Positions 1 to 51,168 of a DNA stretch of 51,168 nucleotides are shown here, piece after piece; within the stretch, counting starts at the first letter, position 1, and each line of letters starts with the position of its first letter. The DNA is taken from positions 1 to 51,168 of IMG/VR virus record IMGVR_UViG_3300023099_000120. One strand, 5' to 3'. A program made the position numbers and the translations under genes. The notes under the pieces were generated by a model that was not told the origin of the DNA, ran no database searches, and was given only the letters and a program-made list of their open reading frames with translations. Source of the stretch: a virus. Taxonomy: Duplodnaviria; Caudoviricetes.

Positions 1-225
1 ATGGCAACAATAACTAAAAAAAAGATAAAGCTTAAAGATGAGATTTACAGCATCATTAGGAATGACATTCCGTTAAGAGCGAAACTTGCTAAAGCATTAA
101 ATATCGAACGTGATTCTGTATATCAAGCTGCAGTTCGAAAATATTCAAAATTAAGTTTACCATTTGTTTTGGAAATTATTTCAAAACATACCGGCAAACC
201 TAAAGATGAATTAACCGATGTCTAA
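1..225 (+). CDS. Cro-like helix-turn-helix protein
   Basis: 74 aa, basic, LRAKLAKALNIERDSVYQ HTH-like segment; first gene of the early operon. Confidence 0.6.
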   Translation: MATITKKKIKLKDEIYSIIRNDIPLRAKLAKALNIERDSVYQAAVRKYSKLSLPFVLEIISKHTGKPKDELTDV

Positions 226-328
226 GTTAATATCAGTCGAGGACTTTATTCTGTTTTTGGCAGCCTTAATTGTTCTTCTAGGCTTTATTAACATCATTTA
301 TTGGATTTCTAAAAAGATAAACAGATGA
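218..328 (+). CDS. Small membrane protein (36 aa; not in ORF track)
   Basis: MSKLISVEDFILFLAALIVLLGFINIIYWISKKINR; overlaps the upstream stop and has an ATGA overlap with the next ORF. Confidence 0.65.
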   Translation: MSKLISVEDFILFLAALIVLLGFINIIYWISKKINR

Positions 329-555
329 CACTAAAAACAATAACAATACCTCTGGAAACATACAAATGTCTGCGGGGACATTTAGAAAAGGCGAATGAAA
401 TTTTCAATAGCCTGGGAATGGCCGGGGGGCTAGCAAGTGATAGCAAGCCTCCTAAGCCGGAACCTAAAGAAACAAGATCACAGAAAGTTAATAAATACAA
501 AGAATTAATTGGAAGTGGTAAACGGGTTAAAAAGCCTGAACATTTAAAGAAATAA
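325..555 (+). CDS. Hypothetical protein
   Basis: ATGA-coupled ORF, 76 aa, basic. Confidence 0.7.
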   Translation: MTLKTITIPLETYKCLRGHLEKANEIFNSLGMAGGLASDSKPPKPEPKETRSQKVNKYKELIGSGKRVKKPEHLKK

Positions 556-582
556 AAAAAAGCCACTTGACAGAGTGGCTTT
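554..582 (-). terminator. Intrinsic terminator oriented for a minus-strand (antisense) transcript
   Basis: Stem AAAGCCACT/AGTGGCTTT with an A-tract on the left, which is a U-tract on the minus strand. Confidence 0.55.
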
Positions 583-628
583 CGCAAATAATTCAATCAC
601 GGACCTCGAATCCTTAATACAAATTATT

Positions 629-850
629 ATGAATACAAATCTAATACAAAGATTCTGCAATACCACATTGTCGAATGATAAAACGAAATTCCTTTTAGGG
701 GAATGCTTAAAAAAGGCATTTGATGATGCTATCTCCGATCCTATAGAATCTGAAAATATTTTGGCTTTAGCCTGGAAGTTTCAAGTTCCTCAATTTGATG
801 AAATGTTTGAAGATCATCAAAATCATGATTATCCACCTTTTAGATGTTAG
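629..850 (+). CDS. Hypothetical protein (73 aa from ATG 629)
   Basis: ATG in A-rich context inside track ORF 575..850; overlaps the next ORF. Confidence 0.65.
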   Translation: MNTNLIQRFCNTTLSNDKTKFLLGECLKKAFDDAISDPIESENILALAWKFQVPQFDEMFEDHQNHDYPPFRC

Positions 851-1074
851 TTATGGAAATCAAGAAAAATCAAACTTTCAAAACTCCGGTAGGATTGTTT
901 TTAAAAGTACAAACTGTTCGTGAGTCTGGTTTGCACACTCTAGTCCTGATTGATAAAAAGGGTAAGGCAATCCCGGAGAAACGAAATATTCGCGGACATG
1001 TTATCCAAAGAACAGAGCGCTTATGCACAGAGGAAACAATCAGATCATTTAAAAAAGTTTCGATATGTCATTAA
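844..1074 (+). CDS. Hypothetical protein
   Basis: Overlapping ORF in the early operon. Confidence 0.65.
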   Translation: MLVMEIKKNQTFKTPVGLFLKVQTVRESGLHTLVLIDKKGKAIPEKRNIRGHVIQRTERLCTEETIRSFKKVSICH

Positions 1075-1205
1075 CCAAATCCAAACGGGAACAGGAGCTT
1101 TTTGATTTTTACAAAAAGTACTTGAAAGATCCTTCTTTAATTGATGAGAATGTGATCAAAGCTTATAAACAAGATGTAAAACACATCAGGAACTCTAAAA
1201 AATAA
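1065..1205 (+). CDS. Small hypothetical protein (46 aa; not in ORF track)
   Basis: MSLTKSKREQELFDFYKKYLKDPSLIDENVIKAYKQDVKHIRNSKK fills the gap and overlaps the upstream stop. Confidence 0.6.
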   Translation: MSLTKSKREQELFDFYKKYLKDPSLIDENVIKAYKQDVKHIRNSKK

Positions 1206-1229
1206 TAATATCATCTAATTCTAATAAAA

Positions 1230-3236
1230 ATGAAAACAATTGAAATTAAAGGATTGATCCTTACCAACTTTAAAGGAATCGTAAAGTTAAAAGTAAACTT
1301 TCAACACAATACTGATGTTTTTGGTGCTAATGGTACCGGAAAATCTACAATATATGACGCTTTCTTATGGCTGCTTTTTGGTAAAAATGCGGAAGAGAAA
1401 AAAGAGTTCAGCATTAAAAACACTGTTGATACGTCGCTTAATAGACAAGATCATGAGGTTGAAGGCTTTTTAAATGTAGACGGCGATGATGTTACCCTTA
1501 AGAAAATATACAAAGAAAAATGGGTTAAAACTAAAGGAGAGGAAATTGCAAAATATACTGGAAACGAAACCATTTACTACTACAATGAGGTTCCAATGAA
1601 TCAAAAGGAATTTCAAGCAAAGGTTTATTCCATTTTGGATGAAACTGTTTTTAAACTGATCACTAATCCTTTTGCGCTTAATTCTATGAAATGGCCCGAT
1701 CGTAGATCAATTATTACACAAATGGCTGGAGAATTTACCAACGAACAAGTTGCAGCTGGGAATCCGGAGTATGAAGCTTTAGTTGCAAACCTTACACAAG
1801 GTAAAACGATGGAAGAATATTTGAAGCAAATAAAAGCCAGCGTTAAAAAATCAAAAGATGATCTGAAATTGATTCCAACTCGAATTGATGAGGTTTCAAA
1901 AACAAAACCACAAGCGTACGATTTTCAAAATCTTAAAAATTTACTTTCTGCTAAAGAATCGGAGCTTGCAAGAATTGATGAAAGTATTCAAGATAAATCA
2001 AAAGGTTTAGAAAGAATTTTAGAAGCGAATGAAACCGCACAAAGATCAGCATCAAGTCTAAGATCTGATATTTCAAATATTGAATTTGAAACTAGAACGA
2101 AAGCTAATAACTCTACAAAAGTAGATACTTCTGTTTTGGATGGTTTAAAAACAAATCTTCAAAACAAAAATGCTGAGTTGCAAACCGCTTCAAATGGCTT
2201 GGTAACGATTAAAGGTTTGGTTACAGCAAAAGAATCTGACTTAAAAGCTTTGGAGGTTACCATTCAAAACAAACGTAATGAATGGACCGATGAAAATGGA
2301 AGGGCATTAACATTTGAAGAAAATTCTTTTTGCTGCCCAACTTGCCAACGTGCTTTTGAGGAATCAGATGTTGAAACAAAAAAGACGGAAATGTCTAACA
2401 ATTTTAAGACTGATAAAAGAAACAAACTAGCGGAGATTAACCGTCAAGGCGGCTTGCTTGCTACTCAAAAAACAAACCTTGAAAAAGAATTGGCTGACTT
2501 AAAAGTGAGAGTTACAAACGGCGAAACCTTAATATCAAGTTTAGATACTGATATCAAAACAATTAAAAGTAGTATTGAAACTGAAACATCTAAATATTCA
2601 AGTGCAACGCCGGTTGATATTGAAACGATTTACACTGAGATGTTAGCTTTAAATACTGATTACAGTTCTAAAAAACTACAGCTAGAAACGATTGAAAAAT
2701 CAATACTAGAAGTTCCAAAAGTAGACGATGCTCAATTGAAAGAAGACAGAAAAGCCATTGTTTCCGATATTGATGGTATCAAAACTAATTTAAGAAACGA
2801 AGATCAACTAAACACGATCAATGCTCGTATCGATGCTTTGAAAGCAGAAGAGACAAAATTAGCTCAGGAGATCGCCGGAGTTGAAAAAACTCAGTTCTTA
2901 ATTGAACGATTTGAAAAAGATAAAATGTCGGCAATTGAAGCAAATGTCAATTCTAAATTCAGAATCGTAAAATTCAAAATGTTTGAAGATCAAGTTAACG
3001 GCGGAGAAAATCCTGCTTGTGAAATCCTGGTTAATGGCGTTCCTTTTGCTGATGCAAATACTGCTTCAAAAATAAATGCCGGCATAGACATCATTTCTAC
3101 TCTATCGAAATTCTATCAAGTATCTGCTCCAATTTTCATTGATGGCGCAGAATCCATCCATTCTATAATGGACACGGAAAGCCAATTGATCCGATTGGTA
3201 GTTAGTGAACCTGATAGCAAAATCAGAGTTGCATAA
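1230..3236 (+). CDS. Rad50/SbcC-like ABC ATPase with coiled coil and zinc hook
   Basis: Walker A GANGTGKS, central CPTC hook in a long coiled coil, C-terminal PIFIDGAE Walker B. Confidence 0.9.
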   Translation: MKTIEIKGLILTNFKGIVKLKVNFQHNTDVFGANGTGKSTIYDAFLWLLFGKNAEEKKEFSIKNTVDTSLNRQDHEVEGFLNVDGDDVTLKKIYKEKWVKTKGEEIAKYTGNETIYYYNEVPMNQKEFQAKVYSILDETVFKLITNPFALNSMKWPDRRSIITQMAGEFTNEQVAAGNPEYEALVANLTQGKTMEEYLKQIKASVKKSKDDLKLIPTRIDEVSKTKPQAYDFQNLKNLLSAKESELARIDESIQDKSKGLERILEANETAQRSASSLRSDISNIEFETRTKANNSTKVDTSVLDGLKTNLQNKNAELQTASNGLVTIKGLVTAKESDLKALEVTIQNKRNEWTDENGRALTFEENSFCCPTCQRAFEESDVETKKTEMSNNFKTDKRNKLAEINRQGGLLATQKTNLEKELADLKVRVTNGETLISSLDTDIKTIKSSIETETSKYSSATPVDIETIYTEMLALNTDYSSKKLQLETIEKSILEVPKVDDAQLKEDRKAIVSDIDGIKTNLRNEDQLNTINARIDALKAEETKLAQEIAGVEKTQFLIERFEKDKMSAIEANVNSKFRIVKFKMFEDQVNGGENPACEILVNGVPFADANTASKINAGIDIISTLSKFYQVSAPIFIDGAESIHSIMDTESQLIRLVVSEPDSKIRVA

Positions 3237-3445
3237 TGACTGAGTATAGAGTCAAAAGAGACTCCGATGGAACCCTTACTGAAAATTGTAAAGAAAGCAT
3301 CGGAGTTAAAATCGGAAGTTTTGATTGTACGGCCAATTGTCAACATAATCAAAATACCCAAAAAGAAATTCAAGAACAGGCTTTCGATTTAAAAATCGTT
3401 AGGTGTCCAAAACTTCAAAGTAATCAATTAACAATCGAAATTTAA
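3236..3445 (+). CDS. Small Cys-rich hypothetical protein
   Basis: 69 aa, four Cys, TAATG coupling with the upstream gene. Confidence 0.65.
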   Translation: MTEYRVKRDSDGTLTENCKESIGVKIGSFDCTANCQHNQNTQKEIQEQAFDLKIVRCPKLQSNQLTIEI

Positions 3446-3451
3446 TTAAAA

Positions 3452-4516
3452 ATGAGCACAGATATAAAAGCTGCAGAACCTGCAAAAACGGAATTAGCAA
3501 TTACACAACCATCACAAAGTGAAAGATTCACAAATGCTGTGATGAAAGAGTTTTCATCAAATAACGGTGCAGTTACTTTGACACCGTTTCAAAAGAAGCT
3601 TTGCCAGAACTACTTCATTAAGATTGATCAGACTCTAAAAGACAATGAGAAAAAAAGATTAGCAAAACAAGATCCTGATCCGCTACCATTTACATGGGAA
3701 AATGTGAACATGGCAAAATTGGCTGTTGATGTGATCGCATATTCAAGTGTTGAATTAGATCCTACACAGCCAAATCATATCAATATAATTCCTTATAAAA
3801 ATACTGCGAATAATAAGTATGATATGGGATTTGTAATTGGATATCGAGGAATGGAAATTAAAGCCAAAAAGTATGGTTTAGACATTCCGTCTGACGTGGT
3901 TTTTGAATTGGTTTATTCTACAGATAAATTTAAACAATTTAAAAAGGACAAAGATAATCCGGTTGAGTCTTATTCTTTGGAAGTAATAGATGATTTCAAT
4001 AGAGGTGAAGTTGTTGGCGGTTTTTGGTATCATGAGTTTAAAGACAGTCCTGAGAAAAATAAAATCAAGGTTTTCTCTCTGAAAGATATCGAAAAAAGAA
4101 AACCAAAGTATGCATCAGCTGAGTTTTGGGGTGGAGAAAAGGCAGTTTGGAAAAATGGTCAAAAGACTGGAGTCGAAAAAATTGAAGGATGGTTTGAAGA
4201 AATGGCCATCAAGACAATTTCCAGAAATGCTTACAACGCAATAACCATCGACAGCAAAAAAATTGACGATAATTATTTGGCTATCCTTCAAAAGGAAAAC
4301 GAAATGAATGATTCAATAATTCAAAATCAAATTGATGCCAACGCAAACAAAGAACCATTAGATTTTGAAGATGCGGAGTTAGTTGATGAGAAGCTTTTGG
4401 AAGTTGCCGGAACAACGGTAATAGATCAAAAAGCTAATCAGGATCCAGAATCTGAAAACGCAACTCAGCAAACGTTAGATATGGATCAATCACAAGGAGA
4501 AGGACCAGGCTTCTAA
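3452..4516 (+). CDS. recT: RecT-family single-strand annealing recombinase
   Basis: IPY...IGYRG and W..WFEEMAIKT motifs, acidic tail, SbcC-RecT-MBL synteny. Confidence 0.85.
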   Translation: MSTDIKAAEPAKTELAITQPSQSERFTNAVMKEFSSNNGAVTLTPFQKKLCQNYFIKIDQTLKDNEKKRLAKQDPDPLPFTWENVNMAKLAVDVIAYSSVELDPTQPNHINIIPYKNTANNKYDMGFVIGYRGMEIKAKKYGLDIPSDVVFELVYSTDKFKQFKKDKDNPVESYSLEVIDDFNRGEVVGGFWYHEFKDSPEKNKIKVFSLKDIEKRKPKYASAEFWGGEKAVWKNGQKTGVEKIEGWFEEMAIKTISRNAYNAITIDSKKIDDNYLAILQKENEMNDSIIQNQIDANANKEPLDFEDAELVDEKLLEVAGTTVIDQKANQDPESENATQQTLDMDQSQGEGPGF

Positions 4517-4518
4517 TT

Positions 4519-5262
4519 ATGAAATTAAAAGTTATTTCAACAGGCAGTATTGGTAACGCTTACATTCTTGAAACAGAGAATGAAGCGTTGCTTATAGAAT
4601 GTGGTGTCAATATTATGGACATCAAAAAAGCATTGAATTTTGACCTTAGCAAAATTGTAGGTTGCTTAGTCACTCATGAGCATCAAGATCACGCTAAATC
4701 AATTAATGACGTAATGAGTATAGGAGTGGAAGTTTATGCGTCCAAAGGGACATTTTCGGCTACTGGTTTTTCGATTAAAAGTCATAAACAAAATGAAATT
4801 GCTTCAAAGCAAATTTTCAAAATTGGAAACTTTAAAGTGATGGCGTTTGATGTCAAACATGATGCCGTTGAACCTTTAGGTTTTTTGATAGAACATCCGG
4901 AATGCGGCAAAGTGCTTTTCTTAACCGATACCAATTATTGCGAGTACACTTTCAAAGGTTTGAACAACATCATAATTGAGGCGAATTTCTCCAAAGAAAT
5001 TATTGATAGAAAGTTTGGTTCTGATAGCGGAAAGGAATTTCTAAGAAATAGGATCCTTAAATCTCACTTCTCATTAGAAAACTGCAAAGAAATGTTGGCA
5101 GCGAATGACCTTTCAAAAGTCAACAATATAGTTCTGATTCACTTATCAGATAGCAATTCAAATGCTAAACAATTTCAAAGAGAAGTTTCAGATCTGACTG
5201 GCAAGAATGTGACAGTGGCCGAAAAGGATTTAATAATTGATTTCAACCTAACACCCTTTTAA
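4519..5262 (+). CDS. Metallo-beta-lactamase-fold nuclease (YycJ-like)
   Basis: THEHQDH, VKHD, TDT, EAN, HLS motifs. Confidence 0.9.
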   Translation: MKLKVISTGSIGNAYILETENEALLIECGVNIMDIKKALNFDLSKIVGCLVTHEHQDHAKSINDVMSIGVEVYASKGTFSATGFSIKSHKQNEIASKQIFKIGNFKVMAFDVKHDAVEPLGFLIEHPECGKVLFLTDTNYCEYTFKGLNNIIIEANFSKEIIDRKFGSDSGKEFLRNRILKSHFSLENCKEMLAANDLSKVNNIVLIHLSDSNSNAKQFQREVSDLTGKNVTVAEKDLIIDFNLTPF

Positions 5263-5267
5263 AAATT

Positions 5268-5708
5268 ATGCTTTACAATCCAGAAAAACCGATCGATGTC
5301 CATAGAGCTGTTGAACAGTTAAAATATTTTGTAAAGCATAATAAAGTATTTGAACTATCAGCCAAGAAAGTTCCAAAGACATATCCGCAATTAAAGTATG
5401 CTCATCTTATTATGTCCTGGTTCGCATTAGAATACGGCGAACAAGTTGAATATATAAAGCTTGAGTATTTTAAAAAGCTTGTTAATCCTGCCATTTTTAA
5501 ATATGATTTTGTTAACCATAAAACTGGCGAAATACGAGTTGAATACAAAAGCTTGGCGAACATCACTAAAGATGAATTAACGTTAGCAATTGATCAATTT
5601 AGAGACTATGCAAGCAAAGAGGCGGGTATATATCTTCCAGAGCCTAAAGACTTAGCTATCATCAGAGAAATAGAAATTCAGATTAAAAATAACGAGCGAT
5701 TTTTATGA
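5268..5708 (+). CDS. NinB-like hypothetical protein
   Basis: QLKYAH...YFK...KSLANITKDEL...GIYLPEP pattern typical of NinB-like phage proteins. Confidence 0.5.
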   Translation: MLYNPEKPIDVHRAVEQLKYFVKHNKVFELSAKKVPKTYPQLKYAHLIMSWFALEYGEQVEYIKLEYFKKLVNPAIFKYDFVNHKTGEIRVEYKSLANITKDELTLAIDQFRDYASKEAGIYLPEPKDLAIIREIEIQIKNNERFL

Positions 5709-5768
5709 ATCAGCAGTAAGGCAAATACAAAGAATATTACTTAAAAATTAACCAATAAATAATAACTC

Positions 5769-6356
5769 ATGACTAAGACGATAACTATCAATTCAGATAA
5801 ATTTGTTCAAGCTTTAGAGAAGATTTCAGAAAAAGAAGTTGAGATAAAAGGTGCGTCGATAAGTGATGCACTATGCGCATATTCATACGAACTTCTAAAA
5901 GGGCCAACCAAAGGAGATACTTTAAATCGAAAAGGAGCACATATTGTGCACGATGATCTACAAATTAGATTTGATCAATTGGATGTGTTTTTTGCTCATT
6001 TAGATGATGCTTACACAGGAAATACAAATGTTACTCCACTGGAAGAATTAGAGGCTGAGATTGAAACCGAAAAATACCATGTTACCGGGTTTAAAATCTC
6101 AGGTGTCGAAGAAAACAAGTCAGTTATTCTTTCCGGATGGAAAGAGGTAACTAACGGTATTGTAAAGTTTGATGCTCCAAAAATAAAATATTCTACTGCT
6201 TATTTATATCTAAGCGACATGAAGGAGAGAGTCCAAAATGCAATTGATGAGGTTGAGCTGTATATGAATGGGAAAACGGCGCCGCAAGAAGATCCTAATC
6301 AAGTTCACATGTCTTTTGCCGAAGAAGATGCTGTATTTGAAAACGCCAAATTGTAA
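5769..6356 (+). CDS. Hypothetical phage protein
   Basis: 195 aa acidic ORF in the operon. Confidence 0.75.
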   Translation: MTKTITINSDKFVQALEKISEKEVEIKGASISDALCAYSYELLKGPTKGDTLNRKGAHIVHDDLQIRFDQLDVFFAHLDDAYTGNTNVTPLEELEAEIETEKYHVTGFKISGVEENKSVILSGWKEVTNGIVKFDAPKIKYSTAYLYLSDMKERVQNAIDEVELYMNGKTAPQEDPNQVHMSFAEEDAVFENAKL

Positions 6357-6358
6357 TT

Positions 6359-7519
6359 ATGGCTTTTCAGTTACGACCTTATCAAAGTGATTCGATTAAT
6401 TTAAGTGTTGACTTTCTTAAAGATAGTACTAAAGGAAATGCATTGGTAATACTTCCGACAGGATCAGGAAAATCAGTTGTAATTGCTAAAATATTGGAAC
6501 CGCTGGAGGGCAAAACTGTTGTTCTCCAGCCTTCAAAAGAGATTTTAGAACAGAACTATGAAAAGTTTTCCAATTACGGTAAAGCGTCCATCTATAGTGC
6601 ATCTGCAGGTGAAAAAAGAATTGATAAAGTTACTTTTTGCACGATTGGGAGTATCATCAATAAAAAGCATCTTTTCAAAGGATTAAAAAACATTCTTATT
6701 GACGAATGTCACCTTGTTAATTCCGATGCCGGAATGTATATTGATTTTATAAAAGCCTTTCCCAATGCTAAAGTGTTGGGATTAACTGCAACACCTTACA
6801 GATTAGATCAAGCTTCCACCGGTCCGCAACTTACTTTCTTAACGAGAAGTGCCCCGGCAATTTTCGACAAAGTTCTTTACTACGTTCAAAATGACATACT
6901 TTTTAACGCCGGGTTTCTTGCGGAACTAGAATACTACAATTTTGATGTCATTGATAGAAGCAAATTAGAAGTTAATAGTTCCGGAACTGATTTTACGCAA
7001 ACATCCTTACGAAGATATTACAAGTCAATTGACATGCCGTCAAGAATTGTAAAAACGGCTTTAACTATTCTGAGCAAAAGAAAAAATATATTAATATTCT
7101 GCTCTTTAATTGAAGAAGCTAAGACAGTTCAAAAGCGCATACCAGGATCCGAAATACTGACTGGAGAAACTAAAAAAGAAGAAAGAGAGCGAATTCTAAG
7201 TCAGTTTAAAAAAGGCATTATAAAGTGCTTAATCAATGTTGGAGTATTGACAACGGGATTTGATTATCCAGCACTTGAAGCAGTTCTTATGGCCCGTTCA
7301 ACAATGTCGCTATCCTTGTATTATCAAATTGTTGGTCGCGTTATGCGAATATTCACTTATCCTGATGGTACTAAAAAGATAGGTTGGTTCGTAGACATGG
7401 GAGGTAATGTCAACTTCTTCGGAAAGATAGAAACAATGCAAATTAAAGTTGATTCTGAAGGCAGGTTTGCTATCTGGAACAATGGCCGGCAACTAACCAA
7501 CGTACCATTTAAAAAATAG
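6359..7519 (+). CDS. SF2 DEAD/DEAH-box helicase (RadD/UvsW-like)
   Basis: LRPYQ, PTGSGKS, DECH, GLTATP, TTGFD, QIVGRVMR. Confidence 0.95.
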   Translation: MAFQLRPYQSDSINLSVDFLKDSTKGNALVILPTGSGKSVVIAKILEPLEGKTVVLQPSKEILEQNYEKFSNYGKASIYSASAGEKRIDKVTFCTIGSIINKKHLFKGLKNILIDECHLVNSDAGMYIDFIKAFPNAKVLGLTATPYRLDQASTGPQLTFLTRSAPAIFDKVLYYVQNDILFNAGFLAELEYYNFDVIDRSKLEVNSSGTDFTQTSLRRYYKSIDMPSRIVKTALTILSKRKNILIFCSLIEEAKTVQKRIPGSEILTGETKKEERERILSQFKKGIIKCLINVGVLTTGFDYPALEAVLMARSTMSLSLYYQIVGRVMRIFTYPDGTKKIGWFVDMGGNVNFFGKIETMQIKVDSEGRFAIWNNGRQLTNVPFKK

Positions 7520-7524
7520 AAAAT

Positions 7525-8265
7525 ATGGCTGATGATAAACTAGATTACTTCAAGCTTATGCGTGATTTTTGGGAGTTTGCTTTTAAAAACCCTGAAAGTA
7601 TAAAGCCAAACCATTGTGCTGTGTATGCCTATGCTGTAGAACACTGTAATCGTTTAGGATGGAAAGAGAAGTTTGGCTTTCCAACCTCAATGGTTTTAGA
7701 TTATGTTGGAATTAAAAGCTACTCAGTTTATAAAAAAACCTTTGACGATTTGGTTCAATTTGGTTTTTTCGAAGTAATAGAATATAGCAAAAATCAGTAT
7801 TCAGCCAACATAATTGCTTTGAAAGAAAATAACAAAGCACCTATCAAAGCACATGCGAAAGCAACCCCAAAAAATGAAGAATGCTTTGAAAGAAAATTAC
7901 AAAGCACATGCGAAAGCACCTATCAAAGCACCTTACAAAGCACGGAGAGTATAATAAAACAAGAAAACAATATAAAACCTTTAAAACCTCTTTCTAAAAA
8001 TGAAATTTTCGGAAATGAAGTTTTAGAAATGCCAAGTTGGGTTGAAGCCATTTCGATGCAAAACAAAATTAGACCCGAAGATGTTAAAAAATGGATTGAT
8101 GAATTTGTTTTGAAACTAGTTTCTGAATGTGACGAAAAACAAACCAAACAAGATTTTGCCGGACATTTTTCCCGGTGGCTTCCAGGAGAAATTTTAAAAT
8201 CAAAAAAAGTAAACAAAGATGGAAACACAAAAGGCACGGGAGGATTTACTAAAAATAGGGGGTAA
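7525..8265 (+). CDS. Phage replication initiator (wHTH N-terminus, internal iterons)
   Basis: Precedes a DnaC-like ATPase; contains periodic AAAGCAC repeats; C-terminal HFSRWL motif. Confidence 0.7.
   Translation: MADDKLDYFKLMRDFWEFAFKNPESIKPNHCAVYAYAVEHCNRLGWKEKFGFPTSMVLDYVGIKSYSVYKKTFDDLVQFGFFEVIEYSKNQYSANIIALKENNKAPIKAHAKATPKNEECFERKLQSTCESTYQSTLQSTESIIKQENNIKPLKPLSKNEIFGNEVLEMPSWVEAISMQNKIRPEDVKKWIDEFVLKLVSECDEKQTKQDFAGHFSRWLPGEILKSKKVNKDGNTKGTGGFTKNRG
7815..7943 (+). repeat. Iteron array, probable replication origin
   Basis: AAAGCA(C) at 7834, 7846, 7858 and 7901, 7913, 7925, 7937 (12-bp period); each block is preceded by TGCTTTGAAAGAAAAT; AT-rich tract follows. Confidence 0.75.
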
Positions 8266-9088
8266 ATTAATTCCGATAATTGGAATTCACAAATACAACG
8301 AGTTAAAAAGCTTCAGTAGTGATAAATTAACCGAAGATCAAAAAAGTCAAATTGCTGCATACGAATCCAAAAACGTAGAAGCTACTGACGAACAATTAGC
8401 ATTTAGAGCAAAATGGGTTCAAATCGTTCATAGCCCTAAATCAAAACCAAAGTTTTCAATTACTGCACGAAAGCTTTACAATCTTTTCAAGGCAAATTTT
8501 CAAAAAATATGTGAAAGGCCGTTTATCAAAATTGAGGGTGTTACGATAAAAAACTTAGAGCCATTGATTTATTATTTTTCAAAAGATGAGCGCTTCTTCC
8601 AATGTGAAAATTTATCGAGAATTTCCGAACCAAGTTTTGATAAAGGACTTTTGATAATTGGAAATTATGGAAACGGGAAAACGTCAGCGATGAAAGTTTT
8701 TGAACATATTTTTAAAGGCATTCCCGGAGTCGGATTTAGAAGTTTTTCTGCAAACGAAGCAGTCACAATGTTTGAAAAATTATCAAGTGATGTCGACCGG
8801 GATAATTTTGAAAAGATCATGTGGCGTGGAATTATAAACTTCGATGATTTAAAAACAGAACGTATCGCCAGCAATTATGGTAAGGTTAATATTTTCAAAG
8901 AGATCCTCGAAGAGAGATATCGCCTTAAATCAAAAACATTCCTGATTTGTAACTTCAAAGAAGGCTATGAAGATGATCTGCAAGCTGCAATTGATGAAAT
9001 CGGCGAAAAGTACGGTGGCCGGGTTTGGGATAGGATTTATGAAATGTTCAACATTATCGAATTCAAAGGTAAATCCTTTCGAAAATAA
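8219..9088 (+). CDS. DnaC/IstB-like ATPase (helicase loader)
   Basis: GNYGNGKT Walker A, FDDL Walker B, DRIYEMFNIIEFKGKSFR C-terminus. Confidence 0.85.
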   Translation: METQKAREDLLKIGGKLIPIIGIHKYNELKSFSSDKLTEDQKSQIAAYESKNVEATDEQLAFRAKWVQIVHSPKSKPKFSITARKLYNLFKANFQKICERPFIKIEGVTIKNLEPLIYYFSKDERFFQCENLSRISEPSFDKGLLIIGNYGNGKTSAMKVFEHIFKGIPGVGFRSFSANEAVTMFEKLSSDVDRDNFEKIMWRGIINFDDLKTERIASNYGKVNIFKEILEERYRLKSKTFLICNFKEGYEDDLQAAIDEIGEKYGGRVWDRIYEMFNIIEFKGKSFRK

Positions 9089-9096
9089 TTGATCTC

Positions 9097-9321
9097 ATGA
9101 ATCACATTAGCCAACGCAATCTTTTAGAAGTTCAACTTAAAAGCTTCAAAGATTTTGTTCCTTTTTGTCCAAATGATTCGCTTCAACCGTTGCTTCAGGA
9201 GATTGCAAAAATTCATGATCGACTGGAAAAAATAAGAGAATTTACAATTGAACAATTGGTAGAAGAGGTTCATTACCACTACGAAACGCGTCAAAGCAAA
9301 TCTAACTTTAGAACTATTTAA
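9097..9321 (+). CDS. Hypothetical protein
   Basis: Tightly packed ORF. Confidence 0.65.
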   Translation: MNHISQRNLLEVQLKSFKDFVPFCPNDSLQPLLQEIAKIHDRLEKIREFTIEQLVEEVHYHYETRQSKSNFRTI

Positions 9322-9322
9322 A

Positions 9323-9544
9323 ATGGGGAATATAGAAATTGTAGCTGACTTGACTGAAATCAAGAAGCAAATTGCAGAATTAGGAATGAAATATGTTGAA
9401 AATCAGATGCCAGTATCTTTAAGTGATGTTGGATTAACCCTGAGGCCATTTACCAGTATTGATTCTTCGATCGACCAGGCTATTAAAAAACTTAGTTCCG
9501 GTAACGTTGGTCTAATTCCAAAAGCAAGCACACTGAAATCATGA
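9323..9544 (+). CDS. Hypothetical protein
   Basis: Tightly packed ORF with ATGA overlap. Confidence 0.65.
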   Translation: MGNIEIVADLTEIKKQIAELGMKYVENQMPVSLSDVGLTLRPFTSIDSSIDQAIKKLSSGNVGLIPKASTLKS

Positions 9545-9978
9545 TCAAGAAAAAAGAAAAGTTTATTGTTGGTATTGATCCGGATGTCGATAAATCAGGA
9601 GTTGCTTTTTTAAGTGGAAATCAGTTGCAATTGGATAATCTTACTTTCTTTCAGCTTTTTGATTACTTCAACGAAATGAAAAAAAAATATCCTGGGCTTG
9701 AAGTTTATGTCGAATGTGGATTTTTAAACAAATCAAATTGGCATAAAAAAAGTGATAGATCAGCTGCTTTTAATTCTAAAATTGGTGAACATACTGGAGC
9801 AAATTTTGAGACAGCGAAAAAGATTGTCGAAATGTGCGAATATTTAAAGATCACTCACTATAAAATCAAACCAACCAAAAGTAAAATAACTAACGACTAT
9901 TTTAAATCGATCACCGGCTATACTGGTAAAACTAATCAAGAACAAAGAGATGCATTTATGCTGATTTTTGGAAGATAG
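9541..9978 (+). CDS. RuvC-like Holliday junction resolvase
   Basis: VGIDPD..SGVA, VYVE, EQRDA RNase H-fold acidic residues. Confidence 0.7.
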   Translation: MIKKKEKFIVGIDPDVDKSGVAFLSGNQLQLDNLTFFQLFDYFNEMKKKYPGLEVYVECGFLNKSNWHKKSDRSAAFNSKIGEHTGANFETAKKIVEMCEYLKITHYKIKPTKSKITNDYFKSITGYTGKTNQEQRDAFMLIFGR

Positions 9979-10057
9979 TTGATCGATTCAATTCAAAACA
10001 TTTTTAAGGCTCTCGATATCGAGCGCTTTTTTATTGCCTAACCACAAAACATAAGTT

Positions 10058-10312
10058 GTGAAAACAATCTTCTTAAATATGGGAAATATCATCATCGATA
10101 AAATCGAAACCGAAAAAATAGTTACATCTGTCTGGGTCGCAAAAACTACAATCTATACTCCAACTAAAACCGATATAGAAATGAAAGGAGAAAGCGAAAT
10201 CAACGCTTACAAAAAGCTAATTGATTTTTTAAAATGCGAGCAAAAACCTAGAGAGGTTAAAACGCTGCCGAACGGAAACAAAATCTATCACTTTAAAAAT
10301 CCAACCACATGA
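10058..10312 (+). CDS. Hypothetical protein
   Basis: GTG start, ATGA overlap with the next gene. Confidence 0.6.
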   Translation: MKTIFLNMGNIIIDKIETEKIVTSVWVAKTTIYTPTKTDIEMKGESEINAYKKLIDFLKCEQKPREVKTLPNGNKIYHFKNPTT

Positions 10313-10716
10313 AAACATCAAATGCATTTAAAGAAGCCATAAAAAAATATTTAGATGAAAGAGCATCGACCGATCAGCTTTTTGCCGTGACTTATAGTAA
10401 GGAAAATAAGTCTTTAGAGGAGTGTTGTAATTATGTTACACAATGTGCTCAGAAAGGTGGTTGTGGCGGTTATAGTGATGAAGAGGTCTTCGGATGGGCC
10501 ATACATTATTATGATGAAGATGACATAAAAAACATTAAACCAATCAAGGCAAAAGTAATTGTAAATCATAATGTGGAACTTACTTCAATAGATATAGAAG
10601 AAGCAAAAAAAATTGCGTTTGAACGTGTTATTTCAGAAGAAAAGGAGCGTTTGAAAAAGAAAGTCTCGCATAAAAAGCCAGAGTCAGGAAGCACTGTTCA
10701 ATCCGAATTATTTTGA
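10309..10716 (+). CDS. PcfK-like protein (AcrIIA9-related family)
   Basis: FKEAIKKYLD..A..D.LFA...KSLEECCNY...EVFGWAIHYYDED; upstream of PcfJ-like gene. Confidence 0.85.
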   Translation: MKTSNAFKEAIKKYLDERASTDQLFAVTYSKENKSLEECCNYVTQCAQKGGCGGYSDEEVFGWAIHYYDEDDIKNIKPIKAKVIVNHNVELTSIDIEEAKKIAFERVISEEKERLKKKVSHKKPESGSTVQSELF

Positions 10717-10719
10717 ATT

Positions 10720-12078
10720 ATGAAACCAAAAACCAGATTGCAAGTAGAAGTTTGGAATCTTCATAAGAAACTTTCCGAACCAATAGAACATGAGCCGTTT
10801 GTCATTTCAAAGCATGATTTTTATTACACCACTCACTATAAGAACCTTGTATGCTTAGAATGTAACCACACGTGGAAACCAGAAACTGAAACTAAAAAAA
10901 ATGTTTCAAATGTAATCTGTCCTTCGTGCAAAAAGAAAGTGAAAAAACTGGCTATTCATAACGGGCAGTTTATTAGAATACTAAGTTATTCTGTCGTTCA
11001 GGTCGTTGACAGATTTCAGGTCTTTCGATATTATTCTTGCTGGAAAATCATGGATAAAAATAAAAAACCAAGATATAACTTCCGAAGTTTATTTGAAGAA
11101 TGGACTGAGTACGATAAAAATAAGAAAGTAGTAATAGGTAAAAATACTACCTGGTCCGGTGATGGATTTAGTTCCTCTGATTACGAAGTTCGTTATAATA
11201 ATCCACGATACGGTCAAAGTGAATACGATCGATTTGCATCTGATTTTAATTGTCCTGGTGCAGAGTTTCATCCGAGGTTTAAAAAATATGGTCTCAGTGT
11301 AGATTTTCATAATTGTGACTATCGTTACCTACTCAATAAACTTGAAAGAAGTTCACAAATTGAAACTCTTTTAAAAGCGAAACAAAAAGAACTTTTGTTT
11401 TATGCGGTCCATAAAGATGAACGGTATTATTCGTTTTGGCCACAAATAAAGATCGTGCTCCGAAATAAATACAAAATTAAAGATGCCGGTATGTGGTACG
11501 ACTACTTGGAATTGTTGAAATACTTCAAAAAGGATATCCGAAATCCAAAAATAATTCTGCCTAAAAACCTTAAGAAGGCGCACAATGAATTTGTCGTGAA
11601 AAAGCAAAAATGTATAGATAAGGAAAGAGCCGCACAAGAAGTGAAGCGCCAAGAGAATGAGAGATTACGTGCCGAAGCTGAAACTGCTCTAAAAAATATA
11701 AAGACTGAAGTATTTAAAGGTTTCTCATTAAAACAGGGAAAGCTTTTAATTGTTCCATTGATTGAAGATAATGATGTTAAGGAAGAAGGTAAAATATTAA
11801 AACATTGCGTTCATACAAATAACTATCATAAAAAGTCTGGTATACTACTTATGTCCGCTAGAATTGATGGCAATCGGATTGAAACAATTGAGATTTCATT
11901 AGCAACATATTCAATTATTCAGTGCCGTGGATTCGATAATAAACCAACCGAATTTCACGATCAAATTATTGATGCCATAAAGAAAAATATGGGCAAGATC
12001 TCGAGATTAGTTGAAAAGCAAAAGCAATTTAAAGAGGTTGACTCAAAATTAAAAAATCTGCAAAATCACGCAGCATAA
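10720..12078 (+). CDS. PcfJ-like protein
   Basis: N-terminal CxxC..CxxC; WYDYL...LKKAHN; EEG..LKHCV; ETIE...IIQCRG..N. Confidence 0.85.
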   Translation: MKPKTRLQVEVWNLHKKLSEPIEHEPFVISKHDFYYTTHYKNLVCLECNHTWKPETETKKNVSNVICPSCKKKVKKLAIHNGQFIRILSYSVVQVVDRFQVFRYYSCWKIMDKNKKPRYNFRSLFEEWTEYDKNKKVVIGKNTTWSGDGFSSSDYEVRYNNPRYGQSEYDRFASDFNCPGAEFHPRFKKYGLSVDFHNCDYRYLLNKLERSSQIETLLKAKQKELLFYAVHKDERYYSFWPQIKIVLRNKYKIKDAGMWYDYLELLKYFKKDIRNPKIILPKNLKKAHNEFVVKKQKCIDKERAAQEVKRQENERLRAEAETALKNIKTEVFKGFSLKQGKLLIVPLIEDNDVKEEGKILKHCVHTNNYHKKSGILLMSARIDGNRIETIEISLATYSIIQCRGFDNKPTEFHDQIIDAIKKNMGKISRLVEKQKQFKEVDSKLKNLQNHAA

Positions 12079-12095
12079 CCACTAAAAACAACATC

Positions 12096-13211
12096 ATGAA
12101 CTTCATTCTAAATAGTAAAAATTTACTCGACAAGCTATTAATTCTAAACGGAGTTATCAATTCGTCAAATACGCTTCCAATTCTGGATTGCTTTTTATTT
12201 GAAATCGATGGAAATCAATTAAAAATTACAGCCTCAGACTTAGAAACTACTATTACTTCAACGCTTGAAATTACCTCATCAGACAAAGGATCAATTGCGG
12301 TACCATCCCGAATGCTGATCGATATACTAAAAGCTTTCCCGGAACAGCCGCTTGATTTTTTTGTCAATGAAAATAGCACGATCGATATTAATTCCGGCGC
12401 TGGAGTTTATTCGATAGCTTATGCACTTGCAAAAGAGTATCCGCAAGCTGTACTAATCGAAGATCCTCAAACCGCAACGATCAATTCTAAAATTTTAGGA
12501 AAGGCGATCACTAAAACAATTTTCGCAACTGGTACCGATGATTTAAGACCGGCCATGAGCGGAGTGTTATTTCAATTTTCGCCTTTGGGATTAAATTTTG
12601 TTGCGACTGATGCGCATAAATTGGTAAAATACCAAAGATCCGATATTACATCTGCAGAGGAAATTGATTTCATTGTTCCTAAGAAACCTCTGAATGTTCT
12701 AAAAGGAATTCTCTCGACATTGGATATCGATGTTTTAATTTCCTTTAATCAGACAAATGCAATTTTCACTTTTGAAGATTATGTTTTAATGTGTCGTTTA
12801 GTTGATGCCACTTATCCAAAATATGAAAACGTAATACCAAAGGATAATCCAAACAAGGCAATTATTGACAGATCTAAACTTTTAAGTTCCGTTAAGTGTG
12901 TTTCTATTTTTGCAAACAAAACAACAAAACAAGTTGCGTTGAACTTCACTGGCAATGAAATTAATCTTTCTTCTGAAGATGTGGACTATTCTAACAAGGC
13001 AGATGAGCGCCTAAATTGTAATTACGAAGGTCAAGATACTAAAATCGGTTTCAATGCGAAATACCTCGCTGAAATGATCAGCAATTTAAGTTCAGAAGAA
13101 ATCAAATTCGAATTTTCTTTACCAAATCGAGCTGCGATTTTAACTCCGATTGATGATCAGGATGATCAAGAGAAGATCCTGATGTTAATTATGCCGTCAT
13201 TAATAAACTAA
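12096..13211 (+). CDS. dnaN: DNA polymerase III beta sliding clamp
   Basis: TLPILD.FLF, ASDLET, ATDAHKL, GFNAKYL, LIMP; 371 aa. Confidence 0.96.
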   Translation: MNFILNSKNLLDKLLILNGVINSSNTLPILDCFLFEIDGNQLKITASDLETTITSTLEITSSDKGSIAVPSRMLIDILKAFPEQPLDFFVNENSTIDINSGAGVYSIAYALAKEYPQAVLIEDPQTATINSKILGKAITKTIFATGTDDLRPAMSGVLFQFSPLGLNFVATDAHKLVKYQRSDITSAEEIDFIVPKKPLNVLKGILSTLDIDVLISFNQTNAIFTFEDYVLMCRLVDATYPKYENVIPKDNPNKAIIDRSKLLSSVKCVSIFANKTTKQVALNFTGNEINLSSEDVDYSNKADERLNCNYEGQDTKIGFNAKYLAEMISNLSSEEIKFEFSLPNRAAILTPIDDQDDQEKILMLIMPSLIN

Positions 13212-13334
13212 TATAAATCCTTTTTCTATAGAAGAATCTTTGCTTGTCGGCAAGGTAGCTAGTTATAATGTGTTAAGATTGGGAGAAAAAGGGAAAAGTT
13301 TCATTAACCCAATCAAATTATAATCAGACTTTTT

Positions 13335-13360
13335 AACCGCCCGTAATTGGGCGGTTTTTT
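13335..13360 (+). terminator. Intrinsic terminator
   Basis: AACCGCCC-GTAATT-GGGCGGTT followed by a T-tract. Confidence 0.85.
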
Positions 13361-13381
13361 ATTAACTAAAATGAAAAAATC

Positions 13382-13513
13382 ATGTATACCACATTAGCAG
13401 TTTTAGGAATGGGATTTATCATTTTCACGCTTTACATCTTGTGTGATACGATAACAGAATCTTTGAGTGAAGGAAAGACTTTCACAACTAACGAATTAAA
13501 AGGATTTATATAA
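13382..13513 (+). CDS. Small membrane protein (43 aa; not in ORF track)
   Basis: MYTTLAVLGMGFIIFTLYILCD...; TAATG coupling with the next ORF. Confidence 0.6.
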   Translation: MYTTLAVLGMGFIIFTLYILCDTITESLSEGKTFTTNELKGFI

Positions 13514-13836
13514 TGGAATTTATAGATGGAGAATTTGAATATGAATTTTCTGAATTAGAAGAAATGGAAATGCCAACGCCTTGTCAAAAATGTGGAGAAT
13601 GGTTTGATCTTCATGATGGATCCGCTTCGGAAAAGTGGTTCCCAAGAACTATAATTTGTCCGACATGTGGAGAAAAGGAACAAAACATCATTGAAGTTGA
13701 ACAGGATATTGAAGATATGCAAGATGAAATAGACCAGGCTCAAGATTCGATTGCTGAAGCTACCGAGACTATCTCTGAGAACACTGGAAAAATACTTGAA
13801 TTGCAAGATAAACTTAAGATCCTGGAAGAGGAATAA
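13513..13836 (+). CDS. Acidic zinc-ribbon/coiled-coil protein
   Basis: CQKC...CPTC then a highly acidic heptad-like tail. Confidence 0.7.
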   Translation: MEFIDGEFEYEFSELEEMEMPTPCQKCGEWFDLHDGSASEKWFPRTIICPTCGEKEQNIIEVEQDIEDMQDEIDQAQDSIAEATETISENTGKILELQDKLKILEEE

Positions 13837-13855
13837 CATTTAAAAAAAAACAAAT

Positions 13856-14317
13856 ATGAAAACAGTTTATAAAAATATGGAAGTGCTTAAAAAATTATAC
13901 GATAACATCACTAAATCTCAATTAATAAGCGATGATGCAAAAACAATTGTCGCTGCTTTTATCGTTAATGAAGTTGAATATTTAGATCAGAATCCTATCT
14001 CCGGTGTCGAAATGATCAACATTGAACGTGATAGGCAAATTAATGAATTAGGCTACGATTATACTAATGATTGCTTATATGCGAACAATCAATTGTCAGA
14101 TGCCGCAATATGCTATGCAATGACACCTGATACAAGAGATTTTGAAAATGAAGAAGGTGCTTCATTGAACTTAGCAATATGGCCATGGGATGATAAGTAT
14201 TGGAAGCCAGCACCAGAAGATAGAGTTAGAGAACTGGTAAAAGCCGGTGCTCTAATAGCAGCGCAAATTGATTATGAATTATCTAAAGTAAGTTCAGATC
14301 AAAAGCCTCAACCGTAA
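13856..14317 (+). CDS. Conserved hypothetical phage protein
   Basis: ER.RQ....G...WPWD..YWKP....RELVKAGALIAAQID motif common in phages. Confidence 0.8.
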   Translation: MKTVYKNMEVLKKLYDNITKSQLISDDAKTIVAAFIVNEVEYLDQNPISGVEMINIERDRQINELGYDYTNDCLYANNQLSDAAICYAMTPDTRDFENEEGASLNLAIWPWDDKYWKPAPEDRVRELVKAGALIAAQIDYELSKVSSDQKPQP

Positions 14318-14328
14318 AATCCTGTATT

Positions 14329-14634
14329 ACGAAAAAAGATAAGCCAAAATTATATTTTAAGACTATCGATGATACGTTTTGCAGCTCCTTAGAAAGTCAC
14401 TTGCAAGATGCAAAGAATGAAGGTTTAGAAGAAGTTACTTTGATCGAGGCGGATCCGGATAATGACAATCCAGACTTTATTTGGTGTACAAGTGAAGGTG
14501 AATGTGTCGAAAGGCATATGTGTAAAAAATCACTATGCTCTAGCTATAATTCTAAATCGGGCAGAGGCGTATGTTCCGACCGTGGGAATTTATATCAGCA
14601 TGGAGATGAGGTTTTATTTAAAATAGAAAAGTAA
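14329..14634 (+). CDS. Cys-rich hypothetical protein; start uncertain (ACG 14329 or TTG 14401)
   Basis: Frame open from 14287 with no ATG near the 5' end; attACGaaaaaagat resembles a start context. Confidence 0.55.
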   Translation, partial: TKKDKPKLYFKTIDDTFCSSLESHLQDAKNEGLEEVTLIEADPDNDNPDFIWCTSEGECVERHMCKKSLCSSYNSKSGRGVCSDRGNLYQHGDEVLFKIEK

Positions 14635-14642
14635 TAGCAATC

Positions 14643-14668
14643 AAAGGTGTCGAATTCGACACCTTTTT
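14643..14668 (+). terminator. Perfect 24-bp palindrome, probable terminator
   Basis: AAAGGTGTCGAATTCGACACCTTT followed by TT. Confidence 0.6.
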
Positions 14669-14682
14669 AATACATCATATTT

Positions 14683-15165
14683 ATGAAAACAGAAAACCTG
14701 GTTAAAATTTTTAGCTACATAGTCGCAATTATATTCATTTTTGGAGCATCTAAATTAAATGCTCAATCTCAATTATCCGTTATGGCAGGATATAAAGCAA
14801 TTGAAGTTTCAGGCGCTTATACAGCAGAAAACGAGCTAATTTTTGGAGTTGCAATATCTGCAGTAGATTCAAAAATAACACAGAAAAGAGCAAATACAAA
14901 TGATAGAGGTTCTAATCACGAATTCGAATCAGATTATACGCCAGCTACATTTGGTTTAATTGGCGCTAAGTTCGATGAATTATCCATCATTGGCAAAATC
15001 GGCGGCGCTTATATCAAACAAAAAATCAACGGTAAACCCGAACCGCAAAACATCTATTTAGCGGTTGGAGTGATCATCGATTATAAAGTATCAGAATTGA
15101 CGGGCCTAAGAGTTTCTTATGATGCTGTTAGTGGTCCAATGGCCGGAATCAGTTTAAACTTATAG
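14683..15165 (+). CDS. Exported, probable outer-membrane beta-barrel protein
   Basis: Signal peptide ending LNA-Q; alternating amphipathic Gly/aromatic strands; C-terminal strand AGISLNL. Confidence 0.65.
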   Translation: MKTENLVKIFSYIVAIIFIFGASKLNAQSQLSVMAGYKAIEVSGAYTAENELIFGVAISAVDSKITQKRANTNDRGSNHEFESDYTPATFGLIGAKFDELSIIGKIGGAYIKQKINGKPEPQNIYLAVGVIIDYKVSELTGLRVSYDAVSGPMAGISLNL

Positions 15166-15176
15166 ACTAGTGGAAA

Positions 15177-15473
15177 CTACCTTAACCACTCTTCTAACCA
15201 TAGTACATAACTTGAAATCTGAAAAAATAAATGATTATCAACTTTGTCTTCTTTAAAGTGCTTTTCAATATACTCTCTGTCTTCTCTATTTTGTATTTTT
15301 TCTACCAAAGATTTACTAAGTGCATCATTATTAATAAGTGTATAAAGATCTTTTATCAAGACTTCGTATTGTATTTTGTCAATAGTTCCGCGGCTAGATT
15401 GATTATTAAATTGTTTATGTGATTCTTTACTATAGGCTTTGAGATCTGCACTTAATTTCTGTCTAGTGGTCAT
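15177..15473 (-). CDS. Hypothetical moron protein
   Basis: Opposite strand with its own TAAATTTG -7 element at 15501-15508. Confidence 0.7.
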   Translation of the reverse strand: MTTRQKLSADLKAYSKESHKQFNNQSSRGTIDKIQYEVLIKDLYTLINNDALSKSLVEKIQNREDREYIEKHFKEDKVDNHLFFQISSYVLWLEEWLR

Positions 15474-15588
15474 TATTTTATTAGATTAAAAGTTTATTTA
15501 CAAATTTAAGGCTTAATTACAAGCCTTTTACAGGTGTCGTTTCCTTTTTTTACAAACAAAAAATAGTTTACAAAATAAAATTTAAATT

Positions 15589-16089
15589 ATGAAAGCACTT
15601 TCAGTAAAGAATCCTTGGGGGTACTTGATTGTACTCGGAATCAAAGACATTGAAAATAGATCCTGGCGTACTAATTTCAGAGGAACATGCTATATTCATG
15701 TATCTGGACAGATTTACCCATTCTTCAAAGGAAATAATTTGGCTTTTCCAGCAGATCAATGGGCGGATATAAACAAAGTAATTGATCTTAAAATTCCAGG
15801 TGAAAAAGAAAAGTTTTTTATAACCTCAGCAATTATTGGCCAAGTTGAAATAATCGACTGCGTTCAGAATCATCCGTCAATTTGGGCAGAAAAAGCAGCT
15901 CCCGAAGAAAACCCAATTTGGAACTGGGTTCTTGCAAATCCGGTCCTTTATGATAAACCAATTTTAAACGTAAAAGGTAAACTTGGGTTTTGGAATATTG
16001 AACTCGATGTTTGTAATTATTGTCTTCAGTGGTGTAAAAAGCTAGTAGATGGTTTTGGATGTAAGGAGTGTTCTGAAAAATATAGATAA
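15589..16089 (+). CDS. ASCH-domain protein
   Basis: KALSVKNPWG.LI..GIKDIENRSW..FRG..YIH; KGKLGFW. Confidence 0.9.
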   Translation: MKALSVKNPWGYLIVLGIKDIENRSWRTNFRGTCYIHVSGQIYPFFKGNNLAFPADQWADINKVIDLKIPGEKEKFFITSAIIGQVEIIDCVQNHPSIWAEKAAPEENPIWNWVLANPVLYDKPILNVKGKLGFWNIELDVCNYCLQWCKKLVDGFGCKECSEKYR

Positions 16090-16095
16090 TAAAGT

Positions 16096-16194
16096 ATGAA
16101 AAAAGATATAATATGTTGGTGGAGTGGCGGTGTGAATGATTTAGATGATCGTAACCCGACAGAAAAACAGATTAATTTTGATATCGCTTCTTAA
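16096..16194 (+). pseudogene. Internally deleted remnant of a PAPS-reductase-like (PP-loop) gene
   Basis: 32 aa MKKDIICWWSGGV|NDLDDRNPTEKQINFDIAS; PP-loop-type N-terminus joined to a C-terminus-like tail. Confidence 0.55.
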
Positions 16195-16222
16195 ATTTTA
16201 ATTAATCAATTGCAGTTAGAAC

Positions 16223-16255
16223 AAAACTCAACAGTATAGTCTGTTGAGTTTTTTT
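16223..16255. terminator. Bidirectional terminator between convergent genes
   Basis: AAAACTCAACAG/CTGTTGAGTTTT. Confidence 0.85.
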
Positions 16256-16260
16256 AATTT

Positions 16261-17079
16261 CTAATTATATTTCGCTAAATAATCGTAAAAATATCTTCCT
16301 TTTTCAGTTATTGTAATTTTATCTTGTACGCTTATAATGATTAGTCCCAGACCTACGAATTTATTTAATTGGTCTGAGTTTGCTTTGCTCTTTGGCGGTC
16401 CAAATGCATTGCTTTCACATAAACCTAAGAAACTCTCTTTATCAAATTTTGTAAGTACAGCATTTATAGCTGATAATTGATCAAGTAAAATAGTTTCTTT
16501 ATCAATTGAATTTGTTTTTTTATATTTCTCGTTTAAAATATCGTACGTCACACGAAGGTCATCTAATTTCTCGTTTAGATCATGTTCTTTAGTAACTAAT
16601 CTATTTATCTCCTTGGCATTCCTGGCGTTTATTTCTTCAATTTCTTTTAATAATGCATCATTTTTACTGGTCAAGTCTTTTATTAGACTTGTTCCCGCTT
16701 TTGCGTCTATCACTTTTTTTTCTGCAATTGCTTCAAGTTCCTTTTGATCATACTTAGCAAGTTTTGCGCTGTTTTTTTTCTCTAGTTTTGATTCAGAATA
16801 ATAGTTAAGTACTTTATCAAAAAGCATATTTACATAAGGCAGACCCATAATATAAAAAAGAGCAATGAGAAGTGGAACTACATAGTTGTACCAATTACAG
16901 TAATTTTCTTCAATCCATTCAATTCGACAGTGCACCGGCCAATCTGCGTAAAATAATATTGCGACTGCTCTCCAATTAAAAAGTAAATATGATAACAAAA
17001 ACGATCCAACGAAAGGGCTTTTGATTCTTTCTCTATAACTGTCATATATGCTTTGAAAAATTTCCTTAATTGTTTCCAT
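16261..17079 (-). CDS. Membrane protein: 2 TM, coiled coil, wHTH-like tail
   Basis: ERIKSPF.GSF..S....NW N-terminus, two hydrophobic helices, C-terminal ITEKGR; TATGTTTG promoter at 17096-17103. Confidence 0.8.
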   Translation of the reverse strand: METIKEIFQSIYDSYRERIKSPFVGSFLLSYLLFNWRAVAILFYADWPVHCRIEWIEENYCNWYNYVVPLLIALFYIMGLPYVNMLFDKVLNYYSESKLEKKNSAKLAKYDQKELEAIAEKKVIDAKAGTSLIKDLTSKNDALLKEIEEINARNAKEINRLVTKEHDLNEKLDDLRVTYDILNEKYKKTNSIDKETILLDQLSAINAVLTKFDKESFLGLCESNAFGPPKSKANSDQLNKFVGLGLIIISVQDKITITEKGRYFYDYLAKYN

Positions 17080-17095
17080 TCATTTTTAATTTTGG

Positions 17096-17226
17096 CAAAC
17101 ATAGGATTTTAATTGAAGTTTCCAAATAACTTAACAATAGTGTGAAGCTAAAACAGGTATTTATACCTGTTTTTGCAATGGTCAGTTTTACACTTCATAA
17201 TTTAATAAAATAAAACTGTATGTTTG
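17096..17226. promoter_or_regulatory. Divergent promoters with central palindrome
   Basis: TATGTTTG on - (17096-17103) and on + (17219-17226); AAAACAGGTA-TTTA-TACCTGTTTT palindrome at about 17149-17173. Confidence 0.6.
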
Positions 17227-17353
17227 CTAAAATTTGATAGCAGAAGATAATTATGGAAATTTTCTAAAAGCTATAGATTTAACAGCACGCATGGAAGTAA
17301 TGTTTTTAATATATCGGCATTATTATTGCATAAACAATTTAATATAAAGATAA

Positions 17354-18310
17354 ATGATAGAAAAGTACTGGGACCCAATTTATAATTTTTACAAAAAAAA
17401 TGTGCTCTATATCATAGCGTTTTTATCCATAATTATTTTACTTATTGCCTACACATGTTTTGAAAAGGATTTCTGGGCTTTCGATGTTTTAAAAAGTCTT
17501 GGTTTTACATTGATATCTGGAGGTGTATTTGCTGTAATAGTAAAATCAGAACAGTTTTCTAATATATTTCAGAATGAGTTGCGTAATATTATTTATGGGG
17601 ATGAAGACTTAAAAAAAAGGGTCGACTTAGAAGAACTTTGGGACAAAGTAACGAAAGCTCTTTGTAATCAGAAATTCAAACTAATTAGTAAAAAATTGCA
17701 TGATGGTGTAAAAATATGTTATTTGCCAATCAATCATGAGTTTTATTATCGAGATCACAAAGTTGAAATTCATATCGAAATTGATAAGGAAAATCCAGAA
17801 TATGTAATTGTAAACGAACAAACTGAAACAACATTAATTTCAGAAGATACAAAGGAAATATGTTATAAATTTTCAAGTAGTATTCCGTTAATTGCAGGAG
17901 AAGAAGAATTAACTACATATGAAGTTTCAAATTTTACAGTCGACAAAGAGAAAAAAGTATTATCTGCTGATGAATTAGTAATAGTTAAAAAGGATAATTA
18001 TTTAAACGCGTACTGTCATTATAAAGTCAGTGGAAAAAAGAAATATAAAATAATACGAGTGGAAAAAAAACGATATAATCTTAAGGCAAATCCGTATAGA
18101 CAGCATAATGCAATTTGGTTATATCAAAACTTTTCATTAGATTTAATATATTCAAAAGAATTAAAAATTGATTTTATTGAAATGGGGGTCGTAAATAAAT
18201 TCGAAACTAATTTAAAAGATCACTTAGGGACACATAATAGATTAAATGCTCATTACGAGGGGCTTATATTTACGAAACAGGGGTTTATTTTGTTGTTAAA
18301 CAAACTTTAA
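17354..18310 (+). CDS. Membrane protein: 2 N-terminal TM and a beta-rich soluble domain
   Basis: 318 aa, very AT-rich; no family recognised. Confidence 0.8.
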   Translation: MIEKYWDPIYNFYKKNVLYIIAFLSIIILLIAYTCFEKDFWAFDVLKSLGFTLISGGVFAVIVKSEQFSNIFQNELRNIIYGDEDLKKRVDLEELWDKVTKALCNQKFKLISKKLHDGVKICYLPINHEFYYRDHKVEIHIEIDKENPEYVIVNEQTETTLISEDTKEICYKFSSSIPLIAGEEELTTYEVSNFTVDKEKKVLSADELVIVKKDNYLNAYCHYKVSGKKKYKIIRVEKKRYNLKANPYRQHNAIWLYQNFSLDLIYSKELKIDFIEMGVVNKFETNLKDHLGTHNRLNAHYEGLIFTKQGFILLLNKL

Positions 18311-18327
18311 AAAAATTAAAATAATCA

Positions 18328-18356
18328 TTGGATATTTAAATAAAAGAATATCTTTG
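18328..18356 (+). promoter_or_regulatory. Bacteroidota sigma-A promoter
   Basis: TTG (18328) - 18 nt - TATCTTTG (18349). Confidence 0.6.
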
Positions 18357-18399
18357 GAAAGAAATTGTAATGCACTAAATCAATTTAAAATCAAATATT

Positions 18400-18438
18400 A
18401 TGGAAAAAATGGCGAAACAAGATGTAGTTCATGGTTAA
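18400..18438 (+). CDS. 12-aa peptide MEKMAKQDVVHG
   Basis: A-rich initiation context; lies between a promoter and a terminator. Confidence 0.45.
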   Translation: MEKMAKQDVVHG

Positions 18439-18476
18439 CCGATGAATACAACTAAAATTACAATTATCACTACTAT

Positions 18477-18501
18477 AGCCACTCAATTGAGTGGCTTTTT
18501 T
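18477..18501 (+). terminator. Intrinsic terminator
   Basis: AGCCACTCAATTGAGTGGCT followed by TTTTT. Confidence 0.85.
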
Positions 18502-18548
18502 ATTTGCTCTATAGTAATGTTTCAGTAGATATTTATATTTAATAAAGC

Positions 18549-19262
18549 TTACTTTAATTCTTTTTGTAAGTTAGTGAGTATTTTTCCAAACGAATTATTG
18601 AAATTATCAAATTGATTCTGTGGAAACTCAGGAAAATCACCACTCCTTTTCTTCATATGCTCTACTACAAGATCAAAATATATAATAACTTCATTTAGAT
18701 CAATTACGAGCTGCTTAAATTCTTTAGCTGTGAAATCATATATAAATAAGTGTCCAAAACGATGATTAAATGTTAATAGAAAAACATGAAGATGTTTAAA
18801 TATCCTAGCTTTTTCTGCTAGTGCTTTTACTTTAGGGCCAAATTGTAGTTCAGGATAATGTAGGATCTCAATAAGTCCGGAAATATCATCATATAAATCA
18901 AAGAATATTTGATTTAGTGTAGGCAAATGGTCTGTTAACTTCTCATAGCTATCTATTCTCTTTAAAAGTAAAGTTACATTTTTATTTTCTTCACTTGACT
19001 GCTTGCTAACTGTATTGGTTAGAATGGCAAGAATTATTAAACTACTTAGTGAGACAAGTGTATTAATTGTTCCGCCAATGTAGTCACCAAATGTGCCCCA
19101 CACTGCTGAGTCATCAGATATTGGATGATCCCAAAAAGTTACAATATAAAATGCACCTGCAACTACTATAAATGATAAAGAAATAAGTGAGATTGTTACT
19201 AGTATATTTTTCTTAAAATAGTCAATCATAGGTTCTGGTTTATAGTTGTTGCAAACATACAT
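18549..19262 (-). CDS. Membrane protein with WGxFGDxxGG motif (as in the N-terminus of putative abortive-infection proteins)
   Basis: WGTFGDYIGGTINTL between two TM helices; TAATTTTG promoter at 19273-19280; start may be 19229. Confidence 0.7.
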   Translation of the reverse strand: MYVCNNYKPEPMIDYFKKNILVTISLISLSFIVVAGAFYIVTFWDHPISDDSAVWGTFGDYIGGTINTLVSLSSLIILAILTNTVSKQSSEENKNVTLLLKRIDSYEKLTDHLPTLNQIFFDLYDDISGLIEILHYPELQFGPKVKALAEKARIFKHLHVFLLTFNHRFGHLFIYDFTAKEFKQLVIDLNEVIIYFDLVVEHMKKRSGDFPEFPQNQFDNFNNSFGKILTNLQKELK

Positions 19263-19291
19263 TTTTTACATCAAAATTAATTTGTATTTTT

Positions 19292-19642
19292 ATGGAAAGA
19301 AATAGCGATATGGCAAATCACACACTCATATTATCAACAGCAAAAGTGGCAATTCCGGAAAGAGTTACAATCGACTTTATCACAAGTTTGATTAATCGCG
19401 GATTAACGGGGATAGAATATTTTGGACCAGAGATCGATAACCAAGAAGATTTTATTGAACCAGATATGAAACTAGCCAGTGAAGAGATCTCGTATTTCGA
19501 ATTCTTTTTTGATACTGAAGAACCAATCGAATATGATCTACTTTCAGAAAGTGACGTTGACGGTTTTGTCCTGGAAGTAATAAAAAAATCCGCTAACATT
19601 GATCTGCGAGCGGATGAAAAGGACATAACTATTCATCTATAA
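19292..19642 (+). CDS. Acidic hypothetical protein
   Basis: 116 aa, strongly D/E-rich. Confidence 0.7.
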   Translation: MERNSDMANHTLILSTAKVAIPERVTIDFITSLINRGLTGIEYFGPEIDNQEDFIEPDMKLASEEISYFEFFFDTEEPIEYDLLSESDVDGFVLEVIKKSANIDLRADEKDITIHL

Positions 19643-19649
19643 TTGAAAT

Positions 19650-19940
19650 ATGATCTACGAAAGAATTAAAGAAGAATTTATTAAAGAAATTGAAGAGCTC
19701 ATTCAAATAAAGAGAAAAGCTTTTGAAGGCTTAACAGGTGTAGAACTAGCTACTGCAAAATATCACTACTTGGAAGACTTTGATGATTATGTAAATGAAC
19801 TCAATATAAGAATTAATAAAAAGCTAGATGATCATAAAATTGATTTTGAAAGTCAAGAACAAGCTGATGATTTTCAAGTAGCATTTAAGCCCACTTTTGA
19901 TATGCTATATGAAGCATATACTGCTGGCTTAACAGTTTAA
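19650..19940 (+). CDS. Acidic helical hypothetical protein
   Basis: 96 aa, 7 nt after the previous gene. Confidence 0.7.
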   Translation: MIYERIKEEFIKEIEELIQIKRKAFEGLTGVELATAKYHYLEDFDDYVNELNIRINKKLDDHKIDFESQEQADDFQVAFKPTFDMLYEAYTAGLTV

Positions 19941-20461
19941 ATTTCTTCAAACTCATCGTATTCAAATTCATCCTCGCTAGGGTAATCAGGAATAAACACA
20001 AGTGGAATATCTAAATCGATTTGTGTAATAATTATCGCTTCTTCATATTTGGTAATTATCGGTTCCAGTAATGGTTTCAACTCAAAATGCTTGTCTTCAG
20101 ATTTTATAATCTGAGTTTCATTGTCGAGCCATTTTCCCTCTTTATTTTTAGCTTTCTGTACAACTTTTAAAATTTTGTTGTAAAGAATTTCAAGACACTT
20201 ATTGACGTGGTAATCCAAAACCTCAAATCCTTCTTCAAACAACTGAGTTGGATAACTGTAATTCGTCAATTCCATTCTGCTGTGTAGAAGCTGAGTGAAA
20301 TATTTTATATACAGTTGATTATCTATGTGTGCGTAATAATCTGTAGGATCATCGGATACTGGTCTTTTCATCTTTTCAGCTATCTTATCAAATACTTCTT
20401 GCTGCTTTGGGGTAAATGAGGATTTCTTTTCTTCCATGTTTATAATTTTATGCAGCTTCAA
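19937..20461 (-). CDS. Hypothetical protein in the SRAP operon
   Basis: Overlaps the SRAP stop; acidic tail. Confidence 0.75.
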   Translation of the reverse strand: MKLHKIINMEEKKSSFTPKQQEVFDKIAEKMKRPVSDDPTDYYAHIDNQLYIKYFTQLLHSRMELTNYSYPTQLFEEGFEVLDYHVNKCLEILYNKILKVVQKAKNKEGKWLDNETQIIKSEDKHFELKPLLEPIITKYEEAIIITQIDLDIPLVFIPDYPSEDEFEYDEFEEI

Positions 20462-21080
20462 AAGCCACTAATTTAGCTTCATAAGGAAATGCAAATCTAG
20501 ATACATCATTTGTAGGGTCAAGCCAAGCTTGCTCATCCTCTTTTCGAAGCATTACAGGCATCCTTTCTCTATTATTGTGAATGTATTTCATTAATTCGTT
20601 TGCTTCTGTCGTAACCATTGTATACGTCTTTAAACTTTCACCAGTTGACGGATTTAGCCAAGTATCATATAATCCTGCAAAACAGAAAATTTCATCGTTT
20701 TGAGAAAATATTTGATACTTTTCTTTCTTCTTCCCTTTGGGATCTAACCAACGCCATTCGTAATAGCCAGTCGCTATTATCAAACATCTATTTGACTTAA
20801 TGTTTCTATAAGAAGGTTTTGAATCAAGATCTTCTATTCTTGCATTTAGTTTGCCAGTTCTGAATTCTAACTGTTCAATACCTGCCCATGAAGGCATCAA
20901 GCCCCATGTAAAATCAGTTTGGACTTGATCGGGATCCGTATTTGTAATAATAGGAATGTTAGGATGATCAAATCCATTCACAAAAACACCTTCATAATAT
21001 TGGCCAGTATTGTTCACAGAAATATTAAAGCGGATCTTTACATCTCGGCGACTTCCTTTTTGATCTACATAGTAGCACAT
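20448..21080 (-). CDS. SRAP/HMCES (YedK-like) abasic-site crosslinking protein
   Basis: Met-Cys N-terminus, WGL.P.W, NAR.E, RCLI...GYYEW, FAGLY, IH..RMPV. Confidence 0.93.
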   Translation of the reverse strand: MCYYVDQKGSRRDVKIRFNISVNNTGQYYEGVFVNGFDHPNIPIITNTDPDQVQTDFTWGLMPSWAGIEQLEFRTGKLNARIEDLDSKPSYRNIKSNRCLIIATGYYEWRWLDPKGKKKEKYQIFSQNDEIFCFAGLYDTWLNPSTGESLKTYTMVTTEANELMKYIHNNRERMPVMLRKEDEQAWLDPTNDVSRFAFPYEAKLVAFEAA

Positions 21081-21104
21081 AAGCTTTATATTAGTAATAT
21101 AAAG

Positions 21105-21434
21105 TTAATCTTTTTTCACAATTATGTTATAACGCTCACAGTAGCTTTTTTCTGCTTCTTTCGGTTCTGGTGTCATTCCAAGTATATTTTTGTAATACTC
21201 ATTTATAGCATCGGTTTCTAATAGTACTTTATCAGCTCTAATCACAACTTTTAAACCAATGTTTTGTAACCATATAGCTAAGTCTCTATGAAGTTGTGGC
21301 TCGCGTAACATCCAAAAATCCCATTCGTTCTTATCAAATAATAGCTTGATTGCTTGGTATCCTTTTGTTGTATTATCAAATCCGGCTATCTTAATTATGT
21401 GCTCTGCTACGGCTTTTTTTTCTTCGCTATTCAT
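21105..21434 (-). CDS. Hypothetical protein, paralogue B
   Basis: Similar along its length to 21427..21744. Confidence 0.75.
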   Translation of the reverse strand: MNSEEKKAVAEHIIKIAGFDNTTKGYQAIKLLFDKNEWDFWMLREPQLHRDLAIWLQNIGLKVVIRADKVLLETDAINEYYKNILGMTPEPKEAEKSYCERYNIIVKKD

Positions 21435-21744
21435 CTTTTTTGATTTGAATATTTAAATTAAAGTCACTTGATATGGGTTGCAAGCCCATTACATTCTCGT
21501 AATATTTTACTATTATATCAGGAGTGATCATGATTCGGTCAAATCGCATTCCGCATTCGAAACGCAGAAACCAAAGTTCTTTTCTTAGTGAAACTAGATC
21601 GTCATAATTTACGTCGGTAAATAGTAGTTCGCCATCTTTAAATAGGCGCTGAATTAATTTATATTGCGGAGTTGCTGAGTGAAATCCGCACGCTTTGAGA
21701 AGGTGTACTTCAACTGCATTCTTTTCATCTGTTTTCATCGTCAT
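21427..21744 (-). CDS. Hypothetical protein, paralogue A
   Basis: First gene after the TAATTTTG -7 element at 21758-21765. Confidence 0.75.
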   Translation of the reverse strand: MTMKTDEKNAVEVHLLKACGFHSATPQYKLIQRLFKDGELLFTDVNYDDLVSLRKELWFLRFECGMRFDRIMITPDIIVKYYENVMGLQPISSDFNLNIQIKKDE

Positions 21745-21942
21745 TATTTTAGAAACGCAAAATTAATACAGATTATAACATAGTCGTTTGTATAGAGTGT
21801 TCTAAATTGGAACAATTGTTGAGAAGCGAGTAAAGATTGTTAATAAAAACAACGTTATAAAAAGTTAGCGTAAGATCTTTTTTGACGTATATTTGTAAAA
21901 AAGTTTGTTATAATGCATTTGAAATACATTATAATGTAAATG

Positions 21943-21980
21943 AAAAACCACCATACCAATTTAATTGATACAGTGGTTTA
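21943..21980 (-). terminator. Intrinsic terminator for the 59-aa ORF
   Basis: Minus strand AAACCACTGTATCAAT/ATTGGTATGGTGGTTT (with G-U pairs) ending in a T run. Confidence 0.65.
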
Positions 21981-22000
21981 CTAAATTCATTCATACGTTC

Positions 22001-22180
22001 TTACTTCTTTCTACGTTTTGATTCTCTTAGGAGCTTCCTTAATTCTTTTAAGGTTTTCCTAAACTGTTTCAAAGATTTAGAAGTTTTAAAAAATAATTCA
22101 GAAATTGAACTCAATTTCGGTCTAACACTACATACTGTAAGTAACAATAAATAATGCTCATGCATGTCGACTAACATCAT
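22001..22180 (-). CDS. Small basic amphipathic protein (59 aa; not in ORF track)
   Basis: MMLVDMHEHYLLLLTVCSVRPKLSSISELFFKTSKSLKQFRKTLKELRKLLRESKRRKK; own terminator; TAAGTTTG at 22301-22308. Confidence 0.6.
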   Translation of the reverse strand: MMLVDMHEHYLLLLTVCSVRPKLSSISELFFKTSKSLKQFRKTLKELRKLLRESKRRKK

Positions 22181-22218
22181 AGCTTTATTCTTTTAAGGTT
22201 AATTTAATTTGACCATCC

Positions 22219-22250
22219 AAAAACGAAGTTTCCGAGGCTTCGTTTTTTTT
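22219..22250 (+). terminator. Terminator hairpin within the leader of the 59-aa ORF
   Basis: AAAAACGAAG..CTTCGTTTTT with T8 on the + strand and T5 on the - strand. Confidence 0.7.
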
Positions 22251-22534
22251 ATGTCTTCTTGTGACTACAAAGATTGTCATTTATCGCTAAACATGAAAGC
22301 CAAACTTATGCACAATTCGACGTAGTTTTTAACAAAGGAGAAAAAATGAGATATTTTTCGGGCAATAACTAAGTTGTTGATATTGTGGTTTTTACAGTTT
22401 TAATATGTAGCTGTATTCCCGTAAAATATAGGCTTTTTATCATAAAAAGCAAGAAATTTTTAATTGTTTTTAAAGATTTATTTTTGAGTTAAAACTTTAT
22501 TTTTTGAGTTAAAAAACTGTTTGTGTAGCCGTAC

Positions 22535-22875
22535 TTAAGTGAACATATGTTTTACGATGTTTTTAAGCTCTTCGGCCACTTTTTTAAGCTCAAAATACCA
22601 ATCCTGACCAAAGCGGTGAATCAATGCTTCTTTGACAAATTTATAAACCGGAACTTCGAGTTCTTTACCTATAGAACGGGCATCATCGCAAATATCCCAT
22701 TTATCATAATTAACCGCAGCAAATTCTGTAAAGGCTTTTACACGAATTGGGTACAAATGACAAGAAACCGTTTTTTTCCAATCTACGATTCCTTGATTGT
22801 AAGCTTGCTCGATTCCGCAAAGTGTAGATTTTCCGTCAAAATTACAAACCCGCAATCTTTTTCTTCGATTAAGGG
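22535..22875 (-). pseudogene. Truncated, frameshifted 3' part of a host DUF3109-family gene
   Basis: PLIEEKDCGFVI / frameshift / FDGKSTLCGIEQAY...SCHLYPIRV...W.IC...VPVYKFVKEAL..RFG..WY; N-terminal half absent. Confidence 0.8.
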
Positions 22876-22907
22876 CTACAAGATATCTTCTTAGATAGTG
22901 GTTTTAC

Positions 22908-23114
22908 CTAATTGAAACAATCTAATTGTTTCGTGAGTTCTTTTATAAACGATATAAGATCCTGATAGTTTTTTTCGTTAAACGAATGCCTTTCATTTTT
23001 TCCGGTTTTTTTACTTCGGAATGTATCATACGAAATTCCCATTGCTTGAGCTGCTTTTACGCCAGACATCCCGAAATCATCAAGTACTTTGTTTATTTTT
23101 TCACCTGGTTCCAT
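22908..23114 (-). CDS. Small HTH protein
   Basis: GMSGVKAAQAMGISYDTFRSK; TAAATTTG promoter at 23139-23146. Confidence 0.7.
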   Translation of the reverse strand: MEPGEKINKVLDDFGMSGVKAAQAMGISYDTFRSKKTGKNERHSFNEKNYQDLISFIKELTKQLDCFN

Positions 23115-23181
23115 ATTGATATAATTATTACATTTACTGCAAATTTAATTTTAATAGTTAAGTTTCCTTTCTACAAAAGGT

Positions 23182-23211
23182 AAAACCTCTCCGATAAAGA
23201 GAGGTTTTTTT
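23182..23211. terminator. Terminator hairpin
   Basis: AAAACCTCTC/GAGAGGTTTT. Confidence 0.7.
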
Positions 23212-23220
23212 GTTTCCGGA

Positions 23221-23508
23221 CTATTCTATATATTTTCCGATCAATCTGTTTGCTGCTCCATACGGAGAGTAAATGATATCTTCGACCAAAAATAGCTTTG
23301 TGATATCTGGATTAGGAAAATCCCTGACCAGAACTTCTATCTTTGATCCAATATGTGGGACCGTTGCCATTTTGCAGACCAGGACCTTTTGTCCATTTTG
23401 AACCAATTGAATTTGAAAGCTCAATTCTTGATCAACGAAATCGATCAAAAATCCAGTTAATAGCCAATTGAAGAATCTCTTTTTAAATTTGTATGTTTTC
23501 TTTTTCAT
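23221..23508 (-). CDS. Hypothetical protein
   Basis: 95 aa ORF with A-rich start context. Confidence 0.65.
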   Translation of the reverse strand: MKKKTYKFKKRFFNWLLTGFLIDFVDQELSFQIQLVQNGQKVLVCKMATVPHIGSKIEVLVRDFPNPDITKLFLVEDIIYSPYGAANRLIGKYIE

Positions 23509-23561
23509 GATGTTTTAAGGTTTTTAAAGAGGAGCCTTTCGACTCCTCCGGATTAATTAAT

Positions 23562-23873
23562 TTAAAATAATTTAAAGTGACCATTGTCTTTGTGATACCA
23601 CTTCTTTGTTCCAGAATCGCCTTTTATTAAGAATCTGTAGCTATCAGTATTTAAGACTTCATACTCTTTTTCAAATGTTAGATTCTTAATACTTGCAGCG
23701 TGAACGTAAGTACATTTTACTTTGTCTCCTGGTTCTACTTCCTTTAAATTTCGGAACTTCTGAATTGCTTTATTTTCGATTATCTCTTTAATCTCTAGAG
23801 CTTCTAATCGAACTTGCTCATGATAAGCATTTACAATTCCAAGTGCTACTTGGTAAACTTCATTTGTAATCAT
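23562..23873 (-). CDS. Hypothetical protein with SH3-like C-terminus
   Basis: GDKVKC...LTFEKEYEV...IKGDSG...WY...F pattern. Confidence 0.7.
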   Translation of the reverse strand: MITNEVYQVALGIVNAYHEQVRLEALEIKEIIENKAIQKFRNLKEVEPGDKVKCTYVHAASIKNLTFEKEYEVLNTDSYRFLIKGDSGTKKWYHKDNGHFKLF

Positions 23874-23916
23874 TGTTTAAAATTTAGTTGTTAATAATTG
23901 TTTCAATTCTACCCTA

Positions 23917-23947
23917 CAAATATACGACGCAAAAATGTGTCGTACAA
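23917..23947 (-). promoter_or_regulatory. Promoter with an operator palindrome in the spacer
   Basis: TTG - 20 nt - TATATTTG on the minus strand; TACGAC-N10-GTCGTA at 23923-23944. Confidence 0.7.
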
Positions 23948-23962
23948 GAGATTTTGAAACTT

Positions 23963-24003
23963 TAACATATTGTGCAATAAAATAATATATTGTACTACTT
24001 TTG
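23963..24003 (+). promoter_or_regulatory. Packaging promoter, copy 1
   Basis: TAACATATTGTgcAATAAAATAATA then TACTTTTG at 23996. Confidence 0.7.
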
Positions 24004-24022
24004 TATTGTTAATAGAATCACT

Positions 24023-24646
24023 ATGAAGATTAATAATTTGACTGAAAAACAGGAAGCCTTCTCAAATGCCTACATAAGAATAGGTGTAGGCTCGGAAGCG
24101 TATAAAGAAGCTGGTTATTCGTATTCAAACAAAAGCGATAAGTCAATTCATGAAGCCGCATGTAGAGTGCTAAACAACAGCAAGGTACAAGCAAGGATAA
24201 AAGAATTGCAATCTGTTGTGGCCGAGATTGCCGAAAAAGAATTTAAGATCACATCAGAAGAAATGCTTCGTCATTTGAATATTCTTCGTAAAGCGAGAAT
24301 CGATGAATACGTTGAATATTATGAGTACGAAGTTCCGATCACCACTACAACCGGAACCGGTAAGAATAAGAGTGTCTCAACGACAATTGAAAAGAGGACC
24401 GAATTGAGATTAAAGACTTTCGATATACTGAGTGAAGAGCAAAAGATGTGTATTGAAGGCATTAAGCAAACCAAATACGGCATTGAGATTAAACTTCACG
24501 GTAAGGAGTGGAGTATTGAAAAGATCAATAAGCACATTGGATTCTATGAAAAGGATAATGATCAAAAGAAAGCAACTTTGGAAATTGTGAACCCGGAAGA
24601 TCGCGATGCCAGGATCGCTGCTTTAAAAGCAAAATTGCAAAGCTAA
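24023..24646 (+). CDS. terS: Terminase small subunit
   Basis: LTEKQE.F...Y......AY..AGYS...A...L....V..RI.EL HTH pattern; IEIKLHGK...KHIGFYE. Confidence 0.88.
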   Translation: MKINNLTEKQEAFSNAYIRIGVGSEAYKEAGYSYSNKSDKSIHEAACRVLNNSKVQARIKELQSVVAEIAEKEFKITSEEMLRHLNILRKARIDEYVEYYEYEVPITTTTGTGKNKSVSTTIEKRTELRLKTFDILSEEQKMCIEGIKQTKYGIEIKLHGKEWSIEKINKHIGFYEKDNDQKKATLEIVNPEDRDARIAALKAKLQS

Positions 24647-24673
24647 AGTCTTTCTGTTGCTTCATTAAAAAAG

Positions 24674-24714
24674 TAACATATTGTATAATAAAATAATAAT
24701 ATATGTTAGCTTTG
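24674..24714 (+). promoter_or_regulatory. Packaging promoter, copy 2
   Basis: TAACATATTGTatAATAAAATAATA then TAGCTTTG at 24707; same spacing as copy 1. Confidence 0.7.
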
Positions 24715-24739
24715 TAAGGTTAACCAAAAACATCATATC

Positions 24740-25009
24740 ATGAGTATAGAAATTGTAAATGGCCGTGTATTCGTAGAAGGAAAAGAAACTAGTGATCCGG
24801 CTTTAATCGGGTATGCGGTTTTGGATATGGCAGAAGAAAAACAAAATGTTGTGTTTCATAGCTTTCGCATAATCGTACAAGAAGATAAACCTCATGAGTC
24901 AGTTGTGAAAGCGGCTGAAAAGCTTATAAAAAGCCTGAAACCATTTAAGGATAAAAGATGTTGTGGATGTGGTGGCATAATTGGGCCAATGCAGCATAAA
25001 TGCAGATAA
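24740..25009 (+). CDS. Hypothetical protein
   Basis: Follows promoter copy 2; C-terminal CCGC...HKC. Confidence 0.65.
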   Translation: MSIEIVNGRVFVEGKETSDPALIGYAVLDMAEEKQNVVFHSFRIIVQEDKPHESVVKAAEKLIKSLKPFKDKRCCGCGGIIGPMQHKCR

Positions 25010-25012
25010 AAT

Positions 25013-25172
25013 TATGATCAAGATAATTCCCATAAGCAAAAGGCCAAATCACATCATCCTTACTGTTTTCGATAAGACAAACTATCACTATCATTTAAAT
25101 GATCTATCAACCAAAAACAAAATATCTGATGTTGGAGTCTGGAATATAAAGTATAAAGTAAATGAGAGATAA
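25013..25172 (+). CDS. Small hypothetical protein (start approximate)
   Basis: MIKIIPISKRPNH... inside track ORF 24981..25172; overlaps the next gene. Confidence 0.45.
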
Positions 25173-25521
25173 AAAAGCAAAGGTTGTTTATAATTCTTCT
25201 TTTAATGAAATTGATGAACCAATAATGAAAAAAGATATGAGTTTACTAACAGGAAAATGCGAGGTAACTTTTAAGAAATACATTCAAAATAAAATGTATT
25301 ATCTCGGAACTGAAAAATTAGGCATTTTGTTTTTAAGCGCACTTTATATTGAGTTCTTCGATTCAGTTGAAATCTATATAAGCATAAGAAGATATAACGG
25401 CGTTTTTGAGTGGAGAGTAAATCACAAAATAGGTCACTGTTACGGTGACACTTTAGAAAGACCAAAAGCAACATATGAGGCGATACATATGGCAAATGAT
25501 ATTTATAACAAACAAAATTAA
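25162..25521 (+). CDS. Hypothetical protein
   Basis: Packed ORF. Confidence 0.65.
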   Translation: MRDKKAKVVYNSSFNEIDEPIMKKDMSLLTGKCEVTFKKYIQNKMYYLGTEKLGILFLSALYIEFFDSVEIYISIRRYNGVFEWRVNHKIGHCYGDTLERPKATYEAIHMANDIYNKQN

Positions 25522-25523
25522 AT

Positions 25524-25967
25524 ATGAAATCAATCCACTTTAAAGAATCTACAATTGAATTAAAGAAGCCGGCTTCAATGACCGATAAGGAATGCAAAAG
25601 CCTACATGTTTATCAAAATCCTGACGGTTCCTGCGTTTCGTGTTGGACCGTTTCGTTTTTACAGCGTTTAAGATTTTTATTTCATGGGAAGATCTGGTTG
25701 GGAGTATGCTCGGGACAAACGCAGCCACCAGTATGGTTAGACTGTACTAAAACCGTGTTTAAACCAAAAGTCGATAAAAGATTGTTGTGGCTTGGAATCA
25801 TTAACACCTGGTTTATCCAATTTTTATTCATCAGAATATTTAGTAATCGGGAACAAGGTAGTCACACTCATTACGGGATATTATATTGGGTCTATCCGTT
25901 TACTGGATGGACATCGAACTATAAGATTATCGGCAAAGAGATTAAGTACAAACACTTTAATAAGTAG
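25524..25967 (+). CDS. Hypothetical phage protein
   Basis: C.SL.V....G.CVSCW...RLRFLF.GKIWL.V..G.TQPPV motif common in phages. Confidence 0.7.
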   Translation: MKSIHFKESTIELKKPASMTDKECKSLHVYQNPDGSCVSCWTVSFLQRLRFLFHGKIWLGVCSGQTQPPVWLDCTKTVFKPKVDKRLLWLGIINTWFIQFLFIRIFSNREQGSHTHYGILYWVYPFTGWTSNYKIIGKEIKYKHFNK

Positions 25968-25969
25968 CT

Positions 25970-26503
25970 ATGAAAGGATTCTTAGATATTGAGACAGGAG
26001 GTTTCTCGATTACCAAAAACGGAGTATGTGAGATTGCGTTGCTTGCAGTTGATGATAGTTTTAAGATCGTCGATACCTTTCATAAGTATATTAAACCTTA
26101 CACTAGAGAAGAATCTGACGAACTTGTATATTATCATCCTGATGCAATGAATATTAACGGCTTATCGCCGGAATATTTAAATAAGGTTGGAGAAGATGTC
26201 GGTTATGTTATGATCCAACTTTCTTATTTTATTATTAAACATAATATTACCGAAATAATTGGACATAATTCTAATCAATTTGATGTTCCAAGAATCGATT
26301 ATTTATTTAGAAGATTTTACCCAAATCAATTTACAGAAATTGGATTAAAGGATACTTTATTGATTGCGAAAGAACGGTTGGATCTTCCATCGTATAAGCT
26401 GGAACATCTTTGTCTACATTTCGGTATTCGCAATGAGCAAGCTCACTCTGCTGTAAGTGATGCCTTAGCAACTTTAGAACTATACAAAAAACTTATTGCT
26501 TAA
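25970..26503 (+). CDS. DEDDh 3'-5' exonuclease (DnaQ-like)
   Basis: LDIETGG, GHN..FD, DTL, H.A..DA. Confidence 0.92.
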   Translation: MKGFLDIETGGFSITKNGVCEIALLAVDDSFKIVDTFHKYIKPYTREESDELVYYHPDAMNINGLSPEYLNKVGEDVGYVMIQLSYFIIKHNITEIIGHNSNQFDVPRIDYLFRRFYPNQFTEIGLKDTLLIAKERLDLPSYKLEHLCLHFGIRNEQAHSAVSDALATLELYKKLIA

Positions 26504-28015
26504 ATGTCAACCATTACCGATGATGAATTATTAGAATTAGAATTCCTTGTGACTCAAAAAGAGTTGCAAGGAAGCCTTTTCGAATTCACAAAGGTGTTTT
26601 GGAATACCATTATTACAGATCAGTACGTTCATAACTGGCACATTGAATATATGTGCGATGAAATGCAGCTAGTTGCAGATAAATACGTTTTAGATCGTAA
26701 ACCTCATATACCAAATGATAAATGGTATCTTGGCATAACAGAAAACATACAAAAGAATTTACTATTTAATGTTCCGCCCGGGACTTCAAAAAGTACAATT
26801 GCATCAAGAATTCTTCCAGCTTGGATTTGGGCCGTTAACAGTTCCAAAACTGTAATGACCAATACCGTTTCAGCAAGTAACGCAAATGAATTCTCATCAA
26901 AATCAAAGGATATCATTCAAAGTGAACTCTTTCAATACTACTTTCCAACCGTCCAAATTAGGCGAGATGTATCTGCTAAGACCTTTTATCAAACTGCAGA
27001 AGGAGGAGTTAGATTTTCGTTTTCAACGTTTGGATCAGTAACCGGAAAGCACGCAAGTATCTTAATTGATGATGATAGAATGGACGTTGCGATCGCTGAT
27101 AGTCCAGCCGATCGTAAAAGAGCGATAAGTCAATTTAAAGCCTTTCAGACAAGGAAAAAAGATAAGGCTAAAACTCCTTACATTTTGGTAGAACAGAGGC
27201 TATCCAGTAAAGATACAACAGCTCATTGTCTTAGTGTATTCAAAGATGAGTGCCGACATATTTGTTTGCCGGCTGAAAATGTATATAGAAATATCGAGCC
27301 TAAGGAAATTGAGAATTTTTATATTGATGGTTTACTAGATCCTGTTCGTCTAAGTCCAGCAATTCTTAAATCTACAAAGATGGGTTTAACTGATGAATCC
27401 AAACCGATATCTGAAATTGCTTTTAATATCCAATTTAATCAGGCTAATGAAACAGCTGAAGGTTTGCTATATGGAAAGCTGAATTTTGTTCCAGCATTAC
27501 CAGAAAACCGAGAAGGTATAATCAGATACTCATTTACCGATGTTGCTGATACCGGAGCAGATTACTTTGCGACTCCTTTCATTGAGATCAATAAGAATAA
27601 AATCTATGTATTTGATGCGATCTATACTCAGGAACCGAGCAGGGTAACCTCGCATAAAATAAAACAAAAGATCGAAACTCATAATTCTATTGTCAACAAA
27701 ATAGAGGTTAACAACCAGGGAAGTGTTTTTGTGACCTTAATGCAAAGTATGGGCGTAAATGTTTCCGGATATTATAGTGAGGGGAATAAGGAGCAAAGAA
27801 TAAGTGCGTGGGCTCAATTTATTTCATTTATATACTTTGTCGAACCAAACGAAAACAGCAGCCAGGAATACAGGCAATTTATCAAACACCTTCAAGCATA
27901 TCCGTTGACTGGGAAGCATGATGATGGCCATGATGATGCTGAAGATGCTCTTACAGAAATGATGAGGTACATCTGGGCTAATATGCGTCACTTATTTATG
28001 CCTCAAACCAATTAA
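26504..28015 (+). CDS. terL: Terminase large subunit
   Basis: NVPPGTSKS Walker A, LIDDD Walker B, DVAD.G.DY nuclease motif, HDDAEDA. Confidence 0.93.
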   Translation: MSTITDDELLELEFLVTQKELQGSLFEFTKVFWNTIITDQYVHNWHIEYMCDEMQLVADKYVLDRKPHIPNDKWYLGITENIQKNLLFNVPPGTSKSTIASRILPAWIWAVNSSKTVMTNTVSASNANEFSSKSKDIIQSELFQYYFPTVQIRRDVSAKTFYQTAEGGVRFSFSTFGSVTGKHASILIDDDRMDVAIADSPADRKRAISQFKAFQTRKKDKAKTPYILVEQRLSSKDTTAHCLSVFKDECRHICLPAENVYRNIEPKEIENFYIDGLLDPVRLSPAILKSTKMGLTDESKPISEIAFNIQFNQANETAEGLLYGKLNFVPALPENREGIIRYSFTDVADTGADYFATPFIEINKNKIYVFDAIYTQEPSRVTSHKIKQKIETHNSIVNKIEVNNQGSVFVTLMQSMGVNVSGYYSEGNKEQRISAWAQFISFIYFVEPNENSSQEYRQFIKHLQAYPLTGKHDDGHDDAEDALTEMMRYIWANMRHLFMPQTN

Positions 28016-28033
28016 TTAAATAAAACAAAATAT

Positions 28034-28076
28034 TTATTTAGAATAATTCTAAATAACAAAATTCTTTTTACATTTG
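28034..28076 (+). promoter_or_regulatory. Head/tail operon promoter with Fur-box-like palindrome
   Basis: TTATTTAGAATAATTCTAAATAA (28034-28056) and TACATTTG (28069-28076). Confidence 0.75.
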
Positions 28077-28098
28077 TTTCATCATTATTTGTTAACTC

Positions 28099-28362
28099 AT
28101 GACTAATCAAAATCTTGTTTCAAAAGCATTTACTGAGATCAAATGCCCTTGTTGTGGAAGACACTTAGACAAGGTTAAAGTGATTGGCGAAATTGCTATC
28201 TCAAGAAAGTGTAAATCATGCAAAAACAACATTGTTACGGAATTATTAGATAGTAAAATCACAAGTAACAAGATCGATGCTATTGAGAACTCTAAGGACA
28301 TTATAAGTCCCAATAGATTTTTAACTAACCGTAATCCATTCAAGGATAATCAAAGATCATAG
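28099..28362 (+). CDS. Mu Com-like zinc-ribbon protein
   Basis: EIKCPCCGRHL...I..KCKSCK..I. Confidence 0.6.
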   Translation: MTNQNLVSKAFTEIKCPCCGRHLDKVKVIGEIAISRKCKSCKNNIVTELLDSKITSNKIDAIENSKDIISPNRFLTNRNPFKDNQRS

Positions 28363-29552
28363 GCTTCTGGGAATCTTTAAGAACATTTAGATTTGGTATA
28401 GAAACCAAAAACGATTCGATTAATGGCCAGCCGGTGAGGATGGAAATTGATGTTTTCGGCATTGGTACTAATGATAAGAAAACATACTATCCTGATTCTA
28501 CAAAGTTCGTTAAGCTCCAAAAAGAGAATTACGTCTTAAATAATGTCTTCAATAAAATTGCCAGCAAATTATCAAGCGCACAATTTACTAGTGAATCCGG
28601 TAAAAGTGAACTTCTTGATAAAATCAATAATCCAAATGATTCACAGTCACGAGAAGAGTTCTTAAAAGAGTTTGCAATTTTTTTACTGTCATCAGGATGG
28701 ACCGCCATGTGGAAGAGATATAAATCATTTGGCAATTTCAAAACACTAGAACTTATCAATTTGAACCCGGATAACACGGAGGTCAACGAAACGACTTTAA
28801 CAACTGAAATAGATGGTAAGTCCGAAACAATCTTACTTACTGATGTGATTTTGTTCTATGATAGTGTAAGGAACAACAAAAACAAAAAAGGTTATTCCAG
28901 GATCACACCCTTAAGAACTCAGATCAACAATATTAAAGATGCACAGCTTGCAAAAGGAATTCAAATTGAGAATTCCGGAACAACAATAGTTTCGCCAAAA
29001 CAAACTGCTGCAGGTAGCAATATTGATGAAGGTCTTAATGCTCCAGTGCCACAATTGGGTGGAGGTCTTAGAACCCAAAAAGAAGAGATGGAAGATCGAT
29101 TTAGCAGTCGCGGTCTAGTGAATAGGATCATAGTTTCGTCTAAAGGATTGGATGCTAAAAACCTCTCTGCCGAGCTGAACACAGTTAAGTTTCATGAAAT
29201 CGTTGAAACTGATATCCTGGCTGTTTATGATGCTTATAATTTTCCGGTCGAGTTGAGTCCATATGGTAAGAATGCAACATTTGAAAATAAGGAAGTTGCT
29301 GAGGTTGGTCTTATTGAAAACGAAGTTTCTCCTCTGGCTGAGAACCTAATCAATTCATTAAATGCCGATTTCGAGAAAAAAGAACCGCTGGATGTTGATT
29401 TTAATCACTTGAACTCAATGTCAGTTATTCAGGAAAGGATCCAAACTACAAATGGTAAAACGATAGATCAGTATGGAATTTTATTTGACAAAAAAATCAT
29501 TACTGAAGCTGAGTACAAGGAGATAATGAAAACTAAAAAAATATTGACATGA
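28359..29552 (+). CDS. Portal protein (likely ATA start at 28359; alternatives GTG 28434, ATG 28440)
   Basis: Position after terL; IASKLS...NPN..QS..EF......L..G pattern of HK97-type portals. Confidence 0.85.
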   Translation: MGFWESLRTFRFGIETKNDSINGQPVRMEIDVFGIGTNDKKTYYPDSTKFVKLQKENYVLNNVFNKIASKLSSAQFTSESGKSELLDKINNPNDSQSREEFLKEFAIFLLSSGWTAMWKRYKSFGNFKTLELINLNPDNTEVNETTLTTEIDGKSETILLTDVILFYDSVRNNKNKKGYSRITPLRTQINNIKDAQLAKGIQIENSGTTIVSPKQTAAGSNIDEGLNAPVPQLGGGLRTQKEEMEDRFSSRGLVNRIIVSSKGLDAKNLSAELNTVKFHEIVETDILAVYDAYNFPVELSPYGKNATFENKEVAEVGLIENEVSPLAENLINSLNADFEKKEPLDVDFNHLNSMSVIQERIQTTNGKTIDQYGILFDKKIITEAEYKEIMKTKKILT

Positions 29553-29689
29553 AACATTTAGATAAAAAGTTGCCAAGCGACATTGAAAAGTTAAAAGCAA
29601 TTGCAGCAGAGACTGAGAATCCTCAAATGAAGCGTGCAATTGAAACCAGATTAAAAATAGTCGAGCGAGACCAAACTGTGAACAAATGA
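29549..29689 (+). CDS. Small hypothetical protein (46 aa; not in ORF track)
   Basis: ATGA overlaps at both ends. Confidence 0.75.
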   Translation: MKHLDKKLPSDIEKLKAIAAETENPQMKRAIETRLKIVERDQTVNK

Positions 29690-30585
29690 TTTACTGTAAA
29701 GAATTAGACCAGGATTTTGATAGTGTTAATCAAATGCATAAAGCAATTATCGATAACATTTCTAAAATAATTGATGCTAAAAAATCAATTTTAAAAATGT
29801 CTGATGGCTATGGAACTGTTGTTAAGGTTGAGGGAATTACAAAAGAAGTTTTGAAATCTCTTAAAAATATCACGGTTAAAGCTTTCAATCAAAGTGATAA
29901 GGCGGTCGATTATACTAAGGAAGCAGATTTGCCAAATATTATTGTGACCGTAGTTTCAAATACGACTAATTATTTTGATTCTCATTACGATGTGCATCTT
30001 GATAACATTTGGAACAAAACTATTTCAGACAATAAGAATGGTTTTGATCACCTTCAGGAGCATAAAAACGGCTTTGCTAATGTCATTTCTGAAAATTGTA
30101 AAACCAAAATTCTTAGAACAACTTTCAAGGAATTAGGCTACGATTTCGAAGGTAAGACTCAAGCTTTGCAGCACACTTCAATCATTGATCCGATCAGAAA
30201 TTTGTTCATGTATAACCAGTACGCTAATGGTTGGGTTAATAATCATTCAGTTGGGATGAGGTACAAAGGAGATATAATCTACTGTGCAAATTCAGAAGTG
30301 GATTACATGAAAGAATACAAAGATAATTGGGATAAATACTATCCATTAATCGCTAACAAGGATGATGTCGATGAAGTTGGCCGTTTTTGGGCGGTACCAG
30401 AAGCTAAATTAATGGAGTTTTCAGCTGTTCCGAGAGGTAGCAACCCGATTACTCCAACATTAAACATAGAAACACAAGCCGAAAAATCACTTGTTGGTAA
30501 TAAAGATCCTCAAGCCGATAAGTCACTTGAAACGCCGGAGTCGCTGGAAAGCACTCAAACTGACAAAAAGAGAAGATTTATTTAA
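29686..30585 (+). CDS. Prohead maturation protease (HK97-type)
   Basis: HLQEH, HSVGM, L.E.SAVP.GSN..TP; lies between portal and capsid. Confidence 0.8.
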   Translation: MIYCKELDQDFDSVNQMHKAIIDNISKIIDAKKSILKMSDGYGTVVKVEGITKEVLKSLKNITVKAFNQSDKAVDYTKEADLPNIIVTVVSNTTNYFDSHYDVHLDNIWNKTISDNKNGFDHLQEHKNGFANVISENCKTKILRTTFKELGYDFEGKTQALQHTSIIDPIRNLFMYNQYANGWVNNHSVGMRYKGDIIYCANSEVDYMKEYKDNWDKYYPLIANKDDVDEVGRFWAVPEAKLMEFSAVPRGSNPITPTLNIETQAEKSLVGNKDPQADKSLETPESLESTQTDKKRRFI

Positions 30586-30602
30586 TTTAAAAAACAAAAA
30601 TC

Positions 30603-31922
30603 ATGTTTGTAAAAAAGACACAAGCGCAAATTAATGCTATGACTGATGCAGAAGCTGACACATATGCAACCGAAAAGGCAGCACACGAGACTCAAGAAAA
30701 CAAAGCAGCCATCGATTCAGCTGTAAAGGCGGGAGTTGAAGCCCTTAAGACAGATTTAGATAAAACTATTGCTGAAAAGCAAAAGGAAGTTGACACTTTG
30801 AAAGAAACGGTCGAAACTCAAGGAGTTAAAATTGTTGAATTATCAAAATCAACATCTGAGGGTAAAATGGATTCATTGGAAAATCTTTTCAAAGAGAAAT
30901 ACGATGAAGCTGTATCCGGAGAATCGCACACAGTAAAAGAGGGCTTCTCAATGGATACCTCAAAGGCAATCGCATCTACTGATGTTATGTCAGTAAATAC
31001 GATTAATAGTACTGATTTCCCGGCGGCGGGTTCTACCGGAGTTGTTGGAGCGGGAGTTCAAACTTTGATGGGTAGATTGTTAGGTTATTTTGGTTACAGA
31101 AGTCCAGCATCTAAAATTCTTGATTTGGTTGATGTTCAACCTATGGATTCAGCTGTATTGATTGTGATCAATGAAACCGTAACCGGTACTGCAGAGATTA
31201 CCACTGAGTGTAAATTGAAGCCAATCGTTAAAGAAACTTTTGCCACACAAGAGAAATCAGCAGAGCCGGTTGCTGTTATGTGGTTCACAACTACAAAATT
31301 GAGAAGATTCTTTCCTGCATTGGTTAATCGTATGGTTCAGAAGTTCTCTGAATTGGTTAACGACAAATTGCCAAACGTTGTTTTAGACGCTGTAAAAGCT
31401 GGAGCATCTGCGTTTACGCCGGTTGCTGCATTAGCTATCAATAGCAATCCAAACAATTACGATGCAATGGGAGCTGTAATTGCAACAGTTGAAAACTTAG
31501 GTTTCAATGTTAGTGCATTTATGATGAATCCGATTGCGTGGAGAAACATGAAGCAAGAAAAGACCGCTGACGGTGTTTATACACTTCAAAACGGTCAATC
31601 TGTTAATATTCTTCAGAATGGTTTAGACTGGGGTGGTGTTTATATTCCGATCATCAAAGATTCTACTTTAGGAGTTGATGAGTTCGTAACCGGTGATATT
31701 TTCTCAACTGTAAAAGTTGGGGTAGATAGTGTGCTTATGTACATGGAGACAGATGGACGTACTGATGCTGTTGCAACAAATGCAGCTACTGGTCTTTCAA
31801 GAAACATCAGAACTCACGTGCTAGAGAAATTCTTCGCGGTGATCATTCCGGATGCAACTAAGATCGGATTGGTTAAAGATACTTTCACTAACGTGAAAAC
31901 TTTAATTACAAAGGCACCCTAA
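30603..31922 (+). CDS. Major capsid protein (HK97 fold)
   Basis: Coiled-coil delta domain, E...KP, MNP..W.....K..DG.Y. Confidence 0.88.
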   Translation: MFVKKTQAQINAMTDAEADTYATEKAAHETQENKAAIDSAVKAGVEALKTDLDKTIAEKQKEVDTLKETVETQGVKIVELSKSTSEGKMDSLENLFKEKYDEAVSGESHTVKEGFSMDTSKAIASTDVMSVNTINSTDFPAAGSTGVVGAGVQTLMGRLLGYFGYRSPASKILDLVDVQPMDSAVLIVINETVTGTAEITTECKLKPIVKETFATQEKSAEPVAVMWFTTTKLRRFFPALVNRMVQKFSELVNDKLPNVVLDAVKAGASAFTPVAALAINSNPNNYDAMGAVIATVENLGFNVSAFMMNPIAWRNMKQEKTADGVYTLQNGQSVNILQNGLDWGGVYIPIIKDSTLGVDEFVTGDIFSTVKVGVDSVLMYMETDGRTDAVATNAATGLSRNIRTHVLEKFFAVIIPDATKIGLVKDTFTNVKTLITKAP

Positions 31923-31928
31923 TAATAT

Positions 31929-31953
31929 CCAACCCCTGACCGGGTTGGTTTTT
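31929..31953 (+). terminator. Terminator after the capsid gene
   Basis: CCAACCC/GGGTTGG followed by TTTTT. Confidence 0.75.
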
Positions 31954-31978
31954 AAATAATCTAATAAAGACACAAATT

Positions 31979-32326
31979 ATGTTTACAGAAAAAACACCAG
32001 AAGAAATTGCTGCATTAAATCCAGAAGAGTTGAAAACTTATAATGCAGAAAAGAAAGCGCATGATCTCAAAGTCGCAAAAGATGCAAAAGATGCAAAAAA
32101 GAACGATAAAAGTGCTGGAGCAACGCAGGAGTATTACGATAAAAAAGGAGCTGAAACTTTAGAAAACTACTCAAAAGGCGGGAAAGCTGCAACTGTAGAT
32201 TTAGTTAATAAAACATTAGTTGAATTTACTGAGGATTTTGGCTATTTCAAAAAAGGTGATTCTCAGGAAGTTTCAGATGTAGCTTTTGCTATCTATAGCG
32301 GAAAAGGAGTTATCAAAAAACTGTAA
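31979..32326 (+). CDS. Head-associated hypothetical protein
   Basis: Position; N-terminus MFTEKTPEEIAAL resembles the capsid N-terminus MFVKKTQAQINAM. Confidence 0.65.
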   Translation: MFTEKTPEEIAALNPEELKTYNAEKKAHDLKVAKDAKDAKKNDKSAGATQEYYDKKGAETLENYSKGGKAATVDLVNKTLVEFTEDFGYFKKGDSQEVSDVAFAIYSGKGVIKKL

Positions 32327-32329
32327 TCT

Positions 32330-32947
32330 ATGTTTACCAGGATATCAAATTTCACTTACGGAGCATATCGCATTGCTAATATTGATACTGTTGGCGCCAA
32401 TAATAATATTGATCTAATTCTCCATATTCAAAAATATGAAAATGAATGTTTGAGATTGGTATTAGGCGAATGCTTGTATGAGGATTTGATGTCCAATGTA
32501 GAAAAAGATGCTGATGGCTATTACAAGTTAAAAGATTCTGTTGATGCAAAGTATGGTTGGCTCTTATTCGGTCATAAATATGAATACGATTGTTCTTGTG
32601 ATTCACAATGCAAAAACAAAATCTGGCAGGGATTGGTGAGAGAGGTTGCTGAAATCGAAAACACAAAGATTTTCGAAACAGTTATGTCCTCTTACATCTA
32701 TTTTAACTGGTCCTTAAACTATCGAACTCTTAATGTAGGAGTAGGAGAAGCAAAAGGTACTGCATCGAATACGGTAGTTGAAAATACAAGAAACAAACGG
32801 GTAGATGCCTGGAATAAAATGGTTCAGGATGTATCATTTGGATTTACAAATGCAAATGTTTCACTATACCAATTCTTAGATCATTTCAAAGATGATTTTC
32901 CCTCGGCCGAAAGAGTTTGTTTTAAAACAATGACCTATTATGACTAA
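32330..32947 (+). CDS. Putative head-tail adaptor
   Basis: Position; LVLGECLYEDL motif. Confidence 0.55.
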   Translation: MFTRISNFTYGAYRIANIDTVGANNNIDLILHIQKYENECLRLVLGECLYEDLMSNVEKDADGYYKLKDSVDAKYGWLLFGHKYEYDCSCDSQCKNKIWQGLVREVAEIENTKIFETVMSSYIYFNWSLNYRTLNVGVGEAKGTASNTVVENTRNKRVDAWNKMVQDVSFGFTNANVSLYQFLDHFKDDFPSAERVCFKTMTYYD

Positions 32948-33467
32948 ATTATTTGATCTGGATAACGCTTTAAAGCCAACAGCTGAAAAAGTAATGCATA
33001 ACAGTAAACCTGTTGCTTATAGTTGGGGAAATGAAGATGCTTTGCACAAGTGGATTGAGGCGATGAACAAAAGACAGCTGGCGAAATCACTTGGTATTGA
33101 CAAATCTATAAAGTATCCCTTGATTTGGTTAGTTGAAGGTTGGAAAGCAAAAGAAAACATTCCTGGTATTAAGTTCGAAAAAGTTACTTTCTACATTTCT
33201 TGTAACTCAACTGTAGCAGCTTTGAATGAAGATCGAGTTCCAAACTTTGATTTATTATATAAAGTTGCAAATGAATTTATAAAGGAATTGAGATTCGTAA
33301 TTAAGATTTCAGAAGAGTCAATTACTTATGAAAAGAAATCAAACTTTAGCACGGTCAGTAGCCGCCAGGATAAAAAAAGCATAACATCGGACGTTTGGGA
33401 TACTTTAATTGTTCAAATGGATCTGATTGCAAACACTAATTGTTTAAAAAAATTATGTAGTCTATAA
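32940..33467 (+). CDS. Putative tail completion/terminator protein
   Basis: Precedes the major tail protein; KYPLIWL. Confidence 0.5.
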   Translation: MTKLFDLDNALKPTAEKVMHNSKPVAYSWGNEDALHKWIEAMNKRQLAKSLGIDKSIKYPLIWLVEGWKAKENIPGIKFEKVTFYISCNSTVAALNEDRVPNFDLLYKVANEFIKELRFVIKISEESITYEKKSNFSTVSSRQDKKSITSDVWDTLIVQMDLIANTNCLKKLCSL

Positions 33468-33483
33468 AGACAAGAACCTATAA

Positions 33484-34362
33484 ATGGTTTACCAAGAATG
33501 TAAAAACAAAAAGAAAGCCAAAAAGAACACTGGTGCGAAAGAGCAGTGTCTTGAAGGGCTTACAATCAAAACGGCAGTCCACGTGCCGGGATTCTCTTTT
33601 GAATCGATAGCAGATGCAAAGGACAAAGCTAAATGGGATGCTGCAGTTGCTGCTAAGAAAGTAATTCCATTGTATGAGGTTGAAGAATTAGCATCTGCCA
33701 ATACTGAGGACACTGTTTTTGAAGGCAGAAGAAATCAGTTCATTACCTCAGAAGGTAAAAAAATTAGTAGTTATAACAGTTTTTTAAGTTTGTGTTCACA
33801 CTCAGCACTTAAAAGTTACCATAAATCTGAATTAGGCTTGTTCGAATTCACAGAAGATGGAGCAATCAAAGGAGTGATCAATGATGACGGAACTATAAAA
33901 GGCCAATCAATTGTAATGAACGTTGGAAAACGTATTGATCCTTTAGCAGATAGACCAGCATCAACAGGAGTTACTTTAAACTACAAAGACTTTAACGAGT
34001 TTGAAGATGATGGCGCAATCTTTCGTCCTGAAGGTTGGGGCGCTGATGATCTGTATGGAATTTTTGATATAACTATCAATCAGGTTTCAGCAACATCTAC
34101 AGAAATCAAATTCACTGCAACTGATGGTTGTTCCGGAGGCGATGAAGAGATCACTTCTTTCTTAGCTGCTAATATTGTGGTTAAAGATCTTGATGGAGCT
34201 ACAGAAAGTGTAACGTTTGTTCCTGCTGATTCTGAAGGTGTTTACACTGTTACCGGAACCGGATTTGCAACAGGATTCACTATTGGCTTAAATGGAGTGG
34301 TTACCCAAACCGGGACTTCATATGAGACTCCAGAACCTACAAAAATTAAAGTTACACCATAA
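33484..34362 (+). CDS. Major tail tube protein
   Basis: Position, 292 aa, C-terminal Ig-like Thr/Gly-rich domain. Confidence 0.7.
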   Translation: MVYQECKNKKKAKKNTGAKEQCLEGLTIKTAVHVPGFSFESIADAKDKAKWDAAVAAKKVIPLYEVEELASANTEDTVFEGRRNQFITSEGKKISSYNSFLSLCSHSALKSYHKSELGLFEFTEDGAIKGVINDDGTIKGQSIVMNVGKRIDPLADRPASTGVTLNYKDFNEFEDDGAIFRPEGWGADDLYGIFDITINQVSATSTEIKFTATDGCSGGDEEITSFLAANIVVKDLDGATESVTFVPADSEGVYTVTGTGFATGFTIGLNGVVTQTGTSYETPEPTKIKVTP

Positions 34363-34589
34363 TGCGAGGTGAATACAAAGGGATAGTATTTGCAGAGGGC
34401 TATAACAAGCCCTTTGCAGATTTTAAAAAAGAGTTTGCTTCAACTCATGTTTTTAAAGATATCCCATCCGACGAAAGAGAAGCCGAACTAAAAAAAGCTC
34501 ACAAAATCGCAACCAATGGCAACATTTCAACAACAACTGGCAAGGGCAAAGAAGTTGAAACCGAAAAGCCTGGAGATAAACCTTTATAA
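34362..34589 (+). CDS. Hypothetical tail-region protein
   Basis: TAATG-coupled to the tail tube gene. Confidence 0.65.
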   Translation: MRGEYKGIVFAEGYNKPFADFKKEFASTHVFKDIPSDEREAELKKAHKIATNGNISTTTGKGKEVETEKPGDKPL

Positions 34590-34974
34590 ATTCATTAGAA
34601 GTATTGAAAAGGATTTTTTAGATCTCGAGAAGAAAAGGTTGTCTGTTGATCATAAAGACATTTTCGGAAATCCGATTGGTTTTTATTCAGAGAACACAGA
34701 AATCATTTCAGGAGGTAGAAAAAAAGCCGGAGATCCATTTACCGGATTAGATTCTGGAGATTGGTTCAAAGGATTCTATATGCAAGAAGTTAATGGTGTT
34801 TTGAGATTTAGTTCTAAAGACCCTAAAAACTCAATCATCCTGAGTGATGGACCTGACAATACTTGGCTTTCTGATGAATTATTCGGATTAACTGATAAAG
34901 AATTAAAGGAAGTGATCACATCTCGATTGCTTCCTTTTTTTATACAAAACGCGCGAAAAATACTTGAGCTATGA
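34516..34974 (+). CDS. Virion morphogenesis/neck protein
   Basis: G..I..YS..T...DSG.W...FGLT pattern. Confidence 0.55.
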   Translation: MATFQQQLARAKKLKPKSLEINLYKFIRSIEKDFLDLEKKRLSVDHKDIFGNPIGFYSENTEIISGGRKKAGDPFTGLDSGDWFKGFYMQEVNGVLRFSSKDPKNSIILSDGPDNTWLSDELFGLTDKELKEVITSRLLPFFIQNARKILEL

Positions 34975-35570
34975 TTTACGATTCACTTGACATAATTCCT
35001 TATAAAACATTTTTCAAGATCGCTGAATCTGGAAATTTCGCTTTGTTATCTGATACTGAAAAGGATCCGGAAGTACTGTCAAAAATATGGGATTCTCTAT
35101 ATGAACAACATATTGAAATTGCGGGGGCCAGTTCTCAGGAAAAGAAAACTTTTAGAATTTCTAAACAGATCAGCGCTTTGGAAACCCAATACAAAGTGAT
35201 TCTTATGGCTTGTGATGCATTAAAATTTGATTTTAGTCAAGAACTGTTCGAAATACTAACTGTTGACTACGGCTATACTTTAAGAACTACAGATGAAAAA
35301 GTTTACTACGAAGACATTGAACAAATTGAAAGAGAATCGAAAGCGCTTAAAGTAAAAATAAACACTCTTTCTAAGCTGCTTCCTAAAGTTGATCAAGGGC
35401 AAGAATATAACATCGATGATGTGATGGCCTCGTATTGTTCCATCCTAGAATTTCAAATTGGGGACTTCAATAAGATCACTTATACAGCTTTTCATAGTTA
35501 CGAAAAGCAGGTGCACAACAAGATAGAACACATCAGACAACAAAACATTAAAAGTAAAAAAAATGGCTAG
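34971..35570 (+). CDS. Putative tail assembly chaperone
   Basis: Helical acidic ORF immediately before the tape measure gene. Confidence 0.5.
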   Translation: MIYDSLDIIPYKTFFKIAESGNFALLSDTEKDPEVLSKIWDSLYEQHIEIAGASSQEKKTFRISKQISALETQYKVILMACDALKFDFSQELFEILTVDYGYTLRTTDEKVYYEDIEQIERESKALKVKINTLSKLLPKVDQGQEYNIDDVMASYCSILEFQIGDFNKITYTAFHSYEKQVHNKIEHIRQQNIKSKKNG

Positions 35571-38500
35571 TTCAGACGGTATAATTAGAAGAAAGCAGGT
35601 CATTGAAGATGATGCTCTTAATTGGGGGCCTGAATATGCAAAGCAAACTCAAATTGCTATTGATAAAAACAAAGAGGTTGTACAAGGGATTGTTCAAATT
35701 GCATCTATCCTAAAACAAATTAAAGATGCAACTGGTAATTCTGCTTATACAGCTGCACTTCAACAAGGAATACTGGCTACGCAGAAAACTATACTTAGTC
35801 TTAAGGAGCAGGAAGCAGCTGAGATTTCTCTAAATAGAGTAAGGATTTCTTCAATAGCTTTATCAGAAGCTGAACGAAAGGCAAAATTAGCGATTGAAAA
35901 TGCTGAAAGCAAACTGCAAAAATCAAAGGATGCGTTAATAAAGAAAACTGCTCAAGAGATATATGACCAAAGTGTTCTGACCAGAAATGCTAAGAATTTA
36001 GCAATAATAAATTCTAAATTATCAACTGAATATGAAAAATTAACTGCTAAGAAAAGATTAGCAGCTACTGCACTTCAGAATCTTATAATCGCTGGTAAAA
36101 AGGCAGATGAAACCACGGATCAGTATAACGCTCGATTGAGAAAGGCGCAAGCTGAATTTGATGCGCTTCATAAAAAGGTTGTAGCAGCGAATAGAGCTGT
36201 CAGTATATTTAATGACAATGTTGGTAATTATCCTAAGAATGCTGCGAAAGGGTTACGTGATTTAGTCGAAGCGTTTGGGTTGGTTGTAGGTATTCAAACC
36301 TTTGTAGATATTGCTAAACAAGCTTTCGATATTATAAGAAATTTTGAAGCTGAGATCGTAAACTTAGCTGCTATTGCTGGAAAAAGCCGTGCTGATATTG
36401 CGCCGTTAGAAGCAGATATTAGAGAGGTAGCAAAAGCAAGTATTAACAGTGCAACGGAAGTTGCAAAGTTGGCTACAGAATTAATTAAATTAGGTTCTAC
36501 TCCAGAAGAGGTTTCCAAATTACTTAAGCCGGTTAATGATTTATCTATTGCATTACAAGCAAGCGCTGAGGATAGTGCGACTTTAGTTAAATCGCTTTTG
36601 AATGCCTACCAAGAAGGCGCTGAAAAGGCAACTCACTTTACCGATGTATTAGCAGAAAGTGCAAATAGATCTGCATTAGATTTTGCAGGTTTAAGAGATT
36701 CATTTTCTTATATAGCGCCTGTTTCAAATACATTGGGAATTTCTGTTGAAAAGACAGCTGCCATCATCGGTACACTTACCGATAATGGAATTAAAGCTGA
36801 GAGCGCTGGTCGTTTGATGGCAACTGGTTTGGGGAAACTTGCAAAACAAGGACTTACTCTTGAAGCTGCATTGGCTAAAATCACGACGGCTCAGAAGCAA
36901 AATAAGTCAAGTATGGAAGTGCTTAATATCGCAAACAAGCTATTTGGAGGCGAAGCAGGGAAATTGGCTTTGATTTTGGCAAACAATACAAAAAAAATAG
37001 AGGAAAGCACTTTAGCTTATCAAAATAGTAATGGAGCATTGGCTGAACTTACTGACAAACAATTAAAGTCTTTAAACTCTGAATTAGAAATTCTTTCATC
37101 TGCCTGGGAAGAATATATATTGGATAACAATGAGGCGATTGGAGGAACTAAGGTTATGACCTCAGTTCTTAGCTTTTTAAGTTCTAATTTAAAAGAAATT
37201 ATAGATCTACTTGTGTTTTCCGGAACAATTTGGCTTGCGTATAGATCATCTTTGATTCTTGCTACAGTACAGGCAAAGTTGATGGCATTGACGACTGTGG
37301 AAAATACAGTAGCTACTGCAGCATCGACTGTTGCAACTACGGCATCAACTGTGGCAACAGATGTCAATACTGCTGCTCTTTTATTTCATTTGGAAGGATT
37401 GGAAGCAAATGCGAGTGCACAACTTACAAATGCGACTGCTACCAATACTGCGACAACTGCGACTCAGAAATTTAACGCAGCATTAAAAGCGAATATGCTG
37501 AGCATAATATTAGTTGCGCTTATTGCGGTGATTTACTACTACAATAAATTAACAAAGTCATTTGAACAAAACTATGAAGAGCTTAAAAAAAGCACATCTG
37601 AGTTTCTAAAAAATAAAGCCGTAACAGATAAAAATGCAAAATCAATCAATGATTTGTCTGATAGATATGATGTTTTGAAAGCGAAAACTAAATTATCAAC
37701 TGAGGAACAAAAGGAGCTGAATAAAATAATTGAAATTCTAGCAAAAACAGTACCTGGAGCAACCTCTAAAATGGATAAATATGGAAACGCCATTGCCATA
37801 AATACTGCTAAAACCAGAGAATATGTAGAAGCAAGAAATGAAATGTTTAAAGCGGAAAATGCTGTGAAATTGGATAAAAATATCGCACTGCTGAAAGATT
37901 TAAGGAAGGAACAAGATTATCTAAATGTTTCAAGTGATAAAAATAACGGTTCACTAGTCGAAGGAATTGGATATGTAGTTAAAATGGATGGAGTACTTAA
38001 AAAAAGGGGAAATACTTTTCAAGGCTATATTGATCTAACAAAAGAGGATATTGCTCTTTATGCTCGAAAAAGATTTCAGAATGAGGAAGCTATTGCTAAT
38101 ACAATCGCGCATATAAATGCATTGCGAGGATTAACAGATGAACAAAAGAAAGCAATTGCGTTAAGAGATAAAGAAGCGAAAGATACTGCTGACAATGGGC
38201 CGCGTACAATTGCAATAATTGATGCCGAGATAAAAGCTCAGGAAGATCTCATCGCAACATTATCTGATAAAACTGGTAAAGAAGGAAACGTAATAAAAGC
38301 AAAAATTAAAGCTTTAAATGCTGAACGAGACTTGATTTATAACAATAATAAAGGTCAGGAAAAGGATAATGAAAAACAGATTAGAAAGCAATTAGAGCAA
38401 ATGAAACGTATTCGTGACGCTATTTATAATCTAAATCAGTTTCGGCTACAAAATGCTATTGATATCAATCAGCAGATTCTTGATGATGAAAAGACTTCCA

Positions 38501-39999
38501 GCGAGCTTAAGCTAAATGCCTATATCGAAAATGAACAACTTCGCAAAGAGAAAAATGATGAAACGTTACAGTACGAATTATTTAATAACGCGCTAGAAGG
38601 TAAAGAATTAGAAAAGCTAACAGAGAAAAAGAGAAAGCTTTTCTTCCAGTCAAGTAAAGATCGTGTTGAAGCTATCATCGCCGGTAAAATCGCAACTGAA
38701 GAGATGACCAAATCAGAGTTGCTGATTTTGGAAAAGCATAACGCAGAGAAAAAAAGACTGGAGTACCAGGGAGCAAAAGATCGTCAGAAGATTATTGATG
38801 GTGAAGTTGATCGAGTGAAAAAGCGAATTGACGATGAGATTCTTAAAAAAGAAACTCAAATAAATAAGGCTATTGAGGCAGAGAACAATATGTTTAACGA
38901 AATCAATAAGGCAGAGAATCAATCGCGGAAAGAAAGGGAAATAGCTATTGAAGCGCATGAGCGAAAAATTTATGAGATTAGAAAATCCTTTGCCTTAGAT
39001 GCTTTAAAAGTCCAAATTGATGGTTTGCAAAAGGAATTAGACAAAGAAGCTTCAAGAGTTGATGGTGCAAAAGTTAGCGCTGATGTATTAAAAAAAGTTG
39101 AATTTGATTTACAGAAAGCAAAAACCGATTACTCGGATCTTTCCTATGAACAATATTTAGACCTGAATAAGGACAAAATTGAGCAAGAAAAATATACTGC
39201 TGAAAAGATTTTAGAAGTTTCTAATGAACTTACAAATTCATTGTCTAATCTAACTAACGCGATTTTCGACGCCAAGATTCAAAATATAGAATATGAGCAG
39301 AAAAAAAACGATGAGTATTATGCAAAACAAATTGAGTTAGCTGGTAAAGACGAACGTCAAAAAGATATTCTTCAAAAGGAACGTGATAAAAAGAATGATC
39401 TCTTAGAGAAAAAGAAGCGTAAAGAGCAAGAAAAGCAAGCCATATTTAACAAGGCACTAACGGTTGCTCAAATAGGATTACAGACGGCTTTAGCAATCAT
39501 TACAGCAGCTGCAGCAACTGCACCAACGTTTTGGGGAGTTGCTATTGCGGCCACTATTGGAGCAGTTGAACTTGGAGCAGCTCTGGCAACTCCAATCCCT
39601 AAATACAAAGATGGTCGTAAAGGAGGTCCGAAAGAAGTTGCAATGATCAATGACGGTGGAGTTACTGAGATCGTGGAATCTAAAGATGGATCTGCTAGAG
39701 TGTATTCAGGGAAGAATCGAATTGTTCAACTTTTGGAAGGTGATACTGTACATAAATCCTTTGATGATTATAACAAATTGCAAAGAGCTGCTATGTTGGC
39801 CAGTCTCAACATGGAAGGCAGAAACATGAGCGATTTCCAAGCTTCTCAATATTTTGAAGCTTCTTACGGTAAAGAATTGCTTGAAGAAATGAAATTGACA
39901 AGAAAAGCTATTCAGAATCAGAAACAGCCAGTTTACCACGGACCTAAAATCGATATTCCTCACGCTATTTGGAAATCAAAAAACACTAATTGGAACTAA
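35563..39999 (+). CDS. Tape measure protein (TP901 family)
   Basis: 1478 aa, Ala-rich helical; SATEVA...L.K.G, DVLA.SANRS, L.DNGIKAE.AG. Confidence 0.93.
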   Translation: MASSDGIIRRKQVIEDDALNWGPEYAKQTQIAIDKNKEVVQGIVQIASILKQIKDATGNSAYTAALQQGILATQKTILSLKEQEAAEISLNRVRISSIALSEAERKAKLAIENAESKLQKSKDALIKKTAQEIYDQSVLTRNAKNLAIINSKLSTEYEKLTAKKRLAATALQNLIIAGKKADETTDQYNARLRKAQAEFDALHKKVVAANRAVSIFNDNVGNYPKNAAKGLRDLVEAFGLVVGIQTFVDIAKQAFDIIRNFEAEIVNLAAIAGKSRADIAPLEADIREVAKASINSATEVAKLATELIKLGSTPEEVSKLLKPVNDLSIALQASAEDSATLVKSLLNAYQEGAEKATHFTDVLAESANRSALDFAGLRDSFSYIAPVSNTLGISVEKTAAIIGTLTDNGIKAESAGRLMATGLGKLAKQGLTLEAALAKITTAQKQNKSSMEVLNIANKLFGGEAGKLALILANNTKKIEESTLAYQNSNGALAELTDKQLKSLNSELEILSSAWEEYILDNNEAIGGTKVMTSVLSFLSSNLKEIIDLLVFSGTIWLAYRSSLILATVQAKLMALTTVENTVATAASTVATTASTVATDVNTAALLFHLEGLEANASAQLTNATATNTATTATQKFNAALKANMLSIILVALIAVIYYYNKLTKSFEQNYEELKKSTSEFLKNKAVTDKNAKSINDLSDRYDVLKAKTKLSTEEQKELNKIIEILAKTVPGATSKMDKYGNAIAINTAKTREYVEARNEMFKAENAVKLDKNIALLKDLRKEQDYLNVSSDKNNGSLVEGIGYVVKMDGVLKKRGNTFQGYIDLTKEDIALYARKRFQNEEAIANTIAHINALRGLTDEQKKAIALRDKEAKDTADNGPRTIAIIDAEIKAQEDLIATLSDKTGKEGNVIKAKIKALNAERDLIYNNNKGQEKDNEKQIRKQLEQMKRIRDAIYNLNQFRLQNAIDINQQILDDEKTSSELKLNAYIENEQLRKEKNDETLQYELFNNALEGKELEKLTEKKRKLFFQSSKDRVEAIIAGKIATEEMTKSELLILEKHNAEKKRLEYQGAKDRQKIIDGEVDRVKKRIDDEILKKETQINKAIEAENNMFNEINKAENQSRKEREIAIEAHERKIYEIRKSFALDALKVQIDGLQKELDKEASRVDGAKVSADVLKKVEFDLQKAKTDYSDLSYEQYLDLNKDKIEQEKYTAEKILEVSNELTNSLSNLTNAIFDAKIQNIEYEQKKNDEYYAKQIELAGKDERQKDILQKERDKKNDLLEKKKRKEQEKQAIFNKALTVAQIGLQTALAIITAAAATAPTFWGVAIAATIGAVELGAALATPIPKYKDGRKGGPKEVAMINDGGVTEIVESKDGSARVYSGKNRIVQLLEGDTVHKSFDDYNKLQRAAMLASLNMEGRNMSDFQASQYFEASYGKELLEEMKLTRKAIQNQKQPVYHGPKIDIPHAIWKSKNTNWN

Positions 40000-42260
40000 T
40001 GGGAAATATAAATCCACAATTTAACAACCGTGTTGAATACACCTTAAAAAATAAAAATTTTGGGGAGTTGGTAACTATCGAGCCGATCGGATGGACTGAT
40101 GATGATAAGGAATATTCACGTCATGAAAAGTATGACGGAATAGTCGCTAAGTTTTCCAACTCATTGAAGTTCATCGGTGATGCTGCAGAGTATATTCAAC
40201 TGATTTATGATATCGACGGGATTATGGCCGATGTCGAATTGACTCGAAGAGAGAGACATCCGCAAACTGACGTTTGGACATTGACTTATTCTGGCTTTTT
40301 AGATCTTTCAACCTGGAGTAGAGAAAATAGAGTTCAAGTGATGGTTAAATTCAATTCCGGGGGATTAGAACAGGAACTAAAAGCCAGGGAATCCGAAAGC
40401 GTGGAAGTTGATCGAACTACAACATTTGATGACACTAAGATTCCCGAATTGAATACAATCGATGTTGAATTAGATGGTAGACGAATTTTTCTGCAAACAA
40501 AATTTGCAACTAAGGCAAGTGATAATATAGCAAAATTAAGTAATCAAACAAACGGTAATACTAGAGGTAGTACGATCGCTGTTCCTCTTTCATTGGTAAA
40601 TAAGTCACATGAAAGTGCGCAAGCTCCAGTTCAAGGTGTTTTGGTTGGTGATAATACTTGGGATAGAACAGGAAAAGCAGAACCTGGAAACTTGTTTTTT
40701 GCCATTTCCGATCGTGATCGCGACTTAAAAGTAAGTTTGAAACTTACTTTTAAAGTTAATATTATTTCATTCGACGATGTTAATCATTTCACTTTTTATG
40801 CCAGAATAGGTAAATATAAAGATGGTATTGACTTCAATTTTAAGGAAAATATCATGTTGTTTTCTAAAGATTCTTACTCGACTTTAAATGGAAATACATT
40901 CACGGTAAATTATGATGGAATTATATCAGTTCTAACAGGAGAAAGTTTGCAATTGGTTTTTGATCAAAATTACGATGGTAGGAATGGACATAGTTCACAT
41001 TTGGAAATTACAGTTTCCGATGTTGTTTGTAAAGTTGATATCGACGAAGATAGTTTTCAGGAAAAATCTACAACAAAAGCAATTTTGGCTTATGAATTAG
41101 CTGATCGCTTAGTTACAATTTCAACGAACAAAGAGCGCGTATTTTATTCTAATTATTTTGGTAGAAAAGATTTAGGATATGCAGTTGATGGACCCGGAGC
41201 TTATATTGCTTTTACTCATGGTTTTTGGGTTAGAAAGTTCGACAAGCTTCCGATTCCACAAGAAGAAACTATCACTCAAGATAAAGTTACCAATCTATTT
41301 AAGCCATTGACAACATCATTCAGTGATTTTGCGACTTCTACCACTGCAGTCTTAAATATCGGAATTGGTATCGAAACAATTGATAATAAGGAAGTCGTAA
41401 GAATTGAAGAAAAAAGTTATTTCTATAATCGAAACGTAACTATAAGGCTTCCTAATCAGGTAAAAAATGTAAAAAGAAAAGTAGCTACCGACAAGTATTA
41501 TTCTGCTTTAGAATTCGGCTATGAGAAAGGTGGCGATTATGAAGAAGCGGTTGGACTGGACGAATACAATGTGAAATCTAATTTTTCAACGATCATCAGC
41601 AGACTTAAAAATGTTTATATCCAAATCTCAAAATATAGAGCCGATAGTTATGGAATGGAGTTCGCCAGGAGAAAACCTGTCACATTAAACGATACTGAAG
41701 ATACTTCTTATGATGAAGATATTTTCTGGTTAGACCTGTTTAAGAATCCAATCGGAGGATTTGAACAAAGATTTTGGTTTAATAAATACGATCGAACAAA
41801 GGATGATTTCGAGCAAGCTCCAACTGGTATATTTAGCCCGGAGACAGCCACAAATTTAAGATTCTCACCAGTTAATTGTTTATTGCGACATGGTTGGTGG
41901 ATAGCAGCTTCAGTAATTAAATACGCAACTGATAAATTGAAGTTTGGTTCATCTACTGCAAACAGATTGCTAAAAACAAAGATGATTGGCCGCAATGAAT
42001 ATGCTGAGAATGGTGATATTTTGAATTCAGAATTGCCAACTGCTCGTTTTATTCCGGAGGAAATAGAATTTGAACATATTTGTGATTTTGATGTTCTGCA
42101 ACAGATCAATGGTACCACAACAATCTTAGGTAAAGAAATAATAAATCTATACGGTTTGATTGAATTTATAAATGAAAACGGCGAAAAGGAGAGAGCTTTC
42201 TTCTTGAACATAAAGCCTAACGGAAAAGGTCAGTTTAAAGTTTTAAAACTAAATAGATAA
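39999..42260 (+). CDS. Tail tip/baseplate protein
   Basis: ATG overlaps the TMP stop; IEPIGW..D N-terminus; beta-rich. Confidence 0.7.
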   Translation: MGNINPQFNNRVEYTLKNKNFGELVTIEPIGWTDDDKEYSRHEKYDGIVAKFSNSLKFIGDAAEYIQLIYDIDGIMADVELTRRERHPQTDVWTLTYSGFLDLSTWSRENRVQVMVKFNSGGLEQELKARESESVEVDRTTTFDDTKIPELNTIDVELDGRRIFLQTKFATKASDNIAKLSNQTNGNTRGSTIAVPLSLVNKSHESAQAPVQGVLVGDNTWDRTGKAEPGNLFFAISDRDRDLKVSLKLTFKVNIISFDDVNHFTFYARIGKYKDGIDFNFKENIMLFSKDSYSTLNGNTFTVNYDGIISVLTGESLQLVFDQNYDGRNGHSSHLEITVSDVVCKVDIDEDSFQEKSTTKAILAYELADRLVTISTNKERVFYSNYFGRKDLGYAVDGPGAYIAFTHGFWVRKFDKLPIPQEETITQDKVTNLFKPLTTSFSDFATSTTAVLNIGIGIETIDNKEVVRIEEKSYFYNRNVTIRLPNQVKNVKRKVATDKYYSALEFGYEKGGDYEEAVGLDEYNVKSNFSTIISRLKNVYIQISKYRADSYGMEFARRKPVTLNDTEDTSYDEDIFWLDLFKNPIGGFEQRFWFNKYDRTKDDFEQAPTGIFSPETATNLRFSPVNCLLRHGWWIAASVIKYATDKLKFGSSTANRLLKTKMIGRNEYAENGDILNSELPTARFIPEEIEFEHICDFDVLQQINGTTTILGKEIINLYGLIEFINENGEKERAFFLNIKPNGKGQFKVLKLNR

Positions 42261-42263
42261 GTC

Positions 42264-44291
42264 ATGGCATATTCAAAAATAACAATAATATTCAATTCTG
42301 TACCTAATAGCGGCAGTGTTTATTTTGATGTAGAAAGTATTAATTACTCGGCGTTTGTTCGAGAATCTTTTGTAGCAAAAAGATTAGGATCTTATCAAGT
42401 CGAAAGGCCGAAGCTTGTTTATGATGAAACAACAGGCGAAAGTAAATACAATGGATTTGTTTCTGATTTTTACCGAACAGCATTTAATTTAGATTTTAAT
42501 TCTTCGGGTTTATATACCGTTGAGTCGATTCGCGGAGATATTGGCTCAGGTCTGGGAACCGTAATTATAACAGCCAATTTCTCAGGCGTAGAATTTAATG
42601 ATGAATCGGCATCTGCAGATGTCACTTTTATTATAGAAAATGAACCAGCATTGCCGGATTTCAATATTACGAATGTCAGTTTCTCGCAAAGTTCAAGTAC
42701 GCCATGCCAGAATATAAAAGTAAACGTGACAACGGATCACTTAGCCGCGAAAGTAATTAGCCCGGTTTCCATTAATCCCAACACTAATAATCCCTTTTCA
42801 TTTGATTGGCTGCGTGGTGATACTGTGAATTTGGTTATTGAAGATTCAAACGGACAGCACGTGTCACAAAGTCTCGCACTACCAAGTTTACTGAACGCAA
42901 GTAATTTTGTGATTAACGTAAATAACAGTCCAAATGGTGCAACGGTTGTAATTGAAAATATTAATACATCCGGGTTGAATCTTGAGTATTCTTTAGACAA
43001 TTTAACCTGGCAAACATTAAACACTTTTTCAGGTCTTGACGTAGGTAATTTTACTTTGTATGTTAAGGATCAATTAGGCTGTTCTTTCAGTAAAGCTTTT
43101 TCAGTAAGTGAGTTTGGAATTCAAGTTCCGTATTTCTACATATCGAAAGCAAACGCAATAAGATATGCCAACCGAATTACGTGGGGAGATTCAGCAAATT
43201 ATAAAACAGATGAAAACACATTAAGCTACGAAGTTGATGTCGATGTTCCTTACAAAGAAGTTCAACAATTTCAAAGTGCTGATATTGTTCCAACACAGTT
43301 TAAATCTAATTATAGCAATATTGTAGCGAAAATTATAAAAGAGGATCTTTCAGAAGTTACTATTCCCATCGAAAAGAAAACAAGTAACATTGGTATTAAA
43401 GACAAACGTGATGCAAGGAAATACAATTTAGGTGACGGTAGAACAGGAATATACTTTTTGTCTGGAAACACATATAATTATGATACAAATGCTGTCAGTG
43501 GAACATACTCTTTAAACGGTAATTTGCCAGAATGGGCCATCATTGGTAATTACATTATTGTGGGAACTTCCTGGTTTCTAATTGAGGAAATTGCTTTTGA
43601 TGAAACGAAAAGTGCCGATGTTGTGATCTTCTCACAAAGTTATACCGGACCGGAAATTAATCTTGTTGTCGGTTCTATTTTTAATAGGTTCAACTATGAG
43701 GTTTACGAGTACTACATTGACATGGTTGATTATATTGATCAACATTTCAGTGTTCAGCTTGTGAATTCAGATCCTAATTTTACCACAATTACGCATTTGA
43801 GTGAAGAGATCTGGTGTAAAGTGAAACATGAAGATGTTGTTGAAATTAAATACAGGAATACGACAAATACTGATGTTTTATATGCAACCGGCATTGAGTT
43901 TAAAGTAAGAGTGCCGCTCACTATTCAAAAAGGTGTGCCGGATGAGGACAGTGAAATTCATAAAACGGATACGGATACAATTCTTTTAACTGCAGATTTA
44001 TATGAAGGTGATCAATTTGTTTTTGAACCAACTACGAAAGAAATTTGGAAAAAGAACATGATCGCTTTATCTCATGAAAAAGTCTGGGTAAATGGAGTAG
44101 GATATGTTAAAAACGGAAGCTTTAGCACTGAGGGGCCATTGGAGAAATCAAACCTCTACGTCTTAACTGCAAATATGCTTAAAACAGGAAATGTCTATAA
44201 TTCACAAGGAAGCGGCAATATTGATTTTGATGGAAGTCAAGTTGAGGTACCAGGATTAATTTCGACCGAATCCGGATATGTAAGTTACTAA
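42264..44291 (+). CDS. Tail tip protein with Ig-like domains
   Basis: EYSLD...WQ..NTFSGL..G.FTLYVKD..GC SprB-like repeat. Confidence 0.7.
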   Translation: MAYSKITIIFNSVPNSGSVYFDVESINYSAFVRESFVAKRLGSYQVERPKLVYDETTGESKYNGFVSDFYRTAFNLDFNSSGLYTVESIRGDIGSGLGTVIITANFSGVEFNDESASADVTFIIENEPALPDFNITNVSFSQSSSTPCQNIKVNVTTDHLAAKVISPVSINPNTNNPFSFDWLRGDTVNLVIEDSNGQHVSQSLALPSLLNASNFVINVNNSPNGATVVIENINTSGLNLEYSLDNLTWQTLNTFSGLDVGNFTLYVKDQLGCSFSKAFSVSEFGIQVPYFYISKANAIRYANRITWGDSANYKTDENTLSYEVDVDVPYKEVQQFQSADIVPTQFKSNYSNIVAKIIKEDLSEVTIPIEKKTSNIGIKDKRDARKYNLGDGRTGIYFLSGNTYNYDTNAVSGTYSLNGNLPEWAIIGNYIIVGTSWFLIEEIAFDETKSADVVIFSQSYTGPEINLVVGSIFNRFNYEVYEYYIDMVDYIDQHFSVQLVNSDPNFTTITHLSEEIWCKVKHEDVVEIKYRNTTNTDVLYATGIEFKVRVPLTIQKGVPDEDSEIHKTDTDTILLTADLYEGDQFVFEPTTKEIWKKNMIALSHEKVWVNGVGYVKNGSFSTEGPLEKSNLYVLTANMLKTGNVYNSQGSGNIDFDGSQVEVPGLISTESGYVSY

Positions 44292-44298
44292 AAGAAGA

Positions 44299-44322
44299 AA
44301 GCCTCTAATTACTTAGAGGCTT
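44299..44322. terminator. Hairpin between convergent genes
   Basis: AAGCCTCTAA/TTAGAGGCTT. Confidence 0.7.
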
Positions 44323-44327
44323 CAATA

Positions 44328-44531
44328 TTATTTGTTCAAATCTTTAAACTGTTTTCCATCAACATGAACACTTCTGTTGTCATGATAATGATGGTGATGT
44401 ACAATTGTTGTTGAATTATCAACGTATTTCTTCGTGTCATCTCTATCAGGGAAAAGAGCATTACCAATGCCTTTGCCGATCATCCAACATCCACCCACAA
44501 CAACAAAAAAAAGTACAATTATAAATCCCAT
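44328..44531 (-). CDS. Small His-rich membrane protein (moron)
   Basis: N-terminal TM, HHHHYHD..VH; TAAATTTG at 44536-44543 only 4 nt from the ATG. Confidence 0.75.
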   Translation of the reverse strand: MGFIIVLFFVVVGGCWMIGKGIGNALFPDRDDTKKYVDNSTTIVHHHHYHDNRSVHVDGKQFKDLNK

Positions 44532-44575
44532 AAAGCAAATTTATTAAATATTAATCTTTTAGCTAGTTCAAATTG

Positions 44576-44618
44576 TTATTTAGAATGATTCTAAATAGAA
44601 TAATATTTTTTACATTTG
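44576..44618 (+). promoter_or_regulatory. Tail-fibre/lysis promoter with Fur-box-like palindrome
   Basis: TATTTAGAATGATTCTAAATA (44577-44597) and TACATTTG (44611-44618). Confidence 0.75.
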
Positions 44619-44639
44619 TTGGATAAAATATTCATTATC

Positions 44640-47456
44640 ATGAGCTTTCAATCCTTTATTACTCAACAAGTCGCTGCATTAACTGAAAGATTAAATGCAA
44701 TTGCAAGTAATGCTAAGAAAATCATCGAATTACCGTGGCAATCAGTTTTGCGTCCAGAATCTGAAATTCATGTAAGTGATGGCGGTACATCATTTAAAAT
44801 TAAGATTCAACAAATATTTGATTGGTTTTATTCAATTCGTCAAAATCAAGTATTATCAGCTAATATTTCTGTTCTAGTAAACGAGGTGAAGGTTGCATCC
44901 GGCGCACAATGGATCATAGGCAATGTAAATTATTCAACAATTAGTGATACTTCATTCACTATTGAATATGCTGAAGATGGTTATACCCGAAATGATATTT
45001 TGGTTGCTGACAAAAACAATCACATCGTTCGTGTCATTGGCCCTGAAACAGTAGGAATTTCGCCGACTCCGCCAACTCCAATTGATACCGTATTAGTTAC
45101 AATTATTAATATTACAGATGCAACGATTGGTAATACACCACCGATAATAGGAGGAGATTACGAGAAAGTGATCAATAAACAAAACTCTTTGGCAGTTGAT
45201 GGGAGCGGAACTAAATATCCTACGGTTGATGCGGTGAATGCAGGTCTAGCTGCAATTGTAGTTCCTGATGCTACGACAGTTGTAAAAGGAATTGTAAAAC
45301 TTGCGGGCGATCTTGGAGGTACAGCTGATGCGCCAACAACTCCAACAGCACTGCATAGAACAGGTAACGAAAGTTGGACAGGTCAAAAAAGTGCTGCAAA
45401 TAGCAATGCCGTTGGAAATGCAAATTTATTACAAATAAATAATAATTATAGCACAAACCCTAACGGTAAGTCTTTTGCTTTGACGTCAGGTTCTACTTCT
45501 AATTCTGTATTAATGGGAGTTAGTTTGCAATCTCCTTTGGGAGGTAAAGGTATTGAAATAGTAAGCACGGTAAACAGTACAATTAAACCTATTTCGTTAG
45601 TCAATAATGCTACAGAAGTATTAAGCATTGATAAACTAGGTAATATTACAACTACTGGAAATGTAATTTCAGCAACACCAACTGCTGGAAATCATTTAGT
45701 AACAAAAGCATATGCTGATAACTTAGTTGTTGGATTATTGAATCTTAGGGGGTCTTATAATGCTTCTACCAATTTATATCCATCTACTGGAGGAAGTGGA
45801 GTTTCAGGAGCAATTCAAAAAGGAGATTTATGGTTCGTATCTGTTCCCGGAACTTTATCGGGTAGAGTAGTAAATAATGGAGATAGTTTTGTGGCTTTAT
45901 CAGATGCTCCAGGTCAAACGTTTACAAATTGGAATGTTATGGAATCTAACATTGGATATGTTCCCGCTGATGATTCTAATGTACTGCATAAAACAGGTAA
46001 CGAAACATTCTCCGGGATTAAAACCGTAACAAGTGCGAACGGATCTGTTAACGGTCTTACTGTAGTAAACAATGCTACGCTAGTGGGAGGAGGCGGTGGA
46101 TCGTTGGCGGTATTAAATACAAATACTGATGCCGGTGTAAAAGTTGAAAACACCGGTCTGGGTATTGGTTTATACTCCAATAATAACACAAACGGGAACG
46201 GCTCCGCGATAGTGGCAGATAATAACTCTCCATCGGGAACGGGGTTTAACTATGAAGGTAGAAATAGCACTGTAAGAACTTTTTCAGTTAATAGATTGGG
46301 TGATGTTGTTGGAAACAAATTCACAAAAACAGGAGGATTAGCAACCGAATATTTAAAAGCAGATGGATCAGTATCTACATTAACAAACCCAATTACAGGA
46401 ACAGGCGCAAGTGGTCAAATTTCTTATTTTAATGGTGTGTCTTCTCAGGCAGGAAATGCAAACTTTATTTGGGATAATACTAATGGACGTTTAGGATTGG
46501 GAACACCTAGCCCAACATCGAAGTTACATTTAGTAGTTCCAAATTCAGATGGTATTTCTGTAGAAAGTTCAAATAGCGGATTAATAGAAATAAGAAAAAC
46601 CGGAGGCGCAAGATGGAGATTTCAAAATGATTTAAATTCGGTAAACGGTTTAGAGTTATTGTACGGGAATAATATAACCCCTACTCAGTCTATGATTATG
46701 TTTCAAAACGACGGTAACGTTGGAATTGGAACAACAACCCCCACAAAAAAATTAGAAGTTAATGGTACTATTAGAGCAAACACAGTCCTTATGGCGGGTA
46801 GAGATAATGTTGTAGGTGATAAATTTATAATCTTAGAATCGTCTACAGATGGAAAAACACCTTCTATTAATTCTTATTTAGCCGGTACAGGAGTTACAGA
46901 TATTGCCATACAAAGAGACGGTGGAAATGTAGGTATAGGAACTACTAACCCTGCGGTTAAATTAGATGTAAGGGGTAAATTTATTGTAGCAAATGATGAT
47001 TTTGTATTAGGTTCTATCGGTTCCTTACTTCAAATAGACCAGGGTGCAACATCAGGTAATACTTATTCAAGAATAGGAGCTTACAATATAGGAGGTACTA
47101 ATCCTACAAATCTTGTTCTAAGTGCCGATGGAGGAAATGTTTTGATAGGAACTACTACAGGTAACGGAAGTACGTTAAACGTTGCGGGAACAGTAAGTGC
47201 TACAGGTTATAAAATTTTAGTTGTTGATGTTGCCGATACAGCCTTTAATAACACACCAGTCTCAAGTCAAAGAACTACTGCTAGTTCATCTATTGATATA
47301 GGCTTTGGTACAGGAGAAACTATTCTTGAAAGTTTTGTGTTCAGTACATCAGATTACGGAATGCAAAGAATAACCTATACAAATGTAGCTCTACAAAATA
47401 GAATTTTTATCAGAAGTAAAGCAGGCGGAACTTGGTCAGCGTGGGTTGAAAAATAA
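44640..47456 (+). CDS. Tail fibre/receptor-binding protein
   Basis: G/T/N/S-rich; DAT...KG.VKLAGDL; LH(R/K)TGNE twice; GNVGIGTT.P repeats; C-terminal R...GGTWSAW. Confidence 0.85.
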   Translation: MSFQSFITQQVAALTERLNAIASNAKKIIELPWQSVLRPESEIHVSDGGTSFKIKIQQIFDWFYSIRQNQVLSANISVLVNEVKVASGAQWIIGNVNYSTISDTSFTIEYAEDGYTRNDILVADKNNHIVRVIGPETVGISPTPPTPIDTVLVTIINITDATIGNTPPIIGGDYEKVINKQNSLAVDGSGTKYPTVDAVNAGLAAIVVPDATTVVKGIVKLAGDLGGTADAPTTPTALHRTGNESWTGQKSAANSNAVGNANLLQINNNYSTNPNGKSFALTSGSTSNSVLMGVSLQSPLGGKGIEIVSTVNSTIKPISLVNNATEVLSIDKLGNITTTGNVISATPTAGNHLVTKAYADNLVVGLLNLRGSYNASTNLYPSTGGSGVSGAIQKGDLWFVSVPGTLSGRVVNNGDSFVALSDAPGQTFTNWNVMESNIGYVPADDSNVLHKTGNETFSGIKTVTSANGSVNGLTVVNNATLVGGGGGSLAVLNTNTDAGVKVENTGLGIGLYSNNNTNGNGSAIVADNNSPSGTGFNYEGRNSTVRTFSVNRLGDVVGNKFTKTGGLATEYLKADGSVSTLTNPITGTGASGQISYFNGVSSQAGNANFIWDNTNGRLGLGTPSPTSKLHLVVPNSDGISVESSNSGLIEIRKTGGARWRFQNDLNSVNGLELLYGNNITPTQSMIMFQNDGNVGIGTTTPTKKLEVNGTIRANTVLMAGRDNVVGDKFIILESSTDGKTPSINSYLAGTGVTDIAIQRDGGNVGIGTTNPAVKLDVRGKFIVANDDFVLGSIGSLLQIDQGATSGNTYSRIGAYNIGGTNPTNLVLSADGGNVLIGTTTGNGSTLNVAGTVSATGYKILVVDVADTAFNNTPVSSQRTTASSSIDIGFGTGETILESFVFSTSDYGMQRITYTNVALQNRIFIRSKAGGTWSAWVEK

Positions 47457-47477
47457 AATAAATAACAAAAAGCGAAA

Positions 47478-47897
47478 ATGATTTTAAAATATATACCTGA
47501 TGGTAGTTTGGTAATTGGATTACTAATTATGTGTGCTTTAGATTTTGTGTTTGGGGTTACAAAAGCAACATTGACAAAAACTATTAGAACTTCGAAAGGG
47601 TTCAGAAAGACATTTACCAAATTCACTCAATATGGAGGTGCTATTGTGATGGGAATAGTTCTTTTAAATATAAAAAGCGTTAGCGATAGCAGATTTGGAA
47701 GTGAATACTCGAGTCTATTTGGGGATTCGATGATAAGTATAATGATTTACATTGAAGTTGTTTCGATTTTGGAAAACATGGAAGTCATAGGAAAAGATAC
47801 TGATTTTGTAAAATATTTTATCAGACCAGTTCGACGATTAATCACTTTTCAAGTAAAAAATTTATTCTCTGATACAGGGAATATAATAACTAAATAA
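47478..47897 (+). CDS. Holin (phage holin family 4-like)
   Basis: TM helices, LDF..GV.KA, S.G.RK...K, EV.SILEN. Confidence 0.88.
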   Translation: MILKYIPDGSLVIGLLIMCALDFVFGVTKATLTKTIRTSKGFRKTFTKFTQYGGAIVMGIVLLNIKSVSDSRFGSEYSSLFGDSMISIMIYIEVVSILENMEVIGKDTDFVKYFIRPVRRLITFQVKNLFSDTGNIITK

Positions 47898-47906
47898 TTT
47901 ATAAAA

Positions 47907-48383
47907 ATGGACAAAGCTACAGAACAAAGAATTGCGCAATTGCATCCAAATATTCGTCAAGAAGTTACCAATATCATTAACGAATGTAATCGTTCACTTA
48001 CTGGGAGAGCACAAGTGAGAATTTCTCAAGGTTTGAGGACATTTAAAGAACAGGATGATCTTTACGCGATAGGTAGAACTAAGCCAGGGAAAATAGTAAC
48101 GAATGCCAAAGGTAGTCAATCGATCCATAATTATGGTTTCGCGGTCGATATCGTGTTGATCATTGATGGTATGACGGCTTCATGGGACACTGCAAAAGAC
48201 TGGGATGGAGATAAGATCTCGGATTGGACAGAGTGTGTAAACATATTTAAAAAATCTGGTTGGTCCTGGGGCGGTGATTGGAAAACGTTTAAAGATCTTC
48301 CACACTTTGACAAAAAAGGATTTTCTGACTGGAAAGTCCTAAGCAAGCTTAAACGAGATAAAAATAACTACGTAATTATCTAA
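47907..48383 (+). CDS. Endolysin, M15 family (L-Ala-D-Glu peptidase-like)
   Basis: G.RT..EQ..LY..GRT.PG.IVTNA.G.QS.HNYG.AVD, WGGDW..FKD.PHF. Confidence 0.93.
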   Translation: MDKATEQRIAQLHPNIRQEVTNIINECNRSLTGRAQVRISQGLRTFKEQDDLYAIGRTKPGKIVTNAKGSQSIHNYGFAVDIVLIIDGMTASWDTAKDWDGDKISDWTECVNIFKKSGWSWGGDWKTFKDLPHFDKKGFSDWKVLSKLKRDKNNYVII

Positions 48384-48384
48384 T

Positions 48385-49002
48385 ATGCAGCTATCATTAA
48401 TAATTCAGAATATAAAAACTCTTTTGATCGGTGTAGCAATTGTTGCTGTTGTTTGGTTTTATAAAGATTATACTTTTCAAAAATCTGAAAATGAACGACA
48501 AACTGAAAATGCTAACCAAGTTCGAAAGCAAGATAGTTTGCATTTTGCAAGTCAATTATTGTCAAAAGATGAACTAAGCGATTATCTGCAGTATGAAAAT
48601 TCAGATTTGAAAAAGAAGCTTGTTAATGCTGGAATAAAAGAAAGTAGAATTAAAAGTATAATTTCCCAAACTTTAAAGTACCGAGATACCACAAAAAGAG
48701 AAACTGATGTTTCCGGATTAGTTGAAGCAATTAAAAATCGCATTCCTAGATCTCAATCCTGGAGTGACACAACAAAATGCATGACCGTAAGCGGAGTTGC
48801 TTCTTTTGACGGACAGAAACTCAAGGTTGTCGTAATTGATCGCCAGTTCAATAATAAATCGGATGCAGTTGCTTATTGGGAGCGCAGGGAGTGGAGTTTT
48901 TTAGGAATTAAGACTCGTTTTCTAGGTAAGAAGCAATTTACTTCTAAAGTATTTGATGAATGCGGAGAAAGCCGGACAATGAAAATTGAAAAGAAAAAAT
49001 AA
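48385..49002 (+). CDS. Spanin-like lysis accessory protein
   Basis: N-terminal TM and periplasmic helical region directly after the endolysin. Confidence 0.55.
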   Translation: MQLSLIIQNIKTLLIGVAIVAVVWFYKDYTFQKSENERQTENANQVRKQDSLHFASQLLSKDELSDYLQYENSDLKKKLVNAGIKESRIKSIISQTLKYRDTTKRETDVSGLVEAIKNRIPRSQSWSDTTKCMTVSGVASFDGQKLKVVVIDRQFNNKSDAVAYWERREWSFLGIKTRFLGKKQFTSKVFDECGESRTMKIEKKK

Positions 49003-49004
49003 TA

Positions 49005-49141
49005 TCCTGGAGGTGTAAATAAAAATATCCTCCAACAAATAAAAACACTTCTCACGGTAATTTATATTTAGCACAAGCCAGCGTTGGAGGACAGAAGTCT
49101 TCTATGCTGGCTTTGTTATTTTAATAAATTCCGTGAGAGGT
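49005..49141 (+). promoter_or_regulatory. Structured RNA leader (long hairpin with alternative pairings)
   Basis: 49047-49057 pairs with 49131-49141 and the helix continues to a short loop near 49093-49096; TCCTCCAAC (49028-49036) is complementary to GTTGGAGGA (49083-49091). Confidence 0.7.
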
Positions 49142-49179
49142 ACAAATGTAATAATCATCAATCATCAATCAAAGAACAA

Positions 49180-49830
49180 ATGGAATTAAAAATCAACAAG
49201 TATCATGAAATACTAAATACTATTATTAGTAAAGGAAAACGTCAAGAAAATAAGAAAGGATCTATAACATATTTACTAAATCAAGTAATTGTTTTTAAGC
49301 CTATCGACTTATTGGATCTTTTTGAGAGTCATGCTGTTGCGAAAAAGAAATTAAAAGACGAATTGGTTTTATTTATGGCAGGGGAACGTTCAACTGAGGC
49401 TTATCGTGAAATTGGTGTATCATGGTGGGATTATTGCGGGCCGATATTAGTAAATAGCTATCCAACATACTTTGAGCAGTTGCCGAAGCTCATTGAAAAA
49501 ATCAAAAGTGAAAAAAGAACTTCTAAGAATTATGTTTTGTTTTTGGGCGCAAATAATACTGAAAGTAATCAGCAGCCATGTTTAAGTTTAATACAGTTTC
49601 AAATCGATAAAGGTAAACTTATAATTAGCGCTTATCAACGAAGTTCAGATGCAAGTTTAGGATTGCCTTCCGATATTTATCATTTATACCTTATTAGCAA
49701 ACAGATAGATCTAGAATTAAAAAGTATAACGATTTTTTTAGGTAATGTCCATATTTATGAAAATAATTTAAAATCGACCAAGCAATTACTTAAAGGAGTG
49801 CCAGCGACATTTAACTTGAATGTCGGTTAA
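49180..49830 (+). CDS. Thymidylate synthase-family protein, divergent (216 aa)
   Basis: QPC..LIQF, YQRSSD..LGLPSD, GNVHIY; the ATG at 49180 is preferred to the TTG at 49084 buried in the hairpin. Confidence 0.88.
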   Translation: MELKINKYHEILNTIISKGKRQENKKGSITYLLNQVIVFKPIDLLDLFESHAVAKKKLKDELVLFMAGERSTEAYREIGVSWWDYCGPILVNSYPTYFEQLPKLIEKIKSEKRTSKNYVLFLGANNTESNQQPCLSLIQFQIDKGKLIISAYQRSSDASLGLPSDIYHLYLISKQIDLELKSITIFLGNVHIYENNLKSTKQLLKGVPATFNLNVG

Positions 49831-49848
49831 ACTTAAAGTTTCGATAAT

Positions 49849-49886
49849 AGAAAAAGCAATCATTACTGATCGCTTTTTCTTTTTTT
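49849..49886. terminator. Bidirectional terminator
   Basis: AGAAAAAGC...GCTTTTTCT followed by a T-tract, between convergent genes. Confidence 0.75.
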
Positions 49887-50007
49887 CCAGCTATCGTTGT
49901 GATATTTATTGCTAGGATGTCCTTGAAACTTTTTAACTAGCAATGCTACTACAAGGACAATTACTGCTACTGTTATTAAAATGTCGGATAATTCCATTTG
50001 AAAATTT

Positions 50008-51168
50008 TTAAAAGTCCGGTGACTTTTCCATAATTTGGTTTCTATTTACTTCTTTTACAACTTTTGCATATCTCAAGGTCATCATTTTTGAGGTGTGGCC
50101 GTATAGTTCACGAAGAGCATCAAGTTCTACGCCTGCCAGAATTTTTTTGTTTGCTCCAAGATGTTTTAACGAATACATGTTGACATTTATTTTAAGTCCG
50201 TCAATAATTAATTTTCTCCATAATTTAGAAGCACAATCTCTATTCAATCTTCGCGGCCCAGGAATGAAATCTAAATCTTTTTTTAAGCCACGATTTGTAA
50301 ATTCTCTTTTTGAGCCAAATACAAAATATTCATCTGGATAATCCGAAAGCTTCATTTCTTCAAAATAATTTTTCAGAAAGGGGTTTAATGGAACTATTCT
50401 TTCGATATCGGTCTTTGTTATTTCCGGAGGTAATACAATTTGTGATTTTTGTAGATTGATCATCTTTAATTTAATATGCAAAAGTTCTTCAGGTCTGATT
50501 CCGGTATGAAAGATCGAAATTATGTAAACGTAAAAACTCGGGAATTCAACAAGGATTTTTTCCTTTATTAGTTTCACTTCTTCATCAGTTGCCGGAGTGA
50601 AAGCGGTAATTTCGCCAACCTTTAAAGATTTTATCCCGTGCGCTGGGTTATTCTCTATTATATCCCATTGCATCAGTTCAGACAAAATTGCCTTTAGATA
50701 ACCTAAATTTTTATTGAATGATTTATTCGACCACTTTCGCTGCTCTTTTGTTTTCTCGATAATTAATTTTATATGGATCCTTTTAGTATCGGCTACAAGA
50801 AGTTTCGTCATATTAGTAGCTTTTAAAGCTTCCTTTATGAACTTGACTGTGCTTTTATAACCACAAAGAGTTTTGCTTCCTAGATTTGGCGTTTTCTTTT
50901 CAATAGCAAAATCTAAAGCTTCACTAAACGTCAGGCAGCTAAAATTATTTACTACATCCGGAACATTTGGATTCCATCCTTCTTTGAGTTTTTGAAGTAA
51001 AGCATCACAAATTATATTTGCTTCGGCTTCTCTTTTCTTAAGATTTGTAATGTAGTTTATTCCGTATTTGTAACGGAAGAGTTTGCCGCTATATCTAAAA
51101 AAGACAAACCACGGCTTTGAAAGATCGTCATACTTGACAAGCTTTGGGATTGTGTAAATTGATTTCAT
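50008..51168 (-). CDS. int: Tyrosine integrase
   Basis: TGIRPEE, TKT, YSLKH, GHT, RY catalytic motifs (Bacteroidota-type). Confidence 0.95.
   Translation of the reverse strand: MKSIYTIPKLVKYDDLSKPWFVFFRYSGKLFRYKYGINYITNLKKREAEANIICDALLQKLKEGWNPNVPDVVNNFSCLTFSEALDFAIEKKTPNLGSKTLCGYKSTVKFIKEALKATNMTKLLVADTKRIHIKLIIEKTKEQRKWSNKSFNKNLGYLKAILSELMQWDIIENNPAHGIKSLKVGEITAFTPATDEEVKLIKEKILVEFPSFYVYIISIFHTGIRPEELLHIKLKMINLQKSQIVLPPEITKTDIERIVPLNPFLKNYFEEMKLSDYPDEYFVFGSKREFTNRGLKKDLDFIPGPRRLNRDCASKLWRKLIIDGLKINVNMYSLKHLGANKKILAGVELDALRELYGHTSKMMTLRYAKVVKEVNRNQIMEKSPDF

Follow-up and report, generated by a model that had tools for sequence, protein, structure and literature searches.

The window analysed here, an IMG/VR provirus record of 51,168 bases without host flank, carries a near-identical palindrome in front of each of its two late transcription units, placed over the promoter and matching the Fur-type box of Flavobacterium. 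The observation is solid and the support for identifying the sites as Fur-type is strong. On balance we think that both are operators for the Fur-family regulator of the host, through which metal-loaded Fur would gate the late units, most likely by closing them; phage output would then probably be tied to the iron state of the host. We infer that the binder is Fur, that its binding represses, and that a further phage factor is needed to fire the promoters. The promoter elements are the following:

28034..28056, no strand assigned: box 1, a perfect 23-bp palindrome, TTATTTAGAATAATTCTAAATAA, centre 28045
28069..28076, plus strand: -7 element behind box 1, TACATTTG, matching TAnnTTTG, 23 nt before the ATG at 28099
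44576..44598, no strand assigned: box 2, TTATTTAGAATGATTCTAAATAG, of which the inner 21 nt are a perfect palindrome
44611..44618, plus strand: -7 element behind box 2, TACATTTG, matching TAnnTTTG, 22 nt before the ATG at 44640

The perfect palindrome of box 2 (TATTTAGAATGATTCTAAATA, 44577-44597, centre 44587) differs from that of box 1 only at the central base, and at both promoters the first T of TACATTTG lies 24 nt downstream of the palindrome centre. Allowing up to one mismatch to TTTAGAATNATTCTAAA, exactly two sites were found in the 51,168 bases, boxes 1 and 2, and none of 100 dinucleotide-preserving shuffles of the window contained any such match. With up to three mismatches the window contained four sites, a number within chance (shuffle mean 2.49; 27 of the 100 shuffles reached four); the excess at one mismatch and its absence at three indicate that the signal consists of two perfect copies and not of a loose family. 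The coordinates and the shuffles agree with the first-pass annotation of this DNA, which had described two near-identical palindromes centred 24 nt upstream of an identical -7 element and covering the -33 region. The -33/-7 spacing rule for Bacteroidetes promoters would place a -33 TTTG/TTG some 19 nt before the -7 element; none is present there, the position being occupied at both sites by TTC within the right arm of the box. Compared with a Bacteroidetes housekeeping promoter, both late promoters have the -7 element and lack the -33 element, and each box covers roughly -46 to -24 of a Bacteroidetes-type promoter that has a good -7 but no canonical -33. PMC5609570 mentions the rule and names the -7 element.

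The genes behind the two promoters, and those that delimit them, are these:

23990-24646: TerS (profile annotation)
26504-28015: TerL (PHROG)
28099..28362, plus strand: first gene behind box 1, 87 aa, with a CxxC...CxxC motif, zinc-finger-like
28434..29552, plus strand: portal (70 bits to Pfam Phage_portal, cut-off 39.1)
29686..44291, plus strand: head/tail genes of the first late unit, downstream of the portal
30603-31922, plus strand: capsid candidate (Pfam sub-threshold, 16 bits against 24.2)
35563-39999, plus strand: tape measure, first late unit
39990-42260 and 42264-44291, plus strand: virion proteins, first late unit
44298..44323, no strand assigned: two-way terminator hairpin, closing the tail operon and the small divergent gene
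44328..44531, minus strand: divergent 67-aa gene, its product with one hydrophobic stretch at the N terminus and, behind it, the His-rich tract VHHHHYHD
44640..47456, plus strand: fibre-like protein, starting MSFQSF..., so called from its position and a sub-threshold DUF5907 match
47478..49002, plus strand: lysis genes (holin, endolysin, weak spanin-like)
47478-47897, plus strand: holin, second late unit
47907-48383, plus strand: endolysin, second late unit
48385-49002, plus strand: spanin-like (weak), second late unit
50008-51168, minus strand: integrase, at the right end of the window

The earlier statement that the boxes head two structural units is borne out by the portal, tail, holin and endolysin genes, whereas its labels "com-like", "capsid" and "fibre" are weak. 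The product of 28099-28362 is weakly Com-like (PHROG translational regulator, E 0.007, plus an Atlas lead) and gave no Pfam match. The window portal is 25% identical to the annotated portals of Tenacibaculum and Leeuwenhoekiella phages, and a search for cultured relatives returned these distant portal matches alone. The hairpin at 44298-44323 parts the tail genes from the second late unit; a search for a terminator between TerL and box 1 found none, so that read-through into the first late unit is possible. The divergent gene has an TAAATTTG element on the minus strand (44543-44536), which lies 44 nt away from the box 2 centre, and its homologues adjoin the box in relatives; profile searches gave no family match for its product, an Atlas look-up serving as a lead only. 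Homologues of the fibre-like protein sit behind the same box-promoter cassette in other phages.

In their 7-1-7 arrangement around an AATnATT core the two boxes have what we take to be the Fur-family form, and both match all 18 specified positions of the 19-bp Flavobacteriales Fur box ATTTAGAATnATTCTAAAT. In Riemerella anatipestifer the Fur box was predicted as 5'-ATTTAGAATTATTCTAAAT-3', and Fur shifted four promoter fragments (PMC5609570); in the text available to us this report is inconsistent in itself, with an E. coli-type box in the abstract and ATTTAGAATTATTCTAAAT in the results, and the E. coli consensus is repeated by PMC7976709. The rhuB promoter, with ATTTAGAATTATCCTAAAT, binds Fur with Mn2+ in EMSA and is derepressed without fur or iron (PMC10986502), deletion of the Fur box from the rhuH-rhuR promoter derepresses rhuH (PMC11967795), and the Fur-regulated genes of Riemerella include imelysin and TonB receptors (PMC5609570). 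The Riemerella consensus given in the earlier annotation is the one printed in PMC5609570, and boxes of that type were used in PMC10986502 and PMC11967795. The Riemerella box is the same 19-bp palindrome as the window boxes, within the same bacterial order. In Riemerella, however, the copies are imperfect and precede iron and haem uptake genes of the host that iron and Fur repress (rhuB, rhuH-rhuR); the window copies are perfect, precede virion and lysis operons of a phage, and belong to a different family (Flavobacteriaceae).

TerL relatives (77-83% identity) were found in two uncultured Flavobacterium genomes, both with syntenic prophages, and judging from these related prophages the host genus of the window is likely Flavobacterium. 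Searched as a 17-mer with up to one mismatch, the motif had a site in 164 of 201 Flavobacterium genomes, with 377 sites (754 rows, each site being counted on both strands) against about 92 for the reversed control, the latter a hand tally. Among 30 sampled sites, 29 were intergenic and one lay inside an ORF. Their neighbours, assigned by Pfam and in some cases through a match in ORF length and context to a scanned orthologue, were: hemA with a divergent AraC-type gene (4), sufS (3), TonB-dependent receptors (3), a multihaem cytochrome c with a small SPOR-like gene (3) and nqrA with a T9SS plug gene (2); single occurrences were imelysin/DUF4856, katG, thioredoxin/AhpC-like, DoxX, DUF3817, an acyl-CoA carboxyltransferase, a GEVED protein and a 117-aa gene without match. 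One further site was a prophage fibre promoter, and five had no annotated neighbour. Judged by these genes, the motif marks the iron, haem and oxidative-stress regulon of Flavobacterium. The host-lineage scan proposed in the first-pass annotation, with iron genes as its expected outcome, returned TonB receptors, imelysin, sufS, hemA, katG and cytochromes, feoA carrying a divergent tandem form. In the likely host genus the motif is thus present at iron-uptake promoters, an outcome in favour of the proposal, since its absence there had been named as grounds for dropping it.

Outside the 17 searched nucleotides, 28 host sites favoured TTA...TAA (A at 43 of 56, T at 37 of 56 and T at 35 of 56), flanks that are also on the phage boxes; box 1, with its flanks, is identical to the consensus of the Fur-type box in the Flavobacterium host regulon. 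The distance between host boxes and -7 elements varies widely: the sufS box begins 2 nt past the -7 element, a repressor position, and the spacer to the nearest -7 element is 46 nt at the cytochrome c gene and 59 nt at katG. A looser search, with up to two mismatches, gave 24 matches against 9 in the control for genome G001 and 25 against 8 for genome G002, the only exact matches being the two late promoters of the G002 prophage; 22 of these 49 sites were intergenic by the ORF criterion and their neighbours were mixed, making this set mildly informative.

Of 41 Flavobacterium genomes, 30 have one Fur-family gene, ten have two and one has none; each of the two genomes with related prophages has a single one, on another contig, and no Fur-family gene was found in the window. 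The Flavobacterium protein is nearest to solved Fur structures (E 9e-20) and then to PerR (2e-13), and its scores fall below the cut-offs of all NCBIfam Fur models. No box with up to three mismatches was found just upstream of fur in 13 loci, and autoregulation of fur through the box was rejected on that ground. At the feoA promoter, the -7 element is preceded by TGATAATTATCA and followed by a tandem repeat of AATCTAAAT, the TCTAAATAA core of this repeat being present in 29 of 30 feoA loci. We considered TGATAATTATCA as the "real" Fur box at feoA and rejected it, since the genes that it adjoins (three for radical SAM proteins of the hemN type, one for a regulator of the Crp/FNR family, others for cbb3-type cytochromes and the universal stress protein Usp) mark an FNR-type regulon; with TGATAATTATCA as an FNR-type site, the Fur-type element at feoA is the leader repeat. 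Four lines of evidence lead us to assign the Flavobacterium motif to Fur: how the site is built, which genes make up the regulon, the presence of one conserved regulator, and the experiments in Riemerella. The description of the window sites as Fur-box-like operators is well supported by the consensus match and the host regulon.

Conservation among related prophages, proposed as a check in the earlier annotation, was found in part. In an alignment of six phages (the window, G002, G008, L129, L143 and L144), the box and the -7 element are invariant in eight late promoters, at a mean column identity of 58%, but sister phages with the same structural genes have a shorter, 17-bp palindrome, TTATTTAG-n-CTAAATAA, at the same place. 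This form consists of the arms only, without the AATnATT core by which a Fur-family site is defined, and its proximal arm is as far from the -7 element as in the longer box. Symmetric variants of the box, such as TTATTTATAAACATTATAAATAA, occur in other relatives, and host sites tolerate such variants too. Within one phage the same variant stands on both late promoters: TTTTTAATTATTCTAAA occurs twice in G207, and the 17-bp form twice in the short-class phages. The short form is not enriched in 101 Flavobacterium genomes (112 sites against about 105 in the control, a hand tally), where exact copies occur as a single pair, 14.8 kb apart in one genome; being confined to phages, it implies a phage factor for the short-class phages. 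A small, early, unannotated ORF (575-850) is present in three of three perfect-box relatives and absent from both short-class genomes, and the contrast of gene content revealed no regulator-like gene specific to the two short-class genomes; with six long-class genomes against two, this sample is too small to bear much weight.

The window starts just to the right of the cI switch region. In four relatives a third near-consensus box lies 11-14 nt upstream of the start codon of the cI-like gene, and beside this Fur-type box the switch region contains three copies of a different palindrome, ACATAAC-N2-GTTATGT, which looks like the true immunity operator of these phages. The late-promoter box does not occur as a repeated set in the cI-cro switch of the relatives, as an operator of CI and Cro would. 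CI itself was rejected as the binder of the box: a separate triple operator is present in the switch regions of the relatives, and the G001 prophage combines a leader box of this kind with a CI that is different. If Fur were to repress cI and the late genes alike, the logic would not be obviously coherent.

The exact 21-mer was found in at least 118 IMG/VR stretches, against none for the reversed control. Among 80 of these loci, only 26 contain a homologue of any window protein. At 25 viral sites in this set of 80, a -7 element lies 23-26 nt from the box centre with varied downstream genes, which are either fibre-like or a gene of about 220 aa starting MAVKPE.... In 12 of the 80 loci, without a detected homologue of a window protein, the box stands upstream of a 230-aa gene, a homologue of which abuts the terminase gene in Nonlabens phages; in four of the 80 the box overlaps a -7 element before a small gene. 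That phages with no detectable kinship use the same box independently argues for a host factor.

Where the cognate regulator is present in the cell, a perfect consensus operator is predicted to be bound, and the retention of the box in many phages argues that this predicted binding by Fur is used. With the box lying over the -33 region, repression by metal-loaded Fur would be the simplest effect: a Fur dimer on the box would occupy the site at which RNA polymerase contacts the -33 region, and the gate would act on both late units, that of the portal, head and tail and that of the fibre, holin and endolysin. The gate would be closed as long as Fur is iron-loaded, and would open either on loss of the metal, caused by a shortage of iron or by oxidative damage, or once the replicating phage DNA is in excess over Fur. 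Occlusion by Fur does not account for everything, given the fixed spacing, the phage-only short class and, in relatives, the third box at the cI leader; the first two of these, together with the lack of a -33 element, show that something else also acts at the late promoters. Moreover, either direction of Fur action alone would leave the lysis genes unlocked in some lysogens, so that another layer must exist. A wider reading, tentative and somewhat unlikely in our estimate, is that several phage lineages of Flavobacteriia, without detectable kinship, each placed perfect, better-than-host Fur operators on their packaging, virion and lysis operons, and one family also in the cI leader, making the iron/redox sensor of the host a master input of the late programme. 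Because the phage boxes are of consensus strength and multiply with the genome, replication could titrate Fur; if this reading is true, titration would time late transcription and derepress the host iron-uptake receptors together. TonB-dependent iron receptors are frequent phage receptors.

The part of the pattern that Fur occlusion leaves unexplained recalls the activator-dependent late promoters of P2 (Ogr) and Mu (C), each of which carries a conserved dyad, always equally far upstream of a core promoter whose own upstream element is poor. The window is alike, with a fixed-distance dyad on both of its late promoters, and we examined whether the dyad might be the site of a phage-encoded late activator that recruits RNA polymerase without a -33 element, the likeness to the Fur box being secondary or a matter of competition. 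This we consider unlikely. Unlike in P2 and Mu, no activator gene was identified: the window ORFs that were scanned, all of them outside 1230 to 10716, matched no family of regulators or DNA-binding proteins, and neither the window nor four relatives gave a match to sigma-70 region 2 or region 4 over the cut-off, for which reason a phage sigma factor was rejected as well. The dyad equals the box of the host regulon, and an activator site would have to coincide by chance with a host consensus of 22 positions, flanks included; furthermore, the exact box is also present in phages with which the window phage has no detectable protein in common, and no regulator-like gene was found to be specific to the two short-class genomes. 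What such an activator would explain is the fixed 23-26 nt spacing in the 25 viral sites, typical of an activator site or promoter element, the invariance of box and -7 element in eight promoters, the TTC where TTG would be, the variant always shared by both late promoters of one phage (G207 and the short class) and the restriction of the short form to phages; ORF 575-850, which co-occurs with the perfect-box class, and the small zinc-finger-like protein encoded by the first gene behind box 1 are in line with it.

The fixed spacing and the absent -33 element would also suit host Fur acting in the opposite direction, as an activator of the late promoters that replaces the -33 contact and as a repressor at the cI leader, with iron-replete cells turning to lytic growth and iron-starved cells to lysogeny. 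In four relatives the cI-leader box, 11-14 nt before the start codon, has a repressor position that would yield one coherent switch, and the host boxes far upstream of a -7 element beside iron-using genes (46 nt, 59 nt) hint at activation; the cI region, for its part, is outside the window. We rate this as quite improbable: a dimer centred near -35 would clash with the very polymerase contact that it replaces, direct activation by Fur is to our knowledge known only from sites further upstream, and healthy lysogens would contain holo-Fur, so that their lysis genes would need another lock. Least probable of all, and very unlikely, is that the box belongs to another host regulator co-opted by the phage, for example an undescribed iron/redox regulator of Flavobacteriia. 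The Flavobacterium motif is assigned to Fur by inference only, 13 fur loci lack an upstream box, genes for uptake stand in the regulon together with iron-using and peroxide genes, and a non-Fur iron regulator, MliR, exists in Flavobacteriaceae (PMC9478572). The site, however, has the Fur-family form, 7-1-7 with an AATnATT core, the EMSA, fur mutant and box deletion of Riemerella tie this type of box to Fur, and nearly all genomes have a single conserved Fur-family gene. Host Fur closing the late promoters is the reading that we retain.

Host global regulators steer temperate phages through DNA-damage or quorum signals, and Fur controls cargo genes on phages, stx1 being a phage-borne gene behind a host Fur box. 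LexA is used as a repressor of the phage switch by CTXphi and by Bacillus phage GIL01; as proposed here for Fur, operators for an abundant stress-sensing repressor of the host stand on key phage promoters, but there the signal is DNA damage and the promoters are those of early genes or lysogeny, whereas here an iron/redox signal is proposed and the promoters are late. A Fur box also stands before sitABCD on lambdoid coliphages (PMC6969025). In the sitABCD and stx1 phages a host Fur site on the phage genome links phage-borne genes to the iron regulon, in the way proposed for the window; those boxes control cargo that serves the lysogen, whereas the window boxes precede late morphogenesis and lysis operons.

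The first-pass annotation knew of no case of Fur control over core morphogenesis operons. This has to be narrowed, since cases of Fur-linked prophage expression are in print, although in the texts available to us they come without a demonstrated direct operator. In a fur mutant of Yersinia ruckeri the structural and lysis genes of a P2-type prophage are up (PMC13607417), direct control by Fur being left open and an SOS route possible; in the fur mutant of Clostridioides difficile, expression of a prophage operon that has a predicted Fur site is lowered, not raised (PMC6311696). Paired consensus operators on late promoters and their conservation across phages, both found here, do not appear in the available text of either report. 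A search of the open literature, with subscription journals outside its coverage, returned no report of Fur operators on phage late promoters and none on the late promoters of Flavobacterium phages. Co-option of a host global regulator by phages is thus a known kind of arrangement, of which consensus Fur-type operators on late promoters would be a new form.

If the Fur operator acts, the iron/redox state of the cell would be a direct input to virion production and lysis. Flavobacteriia dominate organic-matter turnover in waters and soils that are often iron-limited. Two promoters of 60 bp and one regulator make a cheap and concrete test system. The scan of the host genomes yields, as a by-product, a first computational outline of the Flavobacterium Fur-type regulon, set apart from the FNR-type box. 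In the same genomes, pairs of sites 14-19 kb apart (G087, G092, G014 and G172) were considered as further prophages and proved to be host sites, no homologue of a window protein being detected beside them; several recur at the same place in a second genome (G087/G092, G092/G014).

In the window, two genes are of interest for their association with the perfect Fur-type palindromes (boxes) of the late promoters, and one further repeat is linked to promoters of its own.

Features of the window
44328-44531, minus strand: small protein gene, divergent from box 2
575-850, plus strand: unannotated early ORF
23963-23987 and 24674-24698: two copies of the repeat TAACATATTGTnnAATAAAATAATA, the second promoter-linked repeat of the window
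10720-13211, 20448-21080 and 49084-49830: genes for a PcfJ-like protein, DNA polymerase III beta clamp, SRAP (SOS-response-associated peptidase) and thymidylate synthase

The product of the gene divergent from box 2 has a single hydrophobic stretch at the N-terminus and a His-rich tract (VHHHHYHD); its homologues in relatives also adjoin the box, with His runs longer than that of the window, and the gene may be metal-binding cargo controlled by box 2. The early ORF was found in all three perfect-box relatives (G203, the prophage of the uncultured Flavobacterium G002, and G206), and was missing from both short-class genomes and from the two variant-box records; its product is a candidate should a phage factor act at the box.

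The short-class sister phages carry, at the promoter position occupied by the box, a 17-bp palindrome, TTATTTAG-n-CTAAATAA, which lacks the central AATnATT. The host genomes showed no enrichment of this palindrome, the sole exact copies being one pair, 14.8 kb apart, in a single genome (G049). A third, near-consensus box lies 11-14 nt upstream of a cI-like gene in G002, G001 (also an uncultured Flavobacterium with a related prophage) and the relatives L212 and L210; another palindrome, ACATAAC-N2-GTTATGT, occurs three times beside it. The window begins just to the right of this region, and its own cI is therefore absent from the record.

Sites in related phages and other genomes
G001:C14 ~30750 and ~46650; L131, L134, L136-L138, L141; G049:C8 246896 and 261735: 17-bp palindrome
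G002:C3 ~91631; G001:C14 ~4457; L212 ~1322; L210 ~1509: third near-consensus box

Some viral contigs harbour at least two boxes or box-like repeats within ~60-100 nt (L251, at 1026 and 1087; L257; L272; L230); no homologue of any window protein was detected in these four.

The two copies of TAACATATTGTnnAATAAAATAATA (vs no match in any of 100 shuffles) stand at the head of TerS and of the next gene block, each shortly followed by the -7 element TAnnTTTG (23996 and 24707). Their promoters look like a class separate from the box promoters, perhaps a middle class. The phage thymidylate synthase gene adjoins the integrase.

Regarding the published Riemerella Fur box, the abstract of PMC5609570 prints the E. 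coli Fur consensus, at odds with the ATTTAGAATTATTCTAAAT of its own results and discussion; the later PMC7976709 repeats the E. coli form. The feoB loci of 30 Flavobacterium genomes (L063-L092) were surveyed for the feoA promoter. In most loci shown, this promoter has three parts: an FNR-type box that reads TGATAATTATCA or close to it, a TAnnTTTG element, and a conserved leader containing two tandem AATCTAAAT units, whose TCTAAATAA core was present in 29 of the 30. This type of leader also precedes a TonB receptor (L041) and a DUF4856 gene (L106). Neighbours of TGATAATTATCA (L156-L172) include hemN-like radical SAM genes and genes for a Crp/FNR regulator, cbb3-type cytochrome c, Usp, thioredoxin and an MFS transporter; in Flavobacterium, TGATAATTATCA marks what is likely an FNR/Crp regulon.

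Follow-up and report, generated by a model that had tools for sequence, protein, structure and literature searches.

The intergenic segment at positions 49003-49179 (177 nt), located between a spanin-like ORF and a ThyA-like gene, is most readily explained as one copy of a portable control cassette that is conserved and placed before interchangeable DNA-modification genes in prophages of Flavobacteriia. The element forms conserved and covarying structures on the plus strand, it is tied to cargo genes of the DNA-modification type, and it carries both terminator-like and promoter-like features. It looks like an uncatalogued on/off valve for these risky genes and belongs, as a new RNA cassette, to a known general kind. 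We regard it as an attenuator-type leader, likewise uncatalogued, that is probably paired with an antisense RNA gene. We give a probability of about one half to the full functional reading, in which the attenuator-type cassette and its antisense unit together gate swappable DNA-modification genes following the late operon.

Genomic setting of the element

The window, meaning here the whole stretch of DNA that was analysed, is a 51-kb provirus record. Genes bordering the element are the following:

47478-47897, plus strand: holin (Pfam PF05105, 1.3e-10; PHROG holin)
47907-48383, plus strand: M15 endolysin (Pfam PF13539, 9.9e-19; PHROG endolysin)
48385-49002, plus strand: spanin-like ORF with its stop codon at 49000-49002 (weak PHROG match to Rz-like spanin, 0.0045)
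49180-49830, plus strand: ThyA-like cargo gene, 216 aa (PF00303, 6.3e-24)

A tail-fibre-like ORF lies 5' of the holin gene on the plus strand, and a tyrosine integrase gene is located on the minus strand at the window end. The lysis cassette (47478-49002, plus strand) is the end of the late operon. The order of lysis genes, gap, ThyA-like gene and integrase gene thus places the element after the last late (lysis) gene and before a solitary enzyme gene at the end of the prophage. Alignment of the ThyA-like protein to PDB chains revealed that the catalytic Pro-Cys is retained and that Asp replaces the Asn in the "PFN" of thymidylate synthase.

Anatomy and fold of the element

Four short segments, designated R1 to R4, are distributed between the upstream part of the element and the apex of a long hairpin. 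The components in the window are:

49009-49013, plus strand: R1, GGAGG, the upstream partner of R2, starting 6 nt past the stop codon of the upstream ORF
49027-49036, plus strand: R2, ATCCTCCAAC, which pairs with R1 or R3; proposed antiterminator strand
49037-49046: A-rich linker AAATAAAAAC, which on the minus strand reads as a U-run after the hairpin
49047-49141, plus strand: imperfect hairpin of 95 nt with an outer stem, an A/U-rich middle, a GC-rich upper stem and the R3:R4 apex
49083-49092, plus strand: R3, GTTGGAGGAC, which pairs with R2 or R4
49097-49103, plus strand: R4, GTCTTCT, the partner of R3 through two fixed G.U pairs
49070-49122, plus strand: terminator-like unit, comprised of the upper stem-loop (49070-49117) and the U-rich tract UUUGUUAUUUU (49112-49122)
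49040-49138, minus strand: predicted antisense RNA of ~100 nt, with its start near 49138, the hairpin and the U-run GUUUUUAUUU; both ends deduced
49143-49150, minus strand: TACATTTG, a match to the Bacteroidetes sigma-A -7 box TAnnTTTG, 2 nt past the hairpin base
49170-49173, minus strand: TTTG, candidate -33 element, 19 nt upstream of the -7 box

The base of the hairpin is built by ACTTCTCACGG (49047-57) paired with CCGTGAGAGGT (49131-41), and its apex reads GTTGGAGGAC, then the loop AGAA, then GTCTTCT. On the plus strand, the segment 48995-49200 folds with -61.7 kcal/mol (shuffle mean -27.9, z -8.9, none of 200 shuffles as good), and on the minus strand with -52.1 kcal/mol (z -4.65). The sequence check and this fold agree with the earlier note made from the same DNA, which had named these sequence elements and the 95-nt hairpin at the same positions, including TCCTCCAAC at 49028-49036. 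GGAGGAC was found only once in the window, and a repeated phage-wide operator was rejected for this reason.

Relatives and distribution

A search of viral contigs with the ThyA-like protein disclosed 515 relatives, and the best 80 among them were kept for comparison of loci. The intergenic element was detected by blastn in 24 of these best 80 loci. A covariance model built from 20 copies recovered it as a ~170-nt element on the plus strand in 44 of the 80, and in the window. A pattern anchored on R2, R3 and R4 identified at least 70 further viral loci and at least 120 genome stretches; after removal of GC-rich chance matches, the pattern-derived set comprised at least 87 distinct elements. The 87 pattern-derived elements considered below as listed were selected by having exact cores of R2, R3 and R4 as well as the CAAAnnTA box, and only the 39-44 ThyA-derived relatives are unbiased in these cores and in the box. 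The comparative alignment was based on the covariance model and holds 39 plus-strand relatives together with one minus-strand row.

All named genomes among the matches listed belong to Flavobacteriales (Flavobacterium, Capnocytophaga, Riemerella, Myroides, Kaistella and Wenyingzhuangia). Genome pattern matches outside this order were discarded as GC-rich chance matches. When 151 genomes of one family were sampled, a match to the element was obtained in five of them, and in four element-bearing genomes the copy number was one or two elements per genome.

In Rfam release 15, no family reached its gathering score with the window or with 14 further loci. Sub-threshold Rfam matches of the hairpin are to microRNA precursor models (e.g. 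mir-7131, with 21.7 bits compared to the gathering score of 74), and they represent generic hairpin likeness. A blastn search against a phage collection gave no match to the element, the single weak match being to the ThyA part. No description of the motif was found in the literature consulted; the transcript tables of PMC9723704 might list related prophage transcripts. Literature searches on terminators lacking a U-tract in Bacteroidetes, on RNA motifs near prophage methylases, and on "EcOnc49" retrieved nothing relevant.

Cargo genes

The first same-strand gene downstream of the element is of the DNA-modification type in 87 of the 88 listed elements (87 pattern-derived plus the window), as determined by tblastn with representatives. 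The 88 include D12 type a (29), ThyA-like (23), ATPase set (14), D12 type b (8), C5 (6), Mom (4), and long N6_N4 (3). The sole exception, L164, originates from a spirochaete bin and is probably a chance match. Among the representative cargo genes, those for methylases encode D12 N6-adenine methylases of two kinds, a C5 cytosine methylase, and N6_N4 methylases, one of which has a long extension at its N-terminus; the others encode an amidoligase, a Mom-family protein (PF25680, 1.8e-62), and an ABC-like ATPase with a formyltransferase-like protein after it. The identity of downstream genes is in line with the earlier note, which had assumed a potentially toxic DNA-modification gene behind the leader: the cargo is of this type in all listed elements except one, and it includes homologues of Mom of phage Mu, a protein that does harm when expressed at the wrong time, according to excerpts of PMC3299994.

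Genes upstream of the element vary by locus and are lysis or tail genes. Ten upstream ORFs were scanned, and they comprise five endolysins, one holin-like protein, one minor tail protein, and three lipoprotein-like ORFs without family, which may be spanins. In addition, a gene for a D12-class methylase intervenes between the element and the ThyA-like gene in 8 of the 24 loci found by blastn. Variable upstream genes, together with the intervening D12 gene in these eight loci, indicate that the element travels with the genes downstream of it.

Conservation of the long hairpin and its strand

In the alignment of 39 relatives, 96.2% of cells in the long hairpin are paired, compared with 76.9% in shuffled alignments (0 of 500 shuffles reach the observed value), and 20 of its 26 pairs show changes on both sides. 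The covariation score of 0.507 compares with 0.155 after shuffling and, again, is reached by none of 500 shuffles. Controls in which the hairpin pairing was slid gave 41-55% paired cells. Both the presence of the element in 44 of the best 80 ThyA-like loci (out of 515) and this covariation show that the RNA structure suspected in the earlier note is conserved.

Pair cells of the hairpin in the 39 relatives are distributed as 815 Watson-Crick, 137 G.U, 6 A.C and 28 other. If the two fixed R3:R4 G.U pairs are excluded, 65 G.U remain vs 6 A.C. When the hairpin region alone was folded, the plus strand was more stable in 74 of the 76 elements that could be delimited, with means of -53.2 vs -41.9 kcal/mol. 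The excess of G.U pairs and the greater stability of the plus strand indicate that the structure was selected on the plus-strand transcript, and the preference for this strand, which had been proposed from G-U pairs in the window, is thereby extended to its relatives.

Alternative helices and order of folding

The helix R2:R3 is paired in 89.5% of cells in the 39 relatives vs 84.2% after shuffling (0 of 500 shuffles reach this value), and 6 of its 10 pairs are changed on both sides. At the eighth pair, 23 rows of the ThyA-derived alignment have A-U, 16 have G-C, and none is unpaired; among the 87 listed pattern-derived elements this pair is Watson-Crick in 85 (A-U in 47, G-C in 38). Two core positions of R2:R3 are changed on both sides in a single relative, L004. 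The helix contains no G.U pairs, and because of this it could, taken alone, equally be an inverted repeat of DNA.

It is very improbable, in our opinion, that the element acts at the level of DNA, whether by anchoring recombination, by binding a protein at its inverted repeat, or by forming a hairpin in single-stranded DNA that allows cassettes to be swapped. Such a role would agree with the highly variable cargo behind a constant front end and with the perfect, wobble-free inverted repeat R2:R3, and G.T pairs are tolerated in single-stranded DNA as well. The ~40 compensated pairs and the wobble confined to one strand, however, fit a transcript better than duplex DNA, and the elements reside in tailed prophages with tyrosine integrases, in which no HUH or integron-type enzyme was seen adjoining the element. 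An RNA function is compatible with a role in anchoring recombination. The integron attC site was also considered and dropped, as half of the listed elements are without AAC/GTT ends and no integron integrase is found nearby.

Complementarity of R1 and R2 is equally a feature of the relatives. The best R1:R2 pairing run in the 39 nt upstream of R2 has a mean of 5.8 in the 39 relatives compared with 3.85 in a control window, and runs of at least 5 occur in 36 of the 39 vs 10 of the 39 in the control. Variants of R2 with CCCCC are matched by GGGG in R1. In many copies, R1 is exposed in the loop of a small hairpin, whose stem varies between copies, and an A-run follows; in other copies R1 and R2 make a plain hairpin. 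In the former copies, the small R1 hairpin, the A-run and R2 have the geometry of an H-type pseudoknot.

This arrangement invites comparison with a switch that senses a factor or a ligand, where the hairpin with the GGAGG loop, the A-rich linker and R2 would constitute an H-type pseudoknot binding a phage protein or a SAM-like metabolite, and R2 would be freed or locked as a result. The many copies in which a small covarying hairpin presents R1 in its loop, with the A-run and R2 next in line, could be accommodated in this way, and most cargo enzymes use SAM. We nevertheless give it little credence: the small hairpin is missing in about a quarter of the copies inspected by eye, where R1:R2 is a plain hairpin, ThyA-like, Mom and amidoligase proteins also occur as cargo, there is no conserved internal loop or junction that would point to a binding pocket, and no Rfam riboswitch was matched by the window or 14 further loci.

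The third helix, R3:R4, has G.U at two positions, in 35 and 37 of the 40 rows, respectively, and these two fixed G.U pairs mean that it can exist on the plus strand only. Segments R1-R4 hardly vary, in contrast to the freely varying arms of the hairpin, as would be expected for segments each fitting two partners. Comparison of relatives therefore backs the mutually exclusive pairings of R2, with R3 or with R1, that had been noticed in the window.

States with one or the other helix were forced in 77 elements. The mean energy is -67.9 kcal/mol with R3:R4 and -40.5 kcal/mol with R2:R3, and the unpaired fraction of the start region is about equal in the two states (0.70 vs 0.65). The hairpin state is far more stable, hence R2:R3 can act only transiently. 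The large gap in energy and the equally open start region make both a thermodynamic switch and start-codon occlusion unlikely; translational occlusion was rejected on account of the latter, and transcription is a more likely level of control than translation. When truncated transcripts of the 87 listed elements are folded at minimum energy, R2:R3 is preferred in 78 if the transcript ends after R3 and in 66 if it ends after R4. With 15 nt more, R1:R2 and R3:R4 are preferred in 82 of the 87, and the full hairpin is the final state in 84. This modelled order of folding would be the behaviour expected of an antiterminator relevant only while polymerase crosses the terminator.

A terminator-like unit within the hairpin

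The GC-rich upper stem is directly followed by the tract UUUGUUAUUUU (49112-49122). The upper hairpin (49070-49117) has a folding energy of -27.5 kcal/mol (z -6.4), and the median upper stem-loop in the 87 listed elements is 39 nt long, with -26.3 kcal/mol. The U-rich run is conserved, with a mean of 6.6 U in 10 nt compared with a T content of 0.29 (the latter in the 87 listed pattern-derived elements). At least 6 U in 10 nt are present in 33 of the 39 relatives. At least 6 U of 9 are found in 77 of the 87 listed elements, a count that leans high with the best of several positions taken. Five or more T within 8 nt past the base of the long hairpin are found in none of the 87. The absence of a U-tract, reported in the earlier note, thus holds for the base of the long hairpin and fails inside it, and by concluding that the structure is not a simple terminator that note overlooked the terminator-like unit composed of the upper stem and the U-rich tract. 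The tract has interruptions (UUUGYURUUUU in many copies), and the A-rich 5' segment pairs with it later on. A variant, L090, carries the same R1-R4 set with the upper stem followed by T7, while the outer 3' arm is absent; its cargo is represented by small ORFs.

The U-rich tract after a GC-rich upper stem, combined with pairings 1:2, 2:3 and 3:4, corresponds to the anatomy of a transcription attenuator. Both hallmarks of an intrinsic terminator, a GC-rich stem-loop and an adjoining U-rich tract, are present on the plus strand, and the mutually exclusive antiterminator and anti-antiterminator helices characteristic of attenuators are supported comparatively. A generic scan for sigma-70 promoters and simple terminators, with rules not tuned to Bacteroidetes or to long stems, gave nothing useful. 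Short ORFs located after R3, considered as possible leader peptides, differ between relatives in frame and length, as judged by eye.

What we infer from this organization is termination, antitermination and a ribosome trigger on the plus strand, accompanied by transcription and effect of an antisense RNA. The late transcript would enter an attenuator between the late operon and the cargo, in which R3:R4, the GC-rich upper stem and the U-rich tract would serve as an intrinsic terminator, R2 paired with R3 as the antiterminator, and R1, by holding R2 back, as the anti-antiterminator. By default, R1:R2 would form, the terminator would fold, and most late transcripts would stop short of the cargo. 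If R1 were masked, R2 could capture R3 in the brief interval until the 3' strand of the terminator has been synthesized, and polymerase would read into the cargo. The likeliest mask would be a ribosome finishing the upstream ORF, because the upstream stop codon lies only 5-16 nt before R1 in most copies (42 of the 68 elements with enough upstream sequence). In 3 of the 68, the stop is inside or past R1, and in 20 more than 30 nt separate R1 from the end of the nearest upstream ORF of at least 30 codons; termination by a ribosome can therefore not be the trigger in every copy. Transcripts that read through would then close the full 95-nt hairpin. We place a low probability on a stricter form of the attenuator, made a ribosome sensor by its GGAGG and CCUCC segments, where read-through depends on a ribosome at R1 (either terminating, or a 30S subunit with a free anti-Shine-Dalgarno end) and the apical loop of the antisense RNA, which has the R2 sequence, competes for R3 in trans; to our knowledge, the phylum of the hosts does not use Shine-Dalgarno pairing for initiation.

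The outer stem of the long hairpin covaries well, and its role is not explained by attenuation. It would be accounted for if the long hairpin were a constitutive RNase III-type processing site or a 5' stabiliser, separating the cargo mRNA from the late mRNA, with R2 only a folding chaperone that keeps R3 until the partner of R3 has been synthesized, and with no conditional switch. The full hairpin is a ~40 bp imperfect duplex, which is within the size range of known RNase III substrates; its stability exceeds that of the alternative by ~27 kcal/mol, and nearly all listed folds (84 of 87) end in it. We consider this explanation unlikely, since the conserved U-rich tract, R1 as a partner of R2, and the plain terminator of L090 would all be left unexplained, and equal accessibility of the start (0.70 vs 0.65) means no evident benefit for translation.

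Minus-strand promoter box and the putative antisense RNA

The sequence CAAAnnTA, which on the minus strand reads as TAnnTTTG, is present in 38 of the 39 relatives collected without regard to the box. In the listed elements, it is positioned at a fixed distance of 2-4 nt from the hairpin and at 0-133 nt from the start codon. In Flavobacterium psychrophilum, the sigma-A -7 box TAnnTTTG spans -12 to -5 according to excerpts of PMC9723704. TTG is found at a spacing of 18-20 nt in 45 of the 88 listed elements, with a peak at 19, and within 17-22 nt in 53 of the 88, compared with 29 and 24 in shifted control windows; a part of this -33 signal comes from one subfamily with a conserved spacer. On the minus strand of the window, both parts of a Bacteroidetes sigma-A promoter can therefore be recognized, the -7 box and the TTTG/TTG of the -33 element at ~19 nt. 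The window contains 82 matches to TAnnTTTG, with ~75 expected by chance, and since the motif is so frequent it is conservation that speaks for a promoter. At least 5 A in the 8 nt before the hairpin base, equivalent to a U-run on the minus strand, occur in 51 of the 87 listed elements. Promoter, hairpin and U-run together likely represent a putative antisense RNA gene of ~100 nt. A host-type promoter on the minus strand would thus produce a ~100-nt antisense RNA ending at the hairpin and U-run, and either this RNA or a polymerase occupying its promoter would add to the silencing of stray read-through in the lysogen. A cis-acting RNA before a DNA-modification gene had been proposed in the earlier note, and of this proposal the plus-strand structure with alternative folds and its tie to the downstream gene stand; a restraint of expression until late infection, also proposed there, may be its effect. 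The terminator-like unit and the minus-strand promoter box had been missed.

The small RNA of the minus strand might itself be the functional product, with the plus-strand features as by-products of its gene. An invariant -7 box that keeps its distance from the hairpin, the enrichment at -33 and the minus-strand U-run would be expected in this case, and the hairpin still folds well on the minus strand (mean -41.9 kcal/mol). It is difficult to reconcile with this that wobble pairs almost all fit the plus strand (137 vs 6), that R3:R4 is impossible on the minus strand, and that R1 is located beyond the minus-strand terminator and is nonetheless conserved and co-varying with R2. We find it rather improbable, and retain the attenuator with an accompanying antisense unit as the preferred reading.

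Implications

If confirmed, the element would be a new widespread RNA family for Rfam and would add to the very small number of transcription attenuators described from Bacteroidota or their phages. In that case it would also explain how methylases, Mom-type and ThyA-type enzymes are kept silent in the lysogen and dosed late by temperate phages. The element marks a recombination-prone slot of exchanged anti-restriction cargo, and new DNA-modification genes can be searched for downstream of the motif. Furthermore, since it is compact and portable, it could serve as a control part in Flavobacteria, for which few genetic tools exist.

Comparison with known systems

In the trp and pyrBI attenuators, segments pair as 1:2, 2:3 and 3:4, and 3:4 is a GC-rich stem with a U-rich tract. 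The element described here resembles them in its four segments with the same pairings, in an antiterminator that, according to the folding model, is favoured only in a short window of synthesis, and in a ribosome near segment 1 as a plausible trigger. It differs in having no dedicated leader peptide, as the "leader" is the end of an ordinary late gene, in the nesting of the terminator within a longer hairpin with a covarying outer stem, and in the convergent promoter that abuts it.

Lambda OOP and P22 sar are cis-antisense small RNAs of phages. Cis-encoded antisense sRNAs of the DonS type repress in Bacteroides, as cited in PMC9723704 (its reference 62). The predicted antisense RNA would differ from all of these in covering the leader hairpin and not the start codon, and shares with them a short opposite-strand unit of host-type promoter, hairpin and U-run over the leader of the controlled operon.

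The closest functional parallel, by analogy, appears to be com-mom of phage Mu. As described in parts of PMC3299994, Mu mom is harmful if mistimed, is expressed late under strict control, and is located at the genome end. A conserved com front end with exchanged cargo, which is Mom in Mu and unrelated N6-adenine methylases in FluMu and Pnm1, is reported in excerpts of PMC3299994 (see also PMC6483171 and PMC3378877). The two systems have no sequence similarity. A six-frame search of the 51-kb window gave no match to the Com zinc-ribbon gene (PF10122), and, unlike in Mu, no start codon is hidden and then opened on activation, the start being about equally unpaired (0.70 and 0.65) in both predicted states. 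In both, a mistiming-sensitive DNA-modification gene ends the late region under several apparent layers of restraint that include mRNA structure, Mom-family proteins are among the cargo (PF25680, 1.8e-62), and a conserved regulatory front end is combined with interchangeable cargo.

Sequence surroundings of the element and a variant cassette

Between the CAAAnnTA box, which lies 2-4 nt past the long hairpin, and the start codon of the cargo gene, the window carries a G-free stretch, TCAATCATCAATCAAAAA (49151-49179), which is near-identical across one subfamily of elements. Stretches of this type occupy the same position in many relatives. The TTG of the candidate minus-strand -33 motif falls inside this stretch, which could also serve as an unstructured translation leader. 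The window copy of the element additionally contains a direct repeat of ATATCCT, located before R1 (49003-49009) and before R2 (49025-49031), two of the short complementary segments R1-R4. No conservation of this repeat was observed in relatives.

A variant of the cassette was observed in one related IMG/VR locus, L090:

about 5870-5962 of L090, minus strand, cassette variant

It includes the R1-R4 set and a T7 run directly 3' of the upper stem, and is devoid of the outer 3' arm and the CAAAnnTA box. The modification gene is replaced in this locus by four small ORFs (73-108 aa).

Downstream genes

One further ORF is situated between the cargo gene of the window and the integrase:

window 49863-49997, minus strand, 44-aa ORF with a hydrophobic core

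Comparison of this ORF with protein families gave no hit that passed the threshold.

A recurring cargo set follows the 3' end of the element in L084, L098, L112, L119 and other related loci. It is comprised of an ABC-like ATPase of ~230 aa, a GNAT-like stretch in a different frame and without ATG at its start, and a formyltransferase-like protein, in this order, and is often adjoined by a C5 methylase. A frameshift may join the ATPase and GNAT-like parts, and the set as a whole may represent an undescribed DNA-modification pathway.

In several loci (L002, L003, L006, L007, L009 and others), the D12 methylase gene shares 8 nt with the ThyA-like gene, and elsewhere the two are found in either order. 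This overlap, together with co-occurrence irrespective of order, suggests a joint function of the two proteins.

The ThyA-like protein of the window (49180-49830) retains the catalytic Pro-Cys. In the alignment, Asp occupies the Asn position of the thymidylate synthase PFN motif (PSD in the query vs PFN). Because an Asn-to-Asp change at this position shifts specificity from dUMP to dCMP, as is known from T4 dCMP hydroxymethylase, the product of the enzyme may be a modified cytosine precursor rather than thymidylate.

Follow-up and report, generated by a model that had tools for sequence, protein, structure and literature searches.

A short thymidylate synthase homologue of temperate Bacteroidota phages probably acts on a cytosine nucleotide and lies behind a candidate regulatory RNA leader

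Introduction

Thymidylate synthase (ThyA) recognizes uracil through Asn177, and a phage gene that bears the name of this enzyme while encoding a different residue at this site leads to the question as to which nucleotide its product acts on and what the phage gains from it. We addressed this question for a 216-aa protein encoded near the end of IMG/VR record IMGVR_UViG_3300023099_000120, a provirus record of a temperate, Flavobacterium-type phage; the window, i.e., the whole stretch of DNA that was analysed, comprises 51,168 nucleotides. A sequence-only reading of this DNA had proposed a dCMP (hydroxy)methylase, or an enzyme for another cytosine substrate, located in the position of Mu mom and giving anti-restriction modification.

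In the MetaGPA study (PMC8670742), phage contigs with and without modified cytosine are best told apart by positions 177 and 147, with Asp at 177 and a residue other than His at 147, and the N177D exchange is reported to make thymidylate synthase a dCMP methylase. T4-type hydroxymethylases are characterized by an acidic residue (Asp or Glu) at the third position ahead of the catalytic Cys together with a Ser-x-Tyr motif, and T4 D145N is reported to be inactive (PMC6400193). In dCMP methyltransferases, retention of the hydrophobic Leu143 is expected, while 5-hydroxy-dCMP synthases carry D169N (PMC13326640). The preference for deoxyribose has been assigned to Ser167, which is replaced by Ala in MilA and BcmA, two enzymes that prefer ribose, and the free 3'-OH is bound by the equivalents of His191 and Tyr193 in ThyA, T4 dCH and MilA (PMC5175136).

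Protein family and active site

The 216-aa protein belongs to the ThyA superfamily, with matches to Pfam PF00303 (Thymidylat_synt; E 6.3e-24, 85 bits against a gathering cut-off of 24.3) and to PHROG 160 (E 4.6e-30). The AF2 model has a pLDDT of 93.3, with a lower confidence of 73 for its final block. Its nearest solved folds are four ThyA representatives (Z 20.7–21.3), the best being 3v8h (Z 21.3, rmsd 2.2, 201 aligned residues), and Foldseek gave a TM of about 0.8. BLASTP aligned the protein with E. coli ThyA (from NC_000913) at 24% identity (E 2e-19) and only marginally with T4 gp42 (E 0.003; structural Z 17.3); the 5-hydroxy-dCMP synthase of PDB 9iqc matched structurally with Z 19.8. Alignment and structure prediction against ThyA and T4 gp42, the check suggested at the outset, returned a ThyA fold with Asp at the 177 position, closer to ThyA than to gp42; the active site was compared with both enzymes by alignment alone.

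Since ThyA provides the closest solved folds and sequences, and all relatives are named "thymidylate synthase" in public sources, the protein could be an ordinary auxiliary thymidylate synthase that supplies dTMP for phage replication. However, no NCBIfam ThyA equivalog model reached its cut-off, the best score being 68.5 bits against 327, and of the marks of a canonical dTMP synthase (Asn177, the equivalog cut-off and four phosphate-binding arginines) none was found. Given also that Asp and Leu occupy positions 177 and 147 in 161 of 161 related copies, and that the genomic slot described below otherwise holds DNA modifiers, we consider such a role very unlikely.

Residue correspondences were established by BLASTP and alignment against E. 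coli ThyA (NC_000913). All motifs on which the sequence-only reading relied were found as quoted, both the retained ones, QQPC (Cys134), YQRSSD (Arg154, Ser155, Asp157) and VHIY (His191, Tyr193), and the altered ones, LGLPSDIYHL, ENKKGS, KRTSKN and PCL. The phage protein shares with E. coli ThyA the fold, an apparently ThyA-like C-terminal end, the catalytic Cys, Glu58 (Glu61), Trp80, Tyr94 (also Tyr94), Arg166, Ser167, Asp169, His207 and Tyr209, and differs from it at Asn177 (Asp165), His147 (Leu135), Leu143 (Gln131), Trp83 (Cys86), Arg21 (Lys25 or Lys26), Arg126 (Lys116) and Arg127 (Asn117). It is about 48 residues shorter owing to two internal deletions, roughly at E. coli residues 95–110 and 222–257; its C-terminal FNLNV aligns with the ThyA C-terminus after the internal deletion, in a part of the model with a confidence of 73. 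The retention of Tyr94 and Glu58 and the changes of Leu143 to Gln131 and of Trp83 to Cys86 had been overlooked before.

Both the altered and the retained positions are conserved across the family. Asp165, Leu135, Gln131, Lys116 and Asn117 are present in 161/161 related copies, and Glu61, Trp83, Tyr94, Cys134, Arg154, Ser155, Asp157, His191 and Tyr193 in 160 or 161 each, the equivalents of the catalytic Cys146, Glu58, Arg166 and Asp169 (Cys134, Glu61, Arg154 and Asp157) being invariant. Among the phosphate-binding arginines (Arg21, Arg126', Arg127' and Arg166), only the last survives, as Arg154; two are replaced by Lys and one by Asn.

Because Asp165 and Leu135, at the top discriminator positions, occur in all 161 copies, the enzyme is expected to be specific for cytosine. 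The retention of Asp157 (Asp169 in ThyA) argues for folate rather than flavin chemistry, and that of Ser155 (Ser167) for a deoxyribose substrate, although the replacement of phosphate arginines by two Lys and one Asn makes a substrate other than dCMP possible.

T4 gp42, a phage enzyme for anti-restriction DNA modification (PMC6400193), likewise has Asp at 177, Lys at the Arg21 position and a small residue in place of Trp83. In contrast to the phage protein, gp42 keeps both SRR arginines and has Asp145 and the Ser-x-Tyr motif (Ser94, Tyr96); at these sites the phage protein has Gln131, in 161/161 copies, and Asn92-Ser93-Tyr94, with the Asn aligned to T4 Ser94. The N177D-type dCMP methyltransferases, i.e., the engineered enzymes of E. 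coli and L. casei and presumably also the phage XP12 enzyme, share Asp177 within an active site that otherwise resembles that of ThyA and, as it appears, a C-terminal tail compatible with hydride transfer. For this class Leu143 is expected, and it is kept in the 250–270-aa Asp177 relatives in our alignment, whereas the 216-aa family has an invariant Gln. The flavin-dependent 5-hydroxy-dCMP synthases (RB69 gp48, DLP3 gp80; PDB 9iqc) share the ThyA fold and Asp177 and use dCMP, but combine D169N with an acidic residue at 143 (PMC13326640), in contrast to Asp157, found in 161/161 copies, and Gln at these positions. The proposal of a dCMP (hydroxy)methylase thus held for the cytosine type and for neither product signature. 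Since the residues fit neither the ThyA/methylase nor the T4 hydroxymethylase signature, the group added may be either methyl or hydroxymethyl. As aligned, the combination of Asp177, Gln143, Asp169, Lys126 and Asn127 appears to be a new signature outside the published product rules.

A cytosine ribonucleotide (CMP) or another cytosine compound, converted to a product not destined for DNA as by MilA and BcmA, would be consistent with the changed phosphate site and with Lys116 in place of Arg126, which resembles MilA Lys133' (PMC5175136). It is nevertheless extremely unlikely to be the substrate: the Ala that MilA and BcmA have is absent, the residue to which deoxyribose preference is assigned (PMC5175136) being retained as Ser155, no N-glycosidase or antibiotic-pathway genes adjoin the gene in the loci examined, and the slot context favours DNA modification.

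Genomic context

The gene is located downstream of the lysis genes, and its coordinates and those of neighbouring features are given in Table 1. An alternative TTG-started frame from 49084 is longer; we consider 49180 the sensible start, because homologues begin with MNKYH and the TTG frame would cross the upstream hairpin. The 205-aa protein that precedes the slot had zero matches in a Pfam search.

Table 1. Features at the right end of the window (positions in the window; RNA elements are predictions)
Feature	Position	Strand	Evidence or remark
Holin (context)	47478..47897	+	PF05105, E 1.3e-10
M15 peptidase endolysin (context)	47907..48383	+	PF13539, E 1e-18
205-aa protein with hydrophobic N-terminus, final gene before slot	48385..49002	+	putative membrane anchor
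Hairpin H0 (GGAGG ... CCTCC), just past the upstream gene's stop codon	49008..49034	+	folding, z -2.4
Structured RNA leader, 5' edge of cargo slot	49039..49159	+	covariance model R1, 96.8 bits, E 4.5e-14
Helix P1, 5' arm, long-range	49048..49057	+	compensatory changes
Hairpin H2	49076..49112	+	dG -29.2 kcal/mol, z -6.3
Helix P1, 3' arm	49131..49140	+	covariation
Box CAAAnnTA	49143..49150	.	65/67 aligned leaders, variation only at nn positions
ThyA-superfamily gene, cytosine-type	49180..49830	+	216 aa plus stop; Asp165 = E. coli Asn177
Hairpin and U7 run 3' of gene, terminator-like	49849..49887	+	folding, z -2.9
Tyrosine integrase, provirus record end	50008..51168	-	PF00589, E 1.8e-11

The phage encodes RecT, a small terminase (TerS), a portal protein and a tyrosine integrase, and no transposase, a gene content that rules out a Mu-like phage. 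The comparison with the position of Mu mom is therefore apt for the slot, since the same leader precedes Mom homologues elsewhere, and wrong for the type of phage.

As the sequence-only reading had stated, the gene has no kinase, dCTPase or polymerase partner: six-frame searches of the window returned no dUTPase/dCTPase, MazG, thymidylate kinase or dCMP deaminase, and no DNA polymerase was found among the window ORFs scanned. A profile search for other DNA methylases and for Mom (PF25680) was negative throughout the window, which makes the ThyA-like gene the sole DNA-modification candidate of this phage. PADLOC did not match the enzyme. In lytic T4, gp42 works with the dCTPase gp56, the kinase gp1 and glucosyltransferases, and the annotation places gp56 and beta-gt close to gene 42; the gene of the 216-aa protein, in contrast, stands alone in a temperate phage.

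A structured leader upstream of the gene

The stretch between the upstream gene and the ThyA-like gene may be a new cis-regulatory RNA. Compensatory changes were found in 8 of 8 pairs of P1, which encloses H2, a hairpin with a variable outer stem and a conserved core, GGAGGAC/GTCTTC with two G.U pairs, that is invariant in 67 sequences. H2 is followed by a U-rich run to about 49122, and this upstream hairpin with its U-run could block expression. A simple terminator scan returned 0 terminators, the hairpins emerging only by folding, and a promoter scan found promoter-like sites no commoner than in shuffled sequence. The CCTCC columns of H0 are also conserved in the leader alignment, from which L058:4251-4476 was omitted as lying far from the cassette. 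The 3' arm of H0 appears, by base complementarity, able to pair with the H2 core, and an attenuator operating through this pairing is possible.

The box CAAAnnTA, which we take to be the reverse complement of the Bacteroidota -7 promoter consensus TAnnTTTG, could be read as a leftward -7 element driving a small RNA from the minus strand. Such an RNA is unlikely to be the functional one, as the plus strand is favoured both by G.U over A.C pairs in the leader alignment (228 vs 19) and by the covariance model, which scores 97–115 bits on the plus strand vs 35–46 on the minus strand at the same sites. No Rfam 15 family matched the region 48900–49300 (best 21.7 bits against a gathering score of 74), and we did not find the leader discussed in the literature.

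The cargo slot behind the leader

An exact-pattern scan of IMG/VR for the leader returned at least 83 stretches, of which 79 new loci were analysed; the window itself (L001) was excluded from the locus counts. In 38 of the 79, the ThyA-like gene and/or its D12 methylase lies directly downstream. As first cargo, the other 41 carry a D12 methylase (7 loci), Mom (7; PF25680, E 1e-64), an N6/N4 methylase (5), a C5 methylase (3) or a small ORF of 42–45 aa paired with an ATPase-like protein of about 230 aa (11); in one locus it is a 194-aa protein that lacks annotation, and in 7 it is unclassified. Identical upstream gene families precede different cargo types.

The role in DNA modification that had been proposed for the gene gains support from these loci, in which D12, N6/N4 and C5 methylases and Mom share the leader with it, and the gene itself is often paired with a D12 methylase. 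The best explanation is a slot dedicated to DNA modification that closes the late/lysis operon in temperate Bacteroidota phages. In related Bacteroidota phages, this leader is followed in the same slot by Mu Mom or orphan phage methyltransferases, which provide single-gene anti-restriction DNA modification. They are unrelated to the ThyA-like enzyme in sequence and fold, and they modify DNA once it has been replicated, while the expected target of a ThyA-type enzyme is the nucleotide.

This difference raises the question as to whether the ThyA-fold protein could itself be a folate-dependent polynucleotide C5-(hydroxy)methyltransferase, acting on cytosine in finished DNA (or RNA) and requiring no helper genes. 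Such an activity would explain why the gene is alone in its slot, where the other identified cargo consists entirely of post-replicative DNA modifiers, and why the window holds no kinase or dCTPase. It would also agree with the reduced clamp for a free 5'-phosphate (Lys116, Asn117, Lys25/26), the deletion of two ThyA surface segments, the existence of natural fusions to a DNA methylase, and the attack of Cys on C6 that is common to ThyA and the DNA C5-methylases. Furthermore, pI exceeds 8.8 in 12 of 15 family members, in contrast to 5.6–6.2 for the acidic ThyA and T4 gp42, although basic pI is widespread among AT-rich phage proteins. We know of no ThyA-fold enzyme acting on polymers, however, and the invariance of the 3'-OH binders His191 and Tyr193 and of Arg154 and Ser155 at the phosphate site points to a mononucleotide. 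We therefore judge direct action on the polymer to be unlikely.

Family spread and association with a D12 methylase

Searches for relatives returned at least 453 stretches from species-representative genomes and at least 488 viral ones, and the family ranges over Bacteroidota prophages, including the gut Hankyphage. An orphan D12 DNA methylase is adjacent in 61/81 viral loci and in 39/79 genome loci (79 counted of 80, one locus without an ORF-level match having been dropped). The DPPY motif is present in 60/60 copies of this methylase, and two in-frame fusions of the thymidylate synthase homologue with the methylase exist. At the same 15 loci, mean column identity is 81% for the ThyA-like gene vs 59% for the neighbouring methylase, which argues for selection on the former. 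A complex predicted for the cognate pair of L003 from 15-row alignments had a score of 0.00, a value that weighs neither way on binding. The short family and its methylase pairing were not found discussed in the literature; PMC8541194 deals with a ThyX-type enzyme and has no bearing on them.

The Hankyphage p00 "thymidylate synthase" DAC76694.1 (BK010646.1, 41030-41668) is a family member with ~65% identity, whose function we did not find discussed. It lies at the right genome end, is followed by an N6 DNA methylase and is preceded by a diverged form of the leader (45.5 bits, E 1e-4). Hankyphage is a transposable, DGR-bearing Bacteroides phage, unlike the phage of the window, and has an 80-aa HTH-like ORF between leader and gene. 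A Mor/C-like activator was considered for this ORF and dropped; Pfam gave only a weak winged-helix match. The PLoS Biology paper on Hankyphage names the right end the "methyltransferase end" and describes expression of every phage gene after repressor silencing.

The gene moves between unrelated phages: within four ORFs on each side, the endolysin of the window recurs in only 3 of the 79 genome loci and its integrase in only 2. Together with its location at the prophage end, beside the integrase and between two terminator-like hairpins, this mobility would suit a moron acting on the nucleotide pool, with a modified nucleotide being made from dCMP in the lysogen, to the detriment of superinfecting phages or to adjust the metabolism of the host. 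A moron is improbable nonetheless, because no rightward promoter is recognizable from the leader to the start codon, PADLOC gave no match, and the leader shared with Mom and the DNA methylases points to modification of phage DNA.

Discussion

Based on these results, we favour, with moderate confidence, a role in phage DNA modification for the enzyme as a folate-dependent one-carbon transferase acting at C5 of dCMP. An active member of the ThyA superfamily would have exchanged its substrate dUMP for a cytosine nucleotide, most probably dCMP, whose C5 would receive a one-carbon group, either methyl or hydroxymethyl. Late transcription would pass through the leader that opens the slot, in which the predicted long-range P1 surrounds the terminator-like H2, and in the infected cell the enzyme would convert dCMP. 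Host kinases and the host replisome would then install the modified base in progeny phage DNA, making it less sensitive to restriction; marking of phage DNA against host restriction is the most likely function of the gene.

In E. coli, ThyA homologues produced without their cognate dNMP kinase led only to trace incorporation (PMC13326640), so that an enzyme on its own may be a poor modifier of DNA. A dCMP transferase also agrees less well with the remaining cargo of the slot, which acts after replication, and with the residue signature, which fits no characterized product class, Gln standing at the Leu143/Asp145 position.

A bolder possibility, which we consider rather unlikely, is that a ThyA-fold enzyme suffices alone to furnish the cytosines of phage DNA with a group at C5, either directly on DNA with methylene-tetrahydrofolate as donor or through a new C5 product of the invariant Gln143/Asn127 site. 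An undescribed leader would then gate the expression of this enzyme and mark a plug-and-play slot in Bacteroidota temperate phages, shared with Mom, Dam-like, N4/N6 and Dcm-like methylases and the small ORF/ATPase-like pair.

The widespread family called "thymidylate synthase" is probably misnamed, its residues pointing to a cytosine-modifying enzyme, and it includes a gene of the globally common gut Hankyphage. The new combination of residues tests the published rules for methyl, hydroxymethyl and hydroxy products. If virion DNA carries modified cytosine, restriction, host range, and nanopore and bisulfite reads would be affected, as would the engineering of gut and fish-pathogen phages. The leader provides a sequence and structure tag for a slot with four known kinds of DNA modifiers plus unknown genes, and it could help to find new DNA-modification or anti-restriction functions.

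ThyA relative and its active site

The motifs quoted in the sequence-only reading (QQPC, YQRSSD, VHIY, LGLPSDIYHL, ENKKGS, KRTSKN and PCL) were all found in the translation of the ThyA relative. The protein was matched by PF00303 (Thymidylat_synt; E 6.3e-24, 85 bits, cut-off 24.3) and by PHROG 160 (E 4.6e-30), and all NCBIfam ThyA equivalog models fell far under their cut-off for it (best 68.5 bits vs 327). Homologues start with MNKYH; the window codon at that site is ATC, not ATG, and the window frame begins four codons earlier, reading MELKINKYH (49180-49194). E. coli ThyA (from NC_000913) and T4 gp42 (from NC_000866) were aligned with the family. BLASTP gave 24% identity to E. coli ThyA (E 2e-19), with LGLPSDI falling on LGLPFNI, and only E 0.003 for T4 gp42. 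In the alignment, E. coli residues ~95-110 and ~222-257 are absent, and the protein ends in FNLNV, which lines up with the ThyA C-terminus. From a 15-sequence input, AlphaFold2 gave a confident model (pLDDT 93.3, pTM 0.91), and its top Foldseek structures were ThyA. When this model was searched against representative structures, ThyA scored Z 20.7-21.3, followed by the flavin-dependent dCMP monooxygenase 9iqc (19.8), MilA (18.4) and T4 dCH (17.3), with no other structure exceeding Z 4.2.

Residues of the ThyA relative aligned with E. coli ThyA, and their conservation in copies drawn from scanned viral and genome loci
E. coli ThyA	ThyA relative	Copies
Arg21	Lys25 or Lys26	
Glu58	Glu61	160/161
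Trp80	Trp83	161/161
Trp83	Cys86	
	Asn92	161/161
Tyr94	Tyr94	161/161
	Ser115	161/161
Arg126	Lys116	161/161
Arg127	Asn117	161/161
Leu143	Gln131	161/161
Cys146	Cys134	161/161
His147	Leu135	161/161
Arg166	Arg154	161/161
Ser167	Ser155	161/161
Asp169	Asp157	161/161
Asn177	Asp165	161/161
His207	His191	161/161
Tyr209	Tyr193	161/161
	Asn214	161/161

Scans for the ThyA relative yielded at least 488 viral and at least 453 genome stretches, distributed across Flavobacteriales, Sphingobacteriales, Bacteroidales and other groups. Database clusters at 80-86% identity number more than 100; they are mostly 212 aa long, come from Flavobacterium genomes and metagenomes, and all bear the public name "thymidylate synthase". 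A profile-free exhaustive search of 1.84 billion representatives gave 42 clusters at E <1e-30, many of them fragments. Among deposited phages, the sole close relatives were 21 Bacteroides Hankyphage-type records (64-66% identity), followed by T4-type td genes at 27%; in Hankyphage p00 (42831 bases) the family gene occupies 41030-41668, and an N6 DNA methylase comes after it. Mean column identity at 15 loci having both genes was 81% for the ThyA relative vs 59% for its neighbouring methylase, which together with the residue invariance indicates strong purifying selection on the ThyA relative; its unusual residues are a fixed signature, not decay. Judged from the alignment, the ThyA-type active site is intact and strongly conserved, with residues of the cytosine type.

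We compared these residues with published rules. N177D turns thymidylate synthase into a dCMP methylase, and the two positions that best tell phage contigs carrying modified cytosine from those lacking it are 177 and 147 (PMC8670742); the ThyA relative has Asp and Leu there. At position 143, bulky Leu accompanies methyl products and Asp or Glu hydroxymethyl products (PMC13326640). The T4 dCH signature is Asp/Glu three residues ahead of the Cys together with Ser-x-Tyr, D145N being inactive (PMC6400193), whereas the ThyA relative has an invariant Gln at the Asp/Glu site and Asn-Ser-Tyr for Ser-x-Tyr. The hallmark of the flavin-dependent 5-hydroxy-dCMP synthases is D169N (PMC13326640), unlike which the ThyA relative retains Asp. 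MilA and BcmA owe their ribose preference to an Ala replacing Ser167 and a Lys replacing Arg126' (PMC5175136); the ThyA relative retains the Ser but shares the Lys. Relatives of 250-270 aa and ~30% identity mostly combine Asp177, Leu143 and SRR, and in one 266-aa protein (P0207) the Gln, S-R-N, Asp pattern is already present alongside the longer C-terminal part. By its residues the family is cytosine-type, folate-type and probably deoxyribose-type, and current rules assign it no product class. The cytosine-type enzyme of the sequence-only reading is supported by residues and context.

Phage context and the neighbouring methylase

The window covers an entire IMG/VR provirus record (51168 bases), which CheckV rates as 97% complete. 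It encodes an SMC-like ATPase, RecT, an MBL-fold protein, an SNF2-type helicase, PcfJ, a DnaN clamp, a NinB-like protein, a DnaC-like loader, a Holliday-junction resolvase, an SRAP (SOS-response-associated peptidase) protein, a small terminase and a portal, as well as a holin, an M15 endolysin and, at the far end, a tyrosine integrase. The phage is not Mu-like, and a Mu-like frame is wrong given RecT, small terminase, portal and tyrosine integrase. The order at the end is holin, endolysin, a 205-aa protein and the ThyA relative, after which only a 44-codon leftward ORF and the integrase follow. When the whole window was searched in six frames, no D12, N6/N4 or C5 DNA methylase and no Mom turned up, nor did any dUTPase/dCTPase, MazG, thymidylate kinase or dCMP deaminase.

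Features of the window
Feature	Position	Strand	Remarks
PcfJ-like protein	10720-12078	+	
DNA polymerase III beta clamp	12096-13211	+	three DnaN domains, E 1e-23 to 1e-26
SRAP protein	20448-21080	-	E 3e-43
Hairpin H0	49008-49034		
Leader	49039-49159	+	covariance model, E 4.5e-14
Helix P1	49048-49057 with 49131-49140		RNAalifold, 67 distinct copies
Strong fold	49060-49135		dG -29.2 kcal/mol, z -6.3
H2 core	49086-49092 with 49097-49102		RNAalifold, 67 distinct copies
Box CAAAnnTA	49143-49150		immediately 3' of P1
ThyA-relative ORF	49180-49830	+	open frame, 216 codons + stop
Hairpin	49849-49887		common to ThyA relative and 44-codon ORF; possible two-way terminator
44-codon ORF	49863-49997	-	hydrophobic core; between ThyA relative and integrase

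A ~280-aa protein directly adjoins the ThyA relative on the same strand in 60 of 81 viral loci (61 on a recount including L014), downstream in 31 and upstream in 29; the stop codon of the first gene often overlaps the start codon of the second. The protein belongs to the D12 class of DNA amino-methyltransferases (PF02086, E ~2e-8; PADLOC MTase_II, E 4e-51 to 7e-63), with DPPY in 60/60 copies and FxGxG in 54/60. Among 79 genome loci, which have longer flanks, the methylase was present in 39, reduced to a C-terminal remnant in 2 and missing from 38, a common lone-gene class that includes the window. Some single genomes have two copies of the cassette (the ThyA relative with any neighbouring methylase), located on separate contigs or at separate sites (L091/L104, L100/L107, L089/L098, L120/L147), presumably in two prophages. 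Fourteen longer database proteins include the ThyA-relative domain. Two fusion clusters (P0281, P0283) carry the full ThyA relative and full methylase in one frame, and seven Bacteroides clusters (P0273, P0275-P0280) are deletion hybrids joining enzyme residues 1-200 to methylase 73-284, lacking both the SAM-binding motif (FGGSG) and the enzyme's C-terminus.

A conserved leader RNA

The upstream gene and the start of the ThyA relative are separated by 177 bases, part of which folds strongly. In the loci compared, this leader region travels with the cassette and precedes the methylase where the methylase comes first. Compensatory changes were found in 8/8 pairs of the long-range helix P1. Its cells were 91.6% paired vs 79.5% in shuffles (reached by 0/500), and its covariation score was 0.381 vs 0.170 in shuffles (0/500) and 0.06-0.11 in slid controls. 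G.U pairs outnumbered A.C pairs 228 to 19 (102 to 19 minus two invariant core pairs), and the covariance model scored identical sites at 97-115 bits on the plus strand and 35-46 bits on the minus strand; the structure therefore belongs to plus-strand RNA. Of 162 sources, 104 gave a model match to the leader, the 67 model-building sequences matching by construction; every match lay immediately before the cassette, with no others in 1.8 Mb. In Hankyphage p00 the match was weak (E 1e-4), and no Rfam family resembled the leader.

The box, a column block of the leader alignment, is present in 65 of 67 leaders and varies only at nn. The Bacteroidota -7 promoter consensus is TAnnTTTG, of which the box is the exact reverse complement; a leftward promoter would overlap P1, and the leader structure favours the plus strand. 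The 5' core of H2 (GGAGGAC) complements the 3' arm of H0 (consensus GTCCTCC), and a possible H0-H2 alternative pairing would melt the terminator-like H2. By visual reading, the upstream gene's stop codon appears to lie in or beside H0 at many loci. In Hankyphage p00 (L002:19689-19931) and 21 other loci, an ORF of 80 aa, helix-turn-helix-like at its C-terminus and with only a weak winged-helix match in Pfam, lies between a diverged leader and the ThyA relative and could be a small regulator.

Cargo behind the leader and proposed function

The exact leader pattern was found in at least 83 IMG/VR stretches, from which 79 new loci were taken for cargo analysis. Among the matches listed, the ThyA relative and/or its methylase lay within 1.5 kb downstream in 38 of the 79. 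The first cargo of the other 41 listed was another D12 methylase (7 loci, E ~1e-25), a Mom homologue (7; PF25680, E 1e-64), an N6/N4 methylase (5; PF01555), a C5 cytosine methylase (3; PF00145, E 2e-44), a 42-45-aa ORF with an ABC-like protein (11), an unannotated 194-aa protein (1) or unclassified (7, several with short flanks); one further Mom copy, among the matches listed, is the second gene behind a C5 methylase. The Mom-family loci with leader are on viral contigs: L177:316-1053 (minus strand; PF25680, E 1e-64), L169, L181, L194, L210, L221, L233 and L236. The ORF-ATPase pair (L172:9657-10480, L191, L202, L206, L211, L219, L228 and others) has a conserved small ORF and an ATPase that is complete at 227-232 aa in 7 loci, ends at the contig edge in 3 and is called at 376 aa in L198, with only weak Pfam matches (ABC_tran, E 1e-5). 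L218 and L240 have the pair behind a C5 methylase. The pair may represent a new DNA-modification or anti-restriction function.

The ThyA relative is placed in a slot for DNA modifiers. The mom position assigned by the sequence-only reading was correct for the slot, where Mom homologues stand behind the same leader, but not for the phage type. In the proposed mechanism, late transcription would reach the gene by reading through the leader; between leader and start codon, no rightward promoter was recognisable. The enzyme would add a methyl or hydroxymethyl group from methylene-THF to dCMP, host kinases and the host replisome would incorporate the product, and the modified DNA would be protected from restriction. 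The weak point is the missing kinase and dCTPase in the window: related enzymes expressed in E. coli in the absence of their kinase led to trace incorporation only (PMC13326640). Direct action on DNA is still a live alternative, favoured by the other cargo of the slot, all of which acts on DNA directly, and by the weakened phosphate clamp, internal deletions and basic pI of the ThyA relative, whereas the invariant His191 and Tyr193, the 3'-OH ligands, argue against it.

The earlier observation is confirmed and its interpretation upheld in part, with the DNA-modification role supported by residues and slot context. As far as Rfam and literature searches show, the leader-marked cargo slot is undescribed. 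ORF families upstream of the leader are common to different cargo types, which indicates that related phages swap cargo at a fixed place, and it is this sharing of the slot that speaks most strongly for a role of the ThyA relative in phage DNA modification.
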